The notes under the pieces: generated by a model
Database searches by the model: none
Told to the model about the DNA's origin: nothing
The model's input: the letters and a program-made list of their open reading frames with translations, nothing else
Assembly (NCBI GenBank): GCA_965203535.1
Contig: OZ241897.1
Coordinates: 452,790 to 516,789 of the forward strand
Length of the DNA: 64,000 bases
Direction of reading: 5' to 3'
Source: Acidobacteriota bacterium
GTDB lineage: Bacteria > Acidobacteriota > UBA6911 > RPQK01 > JAJDTT01
Made by a program: the position numbers and the translations under genes
Part shown: one piece after another, positions 1-64,000 of the stretch
Layout of the letters: each line of letters begins with the position of its first letter
Numbering within the stretch: position 1 is the stretch's first letter

Positions 1-149
1 GCTCCCGTCACCACCGCGACCCTGTTCTCAAGCGGCATGCTCATCCCCGCGAAACCCCAGGATAGTAACAGCCCGGCTCAGACCGCGTCACGGTCTCCGA
101 ACCTTCCAGCAATCTCAATTGACGGTGTGGTTCCAGTGCCATGTTCGGC

Positions 150-345
150 ACGCAGGGGCACCCCTTGTGGGTGCCCGCCGTCGCCCCTCACTGCCCGGTC
201 CGGGGAGGGAAACCACAACGGTCAGCGAGGGCACAAGGTCCGGGGAGGGCGACCACAAGGGTCAGGGAGGGCGACCACAAGGGTCGCCCCTACTTTCCTC
301 TTTCTTTCCCGTTGCACTTTCCTCTTTCTTTCCCGTTACACTGGC
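150..345. repeat. Cluster of REP-like palindromic units (stem GGGCGACC / loop ACAAGG / stem GGTCGCCC, often followed by CTAC) in both orientations, plus two tandem copies of a 24-nt T/C-rich direct repeat (CTTTCCTCTTTCTTTCCCGTTRCA).
   Basis: Read directly. ggggcaccccttgtgggtgccc lies at ~154-176. Degenerate tandem gggagggcgaccacaagggtc units lie at ~204-290, ending in the perfect palindrome gggcgaccacaagggtcgccc. The direct repeat tttcctctttctttcccgtt(g/a)cac occurs twice at ~295-341. Short track ORFs here (37..396 etc.) are translations of the repeat. Confidence 0.75.
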
Positions 346-392
346 GCTCCATGGTCTCCGGGAAGACCCCGCCGGACGGAAGGAGATGAGTC

Positions 393-779
393 ATGATCAC
401 ATCATTGGAACATGTGGCCATCGTGGCCGATGACCCGCGAGCGCTGGCCGACTGGTATTGCACGGCACTGGGGTGCGAGATCGCCATCGCCGACGAGACG
501 TACTCCACCTACTTCGTGGCCGTTCCCGGAACCGGAGTCCTGGAGATCCTTCCCTCGAGCGACCGTCCCCGGATGGAAGCCGAAGGGGACGACGCCGGCA
601 TACGGCACATCGCCTTCACCGTGGCCGATTTCGAAGAGGCCTGTCAGCACATCAAGGAGCAGGGCATCGAACTCCTGCAACCCATCTCCGTGAGTTCGAC
701 GGGGACCAAGCTGGCGTTCTTTCCCGATCTCGAAGGCAACATCCTTCAGTTCGTCTATCGCCCGAAACCGTTGAGGTAA
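393..779 (+). CDS. VOC/glyoxalase-bleomycin resistance family protein
   Basis: 128-aa ORF with a VOC-fold pattern (LEHVAIVADD...GIRHIAFTVADFEEA...FFPDLEGNILQFV). Preceded by ggaaggagatgagtcATG, a Shine-Dalgarno-like sequence. Confidence 0.8.
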   Translation: MITSLEHVAIVADDPRALADWYCTALGCEIAIADETYSTYFVAVPGTGVLEILPSSDRPRMEAEGDDAGIRHIAFTVADFEEACQHIKEQGIELLQPISVSSTGTKLAFFPDLEGNILQFVYRPKPLR

Positions 780-978
780 ACAGCTGGGGGCCGGGCAAGC
801 CGATAGCGATTCGCGGCTAGGAGTCTGCGCGGTAGAAATGATCGTAGCGAGAAAGTGGAGAATCGAGGCCAGATTTTCACGATTTAGAGGCGCATAGTTG
901 TTCTATTCGCCGAGAAATCGGGGAAATATGGACCGATTATACGCTTTCGCAGCAGATCAATTTCTGCCGCGCAGGCTC

Positions 979-1887
979 CTAGCCCAGGATTTCCCGGAGC
1001 GCCGGCTCCAGATCGGGAAAACGAAAGCGGTAGCCACTCTTCTGAATCCGGTCCGGCAGCACTCTCTTGCTGGAGAGCAGCTCGACTGCAAAACCGCCCA
1101 GAACCAGTTTCAGGGCAAACCCGGGCGTGGGCAGGAACGCGGGACGGGACAGGACCTTTCCCAACACTTTGGCAAAATCCTTTTGCCGTACGGGGTTCGA
1201 GGACGTCGCATTGAAGGGGCCCGAGAGGTTCTCCCGGGCCAAAACGTGCTGCACCATTCCGATCAGGTCTTCCCGGTGAATCCAGGACCACCACTGGCGG
1301 CCCGAACCCAGGGGCCCGCCCAGCCCCAGCCGCGCCGGCAGCAGCATGGCGTCCAGGGCCCCTCCGCCCGCGGCCAGGACGATGCCGATGCGGAGATGGA
1401 CCACGCGCACGCCCGCTTCTGACGCGCGGGCGCCCTCTCTCTCCCACTGGCCGCAGACCTCTCCCAGGAAGTCGCCGGCAGCCGGCTTCGACTCGGTCAG
1501 GCTCGTCTCTCCCTGATCTCCGTAGTATCCGATGGCGCTGGCCGAGATCAGCGTCCGGGGTCCCGCTTCCGCCCGCAGCATGGCGTCGACCAGATTCCGG
1601 GTGGCGCGAACCCGGCTCTCCCGGATGGCTTGACGTTTGCCGGCGGTCCAGCGGCCGACGACGCTCTCACCCGCCAGGTGGACGACGGCGTCGACCTGCT
1701 CCAGGCTCTCGAGCGGCGGAGCCTCCTCCACCGGACGCCACGCGTACACCTGGGAAAGACCGGGAACGGCCGCCCGGGCAGCGTCCGGACGGCGTGACAG
1801 GGCCGTCACCCGGCAACCCGACTCGGACAACACCTCGCACAGCCTGTGTCCGACGAACCCGGTGGCTCCGGTAACCAGAACTCGCAT
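979..1887 (-). CDS. NAD-dependent epimerase/dehydratase family protein (YfcH/TIGR01777-like, SDR superfamily)
   Basis: MRVLVTGATGFVGHRL Rossmann motif, YGDQGE, and a C-terminal DUF1731-like tail. The start was moved to the Met preceded by ggagaggaggag. The track ORF extends to 1941. Confidence 0.8.
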   Translation of the reverse strand: MRVLVTGATGFVGHRLCEVLSESGCRVTALSRRPDAARAAVPGLSQVYAWRPVEEAPPLESLEQVDAVVHLAGESVVGRWTAGKRQAIRESRVRATRNLVDAMLRAEAGPRTLISASAIGYYGDQGETSLTESKPAAGDFLGEVCGQWEREGARASEAGVRVVHLRIGIVLAAGGGALDAMLLPARLGLGGPLGSGRQWWSWIHREDLIGMVQHVLARENLSGPFNATSSNPVRQKDFAKVLGKVLSRPAFLPTPGFALKLVLGGFAVELLSSKRVLPDRIQKSGYRFRFPDLEPALREILG

Positions 1888-2274
1888 CCCCATCTCCTCC
1901 TCTCCGGAGCGGTCCCGGCCACGGTCCGGATCGCGAACCATCCTCCACCGGCCCAGCGGGACGCTCCCCTATCTCAGTCTACCCGGCAGGCGAATCCCGG
2001 TCCAAATCCCCTCAGGGCAAGGTGGGGCCAGCGCCGCTCTTCCACTTCCACTCGTAGGCGATTCGGCGATCGAACCCCATTTCATCTCCGGTCCCGAGGG
2101 CGCTCCCACCCTCGACGCCGTATTCTGCACCACGTGAACCCGGCGAAAGAGTAGCAGGAGCATGGGACCTCCGCGCCGGACGAATATGGTTCCCGTTCCG
2201 CGCCCTGTGGTAGGCTCGATCGGCCTGCGGTCCGGGACCGGCTTCGGTTGGCCACCACCTTCTCCTGACGAGTC

Positions 2275-4539
2275 ATGAATCCGATTCAAGCTCCCGTCAC
2301 CAAGGATCTGGTTCTGGTCGGGGGCGGCCACAGCCACGTGGGAGTGCTGAAGGGCTTCGGCACGAAGCCCATGCCGGGGGTTCGCCTGACCCTCATCACC
2401 CGGGATATCCACACGCCGTACTCCGGGATGCTTCCGGGCCTGATCGCCGGTCACTACGAATACGACGAGACGCACATCGACCTGGGGCCTCTCTCCCAAT
2501 TTGCCGGCGCCCGCCTCTACCATGATGAGGCCGTCGGCCTGGACCTGGACTCCAAGAGGATTCTGTGCCGCTCCCGGCCGCCCGTGCCCTACGACCTGGT
2601 CTCCATCAACATCGGCTCCACGCCCACTCTCGATCCGGTTCCGGGAGCCGCCGAATCGGTGGTTCCGGTCAAGCCCATCGGCAATTTTCTCAGGCGCTGG
2701 GCCGAGCTCAGGCAACGTGTCCTGGGCAGATCCGGAAGCACTCGTATCGGCGTGGTGGGAGCCGGCGCCGGCGGCGTCGAGCTCCTGTTGTCGGTCCGGC
2801 ATGCGCTGGAGATGTTGCGCCGGGAATCGCGCCGGCCCCGTCAGCCTCCGGATTTCCATCTTTTTTTCGAGTCCGGGACCATCCTTCCCACCCACAATCG
2901 GTGGGTCCGGTCCAAGTTTCAACGGGTGCTCCGGCGCCGCAGCATCCGGCTCTACCCGGGATTGAGGGTCGTCCGGGTCCGGGGGCGAACCTTGGTGCTG
3001 GAGGACGGGTCCAGCCATGAAATGGATGAGATTCTATGGGTCACACGGGCCTCGGCTCCCGGTTGGCTGCGGGAGTCGAAGCTGGAGGTGGACGCCCACG
3101 GATTCGTGAACGTCGAAGCCACCCTGGAGTCGACGTCCCACCCGGGAGTCTTCGCCGCAGGAGACGTGGCCGCCGTGGCCGCCCATCCCCGGGAGAAGGC
3201 GGGAGTCTTCGCCGTCCGCCAGGGCAAGCCGCTCGAACGGAATCTCCGGCGGACCCTGCGGGGACTTCCTCCGAAACCGTTTCATCCCCAGAGAAAATTC
3301 CTCAGCCTGATCAGCACCGGAGACCGGCGGGCCGTGGCCTCCCGAGGCTCCTGGTCGCTGGAGGGCCGTTGGGTCTGGCATTGGAAGGACCGGATCGACC
3401 GGCGATTCATGGCGCGCTTCAACGACCTTTCGAAGATTCACGCCGCGCTGGCCGCTGCCCCTGGAAGAGGGGTCATGGAGACGCCGGCGGCCCCGCCCGG
3501 CGATCGCCTGATGCGTTGCCGGGGATGCGGGTCCAAGGTGGGGGCCGCCGTCCTGGAACGGGTGCTGGGCCGGATCGATCCGGGGAAGCTTCCGGATGTG
3601 GTGCTGGGCCTGGAGGCCGGGGAGGACGCGGCCGCGCTGTCGGTCCCGCCGGGACAGACCCTGCTCCAGTCGGTCGACATGTTTCCGGCCATCGTCGACG
3701 ACCCCTATGTCTTCGGCCAGATCGCCGCCAACCACTGTCTGAGCGACATCTTCGCCATGGGGGGCCGGCCCCGGACGGCATTGGCCATCGCCGCTCTGCC
3801 CTGGGCATCCGAAGACAAAATGGAAGTGACGTTGGAGGAGTTGCTGCAGGGCGCCAGGCAGATGCTGCGCCGGGCCGGGGCCGAGTTGGTGGGAGGCCAC
3901 ACGCTGGAAGGCTCCGAGCTGGCTTTGGGACTGGCGGTCTCCGGCCTGGCCGACTCCGGACGGCTCCTGCGCAAAGGGGCGATGGAGCCGGGAGACCGGC
4001 TCATCCTGACCAAGCCCCTGGGAACCGGCGCCCTTTTCGCCGCCGAGATGCGGTTGAAGGCCAAGGGGCGCTGGATTCAGGGAGCTCTGGAGTGCATGCT
4101 CCGGTCCAACCGGCGAGCCGCCGCCTGCTTTCTTCGCCACGCGGTCCATGCCTGCACCGACGTGAGCGGATTCGGTCTCGTGGGCCATCTGTTCGAAATG
4201 GTCCGGGACTCCAACGTGCAGGTCCGCATTTCATTGCCCGCCGTTCCCCTCCTGGAAGGCGCCGCCGAGACCGCCGGCGCCGGGATCCACAGTTCTCTCC
4301 ATCCCCGGAACCTCCGGTTGCAGGGAGCCGTTCGGAACCCTAGACTGGCGTCGAGAGCACCGGCCTTCCCGCTGTTGTTCGATCCCCAGACCGCCGGAGG
4401 ATTGCTTGCCAGCGTGCCGGGCCAGTGCTCGGAAGTCTGTGTCGAAGAACTGCGGGCCGGGGGTGACTCCGAGGCCACCGTCATTGGCGCCGTGGAAGCG
4501 AAGGAGGACGGGCGCGAACCCATCACCATCGACCTCTGA
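2275..4539 (+). CDS. selD: Bifunctional protein: N-terminal FAD-dependent pyridine nucleotide-disulfide oxidoreductase (NADH dehydrogenase-like) fused to C-terminal selenide, water dikinase SelD (Cys form)
   Basis: N-terminus has LVLVGGGHSHVGVL, a GxGxxG FAD motif, and later IGVVGAGAGGVELL. From about aa 395 it has the SelD signature RCRGCGSKVG (Cys where Sec/Cys sits in the CGCK motif), AIR-synthase-like GGHT, and GRLLRKGAMEPGDRLILTKPLG. It is a single uninterrupted 754-aa ORF. Confidence 0.85.
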   Translation: MNPIQAPVTKDLVLVGGGHSHVGVLKGFGTKPMPGVRLTLITRDIHTPYSGMLPGLIAGHYEYDETHIDLGPLSQFAGARLYHDEAVGLDLDSKRILCRSRPPVPYDLVSINIGSTPTLDPVPGAAESVVPVKPIGNFLRRWAELRQRVLGRSGSTRIGVVGAGAGGVELLLSVRHALEMLRRESRRPRQPPDFHLFFESGTILPTHNRWVRSKFQRVLRRRSIRLYPGLRVVRVRGRTLVLEDGSSHEMDEILWVTRASAPGWLRESKLEVDAHGFVNVEATLESTSHPGVFAAGDVAAVAAHPREKAGVFAVRQGKPLERNLRRTLRGLPPKPFHPQRKFLSLISTGDRRAVASRGSWSLEGRWVWHWKDRIDRRFMARFNDLSKIHAALAAAPGRGVMETPAAPPGDRLMRCRGCGSKVGAAVLERVLGRIDPGKLPDVVLGLEAGEDAAALSVPPGQTLLQSVDMFPAIVDDPYVFGQIAANHCLSDIFAMGGRPRTALAIAALPWASEDKMEVTLEELLQGARQMLRRAGAELVGGHTLEGSELALGLAVSGLADSGRLLRKGAMEPGDRLILTKPLGTGALFAAEMRLKAKGRWIQGALECMLRSNRRAAACFLRHAVHACTDVSGFGLVGHLFEMVRDSNVQVRISLPAVPLLEGAAETAGAGIHSSLHPRNLRLQGAVRNPRLASRAPAFPLLFDPQTAGGLLASVPGQCSEVCVEELRAGGDSEATVIGAVEAKEDGREPITIDL

Positions 4540-4583
4540 ACGGCCGCGGCAGCGGACCATTTCATCCTGGAGAAACAAGGAAG

Positions 4584-5054
4584 ATGATCGAAATCGGAAA
4601 ACCAGCCCCTGACTTCAGCCTCAAGAACCAGGCGGACCAGGACGTCCGCCTCAGTGATTACGACGGCCAGTGGGTCGTCCTCTACTTCTATCCCAGGGAC
4701 AACACGCCCGGCTGCACCGTCGAGGCCTGTGAGTTCACCTCGGGTGTGGAGGAATTCGCGGCGCTCGACGCGGTGGTCCTGGGCTGCAGCCCCGACACGA
4801 CCCGCAAGCATCGCAACTTCATCAAAAAGTTCGACCTGAAGATTTCGCTCCTGTCGGACCCCGATCACAAGGTCATGGAGGAGTACCAGGCCTGGGGTGA
4901 AAAGAAGATGTACGGCAGGACCTTCATGGGCGTGAAACGCTCCACCGTGATCATCGATCCGTCCGGCAACGTGGCTCACCACTGGCGCAGCGTCAGGGCC
5001 AAGGGACACGCCGGGAAGGTGCGGGACAAGCTGGAAAAGCTGAGGTCTGCCTGA
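4584..5054 (+). CDS. bcp: Peroxiredoxin Bcp (thiol peroxidase, AhpC/TSA family)
   Basis: YFYPRDNTPGCTVEACEF peroxidatic Cys motif. Length is 156 aa. RBS aaggaagATG. Confidence 0.85.
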   Translation: MIEIGKPAPDFSLKNQADQDVRLSDYDGQWVVLYFYPRDNTPGCTVEACEFTSGVEEFAALDAVVLGCSPDTTRKHRNFIKKFDLKISLLSDPDHKVMEEYQAWGEKKMYGRTFMGVKRSTVIIDPSGNVAHHWRSVRAKGHAGKVRDKLEKLRSA

Positions 5055-5107
5055 GCCCTCGCTGAGGCCCGGGAATCGTCTCGGCCGGTTTCTCCGGATA
5101 CCAGGAA

Positions 5108-5698
5108 TCAGGCGGGGTGAGCCGCCTCGTAGCGGCTGATCTTGTCCTCGTGCCGGAGGGTGAGCCCGATCTCGTCGAGCCCCTCCAACAGGCAGTGCCT
5201 CCGGAACGGCTCCACCGGGAACTCCAGGTTCAGACCCCGGCCGTCCCGGAGGGTGCAGCTCTCCAGGTCCACCGTCAGGGCGTACTCCGGGTTCTCCCGG
5301 ACGCGCCGGAAGAGGTCCTTGACCTGCCGCCCGGGGAGCCTGATGGGCAGCATCCCGTTCTTGAAGCAGTTGTTGTAGAAGATGTCGGCGAACGAGGGCG
5401 CGATGACGGTCCGAAATCCGTAGTCCAGCAACGCCCAGGGGGCGTGTTCCCGGGAGGACCCGCAGCCGAAATTGCTGCCGGTCAACAACACGGTGGCGCC
5501 GCGGAAACGGGACCGGTTCAACTCGAAACGGGAGTCGAGGCTCCCGTCCTCCCGGAACCTCCAGTCGTAGAAGAGAAACCGGCCGAAGCCGCTTCGCTCG
5601 ATCCGCTTCAGGAACTGCTTGGGAATGATCTGGTCGGTGTCCACGTTGGCCCGATCCAGGGTGGCCACCTTGCCCGTTTCCCGCCGGTAGGGTTCCAT
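5108..5698 (-). CDS. leuD: 3-isopropylmalate dehydratase small subunit
   Basis: LeuD-like sequence ([17 protein letters not shown], 196 aa). Lies immediately downstream of leuC on the same strand. Confidence 0.9.
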
Positions 5699-5708
5699 GG
5701 GGATTGCC

Positions 5709-7109
5709 TCAGAGCCAGTCTCGAATATCCACGAACCTTCCCTGGATCGCCGCCGCGGCCGCCATGGCGGGACTCACCAGGTGCGTCCGTCCGCCCTTCC
5801 CCTGACGGCCCTCGAAATTCCGGTTCGAGGTGGAGGCACAGCGCTGTCCGGGCTGGAGGACGTCGGGGTTCATGCCCAGGCACATGCTGCAACCCGACTC
5901 CCGCCAGTCGAACCCGGCCTCGATGAAGATCCGGTCCAGTCCTTCCGCTTCGGCCTGTCCCTTCACGCGCTGGGAACCGGGAACCACCATGGCATAGACG
6001 CGCTTGTCCACCTTCCGTCCTTGGGCGATGCGGGCGGCGCTGCGCAGATCCTCGATTCGGGAATTGGTGCAGGACCCGATAAAAACCCGGTCCACGCGAA
6101 CCCTCTGGACCGGAGTTCCCGGATCCAGATCCATGTAATCCAGGGCTCTCCGTCCCGACTCCCGGTCCGCGTCTTCGGCAAAGGCCTCCGGATCGGGAAT
6201 CACTCCCGTCACATCCGTCACCATGCCGGGATTGGTTCCCCAACTCACCTGGGGCGCCAGGGAATCCACGTCCAGGTCCATGTCCCGGTGGAATTCGGCC
6301 TGGGGATCGCTGGGGAGGAGCCGCCACCGGTCCACCGCCTCCTGGTACTCCTTTCCGGGAGGGGCGAACGGGCGTCCCTCCAAATACTCGAACGTGGTTT
6401 CGTCGGGAGCCACCATTCCGGCCCGGGCCCCCGCCTCGATGGACATGTTGCACAGCGTCATCCGCTCCTCCATGGAGAAGCCTTCGACCACCGGCCCGGC
6501 GTACTCGATGACGTGTCCCACCGCGCCATCCGTCCCCAGCGTGCGAATCATGTAGAGAATCACGTCCTTGGCGGTCACGCCGGCAGAGAGGCTGCCGGAG
6601 AAGTGGACCCGCATGGTGCGCGGCCGGCTCTGGATCAGGCACTGGGTGGCCAGTACGTGCTCCACCTCGCTGGTGCCGATTCCGAAGGCCAGGGCTCCGA
6701 AGGCGCCATGGGTCGAGGTGTGGCTGTCGCCGCAGACCATGGTCAGCCCGGGACGGGTCAGGCCCAGCTCGGGCCCGATCACATGCACGATGCCCTGGTT
6801 CCGGCTGTCCAGATCGTAGAGCGTGACCCCGAACTCCCGGCAATTCCGGCGAAGCGTCTCCACCTGCTTTCTGGCGATGAGGTCGGCAATCGGCAACTTC
6901 TGATCGACGGTGGGGATGTTGTGATCCAACGTGGCCGTCGTCAGGTCGGGACGCCTGACCCCTCGTCCCGCCTGACGCAGGCCCTCGAAGGCCTGGGGCG
7001 AGGTGACCTCGTGCACCAGGTGGCGATCGATGTAGAGGAGGTCGGGCCGGCCGGGTTCCTGGTGAACCACGTGATCGTCCCAGATCTTCGCGAAGAGGGT
7101 CTTGGGCAT
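5709..7109 (-). CDS. leuC: 3-isopropylmalate dehydratase large subunit
   Basis: Aconitase-family LeuC motifs ([24 protein letters not shown], Cys ligands in [11 protein letters not shown]). Confidence 0.9.
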
Positions 7110-7140
7110 GTCTATGGACGGGCCCGTCCGCTCGGACCCG

Positions 7141-8688
7141 TCAGGCCGAGGCGGTGCGCGGCGCCTCCCGCTCCAACCGGCCGGCCTCGTACAGAGCCTT
7201 GTTGACGGCGTTCAGATAGGCCCGCGCGCTGGCATCGATGACATCGACGCTGGCGGCCTTCCCCGTATATCCGATCCCGCCGAACCTGGTGCGAACAAAG
7301 ACTTCACCCAGGGCGTCCTTGCCCCGGCTCACGGCGCTGACGTTGTAATCCAGCAGCCGCCCGGTGATCCCCGTAATCCGGTCGATGGCCTTGTAGATGG
7401 CATCGATGGGGCCGTCGCCGTGGGCGGTGGCGACGAATTCGTCGTCGCCCTGCTGGAGCTGGATCACAGCCGATGCCAGTTGCTGGTTGCCGCCCTGCGC
7501 ATGAACGTACTTGAGCTTGTAGGTGTCCGGAATCGTCTTGATCCCGTCCTGGATGATGGTGATCAGATCTTCGTCGAAGATTTCCTTCTTCTGATCCGCC
7601 AACTTGGTAAAGAAGAAATACGCTCGATGCAATTCGTCCGGCGAGAGTTCGTAACCCAGGTCCTGGTACTTTCTCAGGAGGGCGTGACGTCCGCTGTGCT
7701 TTCCCAGCACCAGCGAACTGCTCTTGAGGCCCACCGACTGGGGAGTCATGATCTCGTAGGTCTGGGCATTCTTGAGCATCCCGTCCTGGTGGATCCCCGC
7801 CTCGTGGGCGAAGGCATTCTTGCCCACGATGGCCTTGTTGGCCTGGACGAAGCTTCCGGTCAAGTTCACCACCATGCGGCTCGCCGCGTAGAGCTCCTCC
7901 GAGACGATGTCGGTGTAGAAGGGCAGGATACTGCCCCGGGTCCGCAGCATCATGACGATCTCTTCCAGCGAGGCGTTCCCCGCCCGTTCGCCGATGCCGT
8001 TGATGGTGCATTCCACCTGGCGGCAACCGCGCTCCAACGCGGTCAGCGTATTGGCGACGGCCAGCCCCAGATCGTTGTGGCAGTGGGTGCTGAAAATCGC
8101 GTGCTCGTGGTGGGAGAGGCGGGAGCGGAGCATCTGGATCAGAGCCCCGTACTCGCCGGGAACGGAATAGCCCACCGTGTCGGGGATGTTGACCGTCGTG
8201 GCGCCCGCCTCGAGGACGGCGTCGAACACCTCCACCAGGTAGTCGATGTCGCTCCTGGTGGCGTCCTCGGCGGAGAACTCGACGTCCTCGCAAAGGTTCC
8301 GGGCAATCTTGACGGCCTCCACCGAGGCCTCCAGCACTTCGGACCGGGATCTTCTGAGCTTGTGTTTCAGGTGGATGTCCGAAGTGGCGATGAAGGTGTG
8401 AACCCGGGGCCTGTACGCTTCCCGCAGGGCCTCCCAGGCCCGCTCGATGTCCATTCGATTGGCCCGGCACAGACCGGCAATGGTGGGCTCCCTCACCTCT
8501 GCGGCAATGGCTTGCACCGCCTCGAAATCTCCCTGGGAAGCGATGGGGAACCCGGCCTCGATGATGTCCACGTTCAGCCGTTCCAACTGACGAGCCATCT
8601 TCAGCTTCTCCTGAAGGTTCATGGAGCATCCGGGAGACTGCTCGCCGTCACGCAACGTGGTGTCGAATATGTAGATTTTTTCCGACAT
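7141..8688 (-). CDS. leuA: 2-isopropylmalate synthase
   Basis: [26 protein letters not shown], and a C-terminal LeuA dimerisation/regulatory domain. Length is 515 aa. Confidence 0.9.
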
Positions 8689-8787
8689 GGGCCCCTCCCC
8701 AGAGTTGGACTCAACCGAAAAATAGCCTTAAACAGTAGCAGGATTGATCCTTTCAGGTCAATTTCGGGTCCACTGCCGAGAGTGTCT

Positions 8788-9903
8788 TCAGATGACCCGC
8801 TGCACGAACCAGAATCCTCCCAGACCCAGCATCAGGGCGGAGGCCAGATTGATGGCGACGGAGTGCCAGCGCCGCCGGCTCAGGTAGAGGACCGCGGGAA
8901 AAAGGAGGAGAAGTATCGCCAGTTGTCCCACCTCGACGCCCAGATTGAAGGAGAGAAGGGAGACGGCCAGGCCCGACTTGGGAAGCTGCATCTCCCGCAG
9001 CACGTTGGAAAACCCGAATCCGTGAATCAGCCCGAAGAAGAAGGTGATGACCCAGCGGTACCGCACCTCTCTCACGAACATGTTCTCCAGCGCCACATAG
9101 CAGATGCTCAGCGCAATGGCCGCCTCCACGAACCGGGTGGGCAGGATGACCAGGTCCAGAGTGGCCAGGACCAGCGTCAGGCTGTGGGCCACCGTGAAGG
9201 AGGAGACGATGCCGACCAGCGACTTCAGGGCCCCGCCCAGGATGATCAGGCCCAACAGAAAGGCCAGATGATCGTAGCCGGTGAGGATGTGCTCCACGCC
9301 CAGCACCAGGAAACGGCCCGCGCGGCGGGCGAGACCGGACCAACCCGTCAACACCTCGATCCTCTCCACCGGGCGGTTCACGTCCAGAACGTATTGCGTC
9401 AACGCTCCGTCCATGTCGACTTGACAAAAGGTCCGGTGACGGTCGTCGGTGAGTTCGTGAAAGGTGGATTCCAACTGGAGTTCGCCCGGCGGCTGATGAA
9501 ACAGGTGGTTCAGGGACAACTCCAGCTCCCCGGAGTCCAGGATCCGGAATCCCTCGACGCGGGTCTCCGAAGTGCGGTCTCCGCTCCGAATCAGGAAGTG
9601 CTCCACGAGTCGAGACTGGATGTCTTCCGTCCGGGCCGAGACTTCCTGATATTCGAGGACACCGTCGCTATTGGCGTCCAACTCGGGAAGAAAGTTCAGG
9701 TCCAGGATGGAGATGCGAATCGTGGACCGCACTTGCGGCGGCTCCACCCGAATCGTCCAGTAACCGATCGAATCCTGGTGGGCGTGAAGCTGAGATGCGG
9801 AAAAGAGCAGCAAGGCAAGGCAGCCCCACCGCCTCGATCCCGTGAGCATCGCACTGAGCCGCAGCGAAATCCGCCGGTGCGGCCCCGGCCCGGCAGTCGT
9901 CAT
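8788..9903 (-). CDS. HupE/UreJ family metal-transporter-like membrane protein with a ~190-aa N-terminal periplasmic extension
   Basis: C-terminal half has the HupE/UreJ pattern HILTGYDHLAFLLGLIILG...FGLIHGFGF. The N-terminal half is hydrophilic with a signal peptide. Confidence 0.65.
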   Translation of the reverse strand: MTTAGPGPHRRISLRLSAMLTGSRRWGCLALLLFSASQLHAHQDSIGYWTIRVEPPQVRSTIRISILDLNFLPELDANSDGVLEYQEVSARTEDIQSRLVEHFLIRSGDRTSETRVEGFRILDSGELELSLNHLFHQPPGELQLESTFHELTDDRHRTFCQVDMDGALTQYVLDVNRPVERIEVLTGWSGLARRAGRFLVLGVEHILTGYDHLAFLLGLIILGGALKSLVGIVSSFTVAHSLTLVLATLDLVILPTRFVEAAIALSICYVALENMFVREVRYRWVITFFFGLIHGFGFSNVLREMQLPKSGLAVSLLSFNLGVEVGQLAILLLLFPAVLYLSRRRWHSVAINLASALMLGLGGFWFVQRVI

Positions 9904-10988
9904 CTGGCGTGGCGGCTCCCCGCCCTCTGCAACTCCTCCTCAATCACCTTCTTCATCCCTTCGTAGGGTTTGGACCCTTTCAGGGTACGGCCATTGATGA
10001 AGACCGCCGGCGTCCCGGAAACTCCGGCCACCATGCCGTCCTCCAGATCCTGCTGGACGGTCGCCGCATACTTGCCTGACTCCAGGCACTGGCTGAATGC
10101 CTCCAGGTCCAGGTTCAGTTTCCTGGCCCGGTCCGTCAGGTCCTTGGGCCCCAACTTCTTGATGTCTCCGAAAAGGGCGTCGTGCATCTCCCAGAAACGG
10201 CCCTGATCGAAGGCGCAAAGGGAAGCCTCCGCCGCCTTCTGGGCGTGGGGATGGATGCTCCTCAACGGAAACTGCCGGAAGACCACCCGGACCCGGTCAG
10301 GATATTCACCGGCAATCTTTTTCACGACGGGGGCGAGACGCGCGCAGTAGGGGCACTGGAAGTCGGAAAACTCCACCAGGGTGACCGGTGCATCCACCGG
10401 TCCCAGAGACGGACTGCTCAGGGTCCGGATCTCCACCCGGTTCGGCTCCAGGAACAACTCGACCCGACTCGCTGCCTTGAGACGATCCACATAGGCTTGA
10501 TAGCGCTTCTGGTACTGCTGCCGGCTCAGGTATCTCCGAATCTCTCCGGACATCTCCTCCAGTGACTTCTTCAGCTTCTTCCGGTTGCTCTGGTAGAAAC
10601 TGGCCACCTCCTGATCGGTCGGCTTCTTCAGGCCGGCGCCGACCTCCAGCCGCAGCAGTTCCTGGACCGGGAGCGATCGCCGCTCCGCCTCCTGCTCCAC
10701 CAGTTTCAGGCCCACCAGCCGATCCAGATTCGACTCGACCGCTCCGTGGACCTTCTCCTTGTGCTTCGCCTCGTACTGGAGACGGGTCAGGCGAAGATTC
10801 TTCAACTCCGGAGCCGCCGCCTGGCGGACTTCGTCCTCCAGGACCTCCACGCCATTGACCCGGGCCAGCACGCGGCCCTTGGCCGGCTGGGCCAACATCG
10901 ATGCCGCCATGCAACCGACCGACACCGTGACAGCCAGATTCAGAAGGACCCCACCCCGACAGGTCATCCAGTGTGATGCGTTCTTCAT
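9900..10988 (-). CDS. DsbA-family thiol:disulfide oxidoreductase with N-terminal SurA-like chaperone-type region
   Basis: Thioredoxin-fold CPYC active site (FSDFQCPYCARL) in the C-terminal half. Has a signal peptide/TM. Its stop overlaps the hupE-like start. Confidence 0.75.
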   Translation of the reverse strand: MKNASHWMTCRGGVLLNLAVTVSVGCMAASMLAQPAKGRVLARVNGVEVLEDEVRQAAAPELKNLRLTRLQYEAKHKEKVHGAVESNLDRLVGLKLVEQEAERRSLPVQELLRLEVGAGLKKPTDQEVASFYQSNRKKLKKSLEEMSGEIRRYLSRQQYQKRYQAYVDRLKAASRVELFLEPNRVEIRTLSSPSLGPVDAPVTLVEFSDFQCPYCARLAPVVKKIAGEYPDRVRVVFRQFPLRSIHPHAQKAAEASLCAFDQGRFWEMHDALFGDIKKLGPKDLTDRARKLNLDLEAFSQCLESGKYAATVQQDLEDGMVAGVSGTPAVFINGRTLKGSKPYEGMKKVIEEELQRAGSRHAR

Positions 10989-11104
10989 GACGACTCCCGG
11001 CCCTGAATGAGTTCCGGCTCAGTCTACTACGACAGGAAGACGAGAAGGGAGTAATGAGACGTTCCTTGGCAGGACCGACGTGAGCAGCCTTCCTGATCGG
11101 GAAG

Positions 11105-11200
11105 CGAGAAGTGTGGTGCTGTTGCGATTTTGACGTTACGCGCGGATGCGTGATAGGATGTGCGTATAAATGTTTATGTGCTTATGCGTAGAACTTGACC
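11105..11200 (+). promoter_or_regulatory. AT-rich putative promoter/operator patch upstream of the RHH gene
   Basis: The only markedly AT-rich stretch in the window (gtgataggatgtgcgtataaatgtttatgtgcttatgcgtagaacttgacc). It contains TATAAA and direct ATGTGC(G/T)TAT repeats. Confidence 0.3.
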
Positions 11201-11201
11201 C

Positions 11202-11438
11202 ATGATCAGATGGAGTCTTTCCATCCCGGAAGAAACCGACCGGGCACTCCGCATGTACCTTGCCCGCAATGGGGGCAGGAAAGGGGACCTATCCCGTTTT
11301 GTCGATGAAGCCGTGCGACGCCGGATTCTCGACCTGACCGTTGCCCAGGTCAAGGAACGCAATGCGGATTACAACCAACGAGAAATCCTCGAATTGATCG
11401 ACGAAGAGTTGAACGCCGCGCGTGCGGGTCATTCATAG
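11202..11438 (+). CDS. Ribbon-helix-helix (CopG/Arc/MetJ-type) DNA-binding protein; possible orphan antitoxin or autoregulator
   Basis: 78 aa. N-terminal beta-strand WSLSIPEE followed by two helices (TDRALRMYLA...LSRFVDEAVRRRI), typical of RHH. No toxin partner is adjacent. Confidence 0.6.
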   Translation: MIRWSLSIPEETDRALRMYLARNGGRKGDLSRFVDEAVRRRILDLTVAQVKERNADYNQREILELIDEELNAARAGHS

Positions 11439-12686
11439 CCGTGTGACCCGGACCCGGAGGAAGAGGCAATAGAGGGCAACGCCTCCCATTAGTGCGCTTC
11501 CCACCAGCAGGGCAAAGGGCGCGGAAATGCGGGAGGCCAGGAATCCGGCCACCAGGTTGCCCAGAGGCATGCCCCCCCTCATGGCCAGATTGAAGATGCT
11601 CACGACCCGTCCGCGCATCTCTTCGGTGGTGCCTTCCTGGACCAGCGACATGACGGAGGCAAACAGCACCATCAGGCAGACCCGGCACAGGAAGAGGAGC
11701 AACAGCCCGATGTAGAGGTTCGTGGAGACGGCGAACAGGGCCAGCAGCAGGGCCAGGACGACCTGGACCTGGATGCTGAACCGGCCGCGGTGGCTCATCC
11801 ATCCCAGGTTGGCCGAGATCAGGGCCCCCACCACCGCTCCGACCCCCGAACAGGTCATCATCCCGGCGTATCCCTCGGGACCCAGGCCGTAGATGTCCCG
11901 GGCATAGACCGGCAGGAGCATCGTCATGGGAAGGGCGCTGAAGGTCAGGACGAATCCCAGAAGGCTCAGTTGCCAGAGTGGCTTGCGAGCGCGGACGAAA
12001 CGGAGGCCGTTCCGGATCCCCTCCCAGACCGTTTCCTTTCGGGCAACAGGAAGCCAACTGCTCTTGACCAGGTAGAGGCTGCAGATCACCGCCACGAAGG
12101 ACAAGCTGTTGAGGCCGAAGCAGGCGACGGCGCCGTAGGAGGTCATGATCAACCCGGCCAGGACGGGTCCGATCACCAGAGCGAGATTGAATTGGATCGA
12201 ATTCAACGCAACCGCGTTGGCCATGTCCCGGCGCTTCACCAGGCCGGGCATCAGAGCCGCAAAGGCCGGAGCTCCGAAAGCCTGGGCCGTCCCCACCACC
12301 GTCACCAGGACCAGGAAATGCCACAACTGGACCACACCGGCGAAGACCAGAAGCGTCAGGATGAACGCGGAGGCCATCTGCGTGTACGTGGAAAAGAGCA
12401 GGAGCTTTCTCCGATCCACCCGATCCGCGGCGGCTCCTCCCAGCAGGGACAGCAAGACGACGGGCATCTGGGCCAAGAAGCCGATCAGACCCAGATAGAA
12501 GGGGGAGTTGGTCAGGGTCAGGACCAGCCAGGACTGGGCCGTCGTCTGCATCCAGGTCCCGACGGCGGAGGTGCAGGCCCCGGTCCACATCAACCGGTAG
12601 TCGCGGTACCGGAAGGCCTGGAAGGTCCTCAGGAAAACGCCCGGCCGGGAGGCATCCGAGTCTGGCATAGCGCCGGTATTATGCAC
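11433..12686 (-). CDS. MFS transporter
   Basis: 417 aa. About 12 hydrophobic segments and an MFS-like loop. Preferred over the overlapping same-strand R/G-rich ORF 11350..12588. Confidence 0.8.
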   Translation of the reverse strand: MHNTGAMPDSDASRPGVFLRTFQAFRYRDYRLMWTGACTSAVGTWMQTTAQSWLVLTLTNSPFYLGLIGFLAQMPVVLLSLLGGAAADRVDRRKLLLFSTYTQMASAFILTLLVFAGVVQLWHFLVLVTVVGTAQAFGAPAFAALMPGLVKRRDMANAVALNSIQFNLALVIGPVLAGLIMTSYGAVACFGLNSLSFVAVICSLYLVKSSWLPVARKETVWEGIRNGLRFVRARKPLWQLSLLGFVLTFSALPMTMLLPVYARDIYGLGPEGYAGMMTCSGVGAVVGALISANLGWMSHRGRFSIQVQVVLALLLALFAVSTNLYIGLLLLFLCRVCLMVLFASVMSLVQEGTTEEMRGRVVSIFNLAMRGGMPLGNLVAGFLASRISAPFALLVGSALMGGVALYCLFLRVRVTRL

Positions 12687-12735
12687 GGGAAGACTGTCCC
12701 CTGCCTCCGGCGATGGCAGTAGCGAGCGCGGTAAG

Positions 12736-13836
12736 TTACGGCGTAAAGAGAAACTCCACCACGTCCCCGTCCTGGATCTCGTATTCCCTGCCCTCGGTAC
12801 GGATCCGTCCCTTTTGGTGCATCTCCTTCCAGCTCCCGGTCCGCCACAGCTCCGAACCCGAAGCCACCTGGGCGCGGATGAATCCCCGTTCCATGTCGGT
12901 GTGGACCCTTCCGGCCGCCCGGACGGCCGGCGTGCCCCGGGGAATCTCCCAGGCCCGGAGCTTGTTCCGGGCGATGGTGTAGAAGGTGACCAGATCCAGA
13001 AGTCGAAACCCTCGCCTGATCAGGCGCTCCGGACCCGGGGCCGGCAAGTCAAGTTCGTTCAGGAACTCCTCCCTGTCCTCGGGTTCCAACTGCTGAAGTT
13101 CATGATCCAGGGATGCCGAGAGCACCAGAACCGAGGCAGGGCCGGACCGGGCCACCTCCTGCTCGAGCGTCCGGACGCAGGGGTGGTCCTCGCCGAGCGG
13201 ATAGTCCTCCTCGGCGACGTTTGCCACGTAGACGACGGGCTTGCCCGTCAACAGGCCCAGCCCTTTGAGGCGCCGTTGTGCCGGAGGGTCCAGGTCCAGC
13301 GACCTGAGGGGAACCCCCTTTTCCAAGCATTGCTGGAAAAGAAGAAACTCCTCCTTCTCCCGGGCGTATGTCCGGGGATCGGTCTTCCAGGTGTTCTGCT
13401 GCTTGGAGATGATCCGGCCGAGGACCTCCAGATCGGCCAACATCAGCTCCGTCTCCACCACCGACGCGTCCCGGGCGGGGTCCACCCGATCCAGGACGTG
13501 GACGATATCGGGGTCCGGGAAGCAGCGGACCAGGTGGATGAGGGCGTCGACCTGCCGGACATGTCCGAGGAACTGGTTGCCGAGGCCCTCTCCCCGGCTG
13601 GCTCCCCGGACCAGACCGGCAATGTCGATGAACTGAACGAAGCAGGGAGTGCACTCGCCGGGCTCCAGCAACCGCTCCAGTTCCCGAAGCCGGGAGTCCG
13701 GGACCGGCACCTGGCCCACGTTCTGGTCGATGGTGGCAAAGGGGTAGTTGGATACCCCCGCCGCCCCCGAGGTCAACGCATTGAAGAGGGTTGATTTGCC
13801 CACGTTGGGCAGACCGACGATCCCGAGGGAGAGCAT
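12736..13836 (-). CDS. ychF: Redox-regulated ribosome-binding ATPase YchF
   Basis: MLSLGIVGLPNVGKSTLFNAL (G1 motif), central YchF coiled-coil, C-terminal TGS domain. The start was set to the internal ATG at 13836, which I verified in the sequence. The upstream in-frame extension to 14193 is low-complexity and overlaps the PIG-L gene. Confidence 0.9.
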   Translation of the reverse strand: MLSLGIVGLPNVGKSTLFNALTSGAAGVSNYPFATIDQNVGQVPVPDSRLRELERLLEPGECTPCFVQFIDIAGLVRGASRGEGLGNQFLGHVRQVDALIHLVRCFPDPDIVHVLDRVDPARDASVVETELMLADLEVLGRIISKQQNTWKTDPRTYAREKEEFLLFQQCLEKGVPLRSLDLDPPAQRRLKGLGLLTGKPVVYVANVAEEDYPLGEDHPCVRTLEQEVARSGPASVLVLSASLDHELQQLEPEDREEFLNELDLPAPGPERLIRRGFRLLDLVTFYTIARNKLRAWEIPRGTPAVRAAGRVHTDMERGFIRAQVASGSELWRTGSWKEMHQKGRIRTEGREYEIQDGDVVEFLFTP

Positions 13837-13921
13837 GGTTCCATTGTAACCACCGAGGGGAGAAAGAAGGACCGTCGGGGCGACCCTCGTGGTCACCCTC
13901 CGGCGCCGGTCGTTCCCGCAC

Positions 13922-16549
13922 CTACGGTGCTTTGCCCAGGGAGAGCAGATTGGCCCAGAGGCGAAAGGCGCCCGGGACGCCCGCGGGGAGTTGCCTGAAG
14001 AATCCCAGGCCCGTGTAGACGTAAGTGCCCTTGCCGTACTTAGCAACGACCAAGGCGCCCCGTTTCGGATCGGGGTTGTTGGGGAAGGGGTCCTGCAACT
14101 CCAGCAGCGGCCGGTAGGCGGGATCCCATTCGCCCAGGAAGTAGAGACCCCGTTCCTGGACCCATCCCTCCCAATCGGCATCGGTGATGGCATTCGGCCA
14201 GTTCAGGACGGGATGGCCGGGCTCCAGGACGCGCACCGGTGACGTCTCGTCGGTGACCCGGTCGTGGGGCCGGTGAATGCGCACTGGATAGGGGCCGTAC
14301 TGCTCCCGGTTGAACTCGTACTTGTTGTACTGAACCACCAGATGGCCTCCCTGGCGCACGTATTCCAGGAGCCGATGGTTGTTGGATCTCAGGTCGGCCC
14401 GGTTCAGGTAGGCCCGGACCCCGGTCACGATGACGTCGAAACCGGACAGGTCGCTCTCGGCCAGATCCGAGGCGTCCAGGTAGGTGAGATCCAAACCCAG
14501 GTCCTCGATGGCGGCCGGGACCTGGTCGCCGACTCCCATCACATAGCCGACGCGGACCGGGGCCACCGTCACGTCGAACGCTTGGACCAGCGAACGGGCT
14601 TGCCGATAGAGGTGCCGGGTCTCGACGTGGTGGTAGTCGATGGACCGGTAGCCCTGGGAGTAGGTCCTGTTTCCGGTCCTCGCCCGGGCCTCGAGCCGGA
14701 AGCTGCCCGGCTCGAGGTCTTGCGGAGGCTCCACTTCAAAGGTGACGGTGGCGGTCTCCCCCTCCCGCCGGAACGACAGATCCCGAGTCCGTGGCTGTAT
14801 CCGCCAGCCCTCCGGCGCCAGCAGTTCCACGACCGTATCGAGACTCCCGGGACGCTCGTTCTCCACCCGGACGCGAAAGGTCTTCCCTTGAGCGGCGCCC
14901 GGCACGAAGATCCGGACCTCCGGCTCCAACTCAAGAGTCACTTCCGGGACCACCTGGAGCTCCCGCCGCCGCTCGCCGCCGATCACCGGGTCGAACCAGC
15001 GGTACTGGACGGGAACCTCAGCGCTGGCTTCGACATCGTCCGAGACATACGTGACCTGGGCCTTCAGGGCTGGTGGACTCACCGGCTCGACGCCGCTGAA
15101 ACCGTCGCGGACCGAAAATAGATCGATTTTCGAATCGGCCCGAAACCAGTACGGCTGCGTGTAGGCGACTTCGGCCGGGACCGTGACCCGGAACTCGCTG
15201 TTGGGACCGGATCTTCCCAGGCTCCGGACGTTCCAATCTCCAGCGCCCGACAACCGAACCGAGCGCAGGCGTGCCGGATTTCCCGAACGGCTCAGAAAGC
15301 GGACCTGGACCGAAACTTCTTCGCCCGGAATGACGCGTCCGTCCCGGCTCCGGCGCACCAGCGCGTCCAGGTAGATGAAGTGCCCCCGGCGGGCGGCCGC
15401 GAGAAAGTCCTTCTCCTTGGCTCGAAGCAGAAACCGAGCCTCGGCATCGCCGGTTCGGGCCGCCAATTCCCGGACCAGCGCCAGGCCCTGCATGACTCCC
15501 GCGGCCGCCTGATCCAGTCGCGACTCGGCGTAGTCGTCCCGGATCTGCCGGATCTGCCGTTGGAGCCTCTCCAGGCCGCCGGCCAACTCCCGATCATGCC
15601 GGGCCACTCTCGTCAATGAGATATCGAGGCCGCCGAAGAAACCGGTTCCGTCACCCAGTTCCGTATCGCCGTCGACCAGACGGAAGTACGCCGTACGCGA
15701 TCCCGGCTCGGGCAGGATGTTCATCCCCTGGCAGCGATGGCTGCTCCGGGCCCGGGCTCCAAACTCGGCGTACGATTCTCCCAGGAGAGGGTCGTAGCCG
15801 CCCACATCGATGGCGGCCGTCCGGCCCGAACCGGAACGTCCGTCTCCCCAAGCCCAGCCCACACCCGGGGCTTGAAACAGCCGCGTGGGCCGCCACGCCC
15901 GCAGGCCCTCATCAATCTGCTCCGGGAAACGAGCCGGATCCGACGCCTGCCGGAAGGCGCGGGCGGCCAGGCGCGCCGACGCCTGGTGATGTTGTCCTCC
16001 GCCTGCGCCACGGGGGTTGAGGGTCAAGATCACGTCCGGCCGAAACTCCCGGATCACCCGGACCACGTCTCGCAGAACCTCCTCGCCCCAGCGCTCCAGG
16101 GTCTCCTCGACACTGAAGGAGTAACCGAACTCATAGGCCCGCGTGAAGTATGGACTGGCGCCGTCGAAACGGTGCACCCGCATGAGTTCCTGGGTCCTGA
16201 GCACTCCCAGGGCCTCGAACAGTTCGGGGCCGATCTCGTTCTGTCCGCCGTCGCCCCGGGTCAGGCTCAAAAGCGCGGTCCGGATCCCGAGCCCCCGGCT
16301 CATCTTGGCCAGGACGGCGTTGTGTTCGTCGTCGGGATGGGCCGTGATGTAGAGCAGAGAGCCCGTGGCCGGGAGGCGCCGCAGCGCCAGCCCGAAGCCG
16401 GTCAGCCCCTGGTCCTCTTCCAGCTCCGGCGGAGTCGCGGACAGTGGAATGGAGAACACTGACAGCAGCAAAAACCCGACCAGGAAAAGCGGTCCGCTTC
16501 CGCATCGTGCTGTCTCGCAACGGTTGATATCGAGTCTTTCGGGATCCAT
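13922..16549 (-). CDS. Secreted multidomain PIG-L (LmbE-like) family N-acetylglucosaminyl deacetylase with C-terminal ThuA/class-I glutamine-amidotransferase-like domain
   Basis: Signal peptide. AHPDDE PIG-L signature near the N-terminus. The C-terminal region resembles ThuA-like/GATase-1-like folds. The GATase-like assignment is inferred from pattern only. Length is 875 aa. Confidence 0.65.
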   Translation of the reverse strand: MDPERLDINRCETARCGSGPLFLVGFLLLSVFSIPLSATPPELEEDQGLTGFGLALRRLPATGSLLYITAHPDDEHNAVLAKMSRGLGIRTALLSLTRGDGGQNEIGPELFEALGVLRTQELMRVHRFDGASPYFTRAYEFGYSFSVEETLERWGEEVLRDVVRVIREFRPDVILTLNPRGAGGGQHHQASARLAARAFRQASDPARFPEQIDEGLRAWRPTRLFQAPGVGWAWGDGRSGSGRTAAIDVGGYDPLLGESYAEFGARARSSHRCQGMNILPEPGSRTAYFRLVDGDTELGDGTGFFGGLDISLTRVARHDRELAGGLERLQRQIRQIRDDYAESRLDQAAAGVMQGLALVRELAARTGDAEARFLLRAKEKDFLAAARRGHFIYLDALVRRSRDGRVIPGEEVSVQVRFLSRSGNPARLRSVRLSGAGDWNVRSLGRSGPNSEFRVTVPAEVAYTQPYWFRADSKIDLFSVRDGFSGVEPVSPPALKAQVTYVSDDVEASAEVPVQYRWFDPVIGGERRRELQVVPEVTLELEPEVRIFVPGAAQGKTFRVRVENERPGSLDTVVELLAPEGWRIQPRTRDLSFRREGETATVTFEVEPPQDLEPGSFRLEARARTGNRTYSQGYRSIDYHHVETRHLYRQARSLVQAFDVTVAPVRVGYVMGVGDQVPAAIEDLGLDLTYLDASDLAESDLSGFDVIVTGVRAYLNRADLRSNNHRLLEYVRQGGHLVVQYNKYEFNREQYGPYPVRIHRPHDRVTDETSPVRVLEPGHPVLNWPNAITDADWEGWVQERGLYFLGEWDPAYRPLLELQDPFPNNPDPKRGALVVAKYGKGTYVYTGLGFFRQLPAGVPGAFRLWANLLSLGKAP

Positions 16550-16654
16550 AGACCGAACTCTCTAGATTGGGAGCAGGAGCGTGTACGCGGCCGCGGGCGA
16601 CGCAGCCTGGCGCCAAACCTGTAGAATCATACCAGTTCTCGGAACGGGGGCGGC

Positions 16655-17491
16655 ATGGGCGACACCGATTGGGCGGCGGCGGTTCAGATGACCTCGGGAG
16701 AGGACAAGGAGCGCAACCTGGAGACCGCCGAGCGGCTGGTCCGGGAAGCGGCCGGGCGGGGCGCCCGGCTGGTGGCGTTGCCCGAACTCTTCAACTGCCT
16801 GGGCCGCAAGGAGCAGGTGGTCCGCGCCGCCGAGCCGGTCCCGGGTCCCACCAGCCGGAGGATGAGCGATCTGGCGCGCCGTCTCCGGATCACCTTGTTG
16901 GCCGGCAGCCTCTGCGAGCGGGCCGAGGGCCGGGACCGGGTCTTCAACACCAGTCTTCTGTTCGACGAGTCGGGAACCCTCCTGGCCCGTTACCGCAAGA
17001 TCCACCTCTTTGACGTGGACCTGCCCGGGCGGGTGTCCTACCGGGAATCGAGCTGGATGGCTCCCGGCCGCGACGTCGTCTCCGCCGATACCGGTCATGG
17101 GCGTCTGGGCCTCTCCATCTGCTACGATCTGCGCTTCCCTGAACTTTACCGGCGGCTGGTTCGCCGGGGCTGCCGCATTCTGATGGTCCCTTCGGCCTTT
17201 TCGTTGCCGACGGGCCGGGACCACTGGGAGGTCCTGTTGCGGAGCCGCGCCATCGAAAATCAGGCGTACGTCATCGCTCCCAATCAGTTCGGTCAGCACA
17301 CGCCCGGATTCGCCACGTGCGGCCGCTCCGCCATCATCGATCCCTGGGGCGTGCCCCTGGCCGTGGCTCCTGACGGAGAAGGCGTAGTCCTGGCCCGGCT
17401 GGATGCCCGGCGTCAGGAGACCATTCGCCGGGAACTCCCCGCCCTGAGCCACCGGAGACTTGACCCCGGCGGATCGACTGAGCGAATATGA
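16655..17491 (+). CDS. Carbon-nitrogen hydrolase (nitrilase superfamily) protein
   Basis: Catalytic triad context: E in LVALPELF, K in YRKIHLFD, C in LGLSICYDLRFPE. Confidence 0.85.
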   Translation: MGDTDWAAAVQMTSGEDKERNLETAERLVREAAGRGARLVALPELFNCLGRKEQVVRAAEPVPGPTSRRMSDLARRLRITLLAGSLCERAEGRDRVFNTSLLFDESGTLLARYRKIHLFDVDLPGRVSYRESSWMAPGRDVVSADTGHGRLGLSICYDLRFPELYRRLVRRGCRILMVPSAFSLPTGRDHWEVLLRSRAIENQAYVIAPNQFGQHTPGFATCGRSAIIDPWGVPLAVAPDGEGVVLARLDARRQETIRRELPALSHRRLDPGGSTERI

Positions 17492-17515
17492 CATTCAGTT
17501 CATGCATTTTTTTGC
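17470..17515 (+). terminator. Weak candidate intrinsic terminator after the nitrilase gene
   Basis: A short imperfect hairpin followed by a T7 run (catgcatttttttgcc) just after the stop codon. The stem is poor. Confidence 0.2.
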
Positions 17516-17582
17516 CCGTTCGTTCTTGGGCACTAGTCCCGTATCGCACCGAGAGCGGGGGTCCTTCAAAAAGGGGTGAAAC

Positions 17583-18527
17583 ATGAAAAGATCGACGTCC
17601 CTGTTCGTTTCCGCCATCGTGGCGATCCTCCTCACAACGGTGAATGTCCCGGCCAGGAAGATGAAGGCGGACCAACTGGTCGCCCTCCATCTGAAGTCCA
17701 TTGGCGAGAACCTGGTCTGGAAGAACCGGGTGGCCCAGGGACTGGGCACCATGGACATCCGGGTCGGAGGCCAGGGCAAGCTGGGCGGGCCCGCCATGCT
17801 GTTGGCTGAGGCCGACAAGATGCGGACCTCCTTCAATTTCGGGCACACCCAATACCCCCAGGAGACCCTGATCCGCAATGGGGACAAGGTGGACGTTGCC
17901 TACATCAGCCCGGGCGTCCGGTCTCAACTGGGGACGGCCCTCTGGAACAACTTTCCCCGGCTGGCACAGGAGGGACTCTACGGAGGAGTTCTTTCCACCG
18001 ACTGGGCGCTGCTGGACCTGAGGAAGAAGAGGGCCAAGGTCCGCTACCGGGGACTCAAGAAGTTCGAAGGGAAAGAGCTGCACGAACTGGAGTACAGGCC
18101 CAAGAAGGGAGTCGACTACAGGATCCGGCTCTACTTCGAACCTGAGACCTTCCGGCACGTGGCCAGCAGCTACCGGCTCTCGGTGCCGGGCGGCATGGGA
18201 CGAGGATTGGTGGACATTGCCGGCGACGGTCGCACCGGTGGAGGCGCAGGCGCGGGAGGTGCCACGGCCCCGGGAGGCGGAGGCTTCTCGGGACCGCAGT
18301 ACAATACTCGTCCGGGTCCCTCCGACGGGCCGGCGAACCAGAATCGGATCAACCTGGTCGAGACCTTCTCGGACTTCAAGCAGGTCGATGGGCTGACCTT
18401 GCCGCACCTTTACCGGATCACCCTCAACGTCGACGCCCAATCCGGTTTCGTCGGACACTGGGAGATCAAGATCGACCGCATGTCGCACAATCGCAAGATC
18501 TCTGCCAAAGCCTTCGCCATCAAGTAA
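17583..18527 (+). CDS. Secreted protein of an uncharacterised paralogous family, copy 1 of 5
   Basis: Sec signal peptide with AxA-type site (..VNVPA|RK). Conserved blocks LHLKSIGEN, NRVAQGLG..DIRVGG, FPRLAQEGLYGGVLSTDWALLDL, RYRGLKKFEG, RLYFEPETFRHVASSYR, DFKQVDGLTLPH, GFVGHWEIKIDRM. Gly-rich insertion GDGRTGGGAGAGGATAPGGGGFSGP. RBS aaggggtgaaacATG. Confidence 0.85.
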   Translation: MKRSTSLFVSAIVAILLTTVNVPARKMKADQLVALHLKSIGENLVWKNRVAQGLGTMDIRVGGQGKLGGPAMLLAEADKMRTSFNFGHTQYPQETLIRNGDKVDVAYISPGVRSQLGTALWNNFPRLAQEGLYGGVLSTDWALLDLRKKRAKVRYRGLKKFEGKELHELEYRPKKGVDYRIRLYFEPETFRHVASSYRLSVPGGMGRGLVDIAGDGRTGGGAGAGGATAPGGGGFSGPQYNTRPGPSDGPANQNRINLVETFSDFKQVDGLTLPHLYRITLNVDAQSGFVGHWEIKIDRMSHNRKISAKAFAIK

Positions 18528-18578
18528 ACGTCTGAACCTTGGGGAGAAGATAGACATCCAACAGAGTAACCAGGCCCA

Positions 18579-19481
18579 ATGATCCGAATAATCCATCCGG
18601 CGGCGAGAAGCAAAATCCAAACGCCATGCAGATTCGTCGCCGCGTTCGCCGCGGCAACAATTCTCTTGATGACTCCGGTTGCGTCGGCCAAAAAGATGAA
18701 GGCCGATGCGCTGGTCGCACTCCACCTGAAGTCCATCGGCGAAAATCTGGTCCGGAAGAATCGGGTCGCTCAGGGTTTGGGCACCGTGGACATCCGGGTG
18801 GGAAACAGAGCCAAGATGGTCGGTCCGGCCATGCTCCTGGCGGAGGGGAACAAGCTCCGGACCGAAATCAAATTCGGCCATCCCCAATACGCCGGGGAGA
18901 CCCTCGTCCGCAGCGGGGAGAAGCTGGATATTGCCTACGTCAGTCCAGGCGCCCGCTCCCGACTGGGGAGTACGCTTTGGGATTTCTTCCCCCGTTTGGC
19001 CCAAGAGGGACTCTACGGAGGGATCCTCTCCACCGACTGGACGTTGCTGGACCTGGAAAAGAGACGGGCAAAGATCCGTTACCGGGGACTCAAGAAGTTC
19101 GAGGGCAGGAGGCTTCACAGGCTGGATTACAGGCCGAAGAGCGGAGTGGACTACCGGATTCGGATCTACTTCGAACCTGAGACCTACCGTCATGTGGCGA
19201 GCAGATACCGGTTGACTCTTCCGGCTGGCCTGGGGCGGGGACTCGTAAACATTCGTGGAGGAGCGTTTGGAGCCGGTTCCGGGCCCGCAGACAAGATCCG
19301 AATCACCTTGACGGAGACCTTTACGGACTTCAAGGAAGTCGATGGGTTGACCCTGCCGCATCGCTACAGGATCGCCCTCAACACATCCGCCATCGGAGGT
19401 TTCGTGGGACATTGGGAAATCAAGATCGACCGCATGATGCACGATCAGAGGATCGCCGCCAGAGCGTTCCGGATCGAATAG
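18579..19481 (+). CDS. Secreted protein of the same paralogous family, copy 2 of 5
   Basis: Collinear with copy 1 and has a signal peptide (..TPVASA|KK). Short variable loop (GGAFGAGSGPADK). Confidence 0.85.
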   Translation: MIRIIHPAARSKIQTPCRFVAAFAAATILLMTPVASAKKMKADALVALHLKSIGENLVRKNRVAQGLGTVDIRVGNRAKMVGPAMLLAEGNKLRTEIKFGHPQYAGETLVRSGEKLDIAYVSPGARSRLGSTLWDFFPRLAQEGLYGGILSTDWTLLDLEKRRAKIRYRGLKKFEGRRLHRLDYRPKSGVDYRIRIYFEPETYRHVASRYRLTLPAGLGRGLVNIRGGAFGAGSGPADKIRITLTETFTDFKEVDGLTLPHRYRIALNTSAIGGFVGHWEIKIDRMMHDQRIAARAFRIE

Positions 19482-19563
19482 ATATGAGGAATGGATCCAA
19501 GGGAGGATTGCAATGGCTGGAACCCTTGGACTGGGTGACGGCCGAATGACGATGAGGTGAATC

Positions 19564-20517
19564 ATGCGAAATTGGGGATTCCGGATCGCTCTCTTCGCTC
19601 TGTTGCTGCCGTTCGCGGCCGTGGAAGTAACAGCCAAGAAGCTGAAGAAGGAGGAGTTGATCGCCCTCCACCTGAAATCCATCGGCGAGAACGCCGTCCG
19701 GAAGAACCGGGTCGCCCAGGGATCGGGCACCATGGACATCCGCGTGGGCGGCCAGGGCAATCTGAACGGCCGGGCCATGCTTTTGGCGGAGGGGGACAAG
19801 CTTCGGACCGCGCTGATCTTCAACCATGTCCAATATCCCAAGGAAACCCTCATCCGAAACGGCGACCAACTGGACATCGCCTACATCACCACCGGTGTCC
19901 GGTCCCAACTGGGGACGGTTATCTGGGAAAACTTCCCCCGGCTGGTTCAGGAGGGTCTCTACGCCGGAGTCCTTTCCACCGACTGGGCGCTGCTCAAACT
20001 GAAGGAAAAACGGGCCAGGATCCGTTACCGGGGCCTCAAGACATTCGAGGGCCGAAGGCTTCACGAAGTCGATTACAAGCCCAGGAAAAAGGTCCGCTAC
20101 CGGGTCCGGCTCTACTTCGAGCCGGAGACCTACCGCCACGTTGCCAGCAAGTATCGGATCGCCGTTCCCCGTAGCGCCATGCGTGGCCTGACCAACATTT
20201 CCAGCGGAGGAGGGGCCCCGGTGGGCGCCGGTGGCGGAATCACTCCCGGAAACCGCACCGTGTCCAATGATCGAGGAAGTCTGTTGGGGCAGATCGGAGG
20301 CCCGGGAGCCGGGGACGACCCCACAACCCGCAGCACGGTCGAACTGACGGAGAGGTTCTCGGAGTTCAAGCAGGTCGACGGTCTGACCCTGCCGCATCAC
20401 TACCAGATCTCTCTCAACGTCGATGCCAACACCGGATTCGTGGGCCACTGGGCGATGAAGCTCGAACGCATGTCGCACGATCGTCAAATCTCCCCAAAGG
20501 CCTTCGTCATCCCGTAG
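19564..20517 (+). CDS. Secreted protein of the same paralogous family, copy 3 of 5 (subfamily B, long Gly-rich loop)
   Basis: MRNWGFRIALFALLLPFAAVEVTA|KK. Long insertion SSGGGAPVGAGGGITPGNRTVSNDRGSLLGQIGGPGAGDDPTTRS. RBS aggtgaatcATG. Confidence 0.85.
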   Translation: MRNWGFRIALFALLLPFAAVEVTAKKLKKEELIALHLKSIGENAVRKNRVAQGSGTMDIRVGGQGNLNGRAMLLAEGDKLRTALIFNHVQYPKETLIRNGDQLDIAYITTGVRSQLGTVIWENFPRLVQEGLYAGVLSTDWALLKLKEKRARIRYRGLKTFEGRRLHEVDYKPRKKVRYRVRLYFEPETYRHVASKYRIAVPRSAMRGLTNISSGGGAPVGAGGGITPGNRTVSNDRGSLLGQIGGPGAGDDPTTRSTVELTERFSEFKQVDGLTLPHHYQISLNVDANTGFVGHWAMKLERMSHDRQISPKAFVIP

Positions 20518-20539
20518 CCGGGCGCAGGGATCAGGACCG

Positions 20540-21631
20540 ATGCAAGGAATCGCCGCCGTTTCGCTGGGCCCCCGAAAGGAGATGGTTTTCCGGGAATTCC
20601 CTCTTCCCGACGTGGGTCCCGACGACATTCTGGTCCGGGTGCGCCGCTCCAACATCTGCGGTTCGGATCTGCACATCTGGCACGGGCATGGGCCCGAGTT
20701 CACCCAGGGGGACGGCTTCGTCCCCGGGCATGAAATGGTGGGAGAAGTCTTTCGCCTCGGCCGCCGGGTGAAGACCGACGTTCTGGGACAGCGGCTCGAG
20801 GAGGGCGACCGGATCGCCTACACCTACTTCCTTCCCTGCGGAAATTGCGCGGCGTGCATGGACGGATCGCCCGCCTGCCCCAACCGGTCCGACCATTGGT
20901 TCCAGGATGCGAGTGAATCTCCCCACTTCCGGGGAGCCTACGGAGAGTATTACTACCTGCGCCGGGGACAGACGGTGTGCAAGGTCCCTCCCGGATTGAC
21001 CAACTCGGAGGTCTCGCCGGTCAATTGCGCCCTCTGCCAAGTGCTCTACGGACTGGACCAGATCGGGGTCCGCCTGGGCGACACCATCATCGTCCAGGGC
21101 GCGGGCGGACTGGGACTGTACGCCTGCTCCCTGGCCAAGGAGATGGGCGCCGGTCAGGTCATCGTCTTCGACCGGTTGGAGAGCCGGCTGGAGCTGGCCC
21201 GCTCCTTCGGCGCCGACCTCACGGTCAACATCGAATCCGTGAACCGGAAGACCCGTCGAGAGATGATCCTGGACCTGACCCGGGGCCAGGGCGCCGACGT
21301 GGTGGCCGAGTTCGCCGGATCACCCCTGCCGGTGGAGGAGGGCGTGCACCTGCTCCGCCAGTTCGGCCGCTATCTTTGGGTGGGAAACGTCGCCCCGGGG
21401 AGGACCGCCGCCCTGGACCCGGCCATCAGTGTCCGGTCCGGACACACCATCCGCGGAGTCATCGCGTATGCTCCTTGGGTCCTGCCCCGGGCCCTGGACT
21501 TTCTGGCCCGCCGCGGACATGCCTATCCGTTCGAGAAGATCATCTCGCACACCTTCCCGCTGACCGATATCAACGAGGCCTTCGCCCTGGCCGACGAAGG
21601 CAAGGCCATCCGCGTCTCACTGACCTCCTGA
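20540..21631 (+). CDS. Zinc-dependent alcohol dehydrogenase (MDR family)
   Basis: N-terminus of the MxAAV...FPLP..GP.D.LV.V type, catalytic Zn motif CGSDLH, structural Zn cluster CGNCAACMDGSPACPN, Rossmann GAGGLGLYA. Inserted between paralog copies 3 and 4. Confidence 0.85.
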   Translation: MQGIAAVSLGPRKEMVFREFPLPDVGPDDILVRVRRSNICGSDLHIWHGHGPEFTQGDGFVPGHEMVGEVFRLGRRVKTDVLGQRLEEGDRIAYTYFLPCGNCAACMDGSPACPNRSDHWFQDASESPHFRGAYGEYYYLRRGQTVCKVPPGLTNSEVSPVNCALCQVLYGLDQIGVRLGDTIIVQGAGGLGLYACSLAKEMGAGQVIVFDRLESRLELARSFGADLTVNIESVNRKTRREMILDLTRGQGADVVAEFAGSPLPVEEGVHLLRQFGRYLWVGNVAPGRTAALDPAISVRSGHTIRGVIAYAPWVLPRALDFLARRGHAYPFEKIISHTFPLTDINEAFALADEGKAIRVSLTS

Positions 21632-21848
21632 ACCGAAGCCGGGGAAACTGACGCAAGCCGCGTGCTGGACTTCGTCTTCGCCACCGGCTCAAACATCACG
21701 CCGTCCGCCTCCGCTTCGACGTGAACCGTCCTGGTTCAGAAACCGTCGAATCTACAAAGGAAGTAAAATGGAAGAGACCCGATCCCGAGTCGTCCTGGAT
21801 GTTCCAACGCCCGAACTCCCCGTCCACCACGCGGAGATGAAGCAAACC

Positions 21849-22811
21849 ATGAGAAAGTGGGGAAGCTGTATCGCTCTCGCTACCGTGGCATTTCTCCTGT
21901 CGACCGTGGCCGTTTCGGCCGGGAAGATGAAGACGGAGGAGTTGATCGCCCTCCACCAGAAAGCCATCGGCGAGAACCTCGTCCGGAAGAACCGGGTCGC
22001 CCAGGGATCGGGGTCCGTGGACATCCGGGTGGGGGGCCAGGGAAATCTGAACGGACGGGCCATGTTCCTGGCAGAGGGGGACAAGCTGCGGACCACCTTA
22101 ACCTTCGGTCACATCCAATATCCCCAGGAAACTCTCATCCGGAACGGTAACGACTTGGATATCGCCTATATCACTCCGGGGATCCGTTCCCAACTGGGGA
22201 CGGCTATCTGGGACAATTTCCCTCGACTGGCTCAGGAGGGACTTTATGCGGGCGTCCTTTCCACCGACTGGGCGCTGCTCAACCCGAAGAAAAAGCAGGC
22301 CAAGATCCGCTACCGAGGGCTCAAGACATTCGAGGGCCGGAGGCTCCACGAAGTCGACTACAAGCCCAAGAAGAACGTCTCCTATCGAGTCCGGCTCTAT
22401 TTCGAGCCGGAGACCTACCGCCACGTGGCCAGCAAGTATCGGATCTTCGTGCCCCGCAGCACCATGCGAGGCCTGACCAACATTTTAAGTGGAGGAGGGG
22501 CCCCGGTGGGTGCCAGCCTAGGAATTACTGCCGGAAGCCGCACCGTGTCCGGTGCACGCGGCCTGTTGGGGCAGATCGGAGGCCCGGGAGCCGGGGACGA
22601 CCCCGCAACCCGCAGCACGGTCGAACTGACGGAGAGGTTCTCGGACTTCAAGGAGGTCGACGGACTGACCTTGCCGCATCTCTACCAGATCACTCTCAAC
22701 GTCGACGCCAACACCGGTTTCGTGGGACATTGGGAGATGAAGATCGAGCGCATGGTGCACGATCAGAGGATCGCCGCCCGGGCCTTCACCATCCAGATGA
22801 AAAAGAGGTGA
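21849..22811 (+). CDS. Secreted protein of the same paralogous family, copy 4 of 5 (subfamily B, close relative of copy 3)
   Basis: Start chosen at MRKWGSCIALATVAFLL by homology to MRNWGF/MRKWGF in copies 3 and 5. The track ORF begins at 21768. Roughly 85% identical to copy 3 by eye, including the long Gly-rich loop. Confidence 0.8.
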   Translation: MRKWGSCIALATVAFLLSTVAVSAGKMKTEELIALHQKAIGENLVRKNRVAQGSGSVDIRVGGQGNLNGRAMFLAEGDKLRTTLTFGHIQYPQETLIRNGNDLDIAYITPGIRSQLGTAIWDNFPRLAQEGLYAGVLSTDWALLNPKKKQAKIRYRGLKTFEGRRLHEVDYKPKKNVSYRVRLYFEPETYRHVASKYRIFVPRSTMRGLTNILSGGGAPVGASLGITAGSRTVSGARGLLGQIGGPGAGDDPATRSTVELTERFSDFKEVDGLTLPHLYQITLNVDANTGFVGHWEMKIERMVHDQRIAARAFTIQMKKR

Positions 22812-22814
22812 ATC

Positions 22815-23717
22815 ATGCGTAAGTGGGGATTCCGGATTGCTCTTTCCGTCCTTTTGTTTCCGCTCGCCGGAGTGGACGGAACGGCCAAGAAATTAGAGAC
22901 GGACGATCTGATCGTCCTCCATCTAAAGGCCATGGGCGAGAACCCGGTGCGTAAGAATCGGGTGGCACAGGGATTGGGGACGTTGGACATCCGCGTCGGC
23001 GGCCTGGGTAAGCTGGGCGGTCCGGCCATGATTCTGGCGGAGGGGAACAAACTCCGGACCAGTTTCGGCTTCGGCCATATCCAGTATCCCAGGGAGCTCC
23101 TGATCCGGAACGGCGACAAGTTGGACATCGCCTACATCACTCCCGGCATCCGTTCCCAGTTGGGCACCGCCCTCTGGATCCACTTCCCCCGACTGGCACA
23201 GGAGGGTCTCTATGGAGGTGTCCTCACCACCGACTGGGCTCTGCTGGATCTCGAAAAGAGGCGCGCCAAGGTCCGCTACCGGGGGCTCAAGACGTTCGAG
23301 GACAGGAAGCTGCATGAGTTGGAGTATCGGCCCAAGAAGGGAGTGGAATACAGAATCCGGCTCTACTTCGAGCCTGAGACTTACCGACACGTGGCCAGCA
23401 GCTACCGCCTGACCATTCCGGCCGGCGTGGGGCGGGGGTTGATGCACGTGCAACAAGGACCCGTCTTTGGCGCCGCCGACGGGCCCGCGGACAACACGCG
23501 GATCCAATTGATAGAAACCTTTTCGGAATTCAAGGAAGTCGACGGGTTGACCCTGCCGCACCATTACCGGATCACCCTCAACGAGTCTGCGGCCACCGGC
23601 ATGGACTCGGGTGCCGGCTTCGCCCCCCGTAACGGCTTCGCAGGGCACTGGGAGATCAAGATCGACCGCATTTCTCACAAACACCGGATCACCCCCCAGG
23701 CCTTCGCCATCAAATGA
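22815..23717 (+). CDS. Secreted protein of the same paralogous family, copy 5 of 5
   Basis: MRKWGFRIALSVLLFPLAGVDGTA|KK. Starts 3 nt after the copy 4 stop. The copy 4 TGA stop sits inside the aggTGAatcATG RBS of copy 5. Confidence 0.85.
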   Translation: MRKWGFRIALSVLLFPLAGVDGTAKKLETDDLIVLHLKAMGENPVRKNRVAQGLGTLDIRVGGLGKLGGPAMILAEGNKLRTSFGFGHIQYPRELLIRNGDKLDIAYITPGIRSQLGTALWIHFPRLAQEGLYGGVLTTDWALLDLEKRRAKVRYRGLKTFEDRKLHELEYRPKKGVEYRIRLYFEPETYRHVASSYRLTIPAGVGRGLMHVQQGPVFGAADGPADNTRIQLIETFSEFKEVDGLTLPHHYRITLNESAATGMDSGAGFAPRNGFAGHWEIKIDRISHKHRITPQAFAIK

Positions 23718-23771
23718 ACATCACCTGCGTCTCGCTGACTCGACACTCGGAAAAGTGACGTCGGGAAGTTC

Positions 23772-25466
23772 TCAGACTTCGTCCCTGCGGAACCGCTCCA
23801 ACAGGTGATCGCAGGCCCGGACCGTGAGGGCCATCATGGTCAGGGTGGGGTTCTGGCAGCCGGCGCTCACGAAACAGGCTCCGTCGGTGACCAGCAGGTT
23901 GTCGATGTCGTGGCACCGGTTGTAGGCGTTCAGCACCGACTTGGCCGGATCGTGGCCCATTCGGGCCGTTCCGACTTCGTGAATCGCCATTCCCGGAGTG
24001 GTTGTCCGGGCATTGACCTTGATGTTGCGAGCCCCGGTCGCCTCCAGCAATTCGGCCGCCGTAGTGGCCGCGTCCTCCATCATGGCCGCCTCGTTGGGAC
24101 CGTGGGTCATATGGATCCTGAGAGCCGGGATCCCCCAGGCGTCCTTCTTCTGCGGGTCGATCTCACAGTAGTTGTCCAGCCGGGCCAGGGACTCTCCGAA
24201 CCCGCTCAGCCGGATCATGTAGAAGCCCTCCTTGACGGCCGCCTTGTAGGACGCTCCGAAACCTTCCGCGTCGAACCGGAAGCTGGGTGAGCTCCCCCCC
24301 TGGAAGCCGTAGCCCCGGATGAACCGGGGGTGCTTCTTCTGTCCCGCCAGATTCCGGAACCGGATCATGTAGATCCCATTGGGGCGCCGCGGGTCCGACG
24401 CCCGCTTCCGGACGGAGAACTGGGGCAGTTCCCCCGCAGCGCCGGCGCCCACCACATGGTCCATGAGGTACTTCCCCAGCAGTCCGCTGGAATTGCCGAG
24501 ACCGTTGGGGTGTTCGCGAGTCGCCGAGTTGAACAGCAGCCGGGTCGATTCCAGGGCCTGGGCACACAGTATCACCGCCCGGCTTCGCACCTGGTAGGTC
24601 CGGCGCCGGTGACGGTGGACGTAGGTGACGCCGCGGGCCCGGTTGCGGGACGAATCCATATCCACGTGGCTGACGATGGCGTCGGTGAGGAGCGTGCAGT
24701 TGCCGCTCTTCAGCGCGTCGGCCACGGTGGTGGCCGGACTGTTGAAGTAGGAAGCGGTCACGCAGCCCCGTTCGCAGGGGCCGCAATAGTGGCAGGCCGC
24801 GCGCCCGTTGAGGGGCTGCGTCAGGACGGCGGTCCGCCCGATGGTCAGGGTGCGGCCGAACTTTTCCCGCGCCCGGCTCCGGAGCAGCCGTTCTCCACAG
24901 GTCATGGACATGGGGGGCAGAAACTGTCCGTCCGGCAGTTCGGGACGTCCCTCCGCCTGTCCACTGATGCCGACGTATTTCTCGACCCGGTCGTAGTAGG
25001 GAACCAATTCCCGATAGGAGACGGGCCAGTCGTCTCCGTATCCGTCGTGGCTGGCCGCCTTCAGGTCCAGGTCGCTGAGACGATAGCTCTGGCGACCCCA
25101 GACCATGCTCCTGCCTCCGACGATACGAAGCCGCTGCCAGGTGAACGGCTTGTCTTTGGGCGTGGTGTAAGGATTCTTCAGATCGTTGACGAACCAGTCG
25201 TAGTTGTACTCGGTGCAGGCGTAGCAGGCTTTTTGGATGGGACGCGTCCGCGCCAGTTCCGGCGAGTGGTTCCGGTACTCCAGCTTGTAGGCGGGCATGT
25301 GTTCGGTGAATTCCCGGGGGGAGACCTTGCGGCCGGCCTCCAGCAGGACCACCTTCAGACCGGCCTCCGAGAGGACCTTGGCCGCCCAGCCTCCGGTGGC
25401 CCCCGATCCCACGACGGCCACGTCGTAGAGTTCGCCGTGGGGATCCTGGACCAAGGTGGAGCTCAC
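23772..25466 (-). CDS. GMC family FAD-dependent oxidoreductase (flavoprotein dehydrogenase subunit)
   Basis: YDVAVVGSGATGGWAAKVL FAD motif and a GMC C-terminal domain. Probable GTG start at 25466, forming a GTGA overlap with the stop of the upstream subunit-3-like gene. The track ORF extends to 25733. Confidence 0.85.
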   Translation of the reverse strand: MSSTLVQDPHGELYDVAVVGSGATGGWAAKVLSEAGLKVVLLEAGRKVSPREFTEHMPAYKLEYRNHSPELARTRPIQKACYACTEYNYDWFVNDLKNPYTTPKDKPFTWQRLRIVGGRSMVWGRQSYRLSDLDLKAASHDGYGDDWPVSYRELVPYYDRVEKYVGISGQAEGRPELPDGQFLPPMSMTCGERLLRSRAREKFGRTLTIGRTAVLTQPLNGRAACHYCGPCERGCVTASYFNSPATTVADALKSGNCTLLTDAIVSHVDMDSSRNRARGVTYVHRHRRRTYQVRSRAVILCAQALESTRLLFNSATREHPNGLGNSSGLLGKYLMDHVVGAGAAGELPQFSVRKRASDPRRPNGIYMIRFRNLAGQKKHPRFIRGYGFQGGSSPSFRFDAEGFGASYKAAVKEGFYMIRLSGFGESLARLDNYCEIDPQKKDAWGIPALRIHMTHGPNEAAMMEDAATTAAELLEATGARNIKVNARTTTPGMAIHEVGTARMGHDPAKSVLNAYNRCHDIDNLLVTDGACFVSAGCQNPTLTMMALTVRACDHLLERFRRDEV

Positions 25467-26056
25467 TTGTGATAACCCTCGGGATGCGGACAACCGGGAA
25501 AGGACCCGGACATGGCGTCTTCGCTCCATCCCAGTTCCTTCAGACCCGCCTCCGAGTTGTAGAAGGCTCGACTGATCCAGTCCTTCAAGGTCAGGAAGTG
25601 GGAGTGGCCGGGGAACTCGGACCGGTTGTCCTTCCAGGTCACCAGCTTGTGGGGATAGGCGACGAAATTGAGAAACTCCAATTGGCTCTCGCCGGGCAGG
25701 TGGACGAAGGCCGCACCGTAGCGTCTCAGGCACTCCCCGTCGAACCAGGCCAGGCTGTCCAGGAACCGGCTCTGCGTTTCCCGGGACTCGCTGGCCAGGA
25801 GCCTGTCGATGAAGCGGTTGACCAGAGCGGCCTTGGCCCCCGGCGTGTCGGTCTCGGGAATGATGAGGTCACTCAGCCGGATCAGGGTGTCGTTCTGGTG
25901 GGCGTCCAGGAAGACGGGTGTCCAGTCGGGAGAGGCCAACTCGGTAGAGGCATCGTAGCCGGGAGGAAATTCCCGGGCCCGAACCGGCGCCGCCCCGGCC
26001 AGGGCCGCCGTCAGCGACCCCCAGAGGGACCGTCCAAAGAATTCGCGGCGCTTCAT
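25463..26056 (-). CDS. Gluconate 2-dehydrogenase subunit 3 family protein (Tat signal)
   Basis: Tat motif KRREFFGRSLWGSLTAALAGAAPVRA at the chosen start (ATG at 26056, verified). Small-subunit family typically paired with GMC dehydrogenases. Confidence 0.75.
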   Translation of the reverse strand: MKRREFFGRSLWGSLTAALAGAAPVRAREFPPGYDASTELASPDWTPVFLDAHQNDTLIRLSDLIIPETDTPGAKAALVNRFIDRLLASESRETQSRFLDSLAWFDGECLRRYGAAFVHLPGESQLEFLNFVAYPHKLVTWKDNRSEFPGHSHFLTLKDWISRAFYNSEAGLKELGWSEDAMSGSFPGCPHPEGYHK

Positions 26057-26149
26057 GATCCCGCCTCCCGGCTTTGAGAATATCCCGACCGGGACCATAT
26101 AATCCATCCGATTCAGCCAACTGACAAGGCGCTCGCTGTCGTCCCGGAC

Positions 26150-26195
26150 TGATCGGCCCGGGGAGGGCGACCACACACAAGGGTCGCCCCTGCGA
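26150..26195. repeat. REP-like palindromic element copy (ccggggagggcgaccacacacaagggtcgcccct)
   Basis: Same stem sequence as the 150-345 cluster. Lies in the divergent intergenic region between the subunit-3 gene and the enolase-superfamily gene. Confidence 0.8.
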
Positions 26196-26306
26196 GCAGC
26201 TCTTCCATTCACGAAATATTCGGTCGATCTGAACCGGGGCCGGCAGAACCCTCTTCACTGCCCCTCGCTTGTGGATCACCGGGGGCATCATTACCATGAC
26301 AGCAGC

Positions 26307-27668
26307 ATGACGGCGACTGCCGCAGATCGAACGGGCGACTGGAACCGGCGGCGCTGGATGGCCGCCGCCGCGGGCGTGACGGGACTGGCCGGCGTCGAGG
26401 ACATGGCCCTGGCCTTCTCTCCGGCGGCCTACGGCGTGAGGCGAAGCGGCCGGCCCCGGTCCGAGGGGCCCCGGAGCCGGATGAAGATCGGCTCCTTCGA
26501 GACCACCCTGGTGGCGTCGCCCGACCCCGCGCTGCTGAATTCCTGGAACGTCCACGACACCCACTTCCAGCGGGCGATCCTGGAATTGGAGACCACGGAC
26601 GGCTACACGGGAGTGGCCGAGATCGGGGGCGCGGCATTTCAGGCCCTCCAGGCCGCCCGCGACACCGTACTGGGACAGGATCCATTCGAGATCGAATATT
26701 TCCGCCGCAGCCTCTCCCATCGTTCCGAATTCGCCCCGAGGCACAACGCGGAAACCCTGGCCGCGGTGGAAATCGCCTGCCTGGACCTGATCGGAAAGGT
26801 GATCGACCGGCCGGTCGTCGATCTGATCGGCGGCCCCTTCCGCAAGGAGGCTCCCTTTTCGGCCTACAACTTTTTCGTCCTCCCGGAGGAGGGCGGACCG
26901 GACATCACGACTCCCGAAGCCATGGCGCAGGAGTTCCTGGACTTTCACCGGGACCACGGGTTCACGACCTGCAAGTTCAAGGGGGGCGTTCTGAAGCCCG
27001 AGCTGGAGGTCGAAGCCTTGACCCGCATCCGTGAGGCCATGCCCCAGGCCAAGCTTCGCATCGACCCGAACGCGTCGTGGAGCGTGGAAACCTCGGTCCG
27101 GGTCGCCCGCCGGCTGGAGCCGCTGGGGATGGAATACCTGGAGGATCCCACGCCGGGTCAGGAGGGCATGGCCGAGGTGCGCCAGCAGACGTCCATTCCC
27201 CTGGCCACCAACATGTGCGTCACCCGCATGGAGCACATCCGGCCCGGTTACGACCGGGGGGCCATCGACATCGTGTTGCTGGATCCGCATTACATGGGCG
27301 GGCTCAACAACGTCCGGCACTGGGCGTCGACGTGCGAGGCGCTGGGGTGGGGCTGCTCCGGCCACAGCAACAACTACCTGGGCATCTCCATGGCCACCCA
27401 GGTCCACATGGTCTGCGCCATCTCCCACATCACCTACGACGTGGATTCGCACTATCCGTGGACCACTCAAGACATCATCCGGGGCGGCATGCTCCGCTTC
27501 CGCGACGGCAAGATGGCGCTCCCCCCAGGTCCCGGCCTCGGCGTCGAGATCGACCCGGACAAGAAGGCCATGCTGGCCGAGAACGTGGCCCGCACCCGGC
27601 CCCGGCACGATCTGCTCCATCAATGGGACCCCGGCTACCCCAAGGACCGTCATGGCGTCCGCTGGTAG
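26307..27668 (+). CDS. Enolase-superfamily dehydratase (mandelate racemase/muconate-lactonizing enzyme family, glucarate-dehydratase-like KxK type) with a putative N-terminal Tat signal
   Basis: Enolase-superfamily organisation: capping domain, KFKGG at the end of a barrel strand, metal-ligand acids (LRIDPNASW, EYLEDP). N-terminus has NRRRWMAAAAGVTGLAGVEDMALA-FS, which is RR plus a hydrophobic stretch plus AxA. The track ORF starts at GTG 26271. The first ATG is at 26307. Confidence 0.8.
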   Translation: MTATAADRTGDWNRRRWMAAAAGVTGLAGVEDMALAFSPAAYGVRRSGRPRSEGPRSRMKIGSFETTLVASPDPALLNSWNVHDTHFQRAILELETTDGYTGVAEIGGAAFQALQAARDTVLGQDPFEIEYFRRSLSHRSEFAPRHNAETLAAVEIACLDLIGKVIDRPVVDLIGGPFRKEAPFSAYNFFVLPEEGGPDITTPEAMAQEFLDFHRDHGFTTCKFKGGVLKPELEVEALTRIREAMPQAKLRIDPNASWSVETSVRVARRLEPLGMEYLEDPTPGQEGMAEVRQQTSIPLATNMCVTRMEHIRPGYDRGAIDIVLLDPHYMGGLNNVRHWASTCEALGWGCSGHSNNYLGISMATQVHMVCAISHITYDVDSHYPWTTQDIIRGGMLRFRDGKMALPPGPGLGVEIDPDKKAMLAENVARTRPRHDLLHQWDPGYPKDRHGVRW

Positions 27669-27698
27669 ACCGGGCGTCGGAAACTCGGTTGAATCCAC

Positions 27699-30600
27699 AT
27701 GAATCGATCCCTGATCCCGATTCTCGGTCTACTTCTGTCGAGCACCGGCTGCGGACCGGACCCCGCCTCGACACCGCCCTCTCCGGAGGAAATGCTGGAA
27801 ACCTTTCGCATCAGCGACGAGTTCCGGGTGGAGATCTTCGCCGCCGAGCCGGACGTGACGGATCCGGTGGACATGGCCTTCGACGAGCAGGGACGGGCGT
27901 GGGTCGCCGAAATGAGGGACTATCCCTACCAACCCCCTGAGGGGGGACCGTTCCTGAGCCGGGTCCGAGTCCTGGAAGACCGGGACGGGGACGGCCGGGC
28001 GGACCACTCCACCATCTTCGCCGAAGGGCTGTCCAACGTGAAGAGCGTCCTCCCGTGGAAGGACGGCCTGCTGGTGAGTTCGGCGCCCCACATCCTTTAC
28101 CTGCGGGACACCGACGGAAACTTGAGAGCGGATGAGACGACTCCGCTCTTCAGCGGGTTCACGATCCTGGTGGACCCGGAGGGACAGCTCAGCAACCTGC
28201 GCTTCGGGATCGACAACTGGATCTACGCCGCCAACGACAGCCAGGCGGGAATGATCACCTTCTCCCGCCGGCCCGGCGCCGAACCGGTTTCGGTCCTGAA
28301 CGCCGACTTCAGGTTTCGTCTGGACCGGAATCTGTTCGAGGCGGCCTCGGGAGCCACCCGTTTCGGACTCAGCTTCGACGAGTGGGGCCATCGCTTCTTC
28401 TCCCAGTCCGGGAGACACCTTCACCACGTGGTGGCGGCCCGGCGCTATCTCCAACGCAACCTCTTTCTGACAGCTCCTCCCGTCACTCGGTTCATCTCCG
28501 AGCAGAATCGGCGCATATTCCAGCTCACCCCCGCGGAGGCCTGGCGCGAGGCGCGCACCCGGATGCGCCGGCGGCGCGCGCGGGAACTGGGGAGAGAACG
28601 GCAAACGGCTTCCACCGGATTCTTCAGTGGAGCGACGGGAGCCACCATCTACACCGGAGATACGTTTCCACCGCGCTTCGCGGGCAACGCGTTTGCCGGA
28701 GACGTGGCCGCCAACATCGTTCACCGCGACGTTGTCACCCCCAGCGGGGTCAGCTTCGTCGGCAAGCGGCCCGAGGAGGAACGGGACCGGGAGTTCATGG
28801 CTTCCACTTCTCGTTGGTTCCGCCCGGCCAGTTTCACCGTGGGTCCGGACGGCAACCTCTACGTGGTCGACATCTGCCGCCAGTACGTGGAGACTCCGGC
28901 TTCCATCCCCGAGCCCATCAAGGAGGGCCTCGACTTCTACGCCGGAATCAATCACGGACGCATCTACCGGATCGTGCCCCGGAATTCCGCCTCTCGGCCG
29001 TACGTCCGCCCGGAACTCCACAAAGCCGCCTCACCGGAGTTGGTCGCGCATCTCGCCTCGCCGAACCAGTGGTGGCGCCTCACCGCCCAACGTCTCCTCC
29101 TCCAGCGGCAGGACCGGTCCGCTCTTCCCGCGTTGAGAAAGATGGCGGGTGACCGGAAGAATCCCCGGGCCCGGCTCCACGCCCTCTATGCTCTGGAAGG
29201 CCTGTCCGCCCTGGAGGAATCCCTCGTCGGCGAGGCGCTGAGAGACGGCCATTCGGGCGTTCGGGAGCAGGCCGTCATTCTTGCCGAGAGGTTCCCCGGC
29301 CTTCTGGCCAAACTGGTGAAGATGACGGGAGATCCGTCCCCCCGGGTCGCCTTCCAACTCTCCCTGAGCCTGGGTGAATTTTCCGGTCCCCGCCTGCGCG
29401 GCGCCTTCCGGGACCTGGTCGCCCGCCACGGAGAGGACCCGTGGCAGCGCGCCGCCGTCCTCAGTTCCGACGCCGGCTCCTCGCTCCCGCTTCTGGAATC
29501 GATGGTGGCCGAACGCGGCTATTTCAAGCATCCGACTCCGAACAAGACCGGCTTCCTGGAGGACCTGGCCGCCGTCGTGGGCGCCCGCAACCGGGGGCAG
29601 GAAGTGCAACGCCTGGTTCGCCTGTTGGCCCGGGCCCGGCCACTCAGACAGGAACGGTGGCAGATCGCGGGGCTCTCGGGGCTGACCCGCGGCCTGGAGC
29701 TGGGACAGGCAATTCACCTGAAGCCGGCAGGCGCGGCCGGATCATTGCGCAGCCTGTTGGCGAGCCGTTCACAGGAGGTGCGCGACGCCGCGGCCAGAGT
29801 CGGCAAGCACTTCCGGGTTCCCTCGCTGGTGGCGGCCGCCAGGAAGGTCGTCCTGGACGAAACGCTTTCGTCGGCCCGGAGATCCAGCTCCGTCCGGATG
29901 CTCGCCGCCGCCTCCTACCGGGAGGTTGAGCCGGTCTTGGCGCGTGTCCTGACCGCCGCGGATCCGGAGTTGACGCGGGCCGCCCTGGACACCCTCTCCT
30001 ATTTCGACGACCCGGACGCCAGCCGCCTGGTCCTGGAAAAGTGGAGCACTTTCTCCCCGGATGCTCGTGCGGCTGCTCTGGCGATCCTGCTCAACCACCC
30101 CGCGCGGGTGCAGGCTCTGTTGAGCGCCGTCGAGAGCGGCGCCATCGAAAGGGCCGCGCTGGACCATCAGCAGACGCAGTTCTTGAGAAACCATCCCGGA
30201 GAGGAGATCCGCCGGCGAGCCCTTACAATCCTGCAGGCGGACACCACGGACCGGGATGCGCTGGTCGAGGAGTACCTGCCGGTCCTGGAGCTGGATGCCG
30301 ATCCCCTTAACGGCGGAAAGGTCTTTCGGAGGGAATGCGCCCGCTGCCATGAACCTGATCAGGGCGTCGGAGTGGGACCGGGGCTGAGGACGGCGGTCCA
30401 GGGCCATACGCGCGAACAGCTCCTTTTCGACATCCTGAATCCCAGCGGGCTCATCCTGTCCAGCTATCAGAACTACATCGTCACCACCCGTGACGGCAGG
30501 GTCTATGGAGGAATCATCTCCGCCGAGACTCCCGGCACTCTCACCCTGCGGAGCGGGCCGAATCAGGAGGAAATCCTCCTCCGGGGCCGAATCGCCGAAA

Positions 30601-30737
30601 TCCGCGCTTCGGAGGTGTCGGTCATGCCCGAAGGTTTCGAGGAGAACCTGACCCGCCAGGAACTGGCCGACGTCATCTCGTTCATGCAGGCGGGATACCT
30701 GATCCCCGAGGAACTGGCCGCGCCGAGAGACAATTGA
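27699..30737 (+). CDS. PVC-type lipoprotein: membrane-bound-dehydrogenase-like beta-propeller domain + HEAT-repeat region + C-terminal heme-binding (CxxCH) domain
   Basis: Lipobox LLSSTGC. N-terminal block typical of TIGR02604-like proteins (RISDEFRVEIFAAEPDVTDPVDMAFDEQGRAWVAEM). HEAT-like repeats. Single CARCH motif and a C-terminal TIGR02603-like domain. Length is 1012 aa. Confidence 0.8.
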   Translation: MNRSLIPILGLLLSSTGCGPDPASTPPSPEEMLETFRISDEFRVEIFAAEPDVTDPVDMAFDEQGRAWVAEMRDYPYQPPEGGPFLSRVRVLEDRDGDGRADHSTIFAEGLSNVKSVLPWKDGLLVSSAPHILYLRDTDGNLRADETTPLFSGFTILVDPEGQLSNLRFGIDNWIYAANDSQAGMITFSRRPGAEPVSVLNADFRFRLDRNLFEAASGATRFGLSFDEWGHRFFSQSGRHLHHVVAARRYLQRNLFLTAPPVTRFISEQNRRIFQLTPAEAWREARTRMRRRRARELGRERQTASTGFFSGATGATIYTGDTFPPRFAGNAFAGDVAANIVHRDVVTPSGVSFVGKRPEEERDREFMASTSRWFRPASFTVGPDGNLYVVDICRQYVETPASIPEPIKEGLDFYAGINHGRIYRIVPRNSASRPYVRPELHKAASPELVAHLASPNQWWRLTAQRLLLQRQDRSALPALRKMAGDRKNPRARLHALYALEGLSALEESLVGEALRDGHSGVREQAVILAERFPGLLAKLVKMTGDPSPRVAFQLSLSLGEFSGPRLRGAFRDLVARHGEDPWQRAAVLSSDAGSSLPLLESMVAERGYFKHPTPNKTGFLEDLAAVVGARNRGQEVQRLVRLLARARPLRQERWQIAGLSGLTRGLELGQAIHLKPAGAAGSLRSLLASRSQEVRDAAARVGKHFRVPSLVAAARKVVLDETLSSARRSSSVRMLAAASYREVEPVLARVLTAADPELTRAALDTLSYFDDPDASRLVLEKWSTFSPDARAAALAILLNHPARVQALLSAVESGAIERAALDHQQTQFLRNHPGEEIRRRALTILQADTTDRDALVEEYLPVLELDADPLNGGKVFRRECARCHEPDQGVGVGPGLRTAVQGHTREQLLFDILNPSGLILSSYQNYIVTTRDGRVYGGIISAETPGTLTLRSGPNQEEILLRGRIAEIRASEVSVMPEGFEENLTRQELADVISFMQAGYLIPEELAAPRDN

Positions 30738-30898
30738 ACGCCATGCCGGCGGTTGGAAACCGCCGCTTCCATGTCACAGGTCTTTTCCACACTTGACTCG
30801 CCGGACCCACAAATTGTTTAACGGACTCTTCATTCCTCCTTTAAAATGCCGCTGTAAACTTCCATCGGCACTGGACCAGCCGAGATGGAAGCAACGCC

Positions 30899-31600
30899 AT
30901 GAAGAACGGCAAGAAAATCATCGTCATCGAGGATGAACCCGATATCCAGGAGGTCATCGTTCACAACCTCCTGAGAGACGGGTACCAGGTGGACGCGACT
31001 CCGAATGGGGAACGGGGCCTGGAACTGGTCCGCAGTCTGGAGCCCGACCTGGTTCTGTTGGACCTGATGCTCCCCGGCCTGGACGGAGTCGAGATCTGCC
31101 GCCGCATGAAGACCGACCCTCGTACACGAACGGTTTCCATCATCATGGTCACGGCCCGCGGGGAAGAAAGCGACGTCGTCCTGGGATTGGGCCTGGGCGC
31201 CGACGACTACGTATGCAAGCCCTTCAGCCCCAGGGAGCTCATGGAGCGGGTCAAGGCGGTGCTCCGCAGGGGACCACTCCAGGACCAGCAGAGCCGGGAA
31301 CGAATCGTCGTGGGAGATGTCGTGATCGATGCCGGACGCCACGAAGTGCGAGTCGCCGGCCGGCGGATCGATCTGACCGCTTCCGAGTTTCGCCTCTTGC
31401 ACTGCCTGGCATCTCAGCCTGGCCGTGTCTTCACCCGGGACCAACTCTTGAACCGGGTGGTGGGAGAAGATACCTTCATTGATGATCGCAACATCGACGT
31501 CCATGTCGGTGCAGTCCGCCGGAAGCTGGGGGCTCACAGGTATCTGGTCGAGACCGTCCGGGGCGTGGGCTACCGCTTCCACGACGAATACATGCAGTAG
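30899..31600 (+). CDS. OmpR/PhoB-family response regulator
   Basis: Receiver domain (IIVIEDEPDI...LDLMLPGLDG) and a winged-helix output domain. Confidence 0.9.
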   Translation: MKNGKKIIVIEDEPDIQEVIVHNLLRDGYQVDATPNGERGLELVRSLEPDLVLLDLMLPGLDGVEICRRMKTDPRTRTVSIIMVTARGEESDVVLGLGLGADDYVCKPFSPRELMERVKAVLRRGPLQDQQSRERIVVGDVVIDAGRHEVRVAGRRIDLTASEFRLLHCLASQPGRVFTRDQLLNRVVGEDTFIDDRNIDVHVGAVRRKLGAHRYLVETVRGVGYRFHDEYMQ

Positions 31601-33379
31601 ATGCTCCGTTCCCGCCTGCTGTGGAAACTCTATCTGGGCTATTTCGTCCTGATCGTGTTGACCGCATCCATCCTGGGCAGTCTGGTCTCCTGGCGGATCA
31701 AGGAAGACTCGCTGGAGGAGATCCAGTCTTCACTTCGGACTCACGCCCTCTTTCTCCAGGATTTTGCCGGGCACCGTCCCGCTGACGAATCGGCAACGGA
31801 ACTCAAGGGTCGGCTCCGTACGCTGGGCCGGGAAATGGGAGCCCGCCTCACGGTCATCGGCGCCGACGGCGCCGTCCTGGCGGACTCGCACCAGGACCCG
31901 GCCGAGATGGAAAACCAGTTGAACCGGCCGGAGATCCTGCGGGCTCGATCCCACGGTTTGGATACCCGGTCCAGATTGAGCGAACTCCGAGGCGTCCCCG
32001 CAATCTCCCTGGCCTTGCCCGTTGATAAGAAGTCCGGCATTTTCGGCTACGTTCGCGTCTCCATGCCGCTGTCGGCGATCGATGCGCGGCTGCAGAGATC
32101 GGGGAAGGCCGTCCTGGGCGGCACGATCACCGTCGCCGCCGTAGCCTTGATCCTGGGTTTGCTGGTGGCTCGGCGCCTGCTCAAGCCCTTGGTCTCCATG
32201 ACCCGCATCGCCGAATCCATGGCCGGAGGCGACTACGGCCAGCGCCTGTCCATTGCGCGATCGGACGAGATCGGAGAGTTGGGTGATGCACTCAACCGGA
32301 TGGCGCGCAGCAGCCAACGACGCATGGAGACGTTTCAAACCGATCACCGGCAACTCCTGGCCATTCTCGGCGGCATGGCGGAGGGAGTGGTGGCCGTTGA
32401 CGAGAACGAACGCGTCCTGCATATGAACGAGGCCGCCGGCCGGATCCTGGGAGCCGATGCCTCGACCAGTCTCGGCAAGCCGGTGTGGGAAACGACGAGG
32501 ATCCCGCAAATCTCGGAGACCATTTCCAGCGCCCTCCGGGAAGGGACGGGTGTGAACACCAGCCTGGAAATCAGGTCGTCTCCCCGAGACCGGTCCATCG
32601 AGTTGAAAGCCACGCCTCTCCGAAACGGCGAACAGGCCCCGGTGGGAGCCGTGGTGGTGATGCACGATGTCTCGGAACGGCTGCAGGTCGAGACCATGAG
32701 ACAGGATTTCGTGGCCAACGTCTCCCACGAACTCAAGACGCCCGTCGCCGCCATCCAGGCTCTCGTGGAGACGATCCTGGACGACCCCGAGATGTCCGGC
32801 CAGACCCGGGAGCGGTTTCTTCGGAAGACCCGGAACCAGTCCCTCCGCCTCTCCTCCATCGTGTCCGACCTGCTGACCCTGTCCCGAATGGAATCGGAAG
32901 AGGGAGTCACCCGCGAAACCGTCGACCTGCGGGACACCGTCGCCGTGCCGGCGGAGGAAGCCATCCCGACCGCGGAAGTCAAGAGAATCCGGCTCCGTAT
33001 TCGGGTCCCGGACCGTCCCATGTGGACCACCGGAGACATGGAGGGACTCTGTCTGGTCACGTCGAACCTGGTGGGAAACGCCCTCAAGTACACGCCCGAG
33101 AAGGGCGAGGTGACGGTCAGCCTGAGCCAGGAGGGAGACCAGGCGCTGTTGGAGGTGGAGGACAGCGGAATCGGCATCGAGGCCCGGCACCTGGACCGCA
33201 TCTTCGAACGCTTCTACCGGGTCGACACGGCCCGCTCCCGGGAACTGGGCGGCACCGGATTGGGCCTCTCCATCGTCAAGAGAGTAGTGCTGGCCCACAA
33301 CGGCAGCGTCTCGGTGGAGAGCATTCCCGGCCGGGGAAGCACCTTTCGAGTCGTGCTTCCGGTTCCCGGGAATTCCTAG
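31601..33379 (+). CDS. Sensor histidine kinase (PhoR-like: TM-HAMP-PAS-HisKA-HATPase)
   Basis: H-box SHELKTPVAAI, N/G boxes (NLVGNALKYT, DSGIGI, GGTGLGLSIV). The start is immediately adjacent to the regulator stop. Confidence 0.9.
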   Translation: MLRSRLLWKLYLGYFVLIVLTASILGSLVSWRIKEDSLEEIQSSLRTHALFLQDFAGHRPADESATELKGRLRTLGREMGARLTVIGADGAVLADSHQDPAEMENQLNRPEILRARSHGLDTRSRLSELRGVPAISLALPVDKKSGIFGYVRVSMPLSAIDARLQRSGKAVLGGTITVAAVALILGLLVARRLLKPLVSMTRIAESMAGGDYGQRLSIARSDEIGELGDALNRMARSSQRRMETFQTDHRQLLAILGGMAEGVVAVDENERVLHMNEAAGRILGADASTSLGKPVWETTRIPQISETISSALREGTGVNTSLEIRSSPRDRSIELKATPLRNGEQAPVGAVVVMHDVSERLQVETMRQDFVANVSHELKTPVAAIQALVETILDDPEMSGQTRERFLRKTRNQSLRLSSIVSDLLTLSRMESEEGVTRETVDLRDTVAVPAEEAIPTAEVKRIRLRIRVPDRPMWTTGDMEGLCLVTSNLVGNALKYTPEKGEVTVSLSQEGDQALLEVEDSGIGIEARHLDRIFERFYRVDTARSRELGGTGLGLSIVKRVVLAHNGSVSVESIPGRGSTFRVVLPVPGNS

Positions 33380-33622
33380 CCCGCATTTCTCATCAGGTCG
33401 CTATGCGTATGATGAAAAACAATCTGGTTTTGAACATTTCCGCGGATTTTTCCAAGGATTTTCCGGGACAGACTCCGCTGGGCGCGCGCTCGCTGGTCTT
33501 TTCGCCCTCAGCGCGCACATGCTCCCTCAAACGTAGTCACCACTACGCTCTCGGTCGCGAGCACGCGCTGAGGGCGAAAATCCTGCGCGATCGTCACGCC
33601 CCCTGATGAAAAATGCGGGCTA
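33377..33622. mobile_element. MITE-like element: ~20-bp terminal inverted repeats (GCCCGCATTT(C/T)TCATCAGG) flanked by TA on both sides, an inner 18-bp inverted repeat (TTTTCGCCCTCAGCGCGC) and a central small hairpin (CGTAGTCACCACTACG)
   Basis: Read directly. Left arm cTAgcccgcatttctcatcagg at ~33376-33397 and right arm cctgatgaaaaatgcgggcTAg at ~33602-33623 are reverse complements with 1 mismatch. The inner arms are perfect over 18 bp. There is no coding capacity. The R/G-rich track ORFs crossing it are spurious. Confidence 0.6.
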
Positions 33623-35281
33623 GTCCCTTTTCGGTCGCCTGAGGGGGTCGACGGCGACCATGCCTGCGCTGCGAAATCCGAAGACCTTGGCGTTGAAGAG
33701 GCGAAAGTGCAGGCGCACGGTCTTCCCGGCCAGATCCTCGATTCCCGCGCCGTCCTTCCAGACCAGCGGAACCCAGATGCGGTTCCCCGAAATGGGTTGG
33801 GCCCGGTAGACCTTCCGGTCCGGATCCCCTTCCACCATCAACTCGACGGCTACCGATCCGGAATCACCGTGCGTGCGGAGGTTGACCTCCACCGGCTTTC
33901 CCTGGAAGCGGAACCGCTGGGTCGTGAACTGGCCCTCCTGCGCGGCCTCGATCCCGGCCAGGCGGCCATCCTCCCAGGCGGCCCAGCCGATTCCCCGAGG
34001 CCACTTCCGATCCTTCTGGAAGCGGACTTTCCACCACTCGTTGTGGGACCAACTGCTGCCGACGATGGGAACCGCGATCCGCCCGTCGGGCAGTTGCACC
34101 AGGGAGGAGACGGCGTACATGGAGCCGCCCGCCCAACTCCCCGGCTTGCCCAATTCCACGATGGATTCCCGGCTCATCCAATTCCAGACGATGCCGTCGA
34201 GGCTTGTGGCCATCCGCAGGTCGACCAGACTCGTGTCCCGGTGGTAGACGGAGGCCAGCATGAGGTGGGTGTTCTCCGTCCCCGGGTAGTGGAGGTAGGT
34301 GTTGTTGTAGAAGTCGTCGGAGGGAGACTCTTCGGGTCCGGGGGTCAGGACCAGGTTGGGATGGGGCCACCGGCGGAAATCCGAGGTCTCGGCCCGGGCG
34401 ATGCTGCGGCGGCGAGGGTAGTTCTGCCGCATCAGCATCACGTACTTTTTCAATTTGCCGTCGAAATAGATGCTGGGAACGCCGTCGTTGTTGAAATACG
34501 TGTTCCAGAGCGGTTCGGGAAGGCGTTTCCAGTGGATCCCGTCGGGGGAGACGGCCGCTCCCAGGATGCCGCTCATGCTCTTGGCATTCGGCTGAAACAA
34601 CCGGATATTGGTGAGGCTGGTGGTCTTGTACCGCTCCTCGGGAGGCGCGTTGGGATCGACGAAGATGTGACCGTTGATTCCGGCAAGGCCGTTGAGGGCG
34701 ATCAGGTTGTTGTCCCGGCTTCCCTCGAACTCCACCATGCCCATGGAGACCCGTTTCCAGTTCAGGCCGTCCTCAGACTCCGCATAGCACACCCCCGAGC
34801 CTCCGCTGTCCGACCCCAGTTTCAGGCGGCCGTCAGGGGCGATCACTGCGCGGTCCCGTACGGTCCAGCCGCAGCCATACCAGAGACGATAGCGGCCGTC
34901 CTCGTGGATCACGGCCTTGGGCCCGATGCCGCTTCTTTCCCAAGGCTTCTCCGGTTTGAGCCAGGGACCCACGGGCCGGCCCTTTTCGACTCTGATCTTC
35001 ACGCCGCTGGCGACCCGTATTCTCCGGGAGGCACTGGGTCCGTCCGAGACGTACATGGTGGCCTTGTAGTAGTCGCGCACTTTGTCGATCAGCTGCCGGT
35101 CGTGTTCGGTCACGTGGGTCAGATCGACGGGAAAGATGGCGTTTCCCGGATCCACCTTGGTCCAGTCGGTGAAGATATGAGTCACCACCGGGGAGGCGTC
35201 GTTCTGGGACAGGGAAATTCCCCACGAGAGACTGCAGACCATCCCCACCAGAATCGAATTGAAGCGGCGTTTCGTGTTCAT
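33620..35281 (-). CDS. Secreted glycoside-hydrolase-like beta-propeller protein (five-bladed GH43/GH32-clan-like; family not assigned)
   Basis: Signal peptide after the ATG at 35281 (verified), with RBS gagga. Repeated DG(I/L)HW/NW blade motifs and FEGSRDNN. Paralogous to the next gene. Confidence 0.7.
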   Translation of the reverse strand: MNTKRRFNSILVGMVCSLSWGISLSQNDASPVVTHIFTDWTKVDPGNAIFPVDLTHVTEHDRQLIDKVRDYYKATMYVSDGPSASRRIRVASGVKIRVEKGRPVGPWLKPEKPWERSGIGPKAVIHEDGRYRLWYGCGWTVRDRAVIAPDGRLKLGSDSGGSGVCYAESEDGLNWKRVSMGMVEFEGSRDNNLIALNGLAGINGHIFVDPNAPPEERYKTTSLTNIRLFQPNAKSMSGILGAAVSPDGIHWKRLPEPLWNTYFNNDGVPSIYFDGKLKKYVMLMRQNYPRRRSIARAETSDFRRWPHPNLVLTPGPEESPSDDFYNNTYLHYPGTENTHLMLASVYHRDTSLVDLRMATSLDGIVWNWMSRESIVELGKPGSWAGGSMYAVSSLVQLPDGRIAVPIVGSSWSHNEWWKVRFQKDRKWPRGIGWAAWEDGRLAGIEAAQEGQFTTQRFRFQGKPVEVNLRTHGDSGSVAVELMVEGDPDRKVYRAQPISGNRIWVPLVWKDGAGIEDLAGKTVRLHFRLFNAKVFGFRSAGMVAVDPLRRPKRD

Positions 35282-35373
35282 TTGAACAGTGTTCCTCGGT
35301 AGTTGAGACAGCGCCAATTGAGAATCCGTCCTGGCAGGGCACTCGACTTCAGCCCGGCCAGCGGATGCAGATT

Positions 35374-36873
35374 CTATCGAAACTTCAAGGAAAAGAGATC
35401 CGCGTCCTGCATCACGAAGCGCAGTCTCACCGGGTCTCCCTGGATCCTCCGCATCAGTTGTTCGGAGGTCTTCCGGGAACGGCTCCGGTCCCACCGGACC
35501 TCGTGCTCGATCTCATCTCCCCACACGATGGGCGATTCCTCCAGGGCGAAACCCGGCATCGGATTGCCGTAAACGTCCTGGATCTCGATCTGAATGCCTC
35601 CGGCGGCGGAGGTCGCGAAATTCAGGATCAGGGAGTCGCCTTCGAAGATCAGCGGTTTGGTCAAAAATTCACCACCTGCCGCCCCAGCATTCACGGAGGC
35701 GAAGCCGTCGGTCCGCATCACGAACCGCTCCAGGTGGACGCTGGGAAAAGTGTAGTGCCGCTGCACGTAGATGGAGAGTTCGTCCGGTCCGGTCGGGACC
35801 AGGCCGGTCGCCGGCGTGTTGGCGCGATGAATCCAGTTGCGGACGTGGCGGCCGGGCCGGATGAAGCCTTCCATGAAGGTGCGCTCCCAGTGCTGGCCAT
35901 CCCGGCTGCTGAGGAGGACCACGTCCGAAGCTCCCGCATACCGCTGGGACCGGTAGGGCGCCAGAGTGCGCCAGGGGACCATCCGCCGGGGAAATGCCAG
36001 AAAGATGTGGGGAGCTCGAAAATATGGATTCGCGGCATTCGTATAGAAGTGCTCGGGCGGCGCGCCTCCCACGTCGATGAACTCGGGTGGGCTCCAGCGA
36101 ATGAAATCAGGCGACGTGGACCGGACGACTTCCCGAACTCGTTGTCCCCGGAGGCCCCGGAGATAGGCGACGTATTCCTCCCGTTTTGCATCCCAGAAGG
36201 CCAGATCCCCACCCCAGTCCACAGCCTGCGTGATGAGGGGTTCGTCCTGAATGAGGCGCCAGTGGATCCCGTCGGCGGACACGACTCCCATGACGTGTTT
36301 CAGACCCGGGGTATGGTAGTTGGCCAGAGCCTTGTAACGTTGATCTTCGGGCGCCCGGGGATTCTCGTCCTTGAAGGCCATGAAGCAATGGGAGGGGTCT
36401 CCGTGTGCCCCGGTCCAGACGATGTTGTTGTCTCTGGATCCATTGAACTCGAACAGCCCCAGGGAGGGGCGGGTCCAGTGGATTCCGTCCCGGCTCTCGG
36501 CGTAGCAGGTCCACGCGGGATGGTCCGGAGTGACCGTCTCCCCCGGCTCCAGCATTGAGAAGACGGTCAGACCCTTGGCGGCATGAGTGCTCCCCCGGTA
36601 GTACATGCGATACCGGTCCCCATCCTTGAAGACCGAGATGTAGTCGCTCGTGCCCCCTTCCCATGGACGGTCGAACGAGAGGACCCTGCCGGCCGAACGG
36701 GGGGGATGAAGCTTCAACTCCACGCCCCGCATCGATTCGATCAGGGTGTCGTCGACGAACAGCTCCAAGCGAGAGCCCAGCTCCAGCGGATTCGCCTGCC
36801 GGTCGTCTCGAGCCGGAGTGAAGTGAGTCCCAAGGATAACCAGCAGGAAGACAACAACGGCGCTTCGTCTCAT
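35374..36873 (-). CDS. Secreted glycoside-hydrolase-like beta-propeller protein, paralog of 33620..35281
   Basis: Signal peptide MRRSAVVVFLLVILG. Shares FEFNGSRDNN, DGIHW and YRG blocks with its neighbour. Confidence 0.7.
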   Translation of the reverse strand: MRRSAVVVFLLVILGTHFTPARDDRQANPLELGSRLELFVDDTLIESMRGVELKLHPPRSAGRVLSFDRPWEGGTSDYISVFKDGDRYRMYYRGSTHAAKGLTVFSMLEPGETVTPDHPAWTCYAESRDGIHWTRPSLGLFEFNGSRDNNIVWTGAHGDPSHCFMAFKDENPRAPEDQRYKALANYHTPGLKHVMGVVSADGIHWRLIQDEPLITQAVDWGGDLAFWDAKREEYVAYLRGLRGQRVREVVRSTSPDFIRWSPPEFIDVGGAPPEHFYTNAANPYFRAPHIFLAFPRRMVPWRTLAPYRSQRYAGASDVVLLSSRDGQHWERTFMEGFIRPGRHVRNWIHRANTPATGLVPTGPDELSIYVQRHYTFPSVHLERFVMRTDGFASVNAGAAGGEFLTKPLIFEGDSLILNFATSAAGGIQIEIQDVYGNPMPGFALEESPIVWGDEIEHEVRWDRSRSRKTSEQLMRRIQGDPVRLRFVMQDADLFSLKFR

Positions 36874-36964
36874 CGTTTCATACTACACGGAGGTAGAAGC
36901 GCCGACACGAAAAGCGGGTGCATCCCACCCTGTAGCGCATGACCGGTTTTTCCATGGAAAGAGA

Positions 36965-37040
36965 TGGTAGCCCCAACGGGAGTCGAACCCGTGTTACCGC
37001 CTTGAGAGGGCGGCGTCCTAGGCCACTAGACGATGGGGCC
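36965..37040 (-). tRNA. tRNA-Glu (anticodon CUC)
   Basis: The reverse complement reads GGCCCCATCGTCTAGTGGCCTAGGACGCCGCCCTCTCAAGGCGGTAACACGGGTTCGACTCCCGTTGGGGCTACCA. It has a cloverleaf with 7-bp acceptor stem, anticodon stem CCGCC/GGCGG and loop CU-CUC-AA, T-loop GGTTCGA and encoded CCA. It closely resembles bacterial tRNA-Glu. Confidence 0.9.
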
Positions 37041-37139
37041 ACCTGACGATCAAGAATTTTCTATCCAAACCGGGCGGAGTTGTCAATCCCGGAGACGGCT
37101 CCCGGACCGGTCGGAAAGTAGCGACGCGCCGCTCTCGTG

Positions 37140-38750
37140 TCAGGCCCTCAAGCTCTCGACCAGACGCGCCTCGATCTTGGGATCGATGATCGCCGTTTCC
37201 GCCAGCAGCTTGAGGAAACGGCCCTTGTCCACTGCCGTTTTGACGGCCTTGGGTTCGCCCGGAAACACGATCTCCATCCCGCCTCGCCCGACCTCCAGAC
37301 GATAACCTCCCTGCCCCAATCTCAGCCGGGTTTCAATACAGTCCCATCCTTGAGACCGCGCCAACTCCAGGGCAGCCGAGTGCTGTCGAGCATTCCAACC
37401 CTCGAGAAACCATTCGGCAAGCGGTTTCGGGCGTTCCGGCGCTGGTCCCAGGTCGAAGCCGCTGGCGGACATCCGGTGGCTCATGGCAGCCATGCGGTGG
37501 GAAACGGCCCGGGAGGCTTCCGGTCCACCCCGCAGGGAAAGGGGCAACGACAGCCATCCGGAACGGGCGCCGAACAGGACGGCGGCTGCCAGCCAGTCTT
37601 CATCCCTCAGTTCGGGCGCCTGGAACTCCAGCAGCTCGGCACAGGTGCGTCGAAGGAACAGCAGCGACATCGCCCGAGGCAGCGGGGTCGAGTACTTCTT
37701 CCACAGGTCCGACACTCGGAACCGTCCCAATCCGGTCAGGGACTCGAGGTCGTCCCGGAGACTCCGGACGCGCTCCCGCAACGGGGATGACACGCGCGTC
37801 GAGGCGGCGCCGAGGTAATCGGGCAATACACCGGCCGCGTCGTCGCGGTCACCGGAACCCACCTCTTGGACAAGTTGACCGGCGGCGCCCCAGAACAACC
37901 GCCGCCACGCCATCTGGCCGGCAGCATCAGGAAACGGCTCTGAAGCGGACCGCGGCTCGCCACCGGAGCGAATCCAGGCTCCGAGGCCGGCAAGAATAGT
38001 GTCCTCCAGCTCGGACACGGGTTCCCGCACGGGATCGAATGCCACTCGACAGGCAGCGACGCTCAGAGTCTCCCCCGCCGCGGGCATCCGGTTGGCGCTG
38101 CGATTGCCCATCAGCCGGAGCATCGCCATGATGCCGCCGGCGGCCTGAGCGGGGCCCAACGGTGATTCCCGAGCGTCAGGAACTCGTTTCGGAGGCCAGG
38201 GATCCTTGGGGAGATTTGAGAAACGCGGTCTATCGGTTCTGGTGGTGAAGTCCGCCCAGGGCACGTTGGAAAAATCCCGGGCATCGGTCTCGCAGGCCTT
38301 CCGTTCATCCACCGAGCGAAACAGGATCTTCTCGATCGACGATGCGGGAAGCGGCGCCGGCAGGAACAGTAGTTCGGCTTTGCCCAGCCGGTCCGGGAAT
38401 CGACCCACCTGCAGATCTTCCGAGTCGAGAGTCACGACCCGGCCGGAGAACCCGTTCAGAGAGATCCTGACGATGCACGGTTTGAGGTGTCCCGCCTCGG
38501 AGAGGCAGTGATCGATGGCGGCGCTGCCGGGTCTGCCGGTGAACAACGGGATCCAGCCCGGGCAGCAGTCGAGGGTGTCCCGGTAATACTTGTCGCCGAA
38601 TGCGGTGGGCGGCAGCAGGAGGCCCGCGCTCAGCATGTACATCAGATTCAGGTGATTCGTGACCAGATAACCCGCCTTCGGCGCTTCTCGCGGCGTTGAG
38701 GACCGGGCCGATCGAACCATGTCATGCAAAAGAGAACCCTGAGCCGTCAA
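37140..38750 (-). CDS. Hypothetical 536-aa protein, last gene of the DrmA/DrmB-like operon (no recognisable motif; candidate effector or specificity component)
   Basis: Its start overlaps the stop of the upstream SF1 helicase gene (ATGA-type overlap). Composition is not antisense-like. I recognise no catalytic motifs. Confidence 0.65.
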   Translation of the reverse strand: MTAQGSLLHDMVRSARSSTPREAPKAGYLVTNHLNLMYMLSAGLLLPPTAFGDKYYRDTLDCCPGWIPLFTGRPGSAAIDHCLSEAGHLKPCIVRISLNGFSGRVVTLDSEDLQVGRFPDRLGKAELLFLPAPLPASSIEKILFRSVDERKACETDARDFSNVPWADFTTRTDRPRFSNLPKDPWPPKRVPDARESPLGPAQAAGGIMAMLRLMGNRSANRMPAAGETLSVAACRVAFDPVREPVSELEDTILAGLGAWIRSGGEPRSASEPFPDAAGQMAWRRLFWGAAGQLVQEVGSGDRDDAAGVLPDYLGAASTRVSSPLRERVRSLRDDLESLTGLGRFRVSDLWKKYSTPLPRAMSLLFLRRTCAELLEFQAPELRDEDWLAAAVLFGARSGWLSLPLSLRGGPEASRAVSHRMAAMSHRMSASGFDLGPAPERPKPLAEWFLEGWNARQHSAALELARSQGWDCIETRLRLGQGGYRLEVGRGGMEIVFPGEPKAVKTAVDKGRFLKLLAETAIIDPKIEARLVESLRA

Positions 38751-39925
38751 TTGCCCGTCCCCCCTGTCAATACGCTTCGCCGAAGAACCTTGGGGTCTTT
38801 CGGCAGTATCGCTTCGATTCGACTATCGACCCCGGTCTGCCGGAGCAGGATCACCTGCTCCCGCGCCCGGGCCACCATGACGTAAAAGAGCTTCATGGTC
38901 GATTCGCGATCGTCAGGCCGATAGTAGTGGCGGTCGACGTCGGCCAGCACGGCAACGTCGAACTCCAGACCCTTGCAGGCCTGGCAGTTGATGACCAGGA
39001 TCCCGCCTTCATCGAACCGGACGTCGGGACGATGGTTGCCGTGGAAGGTTGCGATGGTCGGAGGATCATGGTCCAAAGCGTCCCCTCCCACGGCACGCAA
39101 TCCATCGAAATAACGCCGGCGGACATCGTTGTTCGGAGCCAGAACGCCGACCAACCTCGTGGGATCGCGATCGACCAGCCGGACAATCCGTCGGCAGATC
39201 TCCGCAAAACGCTCCGGAGGGTATTCGAAGAGCCATGCCGGAACCCCCCGTCGCTTGGGCAGAATCGGTCGGGGGCTGGCAGGGTCGTCGGTGTAGAACG
39301 CGCGCGCCAGCCTCGCCACCGGCGTGCTGTTGCGATAGTTGTACGTCAATTCGACGACGTCTTCCGTGTCGATGTCCAGTTGCGTTTCGATGTCCCTGCG
39401 ACTGCTGTGGGCATCAGTGATCTGCTGATTCTGATCCGCCGCCACGAAGAACCGTTCGAAACCCAGCTTGACCAGCGACCGGTAGAAGTCGGGCGGCATG
39501 TCCTGGCCTTCGTCGATCACCAGGAACGGAGGATCTTTGACCCGGTTCGCCCGACCCACGAGATCCAGGACCGAATCCCAGTCGATGGGTTCAAAACCGC
39601 CAGGACGATCGGCGCCTTTCGTCGGCAGCAGTTGGCGGTTGACTTCCCAGAACTTCCGGCCGAACCACTTGGTCCAAGTGGTGATCGACACCGTCTCGCC
39701 GGCAAGTGCGACGCTCCAACGATGGAGCAGATTGTTGTGGACCAGGAAAACATGAGGGTCACGATCCCGAGCATGGCGCCGGACCCGCATCAGCGCCAAC
39801 ACCGTTTTTCCGGTCCCAGGGCCGCCAACGATCAGGTGTTGGCCCTCCTTGGACAGGGCCCGGGCCGCTTCCTGCTCCTTGCTCAGGTCCTGGATGCCCG
39901 GAAGCTCGAACCGGCGCGTCGCCAT
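38747..39925 (-). CDS. Compact SF1 UvrD/Rep-like helicase-family ATPase (core 1A/2A domains only)
   Basis: Walker A GGPGTGKT, motif II FLVIDEGQDM, motif IV-like LTYNYRNSTPV, motif V/VI CKGLEFDVAVL / VMVARAREQVILL. The ATG at 39925 was verified and is 1 nt after the upstream gene's stop. Confidence 0.8.
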   Translation of the reverse strand: MATRRFELPGIQDLSKEQEAARALSKEGQHLIVGGPGTGKTVLALMRVRRHARDRDPHVFLVHNNLLHRWSVALAGETVSITTWTKWFGRKFWEVNRQLLPTKGADRPGGFEPIDWDSVLDLVGRANRVKDPPFLVIDEGQDMPPDFYRSLVKLGFERFFVAADQNQQITDAHSSRRDIETQLDIDTEDVVELTYNYRNSTPVARLARAFYTDDPASPRPILPKRRGVPAWLFEYPPERFAEICRRIVRLVDRDPTRLVGVLAPNNDVRRRYFDGLRAVGGDALDHDPPTIATFHGNHRPDVRFDEGGILVINCQACKGLEFDVAVLADVDRHYYRPDDRESTMKLFYVMVARAREQVILLRQTGVDSRIEAILPKDPKVLRRSVLTGGTGN

Positions 39926-39926
39926 G

Positions 39927-41807
39927 TCAGCCTCGCTGTTCCGGACGTTCCGCGATGTCGAACAACCCCGGAATGCCGCCGGCGACTTCCGTGACGAAGG
40001 CGCGATCCAGCAGCACGTTGCCGTAGGCGCAACTCGTCTCCGGAACCAGGGCGCAGGCATGGCAGGCGGCACGGTTCAGGAGCCCGGGGCCGTGACCTTC
40101 CTGCCGGGCGCAGACCGGATCCAGCGAGCACCATTCGGCCGCCTCGACCACTGCGCTCAGCAGACGCAGAAAGCGGTGCGGCTCGGCCTGACTCATCAGA
40201 CCGCCCAGCGAACCTTCCGTATCCGGCACGGCGACGTAGATGAGAACCCCTGCCATCGACCCGGAGTCCGCGGCGCCCCCGCTCTGGCAATAGATGCGTT
40301 CCCGTAGCGACGCGGCAGGATATCCGGCCTTGGTCTCCAACTCCCGGATCATCAGGTGGGACAGCGTGTGGAGAGCCAGGAAGCGGGGAGAAACTGCCGG
40401 TGGTCCCATCGGTGAACGGACACCCGACCCCTTGAAGCGGTCGAGAAATATCCGGGTGCGGTTCCGAACCTGCCGGTACGCTTCCCATCGCCTCAGAAAC
40501 GACTCGCGCAAGGTGAAGAAGATCCCTTCTCCGTAGAGTTCCAACGCCGGCAACCATTCGGCTTTCCCGGTGAGGTCCGGCGGTGTCATTCGGCCTTCGA
40601 GCCGCCGGAACCCATCGAGCACCAGGATCTCCTTGAGTCGGTTGACGGCGATCAACCGGTCCACAGCGGCGATCAGCCGGGCGGCGGTTCCCTGCAGCTT
40701 CCCTCCGAGATCGGACCATGCCCGCGTGTGATGCTCGGTGACGAAGTCCTCGTCCTCTTGCAGGTCCGGGATCTCCCCGATCAAGGCCCGGTACTCGCTG
40801 CCGAGCAGGTCTCCATCGCCGACGGATTCCCCGAAGAGCGGGTAGCCACGGTCGATCTCCTTGAGCGCCTCCTCGACTTCATCGACACGGCAACCCCACT
40901 CAACGGCGATTCCCCTGAGAGTCGCCCTTCGCGGCAGGCCGGTTCGTGACTTCCGGATCTCCTCCTGCCTGTCCGTGCTGCTGTAGAGCCGGTCCACCAC
41001 GGTCCCCTTCCGGATACGGGATTCGGGGGGGATGACCAACGCGGTCCGGGTCTCCGGCGAGTGGATGCGAACGTCGTTGATCTCGAGGATCCAGGCCAGT
41101 CCCTCCGGCCTGTTCTCGGGGGGTTTGCGAAGCCACGGCTGCTGCCATTCATGCTCGGAATAGGGAAAGCGTGATTCGATCGGACCGGAGGCACGACATC
41201 TCGTACAAAGAACCCGGTACCCCCGATCGGCAGGCCGGATCGCCAGGTACGGACTCTCCCAATCCGCAAGACACGCTCGTTGGGCCGGGGACCTCGGCTC
41301 CGGGTGCGCCAGAGCATGCCAGGGCACCTCCGCCAGGTAGCCGTGTTCGTGAGCCAGCACCCAGGGGACCTGTTCCAGCTTGCCGCCGCAGACCGGAGCG
41401 TCGCCACCCACCTGGTGACTTGGCCCCGGACCCGAGCAAAAGGACGGGTCGATCTGCACCTCGCCGCGCGTCTCGGTCCGGCCCGTTCGGGCGAGCCGCC
41501 ACGGGCGATGATGCAGCAGGCCGCACCGGGAACACCACGTCCAGCCCGGAAAGCGCAGCGCCGGTATGGGGTGTCCGGAAACCCGGCCGTTGTTCTCCAC
41601 CCGGGCCTTCGGGGGCGTGCGCAGGACCTTGCTGATCTTCAGGGAGCGGCGCACCCGCTCGACGTGGCGAATCCCTTCTTCGTCGCCGCCCTTCCAGAAA
41701 GTCGTGTCCTTCACCGTCACCAGATGATCCGGCCCCCGGACCACTGCGCCCACGGAACAGTGCCGCAACAGGTGTGAGAGCCGCACCGGCAGAGCTTCGT
41801 CAGTCAT
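39927..41807 (-). CDS. DUF1998-domain protein (DrmB-like)
   Basis: C-terminal Cys cluster typical of DUF1998 (NRAACHACALVPETSCAYGN) plus upstream Cys pairs (WCSRCG...CGGK, CTRCRASG). 626 aa, about the size of DISARM DrmB. The start overlaps the stop of the upstream helicase. Confidence 0.75.
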   Translation of the reverse strand: MTDEALPVRLSHLLRHCSVGAVVRGPDHLVTVKDTTFWKGGDEEGIRHVERVRRSLKISKVLRTPPKARVENNGRVSGHPIPALRFPGWTWCSRCGLLHHRPWRLARTGRTETRGEVQIDPSFCSGPGPSHQVGGDAPVCGGKLEQVPWVLAHEHGYLAEVPWHALAHPEPRSPAQRACLADWESPYLAIRPADRGYRVLCTRCRASGPIESRFPYSEHEWQQPWLRKPPENRPEGLAWILEINDVRIHSPETRTALVIPPESRIRKGTVVDRLYSSTDRQEEIRKSRTGLPRRATLRGIAVEWGCRVDEVEEALKEIDRGYPLFGESVGDGDLLGSEYRALIGEIPDLQEDEDFVTEHHTRAWSDLGGKLQGTAARLIAAVDRLIAVNRLKEILVLDGFRRLEGRMTPPDLTGKAEWLPALELYGEGIFFTLRESFLRRWEAYRQVRNRTRIFLDRFKGSGVRSPMGPPAVSPRFLALHTLSHLMIRELETKAGYPAASLRERIYCQSGGAADSGSMAGVLIYVAVPDTEGSLGGLMSQAEPHRFLRLLSAVVEAAEWCSLDPVCARQEGHGPGLLNRAACHACALVPETSCAYGNVLLDRAFVTEVAGGIPGLFDIAERPEQRG

Positions 41808-44800
41808 CGTGTTGCAGCACTCCCGTGTCCTCGACGTTTCGCATGGAGTTCAGCGTCCGCCACAGCCCCCGAGCCGGCGGGTCGTCGAATTGGCGCAACA
41901 GCCCGTCGGCGGCTCGATCCTTCGCCTGGTAGTCCAGCCGGCGTTTCTGCCGCTCGCAACGCCGCGCTTCCTGATGCCACCGTTCGGCAAGCCGGTCGAG
42001 GTGACGGCCTGTGACCTCGCCCCGGGCCTCGTCGGCCTCCCGGCAGCGGCGCTTGAGTCGTCGGATCACGGCCCTCACCCGGTCGTCGTTCGCGTCGAAT
42101 GCGCCGGCGTCCTCGTTCCGAATCAAGGCGTCGCACCCGTGGCGCAGGGCGGTCACCAGGGCGGCATGCAGGGCCCGGGTGCGGACCTGGTAGGTGAACG
42201 GCGTCACGCTGGTCGGCTCCACGAACCGGTAGAAGGACTCGTGGTAGGGACAGAAGTTCTCGTAGTGGGAGAGGCTGCGCGCCTGGTGGCGGTAATAGTT
42301 GGCGAAAACGAGGCCCGGGACGGCGGCGCGGCCGATTCGGCTGCTGGCCTGGACGTACTCGGCGGTGGTGAGCGGCTGGCCGTTGATGACCATCGTCGCC
42401 AGACGGTCCACATCCACGCCCACGGAGATCATGTTCGTGGCCAGCACCGCGTCCACGCAATCCGGCTCGCCCCGGCGGCGATGCAACTGATCGAAGGTAC
42501 GCGCGTTCCGTTGAGGCGATGAGAAGCTGGTGAGCTGGACCACCGACTGCCGCAACTCGGCAGCCCCTCCCGCATCGGTCCGTTCAGGGTCGGCCGTCCA
42601 TTCTCCGTCGGCCTCGGCGCCGTCCCGGACCGCCTGTCTCTGCTCCTGGTCGAGACGCCGCACCAGGTCGCGCACGGAGGTCGCGTAGGCGTTGTGGCTG
42701 TTGCCGACCCCGCGCAGGCTGCCGTGATAGATCACCTGGGTCCACCAGGCATCCAGCAGGTCGTCCCGGTCCGGCTGATCCTGGAACACCGCCAACGGCG
42801 CCTGGAGCAGGGCAGCGGCCAACGGCGCCAGGCAGCGCCGTTGATCCAACGCCGGCGCCAGGTAGCCGACGTAGAGCCGGCCCGGCCTCGAATGATCCGC
42901 CCGTGCGAACCACGAATCGTCGGCCGACAGGCCCGGTGGGGGAAACACGGCGAGCTCTCGCCCGTACAGGCTTCTCACCTGCTCCCGAGCCATGCGGATG
43001 GTCGCCGTCGAGGCGACGTACTTGGGACGCACGCCGCGTTGCTCGAGGACCGTCTCCAACCCCGCCTCGTAGAGGCCGGCCACGGACCCGAGCGGTCCGG
43101 CAATGAGGTGGAGCTCGTCCTGGATCACCAGTTCCGGCGGGCGGCGGGGAAAGCGGCTTCCGGGCGGACGTCTGCCGAGGAAGACCGAAGACCGTTCCTC
43201 CCAGGCCAAGCGGGCGAACTTGTCGATGGTGGCGATCAGGAGCGTCGGCGGGCGTTGATACAAGGACTCGTCAACGACGTTGCAGGGCAACGGGGTCGGC
43301 TCGCCCGATTCGCCATCGGGACCGAACTCGCACTCGGGATTCCGGCACAGGAAGGCAAACGACCGGAGCGTCGCCCGGTAGCTCCCAGGCGCCTCGAACT
43401 CCCGGTTGCACCACGGACACGCTCTCAGCACGAGTTGGTGACCCGCGTCCTCATCGCCCGCCGCCAGTTCCTTCACGCAATCCTCCGCCTGCCGGCAGGT
43501 GTTCGGACTGGCCGCGCGGCCGACCCACATGCCGACGGTGATGGGCTCTTCGCCCAGCCGCTCCGGATCCTGTCGGCGCAACAGCTCAAGGGCGCAGATG
43601 ATGCGGGTCGCGCGCTCGAACTGCTGCCTGGTCAGCAGACGCAGGGTGTAGCGCATCAGAACCACGGTGCCGCCGCCCAAGGTCCCGTGCTGCAAACGCC
43701 GCCACGCGATCAGAAACGCGATCAGTCCCAGGTAAGCTTCCGTCTTGCCGCCGCCCGTGGGAAACCAGATCAGGTCCAGTACGTCGCGGAAGTCGTCCTT
43801 CTCCCGGACGGTCGACTCGATGACGGCCAGCAGAAAGGCGAGCTGGAACGGCCGCCAGCGATACACCCGCGAGTCCTTCCGTTCGCCCTTCTTCCCTTCA
43901 TCCCGGCTGCGATCCTGCTGCCGCATCTGCTCCAACATCGCGCGGTTGGCCTGCCGGAATGCGAACCTCGCTCCGGCATCGGCCCGGAGCAGCGCCACAC
44001 CGCGGCGCATGCGCTTTTGCGCCGTGTCCATCCGCCGGCAGATCCGCGCCGCGGTTTCCCGCTCCACGGTGGTTCCCAATCCTCCGGAACCCCTCCACTG
44101 TTCCTTGATCCATCGCTGGTAGCCATCCACGAAAGCGTCGAGCCGGTCGAGGACCATTTCCCAGGGCGCTGCGGCAAGGTCCTGCAAAACCAGAACGTCT
44201 TCATCCACATCCCGGGCCTGGACCGTCACCAGGGGAACATCCACCTCCGGCATGAATTCGGCCCGGATCCTGGAGGGTCTCCCCGGTTTTACGGACCAGT
44301 CCACGGCCGCCCCGTGGCCCACCGCATAGATGCGCTTGTGCCGATATTGGAGTTCGAGTTCCCGCTCCTCTTCGGTGAGCAGACTGGGGTCCACGCGCGG
44401 GTATTCAGCCAACTCACCATTCAGGATCTCGCATTCCAGACTCGCTTCGAACAGGCAGCGCCCGTCGCGATCCTCTCCGATCCGGGCCGGCTCCCGGCGG
44501 TTGGCGAAGACCACGGTGAGGATGCGGCCGTCTCCGTGCGCCCGCTCGCGCACTTCAAGGAGCACGTCTTCGGGCAGCGCAGGTTCGCCCCCGGGCCATT
44601 CCAGGGCGCATTCAAGGGACTTGCGCCTGTATTCGCGCCTCAGGAATCGTCCTCGAGGATCCCTTTCACCCGTCCGTTCGTAAGTGGCGGCGGAAGCCGT
44701 GATGCGCAGACTCAGGTCGTCGGCCGAGCGAACAAAGAACGAAAAACTGACGGAGGAGGGGGGGACGTAACGCCTTCGCCGAACCGGTTCCGCCAGATTT

Positions 44801-45207
44801 CTCTGGGCGGCCTCACCATCGCCGACAGGCGTCTCGTGCTCCTCGTCGTCCTCCGGAATCGCAGGATCGAGGCCCGAGTATCCCGGTTCCACGGGGTGCA
44901 GAACGCCAGTGGGATACCGCTCGAGAGGCGACCCCTGCAGACGGCCGCGATGTGCCGGACCGATCAACTGGAGACGCACCCAGTCCACCAGGCGTTTCCG
45001 ATGCACCGCCCAAGGACTCTTCGATAAACCACTGTTGCTTGAAATCACTGACCTTGCGGTTGGCGGCTGCAAATCGCGGCGCCATGATTCCGGTGCTGGT
45101 CGGCCGGTGGCCGGTGGTTCGGGCAAAGTAGGACTCGGGACCATCGGCTGCCCCGAACCAGTGAGTCGGCGGTTGGAGAATCGCGCTTCCGAAGAGGGCG
45201 CCCACAA
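41800..45207 (-). CDS. DrmA-like SF2 (DExH) helicase with a long N-terminal domain and a zinc-ribbon insertion
   Basis: Walker A FPTGGGKTEAYLG, motif II VIQDELHLIAG, inserted Cys4 ribbon CPWCN...CRNPEC, motif VI-like QASSRIGR. A ~480-aa N-terminal region precedes the ATPase core. The track start is a TTG lying inside the REP palindrome. The true start is more likely the in-frame ATG about 21 codons downstream (MVPSPTLPEPP). Coordinates here may be +-1-2 nt. Confidence 0.8.
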   Translation of the reverse strand: MWAPSSEARFSNRRLTGSGQPMVPSPTLPEPPATGRPAPESWRRDLQPPTARSVISSNSGLSKSPWAVHRKRLVDWVRLQLIGPAHRGRLQGSPLERYPTGVLHPVEPGYSGLDPAIPEDDEEHETPVGDGEAAQRNLAEPVRRRRYVPPSSVSFSFFVRSADDLSLRITASAATYERTGERDPRGRFLRREYRRKSLECALEWPGGEPALPEDVLLEVRERAHGDGRILTVVFANRREPARIGEDRDGRCLFEASLECEILNGELAEYPRVDPSLLTEEERELELQYRHKRIYAVGHGAAVDWSVKPGRPSRIRAEFMPEVDVPLVTVQARDVDEDVLVLQDLAAAPWEMVLDRLDAFVDGYQRWIKEQWRGSGGLGTTVERETAARICRRMDTAQKRMRRGVALLRADAGARFAFRQANRAMLEQMRQQDRSRDEGKKGERKDSRVYRWRPFQLAFLLAVIESTVREKDDFRDVLDLIWFPTGGGKTEAYLGLIAFLIAWRRLQHGTLGGGTVVLMRYTLRLLTRQQFERATRIICALELLRRQDPERLGEEPITVGMWVGRAASPNTCRQAEDCVKELAAGDEDAGHQLVLRACPWCNREFEAPGSYRATLRSFAFLCRNPECEFGPDGESGEPTPLPCNVVDESLYQRPPTLLIATIDKFARLAWEERSSVFLGRRPPGSRFPRRPPELVIQDELHLIAGPLGSVAGLYEAGLETVLEQRGVRPKYVASTATIRMAREQVRSLYGRELAVFPPPGLSADDSWFARADHSRPGRLYVGYLAPALDQRRCLAPLAAALLQAPLAVFQDQPDRDDLLDAWWTQVIYHGSLRGVGNSHNAYATSVRDLVRRLDQEQRQAVRDGAEADGEWTADPERTDAGGAAELRQSVVQLTSFSSPQRNARTFDQLHRRRGEPDCVDAVLATNMISVGVDVDRLATMVINGQPLTTAEYVQASSRIGRAAVPGLVFANYYRHQARSLSHYENFCPYHESFYRFVEPTSVTPFTYQVRTRALHAALVTALRHGCDALIRNEDAGAFDANDDRVRAVIRRLKRRCREADEARGEVTGRHLDRLAERWHQEARRCERQKRRLDYQAKDRAADGLLRQFDDPPARGLWRTLNSMRNVEDTGVLQHDD

Positions 45208-45222
45208 GGGGCGCCCCTACCC
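45190..45222. repeat. REP-like palindromic element copy (gagggcgcccacaaggggcgcccctacc)
   Basis: Perfect 8-bp stems around the ACAAGG loop. Lies between the helicase 5' end and the 3' end of the CMD gene. Confidence 0.8.
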
Positions 45223-45264
45223 GATATTCTTCGTCCACGCGCACGGGAATTTGGGATCAAGGAA

Positions 45265-45600
45265 CTAATCGAAGTGCTTCAGCTGCAAGCGCTCCGCGGC
45301 GTGGTCCGTCTGATCTACGACGGAGGCCGCGGCGACGCCCATGGCAATGGAAATGGTCTCGCTGATCTCCTCCCGGGTGGCGCCGTACTTGAGCGCCTTC
45401 CGGAGATGACCGTCCAGGCAACCCTCGCACTTGAATCCCAGGGACGCGGCGATGGCGATCAACTCCTTCTGCTTGCGGTCGATGGGAGAAGACTTGTAGG
45501 TCTCCTGGTAGAACTTGAAGTAGATCTTCCGCATCCGGGGCTCGACCATACTGTAGGAAGGCCATTTTCCCCGATTCTCCGGGGTCTTCTTCTCTGCCAT
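45265..45600 (-). CDS. Carboxymuconolactone decarboxylase (AhpD-like) family protein
   Basis: CMD-family CxxC/H region (FKCEGCLDGHL). Start placed at MAEKK (ATG at 45600, verified). The track ORF extends to 45792. Confidence 0.7.
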   Translation of the reverse strand: MAEKKTPENRGKWPSYSMVEPRMRKIYFKFYQETYKSSPIDRKQKELIAIAASLGFKCEGCLDGHLRKALKYGATREEISETISIAMGVAAASVVDQTDHAAERLQLKHFD

Positions 45601-45813
45601 ATTGGGGCAAAGGTTAGCACACCGCCTCGGGGCCGTTCCAGGCTGGCGCCACGTGGTCAGCTCAGTCAGAGATAGCCCCAAAGAGGCAAGAAAGACCTTG
45701 CCTTCCGGTGACATCGGTAGATCGCGGACGCCGCGCTGTTCTTGGTCTCCACCCCAGCAGGCAAGGGCGTTCGGGAATGGACGGCGGAGCAATTCTGCTA
45801 CTATCTTTGACCC

Positions 45814-48003
45814 GTGTCTGCCGTTGGTTTTCTACTGCTGCTGGCCCTCCCCGCCATGGGCCAATCCCGGGACCGGGCAAGGGTCGAACTGGTATCCGAG
45901 CACGGTCCAATCATCGTCGAGGCCGACCGGCTCGTCCGGGAGTCGAGGGATCTCTGGGTTGCCGAAGGGCAGGTCGTCGTTACCCATCAGGACAGCACCA
46001 TCGAAGCCGGGAGGATGACCTACGACTCCCGGACCGGCCAACTCCTGATCCTGGAGAGTTTCGAGGTGAAACGGGGCGACCTCCGGCTCAAGGGTTCCGA
46101 TGGGGAGCTGAACCTGGAGACGCAGACGGGGATTCTGAGGCAGGTGGAGGGCTCCACCGACAGGAACATCCTGGTCCAGGCCGAGACCCTGATCAAAACC
46201 GGCCCCGACAGCTATGAGGCGCGCAACGGCTTTCTGACCGCCTGCCAGGAGGCCGTCCCCAAGTGGAGCTTCACCGTCGAGAAAGGGACCATCAAGAGCG
46301 GCGAGAGGGCTCGAATTCACCACACCTTCTTCAAGATCAAGAACATCCCGGTCTTCTACTTTCCCTTCATGTCGATTCCCACCGAGAAGAAGGAGCGCTC
46401 CAGCGGATTCCTCCTTCCCAGCACCGGCTCCTCCGACAACAAGGGCCGGCGTCTGAGCCAGTCGATCTACCTGGTCCTGGGCCGGAGCACCGACATCATC
46501 TTCCATGAGGACTATTACTCGAAGCGCGGTTTCGGCCACGGCTTCGCCCTGCGGACCCGGCCCAACCAGACCAGCTCTCTGGAGTTGGACGGGTACTTGA
46601 TCAAGGACAGCATGGAACAGGGAGGCGCCAGCCTCAACGGCCAGGGCGAAACCAGGTTCGGAGACGGCTACCGGGCGGTGGCCGATTTCAACTTCGTCTC
46701 CAATTTCACCTTCCGGCAGGTGTTCTCGGACAACTTCTTCACCGCCACCCGTCCCACAGAAAGCTCGACCCTCTTCTTGACCCGGAACCAGGGACCCAGG
46801 AGTCTCAACGTCTCCTTCTCCCGGGAAGAGACCTTCTTTCCGGAGGGGAACGTCGTGGTTCAGAGCGCTCCGGGAGCCCAGTTCCGACTGAGCGGCCACA
46901 GATTCCGGGACATCCCCATTTATCTGGATCTCGACACGTCGGCGGAGGGGTTGACCCGGCGCGATTCGCTGATGGAAACCTCCGGCCTGACGCATCGCCT
47001 GGATTTCTTTCCTCAAATCTACACCTCCCTCCCTCTGGGCCAGGGCCTCCGGCTGACTCCCAGACTGGCCCTTCGGGAGACCCTCTACGGGAACAGTCTG
47101 GCCCCGGCCGGCGACAGCGACTCGCGGGAGGTGTTCAGCGAGGAGAGCTTCTCTCGCCGGTATGCCGAACTGACGGTGGACCTGAAGGGATGGGGCCTCT
47201 CGCGGATCTACGGCGACCCTGCGCAGGGCGGGCGCATGAAGCACCTGATCGAGCCGACATTCCGATACCAGTACCGGACCGGCATCGACCGGTTCGACCG
47301 GCTCCTCCGTTTCGACCACCTGGATTCCATCACCGATACGAATGAAGTCGAGTACGGACTCTTCAACCGATTCTTCGTCAAACGCCGGACCCCGCACGGC
47401 TCCCAGACGCACGAACTGCTGGCCCTCAAGCTGGTTCAGAAGCACTTTCTGGACCCCGACTTCGGCGGTGCGTTCCAAGCCGGCGCGGTGAACCAGTTTC
47501 TCTCCTTCCATTCCCTCACCGGCTTTCCATTCGGGGGTCTGCGAAGAGGTTTCTCTCCCATCACGGCGGTGGCGCGCGTCACCCCGGAACCCCGTGTCAA
47601 TTTCGATGTCCGGACCGACTACGACCCCGATTTCCACCGCGTCCGAAACGTCGCGGTCATGGGATTCGTCCACAGCAAGCGGTTCCTTCTGGGCACCGCC
47701 TACTTCGTGACCCGGGAGCTGGAGCCCGGCACGATTCAGACCAACCAGGTGCAGGGACAGATCGCGTTGGGGCACCTGGGCCGGGGCGCGTCCCTGTCCA
47801 GCACCCTCAGCTACGACGTCCACTCCGCCCGATTCCTGAACTACCGCACCCGCCTCAACTATTTCTGGGACTGTTGCGGGGTCTCTCTTGACTTCGTGGG
47901 GTTCAACGTCGGGGTGCGCCAGGAGAACCAGATCCGGTTTTCCTTTTACCTCAAGGGAATCGGAACCATTGGGACCATCAAACAGCCGAGGAGCGTCTTC
48001 TGA
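45814..48003 (+). CDS. lptD: LPS-assembly protein LptD (OstA family outer-membrane beta-barrel)
   Basis: Signal peptide, N-terminal OstA-like domain, then a long beta-barrel region with alternating aromatic/hydrophilic pattern. GTG start. 729 aa. Confidence 0.8.
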   Translation: MSAVGFLLLLALPAMGQSRDRARVELVSEHGPIIVEADRLVRESRDLWVAEGQVVVTHQDSTIEAGRMTYDSRTGQLLILESFEVKRGDLRLKGSDGELNLETQTGILRQVEGSTDRNILVQAETLIKTGPDSYEARNGFLTACQEAVPKWSFTVEKGTIKSGERARIHHTFFKIKNIPVFYFPFMSIPTEKKERSSGFLLPSTGSSDNKGRRLSQSIYLVLGRSTDIIFHEDYYSKRGFGHGFALRTRPNQTSSLELDGYLIKDSMEQGGASLNGQGETRFGDGYRAVADFNFVSNFTFRQVFSDNFFTATRPTESSTLFLTRNQGPRSLNVSFSREETFFPEGNVVVQSAPGAQFRLSGHRFRDIPIYLDLDTSAEGLTRRDSLMETSGLTHRLDFFPQIYTSLPLGQGLRLTPRLALRETLYGNSLAPAGDSDSREVFSEESFSRRYAELTVDLKGWGLSRIYGDPAQGGRMKHLIEPTFRYQYRTGIDRFDRLLRFDHLDSITDTNEVEYGLFNRFFVKRRTPHGSQTHELLALKLVQKHFLDPDFGGAFQAGAVNQFLSFHSLTGFPFGGLRRGFSPITAVARVTPEPRVNFDVRTDYDPDFHRVRNVAVMGFVHSKRFLLGTAYFVTRELEPGTIQTNQVQGQIALGHLGRGASLSSTLSYDVHSARFLNYRTRLNYFWDCCGVSLDFVGFNVGVRQENQIRFSFYLKGIGTIGTIKQPRSVF

Positions 48004-48050
48004 CGAATTCCCCTGCCGAGGCGGCCATCCTGCTCTCGCTCGGGTCCAAT

Positions 48051-48542
48051 TTGGGCCGCCGGGAAGACTACCTGGCCCGCGCCTTGAACCGGTTGGACGA
48101 ACGGGGAGTGGAACCGGTTCTCTGCTCTTCGGTGTACGAGACCGAACCCGTGGGAGTCGTGGACCAGGGCCTTTTTCTGAATCTGGTCTGTCAGGTGGAG
48201 ACCCGCCAGACCCCCGCATCGCTGCTGGCCACCTGCCTGGACGTCGAGGTCTCGCTGGGCCGTACAGGCAAACATGCCCAGGAGCCGCGCAACATCGACA
48301 TCGACATCCTCTTTTTCGGACAGGAGGTCGTCCGCCGGCGGGACCTGCAGATCCCTCATCCAAGATTCCGGAGCCGGAAGTTCGTCCTGGTCCCGTGGAA
48401 CGAGATCCTGCCCTGCTTCAGAGACCCGATTACGGGGAGAAGTCCGGACGAATTGCTGCGAGTCTGTCCGGACCGGACGCGAGTCACCCGATATTGCGCG
48501 GCGACGCGTCACCCGGAGCCGGCGTTCTGGAAGATCGGATAA
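48051..48542 (+). CDS. folK: 2-amino-4-hydroxy-6-hydroxymethyldihydropteridine diphosphokinase (HPPK)
   Basis: Conserved HPPK blocks (GSNLG, YETEPVG, RNIDIDILFFG, LVPW). The homologous N-terminus AAILLSLGSNLG lies upstream of the track's TTG start. The true start is probably a non-ATG codon near 48000, overlapping the lptD stop. Confidence 0.8.
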   Translation: MGRREDYLARALNRLDERGVEPVLCSSVYETEPVGVVDQGLFLNLVCQVETRQTPASLLATCLDVEVSLGRTGKHAQEPRNIDIDILFFGQEVVRRRDLQIPHPRFRSRKFVLVPWNEILPCFRDPITGRSPDELLRVCPDRTRVTRYCAATRHPEPAFWKIG

Positions 48543-48881
48543 GGCTGCCACGAGGGCGCCGGAGCCGGTGCGATGCCGTGCGGCCATCACCATCGGCTGG
48601 TTCCAGTCCGTGGCGAAAGTCTCGCGAGCACCGAGACCGGGGCTGCGCCCGCCGGACAAGGCGCTCTGAGGGAGCATACCGGGAGTATGTGACCGAGGAG
48701 CAACGCAGTCCGCCGGGATGCAGACCCGGTCGAATGCCGTGACGACTTTTGCCACGGACTGGTATACTCGGCGGCGTTTTTCGGGACTTGCCGAGAGTTC
48801 GTTTTCCGGCCGCGTGACCGTGGTCGGATTCGGGGAGTGCCTCGGCATACCTGGTCGTGATCCGTTTGGGGCCGAGGCAGG

Positions 48882-49610
48882 ATGACTCAGACCGACCCTC
48901 AGGAAACGCCCGCCAGCCAGGAGAGCACCCTGCGGGAGTACTTCGTCACCACCGTCGTCTGCACCATCTTCGCGCTCTTCGTCACGACGTTCGTGGTTCA
49001 TCCGATGACGGTCCCCACGCCCTCCATGGAACCGACGATCCTGGTGGGTGACCGGCTACTGATCGACAAGTTCAGTTTTCGCAACGGTTACTACCCGGGT
49101 ATTCCGCTGGCCCCCGAGCGCGAGATCAGGCGGGGAGACATCGTCGTCTTCAAATTTCCCAACAATCCGGACACTCTCTACGTGAAACGCGCCATCGGGC
49201 TGCCCGGCGAGGAGTTGGAGATTCGAGGGGGATCGGTCTACATCAACGGATCAGCGTTGGACGAGCCCTACAAGGTGCATCGAGATTCGGCCCTCGACGA
49301 TGGCCGGAACTATCCGCGCGATCCCCATCGGGGCAACCGCCGGAACAATACGACGCCCATCAAGATTCCGGACGGCAACTATTTCGTCATGGGGGACAAC
49401 CGTGACGACAGCGCCGACAGCCGCTACTTTGGATTTCTGCCCCGAAGCCATATCGTGGGCCGGCCTCTGGTGGTCTTCTGGTCTTACGAGGACGCGTCGG
49501 ATGCGTATCTGAAGAGTTCGATCCCCGAGATGCTCGGCCTGTACCTGGAGAGGATCGTCTTTTTCGTGACCCGGACCCGATGGAGCCGGATGGGACACGT
49601 CGTCAGTTGA
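48882..49610 (+). CDS. lepB: Signal peptidase I
   Basis: TM anchor followed by catalytic Ser block VPTPSMEPTIL and Lys block, plus GDNRDDSADSRYFG. Confidence 0.9.
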   Translation: MTQTDPQETPASQESTLREYFVTTVVCTIFALFVTTFVVHPMTVPTPSMEPTILVGDRLLIDKFSFRNGYYPGIPLAPEREIRRGDIVVFKFPNNPDTLYVKRAIGLPGEELEIRGGSVYINGSALDEPYKVHRDSALDDGRNYPRDPHRGNRRNNTTPIKIPDGNYFVMGDNRDDSADSRYFGFLPRSHIVGRPLVVFWSYEDASDAYLKSSIPEMLGLYLERIVFFVTRTRWSRMGHVVS

Positions 49611-51286
49611 ACCGGAGGTCGCCGGGAGGCCAGGAGGATGCACCGGGGGTGATCAGAACGCTGCTGGCCCTTTGTTCGCGAACCGGGGCCTTTCCCGCCA
49701 GTTGGCGAAACCGGCTCTCCCACGCGGGAGTCCTGGGAATATTGGCGACGATCTCCGTCGGTCTCGTCCTCTGGTTGCGGACCGACTCGACACCGGCGCT
49801 ATCCTCCCCGGCGGTGCCCGCTGCAGTCGAAGCGGATGCCGGCCCACCTGCGGCCGCCCCACCCTCCCAGCCGGCGATCGCTGACAAAACCCGCCGGCCC
49901 GATCCCGGCTTGGCACGGAAAATCGACGCTCTGCTGGACAGCAAACGGTACCGCCGGGCCTCGTGGGGAGTCGATGTGCGCTACGTCGACGGGGGAGCCG
50001 TACTCTATTCCCGGAATCCCCTGAAATACTTCATTCCGGCCAGCAACATGAAGGTGTTCACGACGGCGGCAGTCCTGAACCATCTGGGACCCGACTTCCG
50101 ATTCGAAACCCGCCTCGGCTACGAGGGGCAACTCCAGGAGAACGGGATTCTGACCGGAGACCTGGTCCTGATCGGAGGAGGAGATCCCGGCTTGGCCAAC
50201 AATCCGGGTTCCGGCTCCATTTTCAAGCACCTGGACAACATGGCCCGGGAGGTGGAACGGGCCGGCATCCGCCTGATCCAAGGGGACGTGATCGGCGACG
50301 ACTCCTTCTTCTCCTATGCGCCCCACGGACGCGGATGGAACAAGAAGGACCTGGAGTATCACTACGCCCCCCGAGTCTCCGCCCTCTCCTTCCATGACAA
50401 CCTCCTGAATTTGGTGGCCCGTCCCGGCAGACGGACCGGACAGCCCATCCGTCTTGCCAGCTACCCCTCCAACTCCCTTTTCCAACTGGTCAACATGGGC
50501 ACCACCGTCGCGGATGGTCCGCAAGCCACCGGATACTTCTTCCGGTCCCTGGGAAACCACAAGGCGGTCATCGGGGGCCAGATCCCCGTCAACAGTCCGG
50601 GCTGGACCCGCCGGATCACGATGGAGGATCCCGCCCTGTATACGGCGACACTCTTGAGGGACCGTCTTCGCAAGCGGGGCATTCGGGTCTCAGGCTCGGT
50701 CCGCTCCCGTCACACCGCGCCGGCAGACGGCGTGGAAACGCAGGTCATTTACGTCCACGAGTCCCCGCCTCTGATCCAGTTCATCTTTCGGGTCAACAAG
50801 GAGAGTCACAATCTCTACGCCGAGATCCTGCTCCGAACCCTGGGCGCCGTCGTCAAAGGCCGAGGCAGCGATTCGGGCGGATTGGAAGTGGTTTACGAGC
50901 TGCTTCGGGAAGCGGGCGTGCCGTTGCGCCTCACCGATATTCAGGACGGGTCCGGGCTCTCGGAGCAGAACCTGATCACCCCCCGGGCGCAGTCGATGTT
51001 ACTTCAGCACGTGGCGGGAAAGTCCTTCTTCCCCTTCTTCCTGGGCAGCTTGCCCATTGCCGGCAGGACCGGCACCCTCAGCGGGCGGATGGGGGGAACG
51101 CCCGCAGCCAACCGCGTCTTCGCCAAGACCGGGACCCTGTCCAACGCCATCACCCTGGGCGGATACGTCCAATCCCGATCCTCGGAACTGCTGGCCTTTT
51201 CCATCCTGGTCAACGACCACCGCTTCGGCCACTACACCGCCCGCCGCGGCATCGACCAGATTTGCAGCCTTTTGGCCAGGCAGTAG
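49580..51286 (+). CDS. dacB: D-alanyl-D-alanine carboxypeptidase/endopeptidase (PBP4, peptidase S13)
   Basis: SxxK active-site SNMK, SxN-like and KTG (AKTGTLSN) motifs. The track start overlaps lepB. An in-frame GTG near 49649 with upstream ccaggagga is a likelier start. Confidence 0.8.
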   Translation: MEPDGTRRQLNRRSPGGQEDAPGVIRTLLALCSRTGAFPASWRNRLSHAGVLGILATISVGLVLWLRTDSTPALSSPAVPAAVEADAGPPAAAPPSQPAIADKTRRPDPGLARKIDALLDSKRYRRASWGVDVRYVDGGAVLYSRNPLKYFIPASNMKVFTTAAVLNHLGPDFRFETRLGYEGQLQENGILTGDLVLIGGGDPGLANNPGSGSIFKHLDNMAREVERAGIRLIQGDVIGDDSFFSYAPHGRGWNKKDLEYHYAPRVSALSFHDNLLNLVARPGRRTGQPIRLASYPSNSLFQLVNMGTTVADGPQATGYFFRSLGNHKAVIGGQIPVNSPGWTRRITMEDPALYTATLLRDRLRKRGIRVSGSVRSRHTAPADGVETQVIYVHESPPLIQFIFRVNKESHNLYAEILLRTLGAVVKGRGSDSGGLEVVYELLREAGVPLRLTDIQDGSGLSEQNLITPRAQSMLLQHVAGKSFFPFFLGSLPIAGRTGTLSGRMGGTPAANRVFAKTGTLSNAITLGGYVQSRSSELLAFSILVNDHRFGHYTARRGIDQICSLLARQ

Positions 51287-51330
51287 GGAAACCGTCCAGA
51301 TGTCACCCCGACGCACCTGTTCCGACCGGT

Positions 51331-51552
51331 TCAAGGTTTCAGTCCGTCAGTGGTTGACCGGTCCCACGCGTCGGCCTCGTCACCCCCATCCCATTCATCC
51401 CACGCGGCCGCATAGTCGCGGGCGAGTTCCTTGGTACGCAACAGATGCAGGGCTGCACGCACCACTGCTGACCGCGACTTGAAGTCTCGCGTGCGTGTGT
51501 AGTCGTCGAGGAAGTGGACGTCTTCTTCACGGAGGCTGATGCTGAGTTTCAT
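51331..51552 (-). CDS. Ribbon-helix-helix (CopG/ParD-like) antitoxin-type protein, orphan
   Basis: 73 aa from the ATG at 51552 (verified). MKLSISLREEDVHFLDDYTRTRDFKSRSAVVRAALHLL has the RHH beta-alpha-alpha pattern. No toxin partner is adjacent. The track ORF extends upstream to 51750. Confidence 0.55.
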   Translation of the reverse strand: MKLSISLREEDVHFLDDYTRTRDFKSRSAVVRAALHLLRTKELARDYAAAWDEWDGGDEADAWDRSTTDGLKP

Positions 51553-51661
51553 CTCTCGAATGCTACCTGAAATGCTACCGGTGATCGGGGTCAGCGTGAG
51601 GAGCAACGCCGAGACCCAGTTGGCGCCTTTCGGGCGAGAACTGCAGCATCTTCCCAAGGCC

Positions 51662-52831
51662 TCAGCGACTGACACCAACCCGGTCGGCCTTCCTTCCGGC
51701 GCGTGCGGAACGGGGACCCTGGTCGATGGTCTCCCGGTAGTAGGCCTCATAGAGGGGCGCGACGTGTTGCGCCGAATACTCGAGGGATCGCTCCCGGCAA
51801 TTGATTCTGAGTTGCCTCAGCCGATCTTCCGCAAGCAGGCTCACAGAGGCCTGAGCCATGCCGGCCACGTCACCTACCGGGTGGAGAAGGCCGGTCTCGC
51901 CTTCCTGGATCAACTCCGGGACCCCTCCCACGCGCGTGGCCACCACCGGAACTCCGCAGGCCATGGCCTCCAGCGCCGCCAGACCAAAGCTCTCGGTCTC
52001 GCTAGGCAGCAGCATGACGTCGCAGACCGAAAGGTAATTTTCGATGGCGTCCACCATGCCGACGAAGAAGACCGAGTCACTAATCCCCAACTCGCTGGCC
52101 AAGTACTGGGCGTTGGAACGCTCGCCCCCGTCGCCGATCATGAGCAGGACGGCCGGAATCTGCTGTTGCACGCGGTGAAAGACCCGAACCACGTCGTCCA
52201 CCCGCTTGACCGGCCTGAAATTGGACAGGTGGACCAGGATCTTCTCGCCGCGGGGGGCGAACCGCCGGTGAATCTCGGGCGAAAAGCGCCGCTGCATGCG
52301 GTCCACGTCCACGAAGTTGGGAATCACGCGGATATCGCATTCGCTGCAGAATTCCTTGAGCGTCGCCTCCTTGAGGAAATGGCTCACCGCGGTGACCCCG
52401 TCGCTCTGACGGAGTCCGAACTGGGTGACGGGCAGATAGGAATGGTCCCGGCCCACCAGTGTGATGTCGGTGCCGTGCAGCGTCGTGATCACCGGAACCC
52501 AGCGGGGATGGATCATCTCCCGGGCCAGGTAGCCGCTGATGGCGTGGGGAATCGCGTAGTGGACGTGCAGCAGGTCGAGATCTTCCCGCTTGATCACCTC
52601 CACCATCTTGGTGGCCAGGGCCAGGTCGTAGGGAACGTACTCGAAGAGGGGGTAGGCCATGGCTTCCACTTCATGGAAGAAGATGCGTTCCCCCAACTCC
52701 AGAAGGCGGCTGGGCATGGACGAGCTGATGATGTGAACCCGGTGACCCCTCTGGGCCAGGCACTGGGACAACTCGGTCGCGACGATGCCGCTGCCGCCGT
52801 AGGTCGGATAGCACGTGATGCCGACGTTCAT
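51662..52831 (-). CDS. bshA: N-acetyl-alpha-D-glucosaminyl L-malate synthase (bacillithiol biosynthesis GT4 glycosyltransferase)
   Basis: Collinear with Bacillus BshA over the full length: [76 protein letters not shown]. Confidence 0.8.
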
Positions 52832-52912
52832 GGCAATAGGGGCAGCATTCCGGTCAGGCCTGCCGAGAATGGCGGGGTTGAACGCGCCGCGGTGATCCCG
52901 GCCGTCCCGGGT

Positions 52913-54241
52913 TCAAATGATCTCGTCCACCTTGAACTGGATCTTTTCGAAAGCTTCCTTGGAGATGGCGCCGGTGCGGCCCGTTTCCAGCTTTCGAGCC
53001 ACGTAGCGTTCCCCCTCCCGGGAAAACTGGAAGTTCCGGACGGATCCGTCCTTCAGTTCGATCCGGACCCGGACCTGAGGCGCGGGCAGATCGGTCCCCG
53101 CCTCGACGGAGCCGGCGTCGATGGACTCGAACTTGATGTCGTCCATGGGATACCAGAACTTGTAGGCCAATGCCTCCTTGTCCTTTTGCTCCTCCGGCTT
53201 CTCCAGGATCCACTTGTAGTCTTCGCGGCGGGCATGGATCTCCTGGTCCCCGATCGTCACCACGACGGCGGCGACGTCATCCTGGTCCACGTCGACGACG
53301 TCCTTGTCACGAAACTCCCACAGCTCCTGGACCAGCTTGTCCCGGACCTCCTTGCCGATGCTGAAAACCGGAGACCGGGCGGCATTGCGCGCCAGATACT
53401 GTTCCTCGGCTTCCTCGAATTCGTTGCCCAGCTCGAGGGTTTCCCACTGATCCTGCCCCTCCTGCTGGAAGCGGACCCTCAGTTGCGGTTCCTCCAGCCC
53501 GTACCGGCCCAGTTCATCGCTCTCCTCGGCGACGAACTGCTTGGCCTCGGCGAATTCCAGGGAGGACAGGAGACCACTGACGGCGCTCTGGTCGGCCGCC
53601 TCCTGCAGAGGCGATTCCAGCATCCAATTGCCCTCTTCCTTCTTGAGACGCAGCTTCTCGGAAGCGCGAAAGATCTCGACGACCGCGACCTTGTCCCGCT
53701 CCATGGAGACCACTTTCTTGTCCCGCCAATCCATCAACTTCTTGTCGGCCGTGGTGAAGAGCCGATTCGAGACCACGTGAACCTGGGACTCTCCCTGGAC
53801 CTGGACATAGAGGTTGCTTTTCGTGAAGTCGTCGCTGCCCACGCTCAGGACTCTGCTCTCGTCACCCGCCTCGACCGTCAGTTTGAGACGGGGTTCGGCC
53901 AGTCCGTACTCCTCGGGTCCCGCGCCCGCCTCCACGAACGTCCGGTCGATGCGCGCCGTCCCCAGGTCGCGAACCAGTGAGTCGACGCTGGTCTTGTCGG
54001 CGGCCGCCTCCAGCGGCGCCTTGAGGACCCAGCTCTCGCCGATCTTCTCCAGCAGAATCGGATCTTGTCCGGGCCGGTCGATCGTCACGGAACTGATCTG
54101 GTCCTGTTCCAGGCGCAGAAGGCTCTCCTCCCGCTCCTTGGCCGCTTGGCGGGTCTTCTCGCCTTCGATCTCGTAGAAGTAGACCCAGAGGACCAGGGCC
54201 AGGAATGCAACAAAAAGAATGCCGATCTTTTTCATGGTCAT
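52913..54241 (-). CDS. DUF4340 domain protein (GldG-associated periplasmic component)
   Basis: N-terminal TM anchor MTMKKIGILFVAFLALVLW. Repetitive beta-rich region typical of DUF4340. Immediately downstream of the gldG-like gene. Confidence 0.7.
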   Translation of the reverse strand: MTMKKIGILFVAFLALVLWVYFYEIEGEKTRQAAKEREESLLRLEQDQISSVTIDRPGQDPILLEKIGESWVLKAPLEAAADKTSVDSLVRDLGTARIDRTFVEAGAGPEEYGLAEPRLKLTVEAGDESRVLSVGSDDFTKSNLYVQVQGESQVHVVSNRLFTTADKKLMDWRDKKVVSMERDKVAVVEIFRASEKLRLKKEEGNWMLESPLQEAADQSAVSGLLSSLEFAEAKQFVAEESDELGRYGLEEPQLRVRFQQEGQDQWETLELGNEFEEAEEQYLARNAARSPVFSIGKEVRDKLVQELWEFRDKDVVDVDQDDVAAVVVTIGDQEIHARREDYKWILEKPEEQKDKEALAYKFWYPMDDIKFESIDAGSVEAGTDLPAPQVRVRIELKDGSVRNFQFSREGERYVARKLETGRTGAISKEAFEKIQFKVDEII

Positions 54242-54326
54242 CGTCCGGAAACCGCTCGGGAGCCGCTCCCGTCCCCGGAGCCATTCCCGGGAGGACACCG
54301 GGACGCGGCTCAGGGGCCGCCCAGCC

Positions 54327-56000
54327 TCATTTCCGCCTGAGCCACACCGCCATGCCGAAGACCAGGGTCACCAGAGGCATGAGGATGACGGTGGCCCAGA
54401 ACATCAGGGTCGATTCTCTCCGGGTCAGATTGACCCTGCGGTTCTCCGGATCCCTGGACTGGACCGCCACCAGGTCCGTGTCCTCCGCCAGCCAACTGAC
54501 GGTCATTCGAAGAAAATCGCCGTTGGCGGACGTGGCGGAGTAGGCATTGGTGGCGAAATCGGAATCGCCCACCAGGACGATGCGCGACTCGCGGGATTCG
54601 CCGTCACTCGCGCCGCCATCCTCGACGCCGGCCTCGGGGTCCGGTTCAGGAGACGCCTCTTCGGCGCTGTCCTCGTTCCCACCCTCTGCGTGGTGGGACG
54701 ACTCCTCTCCTTCCGCTTCACCACCGGTCTGAACCGTCTTCACGGCCACGGCCGCCAAAGCCAGGGGCCCTTGGATGTCCTGGTCCTCGTCGAATGCCGC
54801 CTGGTTGCCATCCAGGTCCGTTTCTCCCCAACTTCGGGCAGACGTGGAGAAGAGCTTCGACGAGCTGTACCCGAGCGGGCTATCGGTCGCTTGCACGCTC
54901 TGAGCCATGGGGAAAAAGGTCATGACTCCGCGCAATTCATCCGTAATCGGGTGGGTTTCGTAGCTGGAGACGATGGGCGCGGCCACGCCGAGGCCGAAGA
55001 GCTGACCCACTCCGCTGGCGTCGATCACCACGTTCCCGTCCACGCCCAATCCGTACTCCCCCAACAGGCCGTCCATGGAGAACCTGGTCCGGGGGTCCAG
55101 CATCAGAAGCAGTTTGCCTCCGCCCTCCAGGTATTCCTTCAGCAGCCCGACCTCATTGGGGAGAAAGCTCACCGTGGGACCGGCGGCAACCAGGACCGCG
55201 GGATTCTCGGGCAGGGCATTCTCCTGCGCCAGGTTGTAGCTCCGGACCACGTAGTTCTGTCTCTCGATCGCCTCCTTGACCTGGGACAACCCGTCAGGAC
55301 CGGACTCCTCCAGGCTCCGCTCTCCGTGACCGGTCAAGAAGTAGACGATCTTCTCTCCCTCGCGCGTCAACTTGATAACGGCGTTGGTGATCTTGGCTTC
55401 GTCGAAGTCATCCACGATCTCGGTCTTGGCCCCACTTACCACAGCGACCTGGCCGAAGCGTTCCACGTCGTACTGGGCCGCGCGGCCTGGCTCTTGCTGC
55501 GGGTCCACCACCTCATAGTCGACCCGGGTGGAAACGTATCGGTACTGCTGCATCAGGTCCTCGAAGACCGTGGACTGGATTTCGTCCTGGAAGAACCCCA
55601 CGACCTGGATCTCCCCTTCCAGGGCCTCGACCACCTTCCGGCTCTGGTTGGAAAGGGAGTAGAGCTGATTCTCCGTCAAGTCGATTCTCCGGTTGTGGCG
55701 GAGATTGAGGAAGCTCAACAGGCACACGATGGCGACCACCAGCACCGTGGAGGCTCCCGCGGCGGCGCCATGGCGTCCGCGGCGCGAGGTCAAGCTTGAC
55801 CGCAACTGCCCCAGGTTCAGGACCACCCAGAGAATCAGCAGGCCCGCGCCGCCGTAGATCGCCGCCTGGGCCTTCCAGTCCCAGAGATTGTTGACCGAAT
55901 AGTAGAAGTAGCCCCCGATCAGGCCTCCCGCGCCGGCATAGATCAGGGTCTCGGAGGTGCCGAAAACCGAGACCAGAGACTGAATCAGTTTCTTGAGCAC
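54327..56000 (-). CDS. GldG-family ABC-transporter auxiliary protein
   Basis: N- and C-terminal TM segments. GldG-like periplasmic domain with an acidic low-complexity insert. Lies in an operon with ABC-2 permease and ATPase genes. Confidence 0.75.
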   Translation of the reverse strand: MLKKLIQSLVSVFGTSETLIYAGAGGLIGGYFYYSVNNLWDWKAQAAIYGGAGLLILWVVLNLGQLRSSLTSRRGRHGAAAGASTVLVVAIVCLLSFLNLRHNRRIDLTENQLYSLSNQSRKVVEALEGEIQVVGFFQDEIQSTVFEDLMQQYRYVSTRVDYEVVDPQQEPGRAAQYDVERFGQVAVVSGAKTEIVDDFDEAKITNAVIKLTREGEKIVYFLTGHGERSLEESGPDGLSQVKEAIERQNYVVRSYNLAQENALPENPAVLVAAGPTVSFLPNEVGLLKEYLEGGGKLLLMLDPRTRFSMDGLLGEYGLGVDGNVVIDASGVGQLFGLGVAAPIVSSYETHPITDELRGVMTFFPMAQSVQATDSPLGYSSSKLFSTSARSWGETDLDGNQAAFDEDQDIQGPLALAAVAVKTVQTGGEAEGEESSHHAEGGNEDSAEEASPEPDPEAGVEDGGASDGESRESRIVLVGDSDFATNAYSATSANGDFLRMTVSWLAEDTDLVAVQSRDPENRRVNLTRRESTLMFWATVILMPLVTLVFGMAVWLRRK

Positions 56001-56001
56001 T

Positions 56002-56790
56002 TCAGGACCTCCATTTCGGGGAGTTCAGGGAAACCGAAGTCAGAAAGAGTCCCATGAAGATCAGCGACAGATAGAAGAAAACGTGGCTGGTGTCCAGGAC
56101 TCCCCTGGTGAAGTCTTCGTAGTGGTTCATGATGGAGAGGTAGCGCAGGACCTCGTTGGCCAGCGTCGATCCGGTTCCGGCCATCCAATCCACGACCCAC
56201 AGGATGATGATGAAGCCGAAGGAGAGGATGCCTGCGACGATCTGGCTCTCGGTCAGCGAGGACGCGAAGATCCCCAGGCTCAGGAGCGAACCGCCCAGCA
56301 GGAAGGCTCCCAGGAATCCGTTGAGAACCAGGCTCAAGGGCGGTAGCGGGTCGCTGTAGAAGTAGAGGAGGCACAAGTTGAGAATGGTGGGAACCAGCAT
56401 CACCAGGAGGAAGACCATGACCGCCGTGAACTTCCCCAGAATCAGTTGCAGGTGGGTCAGGGGCGAGGTGAAGAGAAGCTCCACGGTTCCTCGCTTCTTC
56501 TCTTCAGCGAAGACACCCATGGTGATCAAGGGCATGAGAAGCAGAAATATGGTGCTGATGACGCCGAAGAAGCTGCTCATGATCATGGAGAACACATCCA
56601 CCGGGGGCGGCGCGGCCCCGAACTGCTGGGACTGGAATCCCATCTGCTGAACCCTCTCGATGAGGGAGGTGGTGATCCCGAAGAAGAAATAGCCCGAAAC
56701 CGCGAAGAAAACACCCAGCACGGCGTAGGCGATGGGGCTGACGAAGAAACCGTACAGTTCCTTGCTGACGATGGCGAAGTAGTTCCTCAC
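56002..56790 (-). CDS. ABC-2 type transporter permease (GldF-like)
   Basis: 262 aa with 6 hydrophobic helices. Overlaps the upstream ATPase stop. Confidence 0.8.
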   Translation of the reverse strand: MRNYFAIVSKELYGFFVSPIAYAVLGVFFAVSGYFFFGITTSLIERVQQMGFQSQQFGAAPPPVDVFSMIMSSFFGVISTIFLLLMPLITMGVFAEEKKRGTVELLFTSPLTHLQLILGKFTAVMVFLLVMLVPTILNLCLLYFYSDPLPPLSLVLNGFLGAFLLGGSLLSLGIFASSLTESQIVAGILSFGFIIILWVVDWMAGTGSTLANEVLRYLSIMNHYEDFTRGVLDTSHVFFYLSLIFMGLFLTSVSLNSPKWRS

Positions 56791-57782
56791 GATGCCGCCT
56801 CCCCCTCCCGATCCGGATCGTCCCCTTCCCGGAAGGTTCCCTCCGACGTCTCTTCCTCGGTGGTCAACTCCACGAAGACCTCCTCCAGGCTGACGGACCG
56901 GACCTTCAACTCGTAGAGATCGAGTCCCCCCCGGATCACCTGGCGGGCCACCGCATGGCGGATCTCGGCTTGCCCGTCCGCCTCCACCAACACGGACGAC
57001 CGGCCGTTCCCGGCTTCTTCAACCGCCACTCGCGTCACGTGGGGGAGGTCGCTCAACAGTTCATTCACACGGCTGCCGTCACCGCCCACCGTCAGGTCGA
57101 TCTGTTCCCCGCCCTGCATCCGGCTGGTCAGGTTCCGGGGAGAATCGACAGCCACGATCCGTCCGCGGCTGATGATGATGACCCGGTCGCAGGTCATGCT
57201 CACTTCGGGCAGGATGTGAGTGGAGAGGATGATGGTGTGCTCACCTCTAAGACTGCCGATGAGGTCCCGGAACTCGATGATCTGCCTGGGGTCCAGACCG
57301 ATGGTCGGTTCGTCCAGAATCAGGACGTCCGGGTCGTGGATCAGGGCCTGGGCCAACCCGACCCGTTGCCGGTAGCCCTTGGACAGGTGCTTGATCAAGC
57401 GTTCGCCCTGGCCCGACAGTCCGCACCGGTCCTTGACGATCTCCATTCGGTCCGGCGTCTCGGAACCGGCCACTCCCTTGATGGTGGCCACGAATCGAAG
57501 GTAGCTGTCCACCGTCATTTCGGTGTACAGGGGTGGACTCTCCGGCAGGTATCCCACCCGGCTCTTGGCCTCCAACGGGTGCTCGAAGACGTCGTATCCG
57601 GCCACCACGGCCCGTCCCTCGGTGGCGGGAAAGAAGCCGGCCAGGATCCGCATGGTGGTGGTCTTTCCGGCTCCGTTGGGACCCAGAAACCCGAGGATCT
57701 CTCCTTGGCGAACCTGGAAGCTCACGTCCTCGATGGCCGCCAGCAGGCCGTATCGTTTGGTCAGATGTTCCACCTCGATCAT
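56787..57782 (-). CDS. ABC transporter ATP-binding protein (GldA-like)
   Basis: Walker A GPNGAGKTT, signature LSKGYRQR, Walker B ILDEPT. Start at MIEVEHL (ATG at 57782, verified) with RBS aggag. The track ORF extends to 58091. Confidence 0.9.
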   Translation of the reverse strand: MIEVEHLTKRYGLLAAIEDVSFQVRQGEILGFLGPNGAGKTTTMRILAGFFPATEGRAVVAGYDVFEHPLEAKSRVGYLPESPPLYTEMTVDSYLRFVATIKGVAGSETPDRMEIVKDRCGLSGQGERLIKHLSKGYRQRVGLAQALIHDPDVLILDEPTIGLDPRQIIEFRDLIGSLRGEHTIILSTHILPEVSMTCDRVIIISRGRIVAVDSPRNLTSRMQGGEQIDLTVGGDGSRVNELLSDLPHVTRVAVEEAGNGRSSVLVEADGQAEIRHAVARQVIRGGLDLYELKVRSVSLEEVFVELTTEEETSEGTFREGDDPDREGEAAS

Positions 57783-57862
57783 CTGCGTCCAATCTCCTGG
57801 GAATTTTCTCTGGGAATGAAGAATCTTCAGGCACCGCCGGTGGCGGCTCCCGACTCGATACG

Positions 57863-59113
57863 CTAGGTCGGACCCAGACCGGCGCTCCTCGAAACTTCTC
57901 GAGACGCACCGTAGCGGTCCGTCACATAATCTTCCAGAATCCGAATGAACCGGTCGGAGATCCCATCGCCCCGCAACGTCGTGAATTGCCGTCCGTCCAC
58001 GTAGACGGGCGCCTTCGGTTCTTCGCCGCTCCCCGGCAGGGAAATCCCGATGTCCGCATGCTTGGACTCGCCGGGACCGTTGACGATGCAACCCATGACC
58101 GCCACCTTGAGGTCCTCGACGCCCGGATAGAGTTTCTTCCAGTCCACCATCCTAAGACGAAGGTGCCGTTCGATATGTTCCGCCAATTCCTGGAAGAAGC
58201 TGCTGGTGGTCCGGCCGCAGCCGGGACAGGCGCTGACCTGGGGTGTGAAGCTGCGCAGGCCCAGGGATTGAAGAATCTGCTGGGCGACACGAACTTCCTC
58301 GGCTCTGCTCGCCCCGGGCAGCGGGGTCAGGCTCACCCGGATGGTCTCTCCGATTCCGTCGTGCAACAGGACGCCCAGAGCCGCCGAACTGGCCACGATC
58401 CCGCGGCTTCCCATCCCCGCTTCCGTCAGTCCCAGATGCAGTGGGTAATCACAGGACCGTCCCAGAACCCGGTAGATCCGGATCAACTCGGGCGCCGAGG
58501 ACACCTTGGCGCTCAGAATGATGCGATTCTTGGGAAGGCCGTACTCCCGGGCCAGTTCCGCGGACTCGAGGGCGCTGGCCACGATGGCCTCCTCGAGCAC
58601 TACGGCGGCGCTCGCCGGCTCGGTCCGGGCTGCGTTGACCTCCATCAGCCGCGACAGCAGATCCTGGTCCAACGAGCCCCAGTTGACGCCGATGCGAACC
58701 GGCTTGTCATATTCCAGCGCCAGTTGAATAAGCCGCCGGAAATTCTGGTCGCGATAGCGGCCCTTTCCCACGTTGCCGGGATTGATCCGGAACTTGCCCA
58801 GGGCTCGGGCGCAGGCGGGATGGCGGCTGAGGAGCAGGTGGCCGTTGTAGTGGAAATCTCCCACGATGGGCACATCGTTCCCCTCTCCTCTCAGCCGGCG
58901 CACGATTTCGCCGACGGACCGGGCCGCGGCGTTGCTGTTGACGGTGATCCGCACAATCTCGGATCCGGCTGCGGCCAGCTCTCGGACCTGGCGGACCGTG
59001 GCCCCCACGTCGGCGGTATCCGTATTGGTCATGGACTGGACCACGATGGGCGCATCGCCGCCGATCGGGACGTTCCCCACCCTGACCTGGACCGTCTTTC
59101 TGACCCCGGACAT
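57863..59113 (-). CDS. ispG: 4-hydroxy-3-methylbut-2-en-1-yl diphosphate synthase (flavodoxin)
   Basis: GcpE family: N-terminal TIM-barrel region, C-terminal 4Fe-4S Cys triad (ACPGCGRT...GCIVNGPGE). Confidence 0.9.
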
Positions 59114-59338
59114 GCCCGAAATTCTACATTACGCCCCTCTTTCCCAACAAGCCGGGAGGCCCTCGGAAACTCTGATCCCCCGCCCTCCGGAGGGCCGGGA
59201 AAGTTGTGATGGACGGACCGATCTCGTATCATGAAACCGCCCACTTCGAGGCGCGGATACGGGCCCTGATGCGACCATGAAGGTGCCGGGAGCGGGTTTC
59301 CGACTCGTCCATTTTTCCCTCGAAGGAGTGATTCGAAG

Positions 59339-60685
59339 ATGACCGATATCATGGAACGCCTCCTGGAAGCGTCGAGCCCGAAGGAGTTTTCGGGCTGCAT
59401 GAAGGAGGCTCAAGACCATTTCCCGGCTCCCGCCGATTTCGTGGAGGCGGTGGCGGGCTACCTTCCCACCCGCTTGTACGAGAACTACTACGGCGACTCG
59501 GTTCCCCGCGGCTTCTTCGGAATCATGGCGGCCACCGAAGCCCAGACCGTTCTGCCCGCGGAAACCGGGTGGCGCCCCTATGTTCAGCAGACCTGGAGCG
59601 CCGCCAGGGAACGGAAGCGGACTCCGTGGAACCTGGACAGGATCGACGCCCGCAACCAGGAGAGCCTGCAAAAGCGCTGGCACCACTTCACCCAAGCGGT
59701 CGAGTCGGCCGACGTGCCCGCTTCGCTGGCATGGGCAAAGGGATTTCTGGCCAACCCCTCGGACCGGGACTATTTCCGGGCCCAGGGACTGTCCTACGCC
59801 CTGTCCGATACGGCCCATGGCGGCTTCAAGTTTCTCTACCTGCTCCAAGCCTGGAAACTGGCCCAGTCGCTTCAGTGGAAGAACCAGGAAGCGATCCTCT
59901 TCCCCGCCCTCCATTTCCTGGTGGCCGGCCCCCGTGAGAAGCAGTTGTCGGCCCAGGTCCGGGAGTTCTGGCAGGTCAATCCCCTGACCGCGGCCCTGAA
60001 GAACAGCGGGACCGTTTCCGAGGAACTTCGCTCCCGTTTCGAACAAAGCTGCCTCTTCGGAGAATCGACGGATGAAGCGCTCGACGCCGTGACGCTTCTG
60101 AGCCGATCCGGCGCCGGTGTGGAAGCCATCCGCGACCTGCTGCTCCTGACCGCGGCTCAGGCCGTGGCCAACTCGCGGACCGGCCATTGGCCGGGTCCCG
60201 TCCGTGCCCTGAACATCGCGCACCTCTTGCGGGACTGGGTGAACCTGGTGGAGCCCCACCGCCGGACCTTCGCGTTGTTGCTGGGAGCCGCCCTGATCCA
60301 CCAGGCCTCGGCGAAGAGCTCCGATGGCGGCCAGAATCGGGTTCTGGACCAGCTCCCCGGCCATCTCCTTCCCGAAGATGCCAGCCAGGTCCTGCGAAGC
60401 GTGGTCAGCCATTCGGACCCGTATGCGTCCGCCACGGCGGCCCAGGTCATTCTGGACCGGAATTCCGGGAATGGCGCCGGCCTGGCGGCGACTCTGATGG
60501 ACTTGGCGGTCAAGAACGACGGACACGTCTGCGGCGGAGACGACATCCTTCTGGTCAAGGTGGCGGCGGACTGCTACCAGGCTTCGTCGGCCGCCGACAA
60601 GAACCGGTACCTGGTCGCCACGGCTTTTTTCTTGGGCCGGATTCCCAAGAGCTACGAGCTTTTCGGTGCCTACGGCTTCAAATAA
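59339..60685 (+). CDS. Hypothetical protein (448 aa, probably alpha-helical, no recognised domain)
   Basis: Good RBS (gaaggag, 9 nt before ATG). Balanced amino-acid composition, in contrast to the R/G/P-rich antisense ORF 59129..60916. Confidence 0.65.
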   Translation: MTDIMERLLEASSPKEFSGCMKEAQDHFPAPADFVEAVAGYLPTRLYENYYGDSVPRGFFGIMAATEAQTVLPAETGWRPYVQQTWSAARERKRTPWNLDRIDARNQESLQKRWHHFTQAVESADVPASLAWAKGFLANPSDRDYFRAQGLSYALSDTAHGGFKFLYLLQAWKLAQSLQWKNQEAILFPALHFLVAGPREKQLSAQVREFWQVNPLTAALKNSGTVSEELRSRFEQSCLFGESTDEALDAVTLLSRSGAGVEAIRDLLLLTAAQAVANSRTGHWPGPVRALNIAHLLRDWVNLVEPHRRTFALLLGAALIHQASAKSSDGGQNRVLDQLPGHLLPEDASQVLRSVVSHSDPYASATAAQVILDRNSGNGAGLAATLMDLAVKNDGHVCGGDDILLVKVAADCYQASSAADKNRYLVATAFFLGRIPKSYELFGAYGFK

Positions 60686-60790
60686 GACACGTAGGGGCGC
60701 CCGACGCGTCGGGCCACCTGTCGCAACAGGCGCAGCTTCGAATAAAACACGTAGGGGCGCCCCTTGTGGGCGCCCTCTTCCGCCCTTGCA
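60676..60790. repeat. Tandem duplication (~60-nt unit) of a REP-like element in inverted orientation (cttcRaataaRacacgtaggggcgccc...)
   Basis: Unit 1 carries the variant palindrome gcccgacgcgtcgggc. Unit 2 carries the canonical gtaggggcgccccttgtgggcgccc. The duplication is visible as the repeated peptide ASNKTRRGA in the track ORF 60666..62138. Confidence 0.8.
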
Positions 60791-60857
60791 GGAGGGGGGG
60801 GACGTTCTTGACCGCCACTCTTCCTCCACGTTCCATTCTGAAACACAGAGAAAAAAG

Positions 60858-62138
60858 TTGAGGAGAGACCGTCTCCCCACCACCAGCGATCTCGCCGTCA
60901 TCGGCGCCGGTCCCATCGGCTTGGAGGCGGCCAGCCGAGCCGCCCTGGCCGGTCTGAACGTCGTCGTCTTCGAGAAAGGGCAGGTGGGCCACCACCTCTC
61001 CCAATGGGGTCACGTCCGGCTGTTCAGTCCCTTCCGCATGAACCACTCGGAATGGGGCCTGGAGCTGGTCAAGGCCGCCTTTCCGAAGCTTCCCCTGCCT
61101 CAACCGGACAGCTACCCGACCGGCGAGGAAATGGTCGAGACCTACCTGAAGCCGTTGTCCCGGATACCTCAACTCTCGGGCCGCATCCTGGAGGGGATCT
61201 CGGTCCGGTCGGTGGGACGGGAGGGACTGGGGAAGCAGGACCTCCTGGGCAAACCGGAGCGTTCGCATCATCCATTCAGATTGCTGGTTGAACAAGCAGG
61301 ACGGCGCCGGATCCACAGATCCTGGTCCGTCGTCGACGCCTCGGGCGTCTATTCCCGTCCCCAATTCATGGGCAACGGCAACATCGCCGCCCCCGGCGAG
61401 TGCGAGGCGCAAAAGGCCGCGCCCGATCATATTCACCGGCACCTGGTGGACGTGAATGGAAACCAGCGTTCCATGTTCGCCGGACGGCGGGTGCTTCTGG
61501 TGGGAGGCGGCTATTCGGCGGCGACGACCTTGGAAGCCCTCCGCAAGCTGACCGAGACGGCGCCCCGCACCCACGTTTACTGGGTCAACTGCTCGGTCAA
61601 AACCGTGCCGTACGAGCAGTATCCGGACGATCCCTTTCCCTACCGGGACCAGATCGCCGCCTTGGCCAATTCACTGGCCCGGCGCCCGCCCTCCTGGCTG
61701 TCGTATCTGGGAGGCTCCATGGTGGACGAGATCCTGTCCTGGTCCCCGCAAGGTCCCTTCCGGGTCGTGGTTGACGGAACTCGAAACGGAGGCCGGAGGC
61801 GGCGGGAGATCGAGGTGGACGAGATCGTCTCACAAGTGGGATTCGAGCCGGACAACTCCATCTACCGGCAGCTTCAGGTCCAGGAATGCTACGCCACCTC
61901 CGGTCCCATAAAGCTGGCGGCGAGCCTGCTGGGAGGATCCGGCGATTGCGGCGATCAGGCCTCTCCGGATCTCGACCTGCTGAAGAATCCGGAGCCCGAC
62001 TTCTTCATCGTGGGCAACAAGAGCTACGGGACCAATTCCACGTTTCTGATCCGGCAAGGCGTGGTCCAAGCGAGGCTGATCATCGACCACTTGGCGGACC
62101 GGCTCAAGTCCCGGCATCAACCAACAGCGTTTGCTTGA
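60858..62138 (+). CDS. FAD/NAD(P)-binding flavoprotein oxidoreductase (thioredoxin-reductase/YpdA-like two-Rossmann architecture)
   Basis: DLAVIGAGPIGLEAA FAD motif near the N-terminus and VLLVGGGYSAATT as the second dinucleotide motif. EKGQVGHHLSQW loosely resembles the YpdA/Bdr family. The start was set to the in-frame TTG after the repeat. The track ORF starts within the repeat at 60666. Confidence 0.65.
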   Translation: MRRDRLPTTSDLAVIGAGPIGLEAASRAALAGLNVVVFEKGQVGHHLSQWGHVRLFSPFRMNHSEWGLELVKAAFPKLPLPQPDSYPTGEEMVETYLKPLSRIPQLSGRILEGISVRSVGREGLGKQDLLGKPERSHHPFRLLVEQAGRRRIHRSWSVVDASGVYSRPQFMGNGNIAAPGECEAQKAAPDHIHRHLVDVNGNQRSMFAGRRVLLVGGGYSAATTLEALRKLTETAPRTHVYWVNCSVKTVPYEQYPDDPFPYRDQIAALANSLARRPPSWLSYLGGSMVDEILSWSPQGPFRVVVDGTRNGGRRRREIEVDEIVSQVGFEPDNSIYRQLQVQECYATSGPIKLAASLLGGSGDCGDQASPDLDLLKNPEPDFFIVGNKSYGTNSTFLIRQGVVQARLIIDHLADRLKSRHQPTAFA

Positions 62139-62216
62139 CCGGTGCGAGGCCGGAATCTACGTGGGATTCCGACCGCGCCGTCCCCCGGGGAGACCGTCAC
62201 GAGGGCCGCCGCGAGG

Positions 62217-62250
62217 GAAGAGGGCAACCACAAGGGTTGCCCCTACGACC
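62217..62250. repeat. REP-like palindromic element copy (gagggcaaccacaagggttgcccctacgacc)
   Basis: A variant of the family (A/T at the stem position) preceded by ccggggag, as at 26150. Lies between convergent genes. Confidence 0.75.
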
Positions 62251-62812
62251 AGTCTCCGATCTCATCCAGTAGATCCTTGATCATCCGGGCCGTCAGACCC
62301 CAGACGGAATCGCCCTGGTAATCGTAGAAGTAGACCGGAATCGGACGGCCTCCGCGATGCCGGGTCTCCACCACGGGACGGGTGTCGCGAAAGAAGGCGT
62401 AGGGCACCTGCAGGACCCGTTCCACCTCCGAGGGACTCGGAGTCAAGGAGAACCCCGGTTTCAGATAGCCCACGTAGCAGGCGACGCGGATGTCGGTCAC
62501 GGCATGATAATCGTGAAATCGGCCGAGCAGCTCCACGTAATCCGGCTCGATCCCGACTTCCTCGCCGGTCTCCCTCAGAGCCGTCTGCCAGAGGGAGCGA
62601 TCACCGCGCTCCTCCACGCCGCCCGGAAAGCAGATCTGTCCCTTGTGGGTCGCGACTTCCTGGGTCCGCTTGGTCAGCAGGAACGAGGGTTCACCCCCGC
62701 GATCCAGAAGACCCATGAGGACGGCAGCCTGAGCTTTGGATGCGGCCGGATTCCGTCGCTGCGGAATCCGCAACAGCCGCCGCCGGATCCGCTCCTTCCA
62801 CTCCACTTCCAA
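62243..62812 (-). CDS. CoA pyrophosphatase (NUDIX hydrolase, NudL-like)
   Basis: LLTKRTQEVATHKGQICFPGG CoA-pyrophosphatase motif and Nudix box GEEVGIEP...E. Confidence 0.8.
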   Translation of the reverse strand: MEVEWKERIRRRLLRIPQRRNPAASKAQAAVLMGLLDRGGEPSFLLTKRTQEVATHKGQICFPGGVEERGDRSLWQTALRETGEEVGIEPDYVELLGRFHDYHAVTDIRVACYVGYLKPGFSLTPSPSEVERVLQVPYAFFRDTRPVVETRHRGGRPIPVYFYDYQGDSVWGLTARMIKDLLDEIGDWS

Positions 62813-62833
62813 GGGGACGGCTCCTGGTCAGGG

Positions 62834-63274
62834 TCAGTCGGCGGGACCGCCGGAGATGTATTGCTCCAGTTGCCGGATGGTGAACTCCTGCTCGGAGATG
62901 ATGGACTTGACGACGTCGCCGATGGAGATCATCCCCGCCAGCTCTCCCCCCTCCATCACCGGAAGATGCCGGATCCGCTTTTGGGTCATGAGCCCCATAC
63001 AGTCCTCCATCCCCTGCTCGGGCCGGACATAGACCACCCTGCGGCTCATGATCTCCCGGACCCGGGTACTGTGGGAGGCCTTACCCTTGAGGATCACCTT
63101 CCTGGCGTAGTCCCGCTCCGAGAAAATACCCACGAGACGCCCTGACTCCAGCACCAGAAGCGCTCCGATATTCTTTTCGGCCATGAGCCTGAGAGCATCC
63201 AGAACGGACGTGCCGGGGCTGACGGACCAGACATCGTATCCCTTGGATTGGAGCAACTGGCGGACAGTCTTCAT
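62834..63274 (-). CDS. CBS domain pair protein
   Basis: Two CBS repeats (GALLVLESGRLVGIFSERD, HLPVMEGGELAGMISIGD). Length is 146 aa. Confidence 0.8.
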   Translation of the reverse strand: MKTVRQLLQSKGYDVWSVSPGTSVLDALRLMAEKNIGALLVLESGRLVGIFSERDYARKVILKGKASHSTRVREIMSRRVVYVRPEQGMEDCMGLMTQKRIRHLPVMEGGELAGMISIGDVVKSIISEQEFTIRQLEQYISGGPAD

Positions 63275-63407
63275 GGCTCGCCTCCGGATTCAATTCGGAC
63301 GGCCGCCGCCCGGATCATTGCCAATGATCTCTTCCTCACCGACGAGTGCCAAGACGCGATGGCGGATCGCTTCCGACATCCACAGCGGTGACGTGTTGCT
63401 GATGCAC

Positions 63408-63659
63408 TCAGACATGATCGCGTTCCAAGTCGCTCAGCTCCGCCTCGAGCGGAAAGACCTTGTAGCGATTGAGCGTCAGCAGGAACTCCACCCGCGCCAT
63501 CCCGGCTAGTTCCGCAGCTCGCCCGGACGAAAGACGGCCGAGCTCATAGAGCTTGACCGCGGCCAGCATACCGAGTTCACGAGCAAATGCGCGCTCGTCA
63601 GTCTTCTCGGCTAGAAGCACGCTTTCCGGAACGCTGATTGCGATTTTGCGCATTGTCAT
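63408..63659 (-). CDS. UPF0175-family putative antitoxin
   Basis: 83 aa, with the characteristic ELGMLAAVKLYELGRLSSGRAAELAGMARVEFL pattern. Confidence 0.65.
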   Translation of the reverse strand: MTMRKIAISVPESVLLAEKTDERAFARELGMLAAVKLYELGRLSSGRAAELAGMARVEFLLTLNRYKVFPLEAELSDLERDHV

Positions 63660-64000
63660 TTTTCAGATGTCCTGTTCGAGAATTTGGCCGTGGTCCCTGA
63701 GCCAGCGCCGCGCATTTTCCATCCAGAAAGGCACGCGGGGAGAATACCTCCACGGAGCCATACCGTGGCTCCATGAAATCCCGGCTATTGCCGGTGATCA
63801 GAACCGCACCGCCGGCCATTGCGGTTGCCAAATAGACTTCATCATCCTGGTCGCTCAGGCCGAATGTCACATTCGCCGGCTCGACCACGATGGCGACATG
63901 TTCAAGATGTCTGATGGCAGCCGTCAGTGTATCGCGGTAAGTAGCGTGCTTGGGTCGTTCGGCGACGGTCTCGTATTCCGCCACGATGGACTCGGAAAGG
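63598..64000 (-). CDS. PIN-domain (VapC/DUF3368-like) toxin, partial (5' end beyond window)
   Basis: C-terminal PIN motifs DDEVYLATAMAGGAVLITGNSRDF. The frame remains open to the window edge. It overlaps the UPF0175 gene start in another frame. Confidence 0.5.
   Translation of the reverse strand, partial: LSESIVAEYETVAERPKHATYRDTLTAAIRHLEHVAIVVEPANVTFGLSDQDDEVYLATAMAGGAVLITGNSRDFMEPRYGSVEVFSPRAFLDGKCAALAQGPRPNSRTGHLKNDNAQNRNQRSGKRASSRED

Follow-up and report, generated by a model that had tools for sequence, protein, structure and literature searches.

The window, as we call the whole 64-kb stretch of Acidobacteriota DNA analysed here, contains close to its start a gene whose product, judged from its sequence, is a genuine Cys-type selenide, water dikinase (SelD) fused to an NADH-dehydrogenase-like flavoprotein. 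The features of this gene are listed below, together with the peroxiredoxin gene that follows it, which is given as context only.

2275..4539 (including the stop codon), + strand: flavoprotein-SelD fusion, complete gene, 754 aa, from the ORF list
2305..3420, + strand: NDH-2-like FAD/NAD(P)H flavoprotein domain (predicted cofactors), residues 11-382, TIGR03169
2320..2337, + strand: first dinucleotide-binding motif, G16-G-G-H-S-H21, a GxGxxH variant and predicted FAD site
2758..2775, + strand: second dinucleotide-binding motif, G162-A-G-A-G-G167, a canonical GxGxxG and predicted NAD(P)H site
3421..3510, + strand: interdomain linker, residues 383-412, variable in length and sequence, predicted to be disordered
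3511..3537, + strand: SelD active-site loop, M413-R-C415-R-G-C418-G-S-K421, with the CxxC hallmark and the predicted catalytic Cys and Lys
3508..4536, + strand: C-terminal selenide, water dikinase (SelD) domain, residues 412-754, with AIRS at 449-558 and AIRS_C at 571-746
4584..5054, + strand: peroxiredoxin of the Bcp/PrxQ type, 44 nt downstream of the fusion gene (context only)

The original prediction had placed both domains in a single ORF of 754 aa, and its coordinates and length match the ORF list exactly. The reading frame opens with ATG and contains one stop codon, the terminal one, and zero in-frame TGA. Both loop cysteines are encoded by TGC (codon starts 3517 for C415 and 3526 for C418), followed by AAG for K421 (3535), in agreement with the predicted Cys-type SelD that has no SECIS-requiring UGA. 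Pfam assigns Pyr_redox_2 to residues 11-308, AIRS to 449-558, and AIRS_C to 571-746; with TIGR00476, these are the models that had been proposed as a check of the prediction, and all of them were found.

A homolog search with the fusion protein gave at least 8000 matches, and all of the matches listed (120/120) are full-length fusions of 748-826 aa with 99-100% coverage and the same three Pfam domains. The 90%-identity cluster of the protein comprises 12 sequences on separate contigs, every one of them 754 aa long, and seven Acidobacteriota assemblies, all long or complete, also show the continuous architecture. Inspection of the sequence near the domain junction revealed no homopolymer runs. 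Split copies do occur at two related loci, one frameshifted in a short-read MAG (L011) and one where broken N-domain ORFs are followed by a separate selD (L054), and they could suggest that two separate genes were joined here by an assembly error or a frameshift. Against this stand the unbroken architecture in all 120 matches listed, the seven assemblies, the 12 cluster members of equal length, and the junction free of homopolymers. The consistently full length of the homologs rules out a frameshift artefact, and we give the joining of two separate genes next to no credence; the statement of the prediction that the fusion is no frameshift-joined pair therefore stands. At another locus (L023), the ORF carries an N-terminal extension of 915 residues with no Pfam domain, which is probably an artefact of ORF calling. 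An identical protein sequence is already public, on a contig of 6.04 Mb; that copy is unlabelled, and some more distant homologs in the same source are named 'selenide, water dikinase SelD'.

The N-terminal half matches the curated model TIGR03169 (Nterm_to_SelD) over its entire length (model positions 1-365 of 365) with 484.2 bits (cutoff 310). Two GxGxxG motifs had been claimed for it. The second is indeed canonical (GAGAGG), and G162, G164, G167, and E169 are invariant in an alignment of 107 homologs. The first is not, reading GGGHSH: G16, G17, G18, and H19 are invariant in the same alignment, and the position of H21 is occupied by H in 96/107 sequences and by Q in 11/107, a GxGxxH variant typical of the Ndh-SelD family. 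The GD motif (G296-D297) is intact and conserved in homologs. The residue that ends the second beta-strand is variable, and a preference for NADH or NADPH is unreadable from the sequence.

In Foldseek comparisons with the AF2 model, the structures closest to the N-domain are type II NADH dehydrogenases (4nwz, 5kmp, 5na1, and 9a63_B; TM 0.85-0.89, rmsd 2.6-3.0 Å), and SQR structures fit less well (TM 0.71-0.79). Among PDB sequences, too, the N-domain matches NDH-2. No NCBIfam NDH-2 model is passed by the fusion protein. Motifs and model together thus describe the N-terminal half as an intact flavoprotein of NDH-2 fold with conserved predicted FAD and NAD(P)H motifs. The only cysteine of the domain, C98, is retained in 8 of 21 diverse fusions. 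An SQR-like domain with catalytic cysteines of its own was also considered and rejected, because no Cys is conserved and SQR folds fit less well than NDH-2; SQR NCBIfam models gave 27 bits against a cutoff of 525. Stand-alone TIGR03169 proteins occur in arsenosugar-type gene clusters with no adjacent selD, so that the domain has no intrinsic specificity for SelD or selenium.

The AF2 model of the fusion is confident overall (pLDDT 87.9, pTM 0.89), with pLDDT below 50 at residues 389-415 and 417-422. The linker measures 23-34 residues in the 107-homolog alignment and its sequence is unconserved across phyla. It is followed by the active-site loop, in which the CRGCGSK motif named in the prediction is present: C418 aligns with Cys17 of the E. 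coli enzyme (3u0o) and with the Sec position of the Aquifex enzyme (2yye), and K421 aligns with Lys20. Neither the 107 close homologs nor a set of 21 fusions, some of them divergent, show any change at C415, G417, C418, G419, or K421. In the 107 sequences, D451, D468, D491, and D629, the equivalents of the ATP/metal-binding D51, D68, D91, and D227 of E. coli, are invariant as well. The mapped catalytic and metal-binding residues of a Cys-type SelD are all present.

The C-terminal half scores 296.9 bits with TIGR00476 (selD) against a cutoff of 125 (residues 412-716, model positions 5-308 of 311), matches 3u0o in PDB sequences with E = 5.8e-53, and superposes on the E. coli and Aquifex SelD structures with TM 0.80-0.85 (Foldseek). 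The prediction had allowed for a better fit to other relatives of AIR synthase. Identity as ThiL was rejected (95.7 bits, cutoff 184), as was identity as HypE (26.2 bits, cutoff 252), and, since the selD cutoff is passed and these two scores are far below theirs, the C-terminal half is a SelD rather than another AIR-synthase relative. The whole protein was likewise rejected as a TIGR04369 fusion (fusion_not_SelD; 470.8 bits, cutoff 700). That the fusion is real and kept by selection is indicated by the full length of all homologs listed and by the invariance of the FAD, NAD(P)H, and GD motifs, of the CxxC and the Lys, and of the four Asp.

This architecture is already known as the Ndh-SelD fusion, which is well catalogued and common in bacteria. 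It was described by Zhang and Gladyshev in 2008 (PMC2398784, PMC2432076) and by Mariotti et al. in 2015 (PMC4561486). The original prediction had considered it rare and sporadically reported, a view contradicted by the existence of the curated TIGR03169 model, by the at least 8000 matches, and by the literature, where it is 'by far the most common' SelD fusion (PMC4561486). It is spread over many bacteria and is also found in protists (PMC4561486), occurs in abundance in aquatic and marine organisms of oxic habitats, and represents about 40% of the Cys-type SelDs of the Global Ocean Sampling metagenomes (PMC2398784). All of the fusions are Cys-type and none is Sec-type (PMC4561486), and the CxxC is reported in every one of them, as against less than 5% of single-domain SelDs (PMC2398784). 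The carriers listed in 2015 are Cyanobacteria, Alpha-, Beta-, and Gammaproteobacteria, and protists (PMC4561486); an Acidobacteriota host is a minor widening of this range, and public databases already contain sequences of this kind. Our literature searches found bioinformatic and comparative-genomics descriptions of the family and no experimental work on it, so that its designation in the prediction as functionally uncharacterised appears correct.

Within the 64-kb window we found no selA, selB, selU, yqeB, yqeC, or tRNA-Sec, which extends to the whole window the earlier statement that no selA, selB, or ybbB is adjacent. The window also yielded no SECIS or other Rfam matches and no candidate selenoproteins with an in-frame UGA; each of the three TGA matches returned by the scan is the normal stop codon of a gene that lies in frame with the next one. 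No selenophosphate-consuming genes were present within 10 kb of the fusion gene in eight close relatives. Among the 18 non-Acidobacteriota loci mapped, seven have mnmH/selU (NF008751, 468 bits) beside or near the fusion gene, and the fusion homologs that adjoin it are 38-50% identical to the protein studied here.

The downstream gene, predicted to be bcp, is recognised as a Bcp/PrxQ-type peroxiredoxin by both Pfam (AhpC-TSA, 139 bits) and NF006960 (140.4 bits, cutoff 140). No terminator-like site was found in the 44-nt gap, and the two genes are probably co-transcribed. Their adjacency is observed at all eight close Acidobacteriota loci compared (relatives 85-97% identical) and at locus L064, and is absent at the fusion loci of other phyla. 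Because it is kept only among close Acidobacteriota relatives, the adjacency carries no functional weight, and a functional link between the two proteins was set aside as unsupported.

On balance, we lean towards a working selenophosphate synthetase of the Ndh-SelD class in which the flavoprotein half reduces CxxC-bound selenium for use at the SelD site. The flexible linker of about 30 residues leads directly into the mobile loop C415-x-x-C418-G-x-K421. Selenite or a thiol-selenium adduct would react with the CxxC to give a Cys-S-Se-S-Cys selenotrisulfide or a Cys-S-Se(-) perselenide, and the flavoprotein half would pass electrons from NAD(P)H to FAD and on to the selenium held by the pair. 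Once this selenium is reduced, C418 would carry selenide or perselenide; closure of the loop over the ATP site would follow, and selenophosphate would be formed there and made available to pathways that make selenouridine and/or selenocysteine. A single chain would in this way perform the relay that a free-standing SelD obtains from thioredoxin reductase and thioredoxin or from NifS-like proteins. That a flavoprotein acts on selenium for SelD is a hypothesis already published for Ndh-SelD (PMC2432076), and the route by which electrons would pass from FAD to the CxxC is purely inferred. A role in selenium metabolism is supported by the mnmH/selU genes found beside or near the fusion gene in other phyla. 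The flavoprotein has no conserved Cys of its own, so that the CxxC is the only conserved thiol pair available, and at locus L054 the separate SelD beside a stand-alone N-domain gene has an E. coli-type GCGCK loop instead. In the AF2 model, the CxxC loop comes directly after the flexible linker; no other extended stretch of the model is disordered, which fits a loop that can move between two sites. There is also a precedent for the chemistry: selenite is reduced by the CxxC pair of thioredoxin together with NADPH and the flavoprotein thioredoxin reductase, and in E. coli TrxA has an important part in making selenoproteins (PMC8538045). On the other side, the fold of the N-domain is nearest to quinone-reducing NDH-2 and not to disulfide reductases, and stand-alone TIGR03169 proteins exist with no adjacent selD. 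The stricter version of this proposal, in which the fused flavoprotein is a dedicated, built-in selenium reductase, NAD(P)H reduces the selenotrisulfide or perselenide on the CxxC, and the loop carries the selenium into the ATP site, is a serious possibility that we put forward tentatively.

The features that argue for delivery of selenium could also be explained by repair. The flavoprotein would then only keep C415 and C418 reduced, undoing in aerobic cells an inactivating intramolecular disulfide, and selenide would arrive by the usual external routes. The specificity of the invariant CxxC for fusions (PMC2398784 and our alignments), the abundance of Ndh-SelD in oxic aquatic and marine organisms (PMC2398784), the exclusively Cys-type nature of the fusions (PMC4561486), the lack of a cysteine pair in the flavoprotein domain, and the thiol peroxidase gene that adjoins the fusion gene in the Acidobacteriota lineage all agree with such a role. 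However, the thioredoxin and glutaredoxin systems already reduce disulfides of this kind, and a dedicated domain of 380 residues seems a costly addition; we consider repair rather unlikely. What separates the two roles is the substrate alone (S-S or S-Se-S), and they could both hold.

It is still less probable that the N-domain has an independent, NDH-2-like activity, acting as a reductase of quinone or small acceptors or as a membrane tether and performing no chemistry on the SelD loop, so that SelD would be placed at the membrane or tied to the respiratory redox state. The best structural matches of the domain are type II NADH:quinone oxidoreductases, at the high TM values given above and over nearly the whole length of these enzymes, and stand-alone homologs function without SelD; yet this explanation accounts neither for the strict co-occurrence of the CxxC with the fusion nor for the constant N-terminal position of the flavoprotein, with the active-site loop right after the linker. 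Finally, the protein might be no selenium enzyme at all, being either a TIGR04369 look-alike or a protein whose C-terminal half is a ThiL/HypE-type kinase of the AIR-synthase family. A high raw score with TIGR04369 and the lack of any other selenium gene in the 64-kb window would be compatible with this, but the TIGR04369 score stays under its cutoff of 700, TIGR00476 is passed at more than twice its own, and ThiL and HypE are far below theirs. The catalytic Cys, the Lys, and the four Asp are moreover present and invariant, and the homologs at 38-50% identity adjoin mnmH/selU. We therefore regard a function outside selenium metabolism as very improbable.

As a genome feature, the gene is ordinary, being correctly fused and correctly recognisable as belonging to a curated, abundant family, and its source organism, from an Acidobacteriota lineage absent from the 2015 list of carriers, is likely a selenium user. 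If the flavoprotein is indeed a built-in reductase, the Ndh-SelD fusions would form a class of SelD that is self-sufficient for selenium activation, independent of a NifS-like lyase, of thioredoxin, and of free selenide, and would provide a tractable single-protein model of how SelD obtains its physiological selenium substrate. The physiological selenium donor of SelD is still debated, and a reductase and a SelD on one chain would be a convenient system for addressing that question. The main value of the present case is as a reminder that the N-terminal domain has no biochemical characterisation in the literature found, despite the large share that these fusions hold among the SelDs of aquatic bacteria.

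Compared with other members of the Ndh-SelD family, the protein has the same domain order, length (about 750 aa), Cys-type residue, and invariant CxxC; it passes both curated thresholds (TIGR03169 and TIGR00476) and presents no structural difference. With the SelD of E. coli (3u0o) and Aquifex aeolicus (2yye, 2zod) it has in common the fold of the C-terminal half (TM 0.80-0.85), a Gly-rich mobile N-terminal loop with the catalytic residues (Cys or Sec, and Lys), and, in the case of E. coli, the four Asp, conserved in the fusion as D451, D468, D491, and D629. The second Cys is placed differently, being two residues after the catalytic one in E. coli (C17-G-C19) and three residues before it in the fusion (C415-R-G-C418), and the position of E. 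coli Cys19 is Ser or Ala in fusions. In addition, the loop of single-domain SelD is a free N-terminus, whereas that of the fusion is tethered to a flavoprotein of 380 residues.

The type II NADH dehydrogenases (Caldalkalibacillus thermarum 4nwz, B. subtilis YjlD 9pxk) share with the N-domain an architecture of two Rossmann folds, the rmsd of 2.6-3.0 Å applying to about 386-391 alignment columns, nearly the full length, and are like it devoid of a redox-active cysteine pair. Sequence identity is only 17-23%, and, unlike NDH-2, the fusion has GGGHSH as its first nucleotide motif and a C-terminus that runs into the linker and SelD. The 'oxidoreductase/SelD-related fusion protein' family (TIGR04369) has the same two-part layout, and this model gives the 470.8 bits reported above; its cutoff of 700 is missed and the selD model is passed, and the protein is therefore not a member.

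The selenite relay of thioredoxin reductase and thioredoxin (PMC8538045) also brings together a flavoprotein, NAD(P)H, and a selenium-binding CxxC. The resemblance is a functional analogy only, implying no homology of the CxxC context: the relay is made of separate proteins, and thioredoxin reductase has a redox-active disulfide of its own. In the NifS-SelD fusions (Geobacter sp. FRC-32), which are rare and in Geobacter Sec-type with CxxU (PMC4561486, PMC2398784), the selenium-supplying partner is likewise N-terminal to SelD; this partner is, however, a PLP-dependent selenocysteine lyase or cysteine desulfurase and not a flavoprotein.

The fusion gene (2275-4539, plus strand) is a single 754-aa ORF whose sole stop is terminal, as the original prediction had it, with no homopolymer runs around the domain junction. 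The ORF runs uninterrupted from one domain into the other, so that no stop or frameshift divides them and the fusion is genuine. Three Pfam domains were recognised in its product:

Residues 11-308, Pyr_redox_2
Residues 449-558, AIRS
Residues 571-746, AIRS_C

The N-terminal 372 residues cover the NCBIfam model TIGR03169 ('Nterm_to_SelD') end to end (484 bits, cutoff 310), and residues 412-716 match selD (TIGR00476, 297 bits, cutoff 125). ThiL and HypE scored far under their NCBIfam cutoffs, so that the C-terminal half is SelD and not another AIR-synthase relative. Membership of TIGR04369 ('oxidoreductase/SelD-related fusion protein') was rejected (471 bits, cutoff 700). Among solved structures, E. 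coli SelD (3u0o, E = 5.8e-53) is the best match to the C-terminal half; in its alignment C418 and K421 fall on Cys17 and Lys20, and counting along it equates D451, D468, D491 and D629 with E. coli D51, D68, D91 and D227. In the alignment with Aquifex SelD, C418 falls on the Sec position. The active site reads MRCRGCGSK (M413 to K421), with C415 and C418 both encoded by TGC (at 3517 and 3526) and no in-frame TGA in the ORF, in agreement with the predicted CRGCGSK motif carrying Cys rather than Sec and with the predicted lack of a SECIS-requiring UGA. Of the two GxGxxG motifs expected in the flavoprotein, the second is canonical (GAGAGG, G162 to G167); the first (GGGHSH, G16 to H21) is a non-canonical variant typical of the family.

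Across 107 homologs (57-97% identity) C415, G417, C418, G419 and K421 never vary, nor do they in 21 fusions from other phyla (38-90% identity); D451, D468, D491 and D629 are likewise invariant in the 107 homologs, and the position of E. coli Cys19 is occupied by Ser or Ala in the fusions. The flavoprotein cofactor motifs are also kept (G16, G17, G18, H19, G162, G164, G167, E169, G296 and D297 invariant). C98 of the N-domain is retained in just 8 of 21 diverse fusions, so a conserved cysteine is missing from this half. Neither the sequence nor the length (23-34 residues) of the linker (residues 384-412) is conserved across homologs. An AlphaFold2 model built from the alignment was confident (mean pLDDT 87.9, pTM 0.89), its sole extended low-confidence stretches being 389-415 and 417-422, that is, the linker and the CxxC...K loop; the high pTM of this two-domain chain may indicate a defined domain arrangement. 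In Foldseek searches of the PDB, the best superpositions of the N-domain were with type II NADH dehydrogenases (TM 0.85-0.89, rmsd 2.6-3.0 A), those with sulfide:quinone reductases being poorer (TM 0.71-0.79), and the C-domain superposed on SelD (TM 0.80-0.85); no solved structure spanned both domains (top query-normalised TM 0.47).

Far from being a rare architecture reported sporadically, as originally predicted, the fusion yielded at least 8000 matches in a homolog search, and among the matches listed all 120 were 748-826 aa long with 99-100% query coverage and the three Pfam domains seen here. An identical protein is public already, on a 6.04-Mb contig, and its 90%-identity cluster holds 12 sequences, all of 754 aa and on separate contigs; an artefactual fusion is extremely unlikely. 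The nearest genomes are Acidobacteriota MAGs (85-92% identity), and Alpha-, Beta- and Gammaproteobacteria and Planctomycetota have full-length fusions too. Ndh-SelD fusions have been in the literature since 2006-2008, and reduction of a selenium compound by the NADH oxidoreductase, to supply SelD, has been proposed (PMC2432076). In Global Ocean Sampling data they make up ~40% of Cys-type SelDs, and all of them carry CxxC at the active site, against <5% of single-domain SelDs (PMC2398784). According to Mariotti et al., the Ndh type is 'by far the most common' among SelD fusions, the partner is always N-terminal and the SelD always Cys-type, with a NifS-SPS fusion as the sole Sec exception, and protist copies came by horizontal transfer; their carrier lineages do not include Acidobacteriota (PMC4561486), beyond which the present gene widens the taxonomic range slightly. 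The predicted identity is correct, and the family to which the protein belongs, as an ordinary member, is known, curated and abundant. The description as functionally uncharacterised seems right, since no experimental study of the fusion was found in the literature searched.

The protein is very probably a functional Ndh-SelD selenophosphate synthetase. Of the 18 fusion loci mapped outside Acidobacteriota, 7 carry a gene for the tRNA 2-selenouridine synthase MnmH/SelU (NF008751, 468 bits) adjacent to the fusion or close by, as clustering of neighbours showed. This connects the fusion class with the use of selenophosphate, and we hold a paralog acting outside selenium metabolism to be very improbable. 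PhnD-type ABC transporter genes adjoin or lie near the fusion gene in several proteobacterial loci (among them L008:12382-15385, L010:14121-16712, L022 and L042). Their substrate-binding protein passes TIGR01098 (148 bits, cutoff 112) and only weakly resembles a 'putative selenate ABC transporter' (TIGR04553, 78 bits, cutoff 250); the transporter may serve uptake in connection with SelD. Other loci depart from the common form, two of them with the fusion split. In Ca. Skiveiella danica (L054:9830-12223, a long-read MAG), broken N-domain ORFs precede a separate selD with a loop of E. coli type (GGGCGCK) in place of CxxC. In L011:4456-6727 a frameshift interrupts the fusion near residue 377 despite 92% identity to the query, probably through assembly error. 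In a Planctomycetota MAG (L023:4000-9036) it ends a 1678-aa open frame in which no Pfam domain was recognised over the first ~915 residues; either this stretch is an artefact of ORF calling, the DNA being GC-rich, or it is a further N-terminal module that is uncharacterised.

Within the window, the fusion gene is flanked by:

979-1941, minus strand, yfcH-type epimerase gene, upstream and divergent
4584-5054, plus strand, Bcp/PrxQ peroxiredoxin gene, same strand, 44 nt downstream

The peroxiredoxin neighbour is the one predicted; beyond it, the opposite strand carries leuD, leuC and leuA. Between the fusion gene and bcp there is no terminator-like site, so co-transcription is likely. This adjacency is confined to close Acidobacteriota relatives and was not seen in other phyla, and therefore tells little about function. 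The predicted absence of adjacent selA, selB and ybbB extends to the whole 64-kb window, which contains no selA, selB, selU, yqeB or yqeC, no credible in-frame-UGA gene, and no tRNA or other Rfam match besides tRNA-Glu. In close relatives (L002-L007, L011, L064:3491-6112) a gene for a ~870-aa TonB-dependent receptor (Plug and beta-barrel), divergent from the fusion gene, lies between it and yfcH; the window lacks this gene and has just a 333-bp intergenic region there (1942-2274), and in relative L001 the upstream region is wholly different.

Elsewhere the window carries what looks like a DISARM-like anti-phage core (38747-45207, minus strand), close to tRNA-Glu (36965-37040), together with other features:

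41800-45207, minus strand, DrmA (PADLOC PDLC02575, 650 bits)
39927-41807, minus strand, DrmB (173 bits; Pfam MZB domain)
38747-40072, minus strand, UvrD/GajB-like helicase
197-285, tandem repeat of period 22/40, at the left edge of the window
292-342, tandem repeat of period 24 (96% matches, 2.1 copies)

The region may be a tRNA-adjacent defence island; three large neighbouring ORFs (33620-35494, 35374-36873, 37140-38750) matched nothing in Pfam or PADLOC. The repeats (197-342) lie upstream of a glyoxalase-family gene (393-779). A zinc-type alcohol dehydrogenase gene (20540-21631) splits a series of five consecutive ORFs of ~300-350 aa (17583-20517 and 21768-23717, plus strand) that have coding-like GC3 and no Pfam match.

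The flavoprotein domain also occurs alone. Stand-alone TIGR03169 proteins with no adjacent selD were found among loci L027-L062, mostly from Betaproteobacteria (Accumulibacter, Burkholderiales, Thauera), for example:

L037:10004-11107 (399 bits)
L039:2407-3402
L054:5171-5890
L042:6298-8457

Their recurrent neighbours are the arsenosugar radical-SAM (seleno)protein ArsS (TIGR04167, 450 bits; 8 loci), the TIGR04283 arsenosugar glycosyltransferase (11 loci) and an uncharacterised N-terminal region (~230 aa) fused to a MerA/dihydrolipoyl-dehydrogenase-like FAD oxidoreductase (18 loci). Because of this recurrence beside arsenosugar-type genes, the domain may also serve arsenic chemistry, or metalloid chemistry generally.

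The fusion brings together SelD and flavoprotein halves that are both intact, joined by a flexible tether that runs straight into a fusion-specific CxxC loop, and its remaining interest lies in the biochemistry of the flavoprotein domain and the selenium trait of this Acidobacteriota genome. We tentatively propose that electrons would pass from NAD(P)H to the FAD of the flavoprotein half and on to selenium bound at CxxC; this selenium, derived from selenite or thiol-selenium adducts, would be present as a selenotrisulfide or perselenide, and after its reduction the loop would close over the ATP site to give selenophosphate. A direct redox link is favoured because CxxC strictly accompanies the fusion, because the flavoprotein itself lacks a cysteine pair and because the active-site loop comes directly after the linker. 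Caution is due because the N-domain fold is nearest to quinone reductases, not disulfide reductases, and because stand-alone TIGR03169 proteins exist without selD in arsenosugar-type clusters. That the flavoprotein instead repairs the CxxC disulfide would suit the strict pairing of motif and fusion; we regard it as unlikely. An independent NDH-2-like role appears more improbable still. For the selenium-reduction relay, the TrxR/Trx system offers an experimental precedent by analogy: TrxR and the CxxC of Trx reduce selenite with NADPH, and TrxA is important in E. coli selenoprotein synthesis (PMC8538045).

Follow-up and report, generated by a model that had tools for sequence, protein, structure and literature searches.

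Insertion sequences of the IS1380 family, among them IS1380, IS1247, ISEcp1 and the 1655-bp element of plasmid pKF715A, are bounded by CC...GG termini and duplicate 4 bp of target, features that are stated hallmarks of both IS1380 and piggyBac, whereas IS630/Tc1-mariner is marked by duplication of TA (PMC10045372). The eukaryotic piggyBac elements and their miniature derivatives (MITEs) belong to a distantly related transposase superfamily that also has CC..GG termini (PMC10045372, PMC5718144). Bacterial MITEs such as the Correia elements, ERIC, RUP and Nezha, with which the Tn3-derived TIMEs (PMC4133298) are counted, are small and non-coding, carry terminal repeats and a stable hairpin, duplicate their target, occur in many copies and often lie at gene ends. 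Literature searches of incomplete coverage, pairing IS1380 with either MITE or CTAG, turned up no account of IS1380-derived MITEs, and the terminal repeat described below, searched as a text string, retrieved no paper.

The element described here lies in a 64-kb stretch of Acidobacteriota DNA (the window) and is, with high probability, a non-autonomous miniature transposon of the IS1380 family. It shares with the bacterial MITEs all the features just listed, including the frequent position of its family at gene ends, but differs from them in having IS1380 as its partner family and in using a 4-bp palindromic target that contains a stop codon whichever strand is read.

The element and its flanking genes

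The element proper occupies positions 33380-33619 of the window, is 240 bp long and reads CCCGC...GCGGG. An earlier note on this DNA had placed a non-coding element of about 245 bp at 33377-33622; the element is real, but its boundaries lie slightly further in. The window's list of open reading frames holds none belonging to the element itself. On either side stands a copy of CTAG, at 33376-33379 and 33620-33623 (no strand assigned), the two copies of a target-site duplication, as shown by the sequence and by the co-variation of flanking 4-mers across 123 copies. Just inside are 18-nt terminal inverted repeats with one mismatch, namely CCCGCATTTCTCATCAGG on the plus strand at 33380-33397, the 3' end in the family's canonical orientation, and CCCGCATTTTTCATCAGG on the minus strand at 33602-33619, the 5' end. 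With one flanking base included these become GCCCGCATTTCTCATCAGG (33379-33397, plus) and GCCCGCATTTTTCATCAGG (33602-33620, minus), again with one mismatch, as the earlier note had described for repeats of about 20 bp; arm and flanking CTAG together make 22 nt that are 95% complementary. The 19-mer repeat has no further occurrence in the 64 kb, so the window holds a single copy, as had been noted, and two matches were found in none of 100 shuffles. Weak repeat-like matches at 23665 and 38217 lie inside coding sequence and are due to chance.

To the left, the ORF table places a histidine kinase gene (592 aa) on the plus strand at 31601-33379, with the Pfam domains sCache_like, HAMP, PAS, HisKA and HATPase_c. 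The convergent gene on the minus strand (33620-35281) encodes, by translation, a secreted-looking protein of 553 aa without a Pfam family, most of whose 237 homologues are similar in length; NCBIfam gives a weak match, below threshold, to a GH130-type phosphorylase. The kinase stops at a TAG (33377-33379) within the left CTAG and the minus-strand gene at one (33620-33622, CTA on the plus strand) within the right. CTAG reads TAG whichever strand is taken, so each gene stops precisely at an edge of the element, and since both stops are inside the duplicated CTAG, neither protein would have been altered by the insertion; the kinase of relative L248, which has no element, is likewise 592 aa long. 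The view that both genes terminate at the element's edges thus holds, but not that their stops borrow its first and last base, as they lie wholly in the duplicated target.

Copies elsewhere and autonomous partners

Among species-representative genomes the 19-mer terminal repeat occurs at 109 loci, and the consensus repeat with CTAG has at least 120 matches in metagenomes; the copies occupy over 100 unrelated loci across several phyla. Complete copies number about 123, with lengths peaking at 160-179 and 230-249 nt, and the family is plentiful in MAGs of Acidobacteriota, Gammaproteobacteria, Planctomycetota and other groups. That the repeat varies so little across phyla is partly an artefact of exact-pattern searching, and an apparent rule that one repeat reads ...CATCAGG and the other ...CACCAGG was entirely a product of the search pattern, the consensus having C there in 211 of 223 ends. 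One Planctomycetota MAG carries many copies at contig ends.

The same ends bound insertion sequences of 1.66-1.70 kb with IS1380-family transposases, found on Pseudomonas/Stutzerimonas plasmids and metagenome contigs. Plasmid pKF715A and a Stutzerimonas megaplasmid (L113, L114) each carry a 1655-bp insertion sequence that begins with CCCGCATTTCTCACAG, ends with CTGTGAGAAATGCGGG and has CTAG on both sides; the 460-aa protein of L113 reaches 512 bits with Pfam PF13701 and 407 bits with NF033539, the NCBIfam model of the IS1380 family transposase (cut-off 180). L117 and L120 are likewise full insertion sequences, with flanks CTAG/CTAG and CTAA/CTAA, and in L239 (1676 bp), L237 and L241 the full repeat CCCGCATTTCTCACCAGGG(GG) stands beside transposases that share 55-60% identity with the plasmid one, the relatives in L117, L120, L199, L237, L239 and L241 spanning 55-74% identity. 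Every transposase found between these ends belongs to the IS1380 family. Full-length members flanked by CTAG or CTAA have the outer 13-22 nt of the repeat identical to the window element's, as seen for its left arm in L113, L117, L239, L237 and L241. The plasmid insertion sequences were found only with a synthetic query made of the repeats; whole-element BLAST against 72,556 plasmids gave no match.

Unlike these insertion sequences, the window element has no transposase gene and an interior unrelated to the sampled full-length elements. Compared with seven autonomous elements, its similarity does not extend beyond 13-22 nt of terminal repeat, so that parent and derivative are linked by ends and target only. 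No IS1380 transposase gene was detected by tblastn, either in the 64 kb of the window or within 8-kb loci surrounding the 109 genomic copies, and ORFs beside "solo" repeats at 30 loci, judged from their first residues alone, included none that was transposase-like. Repeat pairs 1.0-1.2 kb apart at L047 and L071, considered as candidates, enclose ordinary genes.

What argues for a MITE is the combination of a 240-bp length, no transposase ORF, terminal inverted repeats with a target duplication, dispersed copies, presence that varies among relatives, and ends held in common with autonomous elements (L113, L114, L117, L120, L239, L237 and L241). What places it in IS1380 is the 4-bp duplication, the 5'-CC...GG-3' termini and the family transposase that lies between the same ends in autonomous copies. 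The 460-aa IS1380-family DDE transposases, a widespread clade, would recognise the CC...GG repeats and act on the element when supplied in trans.

Inner structure and folding

The interior falls into two domains, both given in canonical orientation on the minus strand. The first (33398-33479, canonical nt 141-222) is richer in A+T, with a GC content of 0.48-0.51 against about 0.64 in the flanks, and forms the poorly conserved, variable part of alignments A2 and A3. The second (33480-33601, canonical nt 19-140) is conserved and structured as a long irregular hairpin, according to minimum-free-energy folds, covariation and covariance model R1, which scores 146.9 bits on the minus strand of the window element. 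It combines a 20-bp stem, in which 33499-33518 pairs with 33561-33580, with internal loops of tandem G.A and, at its apex (33529-33550), a hairpin whose loop is CACC on the plus strand; this last is the central mini-hairpin of the earlier note. The inner inverted repeat described there is also present, pairing TTTTCGCCCTCAGCGCG (33499-33515) with CGCGCTGAGGGCGAAAA (33564-33580), although the perfect part is 17 bp and not 18; on the minus strand it extends through G.U to 20 pairs. The element folds to -122 kcal/mol on the plus strand (z = -8.6) and to -146 kcal/mol on the minus strand (z = -10.6), in either case more stably than all 200 shuffles.

Could the hairpin domain of about 120 nt be a functional structured RNA or single-stranded DNA, whose function explains the spread of the 240-nt subfamily across phyla? 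The domain might help transposition, or act on the 3' ends of transcripts from either side; as a functional molecule it would bind a protein of the host or the transposase, or shield 3' ends. In an alignment of 30 copies drawn from Acidobacteriota, Gammaproteobacteria and metagenomes, pairing holds in 90.8% of cells (66% in shuffles, 31-44% in slid controls), and changes on both sides occur in 38 of the 47 pairs; however, this alignment had been fitted to the structure, and its copies share descent. Copies outside model building have 73 G.U against 23 A.C, and of 23 copies 18 fold better on the canonical strand. Conservation extends to unpaired motifs (CGCAGGAT, the tandem GA/GA loops and AAGACnAGCC), and the subfamily keeps a length of 240-241 nt at about 50% sequence divergence. 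The domain is also absent from the autonomous elements, in which the hairpin covariance model has no match. Against a function stands the equal abundance of 160-179 nt subfamilies with the same ends and no such domain, which makes it dispensable for mobility. The copies show no orientation bias relative to neighbouring genes and no promoter, so nothing indicates preferential transcription of one strand, and long palindromes are common by-products of MITE origin. We consider a functional hairpin of this kind improbable, though deserving of more weight than the other alternatives below.

Rfam at the gathering threshold finds only a tRNA in the whole window and no family for the element, and at 33300-33700 it gives only sub-threshold matches to miRNA-like hairpins, none at the E-value threshold. 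A hammerhead ribozyme reading of CUGAUGAGAAA in the repeat was rejected, as the family consensus CUGGUGAG disrupts the conserved core and stem II is missing, and a REP/RAYT reading, suggested by GTAG in the apical hairpin, was set aside for an element with terminal repeats, a duplication and IS1380 partners.

A 4-bp target with stop codons on both strands

The miniature IS1380 transposon entered a CTAG site, of which its insertion made a second copy, as its flanks and family-wide statistics show. Flanking 4-mers are identical in 64 of the 123 complete copies, the mismatches in about half of the copies presumably reflecting decay. Seven identical pairs are other than CTAG (TTAG, CTAA, TTAA and CCAG), with 0.93 expected, and none of 20,000 permutations reached seven.

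This bears on the origin proposed in the earlier note, an IS630/Tc1-mariner-derived MITE with ends G...C that duplicates TA. CTAG is a known preferred target of IS630, and MITEs of that kind resemble the window family in this preference and in having TA at the target centre; TA adjoins both ends in most copies and precedes 71 of the 109 genomic matches of the 19-mer. However, the window family duplicates 4 bp (consensus CTAG) and not 2; a TA duplication between G...C ends does not account for the co-varying flanks CTAA/CTAA, TTAG/TTAG and TTAA/TTAA, nor for CCAG/CCAG, which lacks TA altogether. The termini are CC...GG, which with 4-bp duplications define IS1380 and piggyBac (PMC10045372), and the transposases found between these ends are of IS1380 and not IS630 type. 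We regard an IS630 origin as very improbable.

Copies of the family often abut gene ends because the target contains a stop codon and because selection removes insertions within genes. Of 86 stop triplets that adjoin the repeat, 22 terminate, in frame, an ORF of 100 codons or more, against 6 and 6 in two control frames, and L047, L050 and L081 also have stops at both ends of the element.

Filled and empty alleles at the orthologous locus

A close relative, L246 (flanking protein 96.6% identical), has the same insertion at the orthologous locus, with only four differences from the window element, all in 33398-33479. A spurious 67-aa "gene" has been called inside this copy. Three lineages that are more distant have no element at this locus: L247 (95.3% identity), where the two stop codons overlap in TTAG, L248-250 (92%) and L110 (91%). 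The exact predicted empty site (...AATTCCTAGTCCC..., allele ...GGGAATTCCTAGTCCCTTTTCGG...) was found in none of these relatives, whose empty alleles differ by indels of 9-23 nt beside the junction, and no empty-site allele turned up when metagenomes were scanned. In the most economical reconstruction, the ancestral state would have been two convergent genes ending in one shared CTAG; after its duplication each would have kept its own TAG, leaving the proteins unchanged and the insertion tolerated. One relative shows the same element family in association with loss of the neighbouring two-component system.

Polymorphic presence among relatives, together with the many copies elsewhere, bears out the mobile, MITE-type element of the earlier note and rules against one that is unique and conserved in position, and thus against a dedicated terminator. 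That the element is an immobile, locus-specific bidirectional terminator or riboregulator of the two convergent genes is accordingly hardly credible: the very stable fold of both strands and the location directly after both stops would suit it, but the same locus lacks the element in L247, L248-250 and L110, and the element recurs at more than 100 unrelated loci, belongs to no Rfam family, and has no orientation bias (a gene reads into the sense strand in 8 of 35 copies and into the antisense strand in 12 of 36). Scanning for intrinsic terminators (a G+C-rich stem plus U-tract) found none for the element's terminal stem, its sole match being at shuffle level, and no promoter consensus was found in the element by scan. 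A secondary effect on transcript 3' ends may nevertheless accompany the insertion.

Implications

The window element is real, but among mobile elements it is ordinary and of a kind already known. For annotation, elements of this family should be masked as repeats, being a source of spurious ORF calls and of breaks in short-read assemblies. If the hairpin domain were functional after all, it could serve as a platform for protein binding and so boost mobilisation, or it could stabilise 3' ends as a portable module placed exactly at stop codons.

For the family, the IS1380 reading means that a transposase clade with a palindromic CTAG target has given rise to abundant miniature derivatives in several phyla, and that these also reshape loci such as the window's, as in the relative that lost its two-component system. 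PiggyBac targets TTAA and the window family CTAG, with the variants CTAA, TTAG and TTAA, both targets being 4-bp palindromes (PMC10045372, PMC5718144). The window family differs in being prokaryotic and in its consensus target. In bacteria it is the counterpart of what piggyBac, an element that excises precisely, does at TTAA. With a stop on each strand of CTAG, elements of the family can slip between or behind genes while leaving the proteins unaltered.

A non-autonomous IS1380-family element with a CTAG target

At window positions 33380-33619 lies a 240-bp transposon of the IS1380 family, which is related to piggyBac; it is non-autonomous and targets CTAG. The earlier note had read it as an IS630/Tc1-mariner-derived MITE with a TA duplication; that it is a mobile element holds, given a dispersed family whose presence varies among relatives, but the family is another one, with IS1380-family transposases found between the same ends, and the duplication is of 4 bp. 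In a literature search of incomplete coverage, neither IS1380-derived MITEs nor this repeat turned up in any publication. CTAG is present at both sides of the element (33376-33379 and 33620-33623; 33200-33800 read). Reading of the region and a repeat finder both recovered the terminal inverted repeats already described (33379-33397 and 33602-33620, one mismatch; 22-nt arms, 95% complementary, when the flanking CTAG is counted) and the central hairpin (33529-33550), while the inner inverted repeat (33499-33515 with 33564-33580), though perfect, spans 17 bp rather than 18 bp. The 19-mer repeat occurs only at the two ends of the element in the 64 kb (two matches in 0/100 shuffles), in agreement with the absence of a second copy in the window.

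The autonomous partners were reached with a synthetic query containing only the repeat, which, among annotated plasmids, matched Pseudomonas putida pKF715A and a Stutzerimonas megaplasmid. In both, CTAG|CCCGCATTTCTCACAG...CTGTGAGAAATGCGGG|CTAG encloses a 1655-bp element with one gene only, annotated as an IS1380 family transposase, whose 460-aa product scores 512 bits on Pfam PF13701 and, against a cut-off of 180, 407 bits on the NCBIfam model for IS1380 family transposases (NF033539). This protein has at least 8,000 homologues at E ≤ 0.001, and the best 120 of them are mostly 460-461 aa long and 67-84% identical. The architecture of the plasmid element recurs on contigs bearing three of the homologues, with flanks such as CTAG/CTAG (locus L117) and CTAA/CTAA (L120). 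A 1676-bp metagenomic element (L239), with CCCGCATTTCTCACCAGGG at one end and CTCTGGTGAGAAATGCGGG at the other, encodes a transposase that shares 60% identity with that of the plasmids, and two further loci (L237 and L241) start with CTAG|CCCGCATTTCTCACCAGGGGG followed by the transposase gene and match the window's element over 21-22 nt. Beyond the repeat, none of the seven autonomous elements sampled resembles the interior of the element, and a transposase search found none in the 64-kb window or beside the 109 genomic copies. On a Bradyrhizobium sp. 62B plasmid (CP092842.1; L115:3099-4473), an unannotated IS1380-family transposase adjoins a repeat match; it was recovered in two tblastn pieces and is therefore probably frameshifted.

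IS1380 and piggyBac elements have 4-bp duplications and 5'-CC..GG-3' termini in common; IS630/Tc1-mariner elements, by contrast, duplicate TA (PMC10045372; see also PMC5718144). Defining the element as CCCGC...GCGGG and comparing the four bases on each side, we found identical flanking 4-mers in 64 of 123 complete copies (57 CTAG, 2 TTAG, 2 CTAA, 2 TTAA and 1 CCAG). The seven identical pairs other than CTAG compare with a mean of 0.93 when right-hand 4-mers were permuted, and seven was reached in 0/20,000 permutations. The target duplication is thus 4 bp rather than TA: CTAA...CTAA is incompatible with a TA duplication and G...C ends, because the ends would become A...C, and CCAG...CCAG because it has no TA inside. 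With its 4-bp duplication, its CC..GG termini and IS1380 transposases between the same ends, the element has the features of an IS1380 derivative and lacks those of an IS630 derivative.

Distribution and size classes of the family

The family of the element is large and scattered over many genomes. An exact 19-mer scan of one genome per species matched 109 loci, 19 of them with T at the variable position, mostly chance matches within genes, and 90 with C, where TA precedes 70 and CTA 56. An inverted partner repeat lies 38-650 nt away at about half of the 109 loci, the modal spacing giving a 240-241-bp element; in some cases a single 8-kb locus contains 3-6 repeat ends. The host MAGs belong to Acidobacteriota (several unnamed lineages, Bryobacterales and the acidobacterial genus Ca. 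Versatilivorator), Gammaproteobacteria, Planctomycetota, Alphaproteobacteria and Deltaproteobacteria-type lineages; the copies nearest to the window's are in Acidobacteriota CBDCJH01 (L066 and L070, 94% identical), with those of Versatilivorator at about 80%. In a Planctomycetota MAG, GMC4.metabat2.66 (L002, L006, L020-L022, L024, L041, L043, L044 and L107), many copies lie no more than about 150 nt from the end of a contig, and the repeat evidently interrupts the short-read assembly of this MAG.

Scanning metagenomes with CTAG plus the consensus repeat returned at least 120 matches, and those listed contain at least 72 complete elements beyond those of the genome scan, their sizes peaking at 160-179 and 230-249 nt. 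Repeat position 14 is C in 211/223 ends of these listed matches, so that the window's ...CATCAGG is a minority variant; a rule of one T and one C end per element, suggested by the first scan, was rejected as an artefact of the search pattern. The second abundant class, of 160-179 nt (at least 22 copies among metagenome loci L126-L245), has only the terminal repeats in common with the 240-nt class and lacks the hairpin motif. Also seen were mini-elements of 38-59 bp that amount to little more than a pair of terminal repeats, flanked by CTAG-like 4-mers (L047:6088-6125, L081:1443-1494 and L106:6172-6230).

A structured core in the 240-nt subfamily

The earlier note had offered a bidirectional structured terminator as its other reading. 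The folding that it proposed as a check does give structures far more stable than shuffles for the 261-nt region on both strands (-122 kcal/mol, z = -8.6 on the plus strand; -146 kcal/mol, z = -10.6 on the minus strand). Acidobacteriota and Gammaproteobacteria copies are only about 50% identical in their interior, yet length (240-241 nt) and fold are kept. In the core fold the repeats pair mutually and nt 19-25 pair with nt 134-140; in between stands a long irregular hairpin in which an unpaired conserved CGCAGGAT faces AAGACnAGCC, with GA/GA tandem loops and, at the apex, a CGTAGY-loop-RCTACG hairpin. Nine acidobacterial copies served to build a covariance model, which recovers about 43 copies in the other lineages. 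On 30 of these, 90.8% of cells are paired (shuffles 66%, slid controls 31-44%), both sides change in 38/47 pairs and the covariation score reaches 0.64 (slid controls, 0.08-0.14), values to be read with an alignment fitted to the structure and copies that share ancestry. G.U outnumbers A.C by 73 to 23 in copies outside the model, and 18/23 copies fold better on the canonical strand, which in the window is the minus strand.

Against a role at the transcript level stand the unbiased orientation relative to neighbouring genes (a gene reads into the sense strand in 8/35 cases and the antisense strand in 12/36), a promoter and terminator scan without consensus, an Rfam search in which the element matched no family, and the absence of the hairpin domain both from the equally abundant 160-179-nt subfamily and from the autonomous elements. 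A specific function of the hairpin domain is thus possible but unproven.

The insertion site and its two stop codons

The element lies between convergent genes. The left one (31601..33379, plus strand), preceded by a response regulator, encodes a sensor histidine kinase in which HAMP, PAS, HisKA and HATPase_c domains were recognised. The right one (33620-35281, minus strand) encodes a protein of 553 aa, for which 237 homologues were found; MAGs of Acidobacteriota, Opitutaceae, Poribacteria and Planctomycetes carry such homologues, often as tandem paralogues. The earlier note called the protein "glycosidase-like"; a Pfam search gave no family, and the sole NCBIfam match, beta-1,2-mannobiose phosphorylase, is sub-threshold (25.8 bits, cut-off 450). 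Further along, a tRNA gene (36968-37040, minus strand; Rfam 62 bits) lies downstream of a 499-aa gene; on the matching side of the 499-aa gene in L110, a related chromosome (OY764083.1), there is a gene for a 536-aa protein, and no tRNA was noted among the gene calls.

The 553-aa protein falls in a 90%-identity cluster of 88 sequences; five related assemblies were compared. L246 (protein 96.6% identical, kinase 592 aa) carries the same insertion, with CTAG on both sides and four substitutions in 240 bp; a 67-aa "gene" called within this copy (L246:1870-2073) is likely an annotation artefact from the repeat. The site is empty in L247 (95.3%, kinase 588 aa), where the two stops overlap in TTAG (…CCGGTTTAGCCCGTC…), in L248-250 (92%, kinase 592 aa), whose junction reads TAG GGCGG TCA with the stops 5 bp apart, and in L110 (91%, kinase 606 aa), where the genes overlap by 23 bp. 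The insertion predates the split of the window's strain and L246 and is missing from more distant relatives within the same genus-level group. The comparison with empty loci, another check that had been proposed, finds the C-termini unchanged with and without the element (kinase …SGNS/…PGNS in L248 and the window; …RRPKRD in the other protein). None of the relatives compared has exactly the empty allele predicted (…AATTCCTAGTCCC…), and a metagenome scan for empty alleles returned nothing. The kinase C-terminal tail and the junction vary by small indels in every relative (window 33340-33379; L247:4150-4175; L248:4155-4185; L110:7640-7690), and this junction is a small indel hotspot.

In L251 (protein 91.7%) the locus is rearranged. 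Its segment L251:4200-5260 (ENA ERZ25072076 ctg246117) is orthologous to window ~30800-33400, but the response regulator and nearly the whole kinase are gone. What occupies their place is CTAG with a repeat end and a copy of the element that has lost part of its interior, an ORF-less group II intron (RF02003, 84 bits; RF00029, 37 bits, under the gathering score of 40), and another repeat end, with TTAA after it, inside the 3' end of the kinase. Flanks that differ in this way suggest that the sequence between two copies of the element was deleted.

Both stops do sit at the element's edges, the kinase TAG at 33377-33379 (plus strand) and that of the 553-aa gene at 33620-33622 (minus strand; CTA on the plus strand), but they lie in the duplicated CTAG and use neither the first nor the last base of the element. 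CTAG reads TAG on either strand, and two genes ending in one shared CTAG would, upon its duplication, each have received a separate TAG. An analogue is the TTAG in which the stops overlap in L247, the closest relative with an empty site. The stops thus belong to the duplication, and the CTAG target explains both of them. Across the family, 22/86 stop triplets abutting a repeat end terminate a reading frame that is open for 100 codons or more (control frames, 6 and 6), and convergent ORFs ending at both edges recur in L047, L050 and L081. We infer that target choice and the survival of harmless insertions both contribute to the association of the family with gene ends.

Follow-up and report, generated by a model that had tools for sequence, protein, structure and literature searches.

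Four translationally coupled genes on the minus strand span positions 37140-45207 of the window, the 64-kb stretch of acidobacterial DNA that was analysed, as seen in its ORF list (Table 1). They encode a DrmA-like helicase, a DrmB-family protein, an SF1 ATPase and a further protein that we call X. The first two genes overlap by 8 nt, the DrmB and SF1 genes are separated by 1 nt, and the SF1 and X genes overlap by 4 nt (TTGA). The maximal ORF for the SF1 protein runs from 38747 to 40072, with a realistic start at the ATG at 39925. The palindrome GGGCGCCC-N5-GGGCGCCC near the 5' end of the cassette occurs four times in the window against 0.33 copies expected, and is therefore taken to be REP-like. 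Since it sits within the 5' extension of the maximal DrmA ORF, we place the DrmA start downstream of that of the maximal ORF; judged from the sequence, the true start probably lies between 45048 (GTG) and 45144 (ATG). The DrmA homologue in one related locus (L001) is called as 1082 aa. An initial annotation had proposed both the tight coupling of the four genes and their delimitation by the tRNA gene and the palindrome, and the ORF coordinates, the ARAGORN prediction and the palindrome count bear this out. Its naming of the flanks held for the upstream CMD gene; the downstream genes that it called glycosidase-like proved instead to be two secreted paralogues with no Pfam match. The tRNA-Glu(CTC) gene lies 3' of X only in the eight closest Acidobacteriota loci. 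No att-like direct repeat was found at this boundary, and neither a GC anomaly over the cassette nor an integrase was found in the window and its eight closest relatives. Apart from the cassette the window has 41 predicted ORFs; these are housekeeping genes.

Table 1. Features of the four-gene cassette and its boundaries (window coordinates).
Feature	Position	Strand	Remark
DrmA-like SF2 helicase ORF (YprA family, DISARM branch)	41800-45207	-	Maximal ORF, 1135 aa at most
DrmB-family protein (OB-CON-DUF1998/MZB zinc module), 626 aa	39927-41807	-	Gene separate from helicase
SF1 ATPase/helicase, minimal UvrD/HelD-like, 392 aa	38747-39925	-	1A/2A core
Protein X, 536 aa	37140-38750	-	Signature gene of the cassette; large unannotated family
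X residues ~24-175, predicted DarT-like ADP-ribosyltransferase-fold domain	38226-38681	-	Most conserved part of the family
X residues ~196-470, predicted all-alpha domain, ADP-ribosylglycohydrolase-like (ARH3/DraG fold)	37341-38165	-	
X residues 471-536, small C-terminal domain, beta-sheet and two helices	37143-37340	-	Secondary structure from AF2 model
tRNA-Glu(CTC)	36965-37040	-	ARAGORN; 3' boundary of cassette, flank and not component
REP-like palindrome GGGCGCCC-ACAAG-GGGCGCCC	45196-45216		Between upstream CMD gene and DrmA; boundary, not component

The first gene product matches the PADLOC DrmA profile (E = 1.3e-195), the NCBIfam profile DISARM_DrmAS (E = 7e-251) and Pfam Helicase_C (pfam00271, 5e-6), though its NCBIfam score of 835.7 bits lies below the curated equivalog cut-off of 950. 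Its translation carries the Walker A motif PTGGGKTEAY, a DELH box and the cysteine cluster CPWC...CRNPEC. The 626-aa protein scores 302 bits against NCBIfam NF038324 (DrmB_fam; cut-off 240), with residues 8-607 covered, and also matches PADLOC DrmB (2.6e-51) and Pfam MZB/DUF1998 (PF09369, E = 1.4e-7); the motif WCSLDPVC...CHAC...SC is present. The sequences thus identify DrmA, as the predicted SF2 motor, and DrmB, as its OB-CON-DUF1998 partner, as a split YprA-type helicase forming the DISARM core. Location of the helicase and DUF1998 on separate genes is the signature of the DISARM, or defence, branch of the YprA helicases (PMC12458937), and DrmAB binds 5'-overhang ssDNA and has a trigger loop, with DrmC outside the core (PMC9142583).

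The SF1 protein matches Pfam UvrD_C_2 (3e-9) and AAA_19, and its translation contains the motifs GGPGTGKT, DEGQD, NYRNS and KGLEFD. Other matches are weak or partial, to GajB and 'NERD+UvrD' in PADLOC and to HelD/HelR in NCBIfam. The top Foldseek match of its low-confidence model (pLDDT 64, the N-terminal half being poor) is the C-terminal domain of HelD (TMt 0.80), followed by UvrD, PcrA and Rep. No accessory domain was recognised, and 1741 homologues share a length of about 390 aa. The assignments of the initial annotation, which had a DrmA-like helicase, a DUF1998 protein, a minimal UvrD-like SF1 protein and a 536-aa protein lacking any recognisable motif, therefore stand for all four genes.

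Two hallmarks of DISARM are present at the locus, a drmA helicase gene (pfam00271) and an adjacent, separate drmB DUF1998 gene (pfam09369); the drmC PLD nuclease, the methyltransferases drmMI (N6A) and drmMII (5mC), and the SNF2 drmD (class 1) or drmE (class 2) are absent. PADLOC gave no match to DrmC, DrmM, DrmD or DrmE among the 41 other window ORFs, as had been noted initially; these ORFs gave only weak generic matches (mad3, AriA, PDC-M43B, mad8, SduA). No Snf2 or methylase family occurs among the 25 window Pfam families listed, no methylase among the window and flank families listed (the best 25 of each), and no recurrent PLD among the matches listed for 141 dereplicated flank proteins of 80 related loci. 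In the four core genes themselves neither a nuclease nor any other killing activity is recognisable.

These 80 loci, of which 78 were informative, come from about ten bacterial lineages and are all from MAGs; their labels include Acidobacteriota (three orders), Gamma- and Alphaproteobacteria, Chloroflexota, Binatia, Verrucomicrobiae, Latescibacterota and Syntrophobacterales. The order DrmA-DrmB-SF1-X on one strand is kept in 76 of the 78, and divergent X homologues (~22-30% identity) still lie within the cassette. Neighbour-joining trees of DrmA and X are congruent with each other and not with taxonomy: Alpha- and Gammaproteobacteria are intermixed, the Vicinamibacterales fall into two separate clades, and the Bryobacterales are further from the window cassette than the Proteobacteria. 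Two copies occur within a single genome. The cassette is passed on as one unit, both by descent and by transfer across phyla. The cassette is rare and patchy, present in 123 of 185,579 species representatives, and is known from uncultured bacteria of soil and sediment lineages only. The reading of the initial annotation, that this is a variant DrmAB-based system, is supported on each of the three points that it had named as decisive: the 626-aa protein does match DUF1998, the four genes are the only recurrent partners across the 80 loci, where a methyltransferase or PLD is not routine, and the SF1 and X genes do not behave as independent housekeeping genes.

Beyond the four genes, no further neighbour was universally conserved across the 80 loci, and the flanks are heterogeneous. 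A gene for a NERD+SF1 protein (NERD-helicase) directly follows X in 27 loci; this optional fifth gene matches PADLOC RTasNERD-Hel at 3e-29. In seven loci a NERD-kinase resembling PglW/MkoA/PD-T4-6 either forms a fusion with DrmA or is encoded immediately upstream of it. Some copies adjoin Wadjet JetABC, Cas_NE0113 or SIR2-HerA genes, further neighbours include PsyrT, DpdF, AbiEii, PIN, IS110 and TrwC, and one cassette locus has an AbiEi insertion; only a minority of flanking genes have a PADLOC match. In the window and its eight closest relatives the cassette holds a conserved position amid housekeeping genes (lptD, folK, signal peptidase). In the Vicinamibacterales it is syntenic beside ligA, encoding the NAD-dependent DNA ligase, in 13 loci, a pattern closer to that of a stable chromosomal function than to that of a mobile island. 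The plasmid and phage collections contained no X.

The window protein X had no match in Pfam, PADLOC or NCBIfam. Its family is nevertheless large, with at least 669 homologues in 90%-identity clusters and 602 clusters at 50% identity (E<=1e-3). The AF2 model (pLDDT 80.4, pTM 0.83) has DarT as its closest solved fold: the N-terminal domain has a DarT-type ADP-ribosyltransferase (ART) fold and the middle domain the all-alpha fold of the ADP-ribosylglycohydrolases (ARH). As modelled, X is thus a DarT-like ART fold joined to an ARH-like helical domain and a small C-terminal domain. At the sequence level ART Pfam matches exist for X, though not for the window protein itself; no sequence-level match was found to any solved DarT or ARH, and none of 88 X members has a Pfam ARH match. 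Conserved residues comprise T31, N32, N35, G43, K54, Y55/56, D58 and W66-F70 in the N-terminal domain and W469, T474, G481 and G498 towards the C-terminus. In a motif-based alignment, as distinct from a 3D superposition, the conserved blocks align with the strand-1/helix-1 motif, the NAD-binding loop and strand 2 of DarT.

The family lacks the features of the H-Y-E class, namely the strand-1 His in an H-F/I-T motif and the catalytic Glu (E160/E152). In the same motif-based alignment the position of the NAD-binding His of DarT strand 1 is occupied by Leu, Phe or Met (56, 15 and 9 of 95 sequences, respectively), and a His occurs anywhere within residues 27-31 in only six. Opposite the catalytic Glu of DarT the family has Ser, Glu, Arg, Ala and others; an Asp or Glu is present at residue 125 or 126 in 57 of 95, and Glu at the E160-equivalent position in only 29. 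The window protein does have a Glu there (K124-A-E126-LLFL against K158-Q-E160-AFLV of DarT), and D58, which is invariant, lies in the loop that carries the DarT1 catalytic pair R52/D54 (PMC11543638). Of the ARH metal ligands only D385 (acidic in 90 of 95) and position 383 (acidic in 64 of 95) are kept, with no other conserved acidic or Thr ligand, so that the binuclear Mg site is not preserved.

Taken together, we consider the operon to be a self-contained and distinct DISARM-related system lacking methyltransferase and PLD, with anti-phage or anti-plasmid defence as its most likely role in view of its context (probability about 0.6). Since the same cassette recurs in more than 100 uncultured species, we probably have here an immune system not described before. 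If the helicase pair behaves like DrmAB of Serratia, it would be autoinhibited and would load on to ssDNA or 5'-overhang structures of injected or replicating foreign DNA. Such DNA would be told by its structure and not by missing methylation, so that no methylase would be needed. ATP-driven translocation, aided by the SF1 protein, would then expose or track ssDNA, to which the DarT-derived domain could recruit X. X in turn might stall or mark invader replication, as a sensor or adaptor or as a non-canonical enzyme, and the killing step may be reinforced in many lineages by the added NERD nuclease-helicase or NERD-kinase module. X may be the effector, as the initial annotation had suggested, and its predicted fold is ART/ARH-like. 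With the canonical His missing and the catalytic Glu poorly kept, however, a role for X as a classical DarT-type toxin appears less likely, and a ligand- or ssDNA-binding sensor/adaptor or non-canonical enzyme more likely.

Several observations were counted against defence: the housekeeping setting at a conserved position, with no integrase, att repeat or GC anomaly, the synteny beside ligA, the absence of X from the plasmid and phage sets, the few PADLOC-positive flank genes and the lack of a core nuclease, together with the largely missing ART His/Glu and ARH ligands and the sub-threshold NCBIfam score of DrmA.

The main rival explanation, which we hold to be unlikely, is a housekeeping pathway of DNA repair or replication rescue resembling MrfAB/YprA. 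A DrmAB-type translocase and the SF1 protein would clear or expose lesions, and X would recognise, and perhaps process, a bulky base adduct such as ADP-ribosylated DNA, through its DarT-derived and ARH-derived domains respectively. In DNA ADP-ribosylation the ART fold is indeed the writer and the ARH fold the eraser, but the ARH metal ligands of X are largely lost. One branch of the YprA family serves repair (PMC12458937; PMC7797055), yet the split helicase and DUF1998 genes bear the signature of the other, DISARM, branch (PMC12458937). Stable housekeeping synteny in two Acidobacteriota lineages, including the 13 loci beside ligA, would suit a repair function, as would the missing self/non-self module and the plasmid and phage collections free of X; the rare, patchy distribution, the taxonomy-incongruent phylogeny, the genome with two copies, the variants with defence-type NERD-helicase and PglW-like NERD-kinase modules, and the copies adjoining Wadjet, Cas, SIR2-HerA or TA genes argue against it.

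It is likewise improbable that X works as a toxin with full DarT-type DNA ADP-ribosyltransferase activity and an ARH 'antitoxin' acting in cis, causing abortive infection or a replication block; here the helicases would deliver ssDNA and killing would therefore follow from ADP-ribosylation of phage or host DNA. The DarT fold, the ART Pfam matches, E126 of the window protein and the invariant D58 are all consistent with such an enzyme, but other residues stand in place of the NAD-ribose His of the H-Y-E triad, the Glu position is poorly kept, most Mg-binding acids of the ARH domain are gone and solved DarT and ARH structures find no match in sequence. More speculative still is a form of methylation-independent immunity in which DrmAB and the SF1 protein would feed ssDNA to a DarT-derived enzyme with a non-canonical site (K54/Y56/D58/E85/N162), modifying DNA with ADP-ribose or another NAD-derived group under the control of a fused, ARH-derived brake. 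Finally, a fragmented or decayed canonical DISARM, with its methyltransferase, drmC and drmD/drmE elsewhere or lately lost and the SF1 and X genes as unrelated neighbours, would account for the unmistakable DrmA and DrmB but is effectively refuted by the stop/start-coupled, cross-phylum gene order, the lack of a methylase in the window or of a recurrent methylase/PLD among the flank families listed, and the congruent X and DrmA trees. The DrmA-DrmB pair would presumably receive the PADLOC-style label 'DISARM_other'.

The DISARM nuclease DrmC is dispensable, and methylation only partly explains self/non-self discrimination (PMC9142583; bioRxiv 2021.12.28.474362). The cassette is in effect a natural minimal experiment, a DrmAB core free of methylase and PLD whose constant partners are a single SF1 motor and a single protein of ART/ARH fold. 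Should it prove to be a defence system, DrmAB would not need methylation to tell invaders apart, the effector step could be traced within a defined set of partners, and more than 600 sequence clusters of one family would acquire both an assigned fold and a context. Were X a non-canonical ART in such a system, YprA-helicase defence would for the first time be connected with the chemistry of ADP-ribose, and the ART fold would have yielded a new kind of catalytic site. That the cassette has turned up only in uncultured lineages of soil and sediment would explain why defence screens built on isolates had not come across it.

We found no description of a DrmA-DrmB-SF1-X cassette in the literature searched; Bell et al. 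2025 only mention 'many uncharacterized DISARM-like ... classes' (PMC12458937). ARMADA type II, which comprises a BrxHII-like ArmA, a PglX-like methylase ArmB, a YprA-like ArmC and a RelE-GajB-like UvrD helicase ArmD (PMC12458937), likewise has, within a single operon, both a YprA-family helicase and an SF1 helicase of the UvrD family. Its YprA protein, however, is unsplit, carries a Vsr nuclease at its C-terminus as well as a BrxA-like insert, and is accompanied by a methylase and a Snf2 helicase, all absent here, and ARMADA has no X-like protein; as helicase and DUF1998 are separate genes in our cassette, it falls outside ARMADA types I and II as defined (PMC12458937). The MrfAB/YprA repair helicases share the helicase superfamily and the DUF1998 (MZB) zinc module, but MrfA carries this module as a fusion with the helicase and has the exonuclease MrfB as its partner, whereas here the module is split off and the operon has no exonuclease, which places it outside the MrfAB/YprAB repair systems. 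Gabija GajB and the NERD-UvrD helicases of DRT and other candidate systems are partial PADLOC matches of the SF1 protein; unlike Gabija, the cassette has no GajA, and its SF1 protein is a bare ~390 aa with no nuclease and, as modelled, appears structurally nearer to HelD/UvrD than to GajB. X resembles DarTG (DarT with a macrodomain or NADAR DarG) in its predicted N-terminal DarT fold, in the motifs Y-x-x-T-x-x-x-N-L...G, [YW]-[VI]-P-[FL]-[YF] and P-x-x-[LW]-I-x-x-I-x-[VF], and in the pairing of an ART fold with one that removes ADP-ribose in other systems. It differs in its unconserved catalytic His and Glu, in a partner domain that is ARH-like and fused in cis rather than macro or NADAR, and in its place in a helicase operon, DarTG being a two-gene TA system. 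From DISARM, which carries drmA, drmB and drmC with drmMI/drmMII and drmD or drmE, the cassette is set apart by the lack of PLD, methyltransferase, DrmD and DrmE, by its obligatory SF1 ATPase and ART/ARH-fold X, and by a DrmA that scores under the NCBIfam DrmA cut-off. With DISARM classes 1 and 2 it nevertheless has in common a DrmA-type SF2 helicase and a separate, adjacent and co-directional DrmB and, by analogy, probably the sensing of ssDNA structure by DrmAB.

The DrmA-DrmB-SF1-X cassette is found as one unit across distant bacterial lineages. When one genome of each GTDB species was scanned, 123 loci with a homologue of X, the 536-aa product of gene 4, were found and 80 were kept, all 80 of them from metagenome-assembled genomes (MAGs); two of these are truncated contigs, outside the 78 informative loci. 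Searches by tBLASTn with the four window proteins as queries placed DrmA, DrmB, SF1 and X in one order and on one strand in 76 of the 78. The exceptions are one locus (L038) in which DrmAB is lost and SF1 frameshifted, and another (L054) without DrmA within 10 kb. Identities to the window proteins were 52-93% for DrmA, 48-89% for DrmB, 48-82% for SF1 and 38-75% for X, and divergent X homologues of only ~22-30% identity still lie inside the same four-gene cassette. The X homologues number at least 669 in 90%-identity clusters and fall into 602 clusters at 50% identity (E ≤ 1e-3), nearly all of them ~520 aa long. All-against-all clustering of the flanking ORFs found no further universal neighbour, and its largest clusters are confined to particular lineages.

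In the window, the four minus-strand ORFs of the initial annotation are present and as tightly coupled as it had claimed, and the 392-aa length of SF1 matches the called homologue in a related locus (L001). Gene 1 matched the DrmA models of PADLOC (1.3e-195) and NCBIfam (DISARM_DrmAS, 7e-251), the latter at 835.7 bits and hence short of the 950 bits set as the curated equivalog cut-off, which makes gene 1, judged by its sequence, a relative of DrmA and not a canonical orthologue. The reading of gene 2 as a DrmB-like DUF1998 protein is borne out by its passing the DrmB_fam cut-off (302 bits against 240) and by its MZB/DUF1998 zinc domain. Gene 3, annotated as a UvrD-like SF1 helicase, is indeed a minimal SF1A ATPase with UvrD_C_2 and AAA_19 matches, partial GajB, 'NERD+UvrD' and HelD/HelR matches, and the full set of helicase motifs intact. 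Its AF2 model was poor (pLDDT 64, with the N-terminal half below 50), and we used the confident C-terminal half alone, which is predicted to resemble the HelD C-terminal domain and UvrD/PcrA/Rep.

Features of the cassette, its surroundings and its variants (L-numbers denote related loci from species-representative genomes)
Feature	Sequence	Position	Strand	Remark
DrmA ORF	window	41800-45207	-	8-nt overlap with DrmB
DrmB ORF	window	39927-41807	-	stop, then 1-nt spacer to SF1
SF1 ORF	window	38747-40072	-	realistic start ATG 39925, giving 392 aa
X ORF	window	37140-38750	-	TTGA common to SF1 end and X start
tRNA-Glu(CTC)	window	36965-37040		
Palindrome GGGCGCCC-N5-GGGCGCCC	window	156-176, 269-289, 45196-45216, 60755-60775		GC-rich; loop ACAAG/CTTGT
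CMD/AhpD-like gene	window	45268-45600	-	CxxC motif (CEGC)
Secreted paralogue	window	35374-36873	-	499 aa
Secreted paralogue	window	33620-35494	-	~553-624 aa
213-aa protein gene	L022	1546-2193		also in 12 other Vicinamibacterales loci
NERD+SF1 gene	L062	11599-13245		548 aa
Small ORF pair	L062	6073-6893		between DrmA and DrmB
NERD-kinase module	L079	1373-7006		
NERD-kinase module	L082	1500-6989		
NERD-kinase module	L025	154-2295		
NERD-kinase module	L026	552-2705		
NERD-kinase module	L081, L080, L084			

Housekeeping genes make up the remaining 41 predicted ORFs of the window (examples are aconitase, IspG, LeuA-like, HPPK, LptD, signal peptidase, a two-component system and glycosyltransferases). 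PADLOC matched none of DrmC, DrmM, DrmD and DrmE among them; the canonical DISARM partners are missing there, as had been claimed. PADLOC matches among these ORFs to mad3 (5e-28), AriA, PDC-M43B, mad8 and SduA probably reflect generic ATPase or regulator similarity. The palindrome occurs four times in the window, where 0.33 copies would be expected, and the label 'REP-like' for the one at 45196-45216 is therefore fair; in this genome it seems to be an intergenic element of the REP type. This hairpin separates DrmA from an upstream, co-directional gene for a small CMD/AhpD-like protein, which was rejected as an extra component, being conserved in the window's clade only. The 499-aa and 553-aa genes past tRNA-Glu, for whose products no Pfam match was found, were also rejected, as secreted paralogues (26% mutual identity) confined to the same clade. 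A metagenome scan with the 499-aa protein, aimed at close relatives in which the site between CMD and tRNA-Glu holds no cassette, gave 153 loci, all at 52% identity or less and none near a cassette; this secreted family is widespread in metagenomes and unrelated to the cassette. Integration of an island targeted to the tRNA was rejected as well, since att repeats and an integrase are absent and the tRNA adjacency is lineage-specific. The base composition of the window gave no island signature at the cassette.

No match to X of the window was found in Pfam, PADLOC or NCBIfam, in agreement with the earlier statement that it has no recognisable motif. Its AF2 model is good (pLDDT 80.4, pTM 0.83), and the best eight Foldseek matches to this model were all DarT structures, which points to a DarT-like fold. 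The Pfam ART family 2CompART was matched by 20 of 88 X family members (best 1.4e-5), each other family in the same scan matching one member only; a literature search on 2CompART gave unrelated papers and no relevant one. Profiles of 24 and of 95 sequences, searched against PDB chains, matched only spurious helical designs, and the assignment of ART and ARH domains to X is for this reason based on the fold and weak Pfam matches. Using motif registers from DarT fragments recovered via PDB searches (Thermus DarT sequence), we could propose three gapless correspondences between DarT and X: Y-H-I-T-H-I-D-N-L...G with Y28-L-V-T31-N-H-L-N35-L...G43, Y-V-P-F-Y-F with W66-I-P-L-F70, and K-Q-E160-A-F-L-V...F-P-W-x-L-I-x-x-I-x-V with K124-A-E126-L-L-F-L...L-P135-x-x-[LW]-I-x-x-I-x-F144. 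For the third motif, an HMM built on the X domain arrived at an identical register, at a score of only ~3 bits that makes the register indicative only.

In an alignment of 95 sequences (median identity to the window protein 33%), the most conserved residues of the whole of X sit in the DarT-like domain, and the conserved positions are T31, N32, N35, G43, G50, K54, Y55/56, D58, G65-F70, E85, P133-P135 and N162. The NAD-ribose histidine, H17 in DarT1 (PMC11543638), is aligned with Leu, Phe or Met in X. The position of the catalytic glutamate varies, with Asp or Glu at 125 or 126 in 57 of 95 sequences and Glu in 29 of 95; X of the window itself has E126. Of the metal signature of the ARH-like domain only D385 and partly position 383 are kept, together with conserved Arg residues. 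X is derived from an ART+ARH pair, and judging from the alignment the canonical ART catalytic residues are not kept. From the loss of canonical ART and ARH residues it follows that X is either a pseudoenzyme with a retained predicted binding pocket, the likelier case, or a non-canonical enzyme. That X is instead a fully active effector of the DarT type, a mechanistic sub-variant for which E126 of the window protein might speak, is disfavoured by this pattern of conservation and seems unlikely.

The 80 kept loci come from Acidobacteriota (the window's clade, unnamed or labelled Aminicenantes, Vicinamibacterales and Bryobacterales) and from Gammaproteobacteria, Alphaproteobacteria, Chloroflexota, Binatia, Verrucomicrobiae, Latescibacterota and Syntrophobacterales. 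In the window's clade the site is fixed, with lptD, CMD, the cassette, tRNA-Glu and then the two secreted paralogues, and in Vicinamibacterales the cassette lies between a 213-aa gene and ligA; inheritance within lineages is therefore vertical. The Vicinamibacterales 213-aa protein, 88-97% conserved and with no Pfam or PADLOC match found, is always encoded directly upstream of DrmA and co-directionally, the NAD-dependent DNA ligase being downstream of X. Neighbour-joining trees of DrmA and X are congruent with each other and incongruent with taxonomy: Alpha- and Gammaproteobacteria are mixed together, Vicinamibacterales are split over two distant clades, and Bryobacterales (Acidobacteriota) cluster with Chloroflexota. 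Such a pattern is what a module moving horizontally as a whole across lineages would leave. Two MAGs of different phyla, one of Bryobacterales (L081) and one of Latescibacterota (L082), carry nearly identical cassettes, a sign of either very recent transfer or mistaken binning, and one chromosome (OZ251506.1) carries two near-identical copies (L025 and L026). No relatives of X were found in PLSDB plasmids or INPHARED phages.

Several variants of the cassette were seen. In 27 loci, all the proteobacterial ones, a gene for a 548-aa NERD+SF1 protein (3e-29 to the DRT-associated NERD-helicase model) lies directly 3' of X, giving a five-gene variant; the window's version is without this fifth gene. 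Seven loci, from Bryobacterales, Latescibacterota and some Vicinamibacterales copies, have a module of NERD and one or two Ser/Thr-kinase domains, fused to the DrmA N-terminus or encoded just upstream, that resembles PglW, MkoA and PD-T4-6. In three loci from Gammaproteobacteria (L062 on OZ241901.1, L053 and L073) DrmA and DrmB are separated by a pair of small ORFs whose products, judged by eye, resemble an antitoxin of the DUF433 type and a toxin similar to PIN/DUF5615 proteins. Genes beside one or another copy of the cassette include Wadjet JetABC, Cas_NE0113, SIR2-HerA, PsyrT, DpdF, AbiE, PIN, IS110 transposases and a TrwC relaxase; such neighbours and modular nuclease or kinase add-ons are typical of conflict systems. 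A role in repair or replication rescue, for which the stable housekeeping synteny, the adjacency of ligA and the lack of any module that marks self speak, is a serious alternative that we nevertheless consider improbable.

Beyond the gene content, linkage, folds, residue conservation and distribution shown above, we infer instead a role in defence. In Serratia DrmAB structures a trigger loop autoinhibits and ssDNA with a 5' overhang activates, and DrmC is dispensable and outside the DISARM core (PMC9142583; bioRxiv 2021.12.28.474362). By analogy, DrmAB of the cassette may use the same structure-based sensing, for which methylation would not be needed. Obligatory partners downstream of DrmAB would be the SF1 motor and X, with X recruited to exposed ssDNA via its DarT-derived groove, where as a sensor, adaptor or unusual modifier, the last implying some catalysis, it might block replication of the invader. 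The added NERD nuclease in many lineages would strengthen this replication-blocking step.

A reading of the cassette as a canonical DISARM that has fragmented is, in effect, excluded. In the literature searched, neither the cassette nor X is described, and Bell et al. 2025 (PMC12458937) go no further than noting 'many uncharacterized DISARM-like ... classes'. What is new here is a previously unrecognised signature protein family, X, together with a fold assignment for it. By their descriptions ARMADA, BRIGADE and TALON have unsplit, differently decorated YprA helicases, and the cassette is none of them. It has the defining split of DrmA and DrmB in common with DISARM, but three of the five gene-content features of that system (PLD, methylase and DrmD/E) are missing, and the cassette should therefore be assigned to neither class 1 nor class 2 of DISARM.
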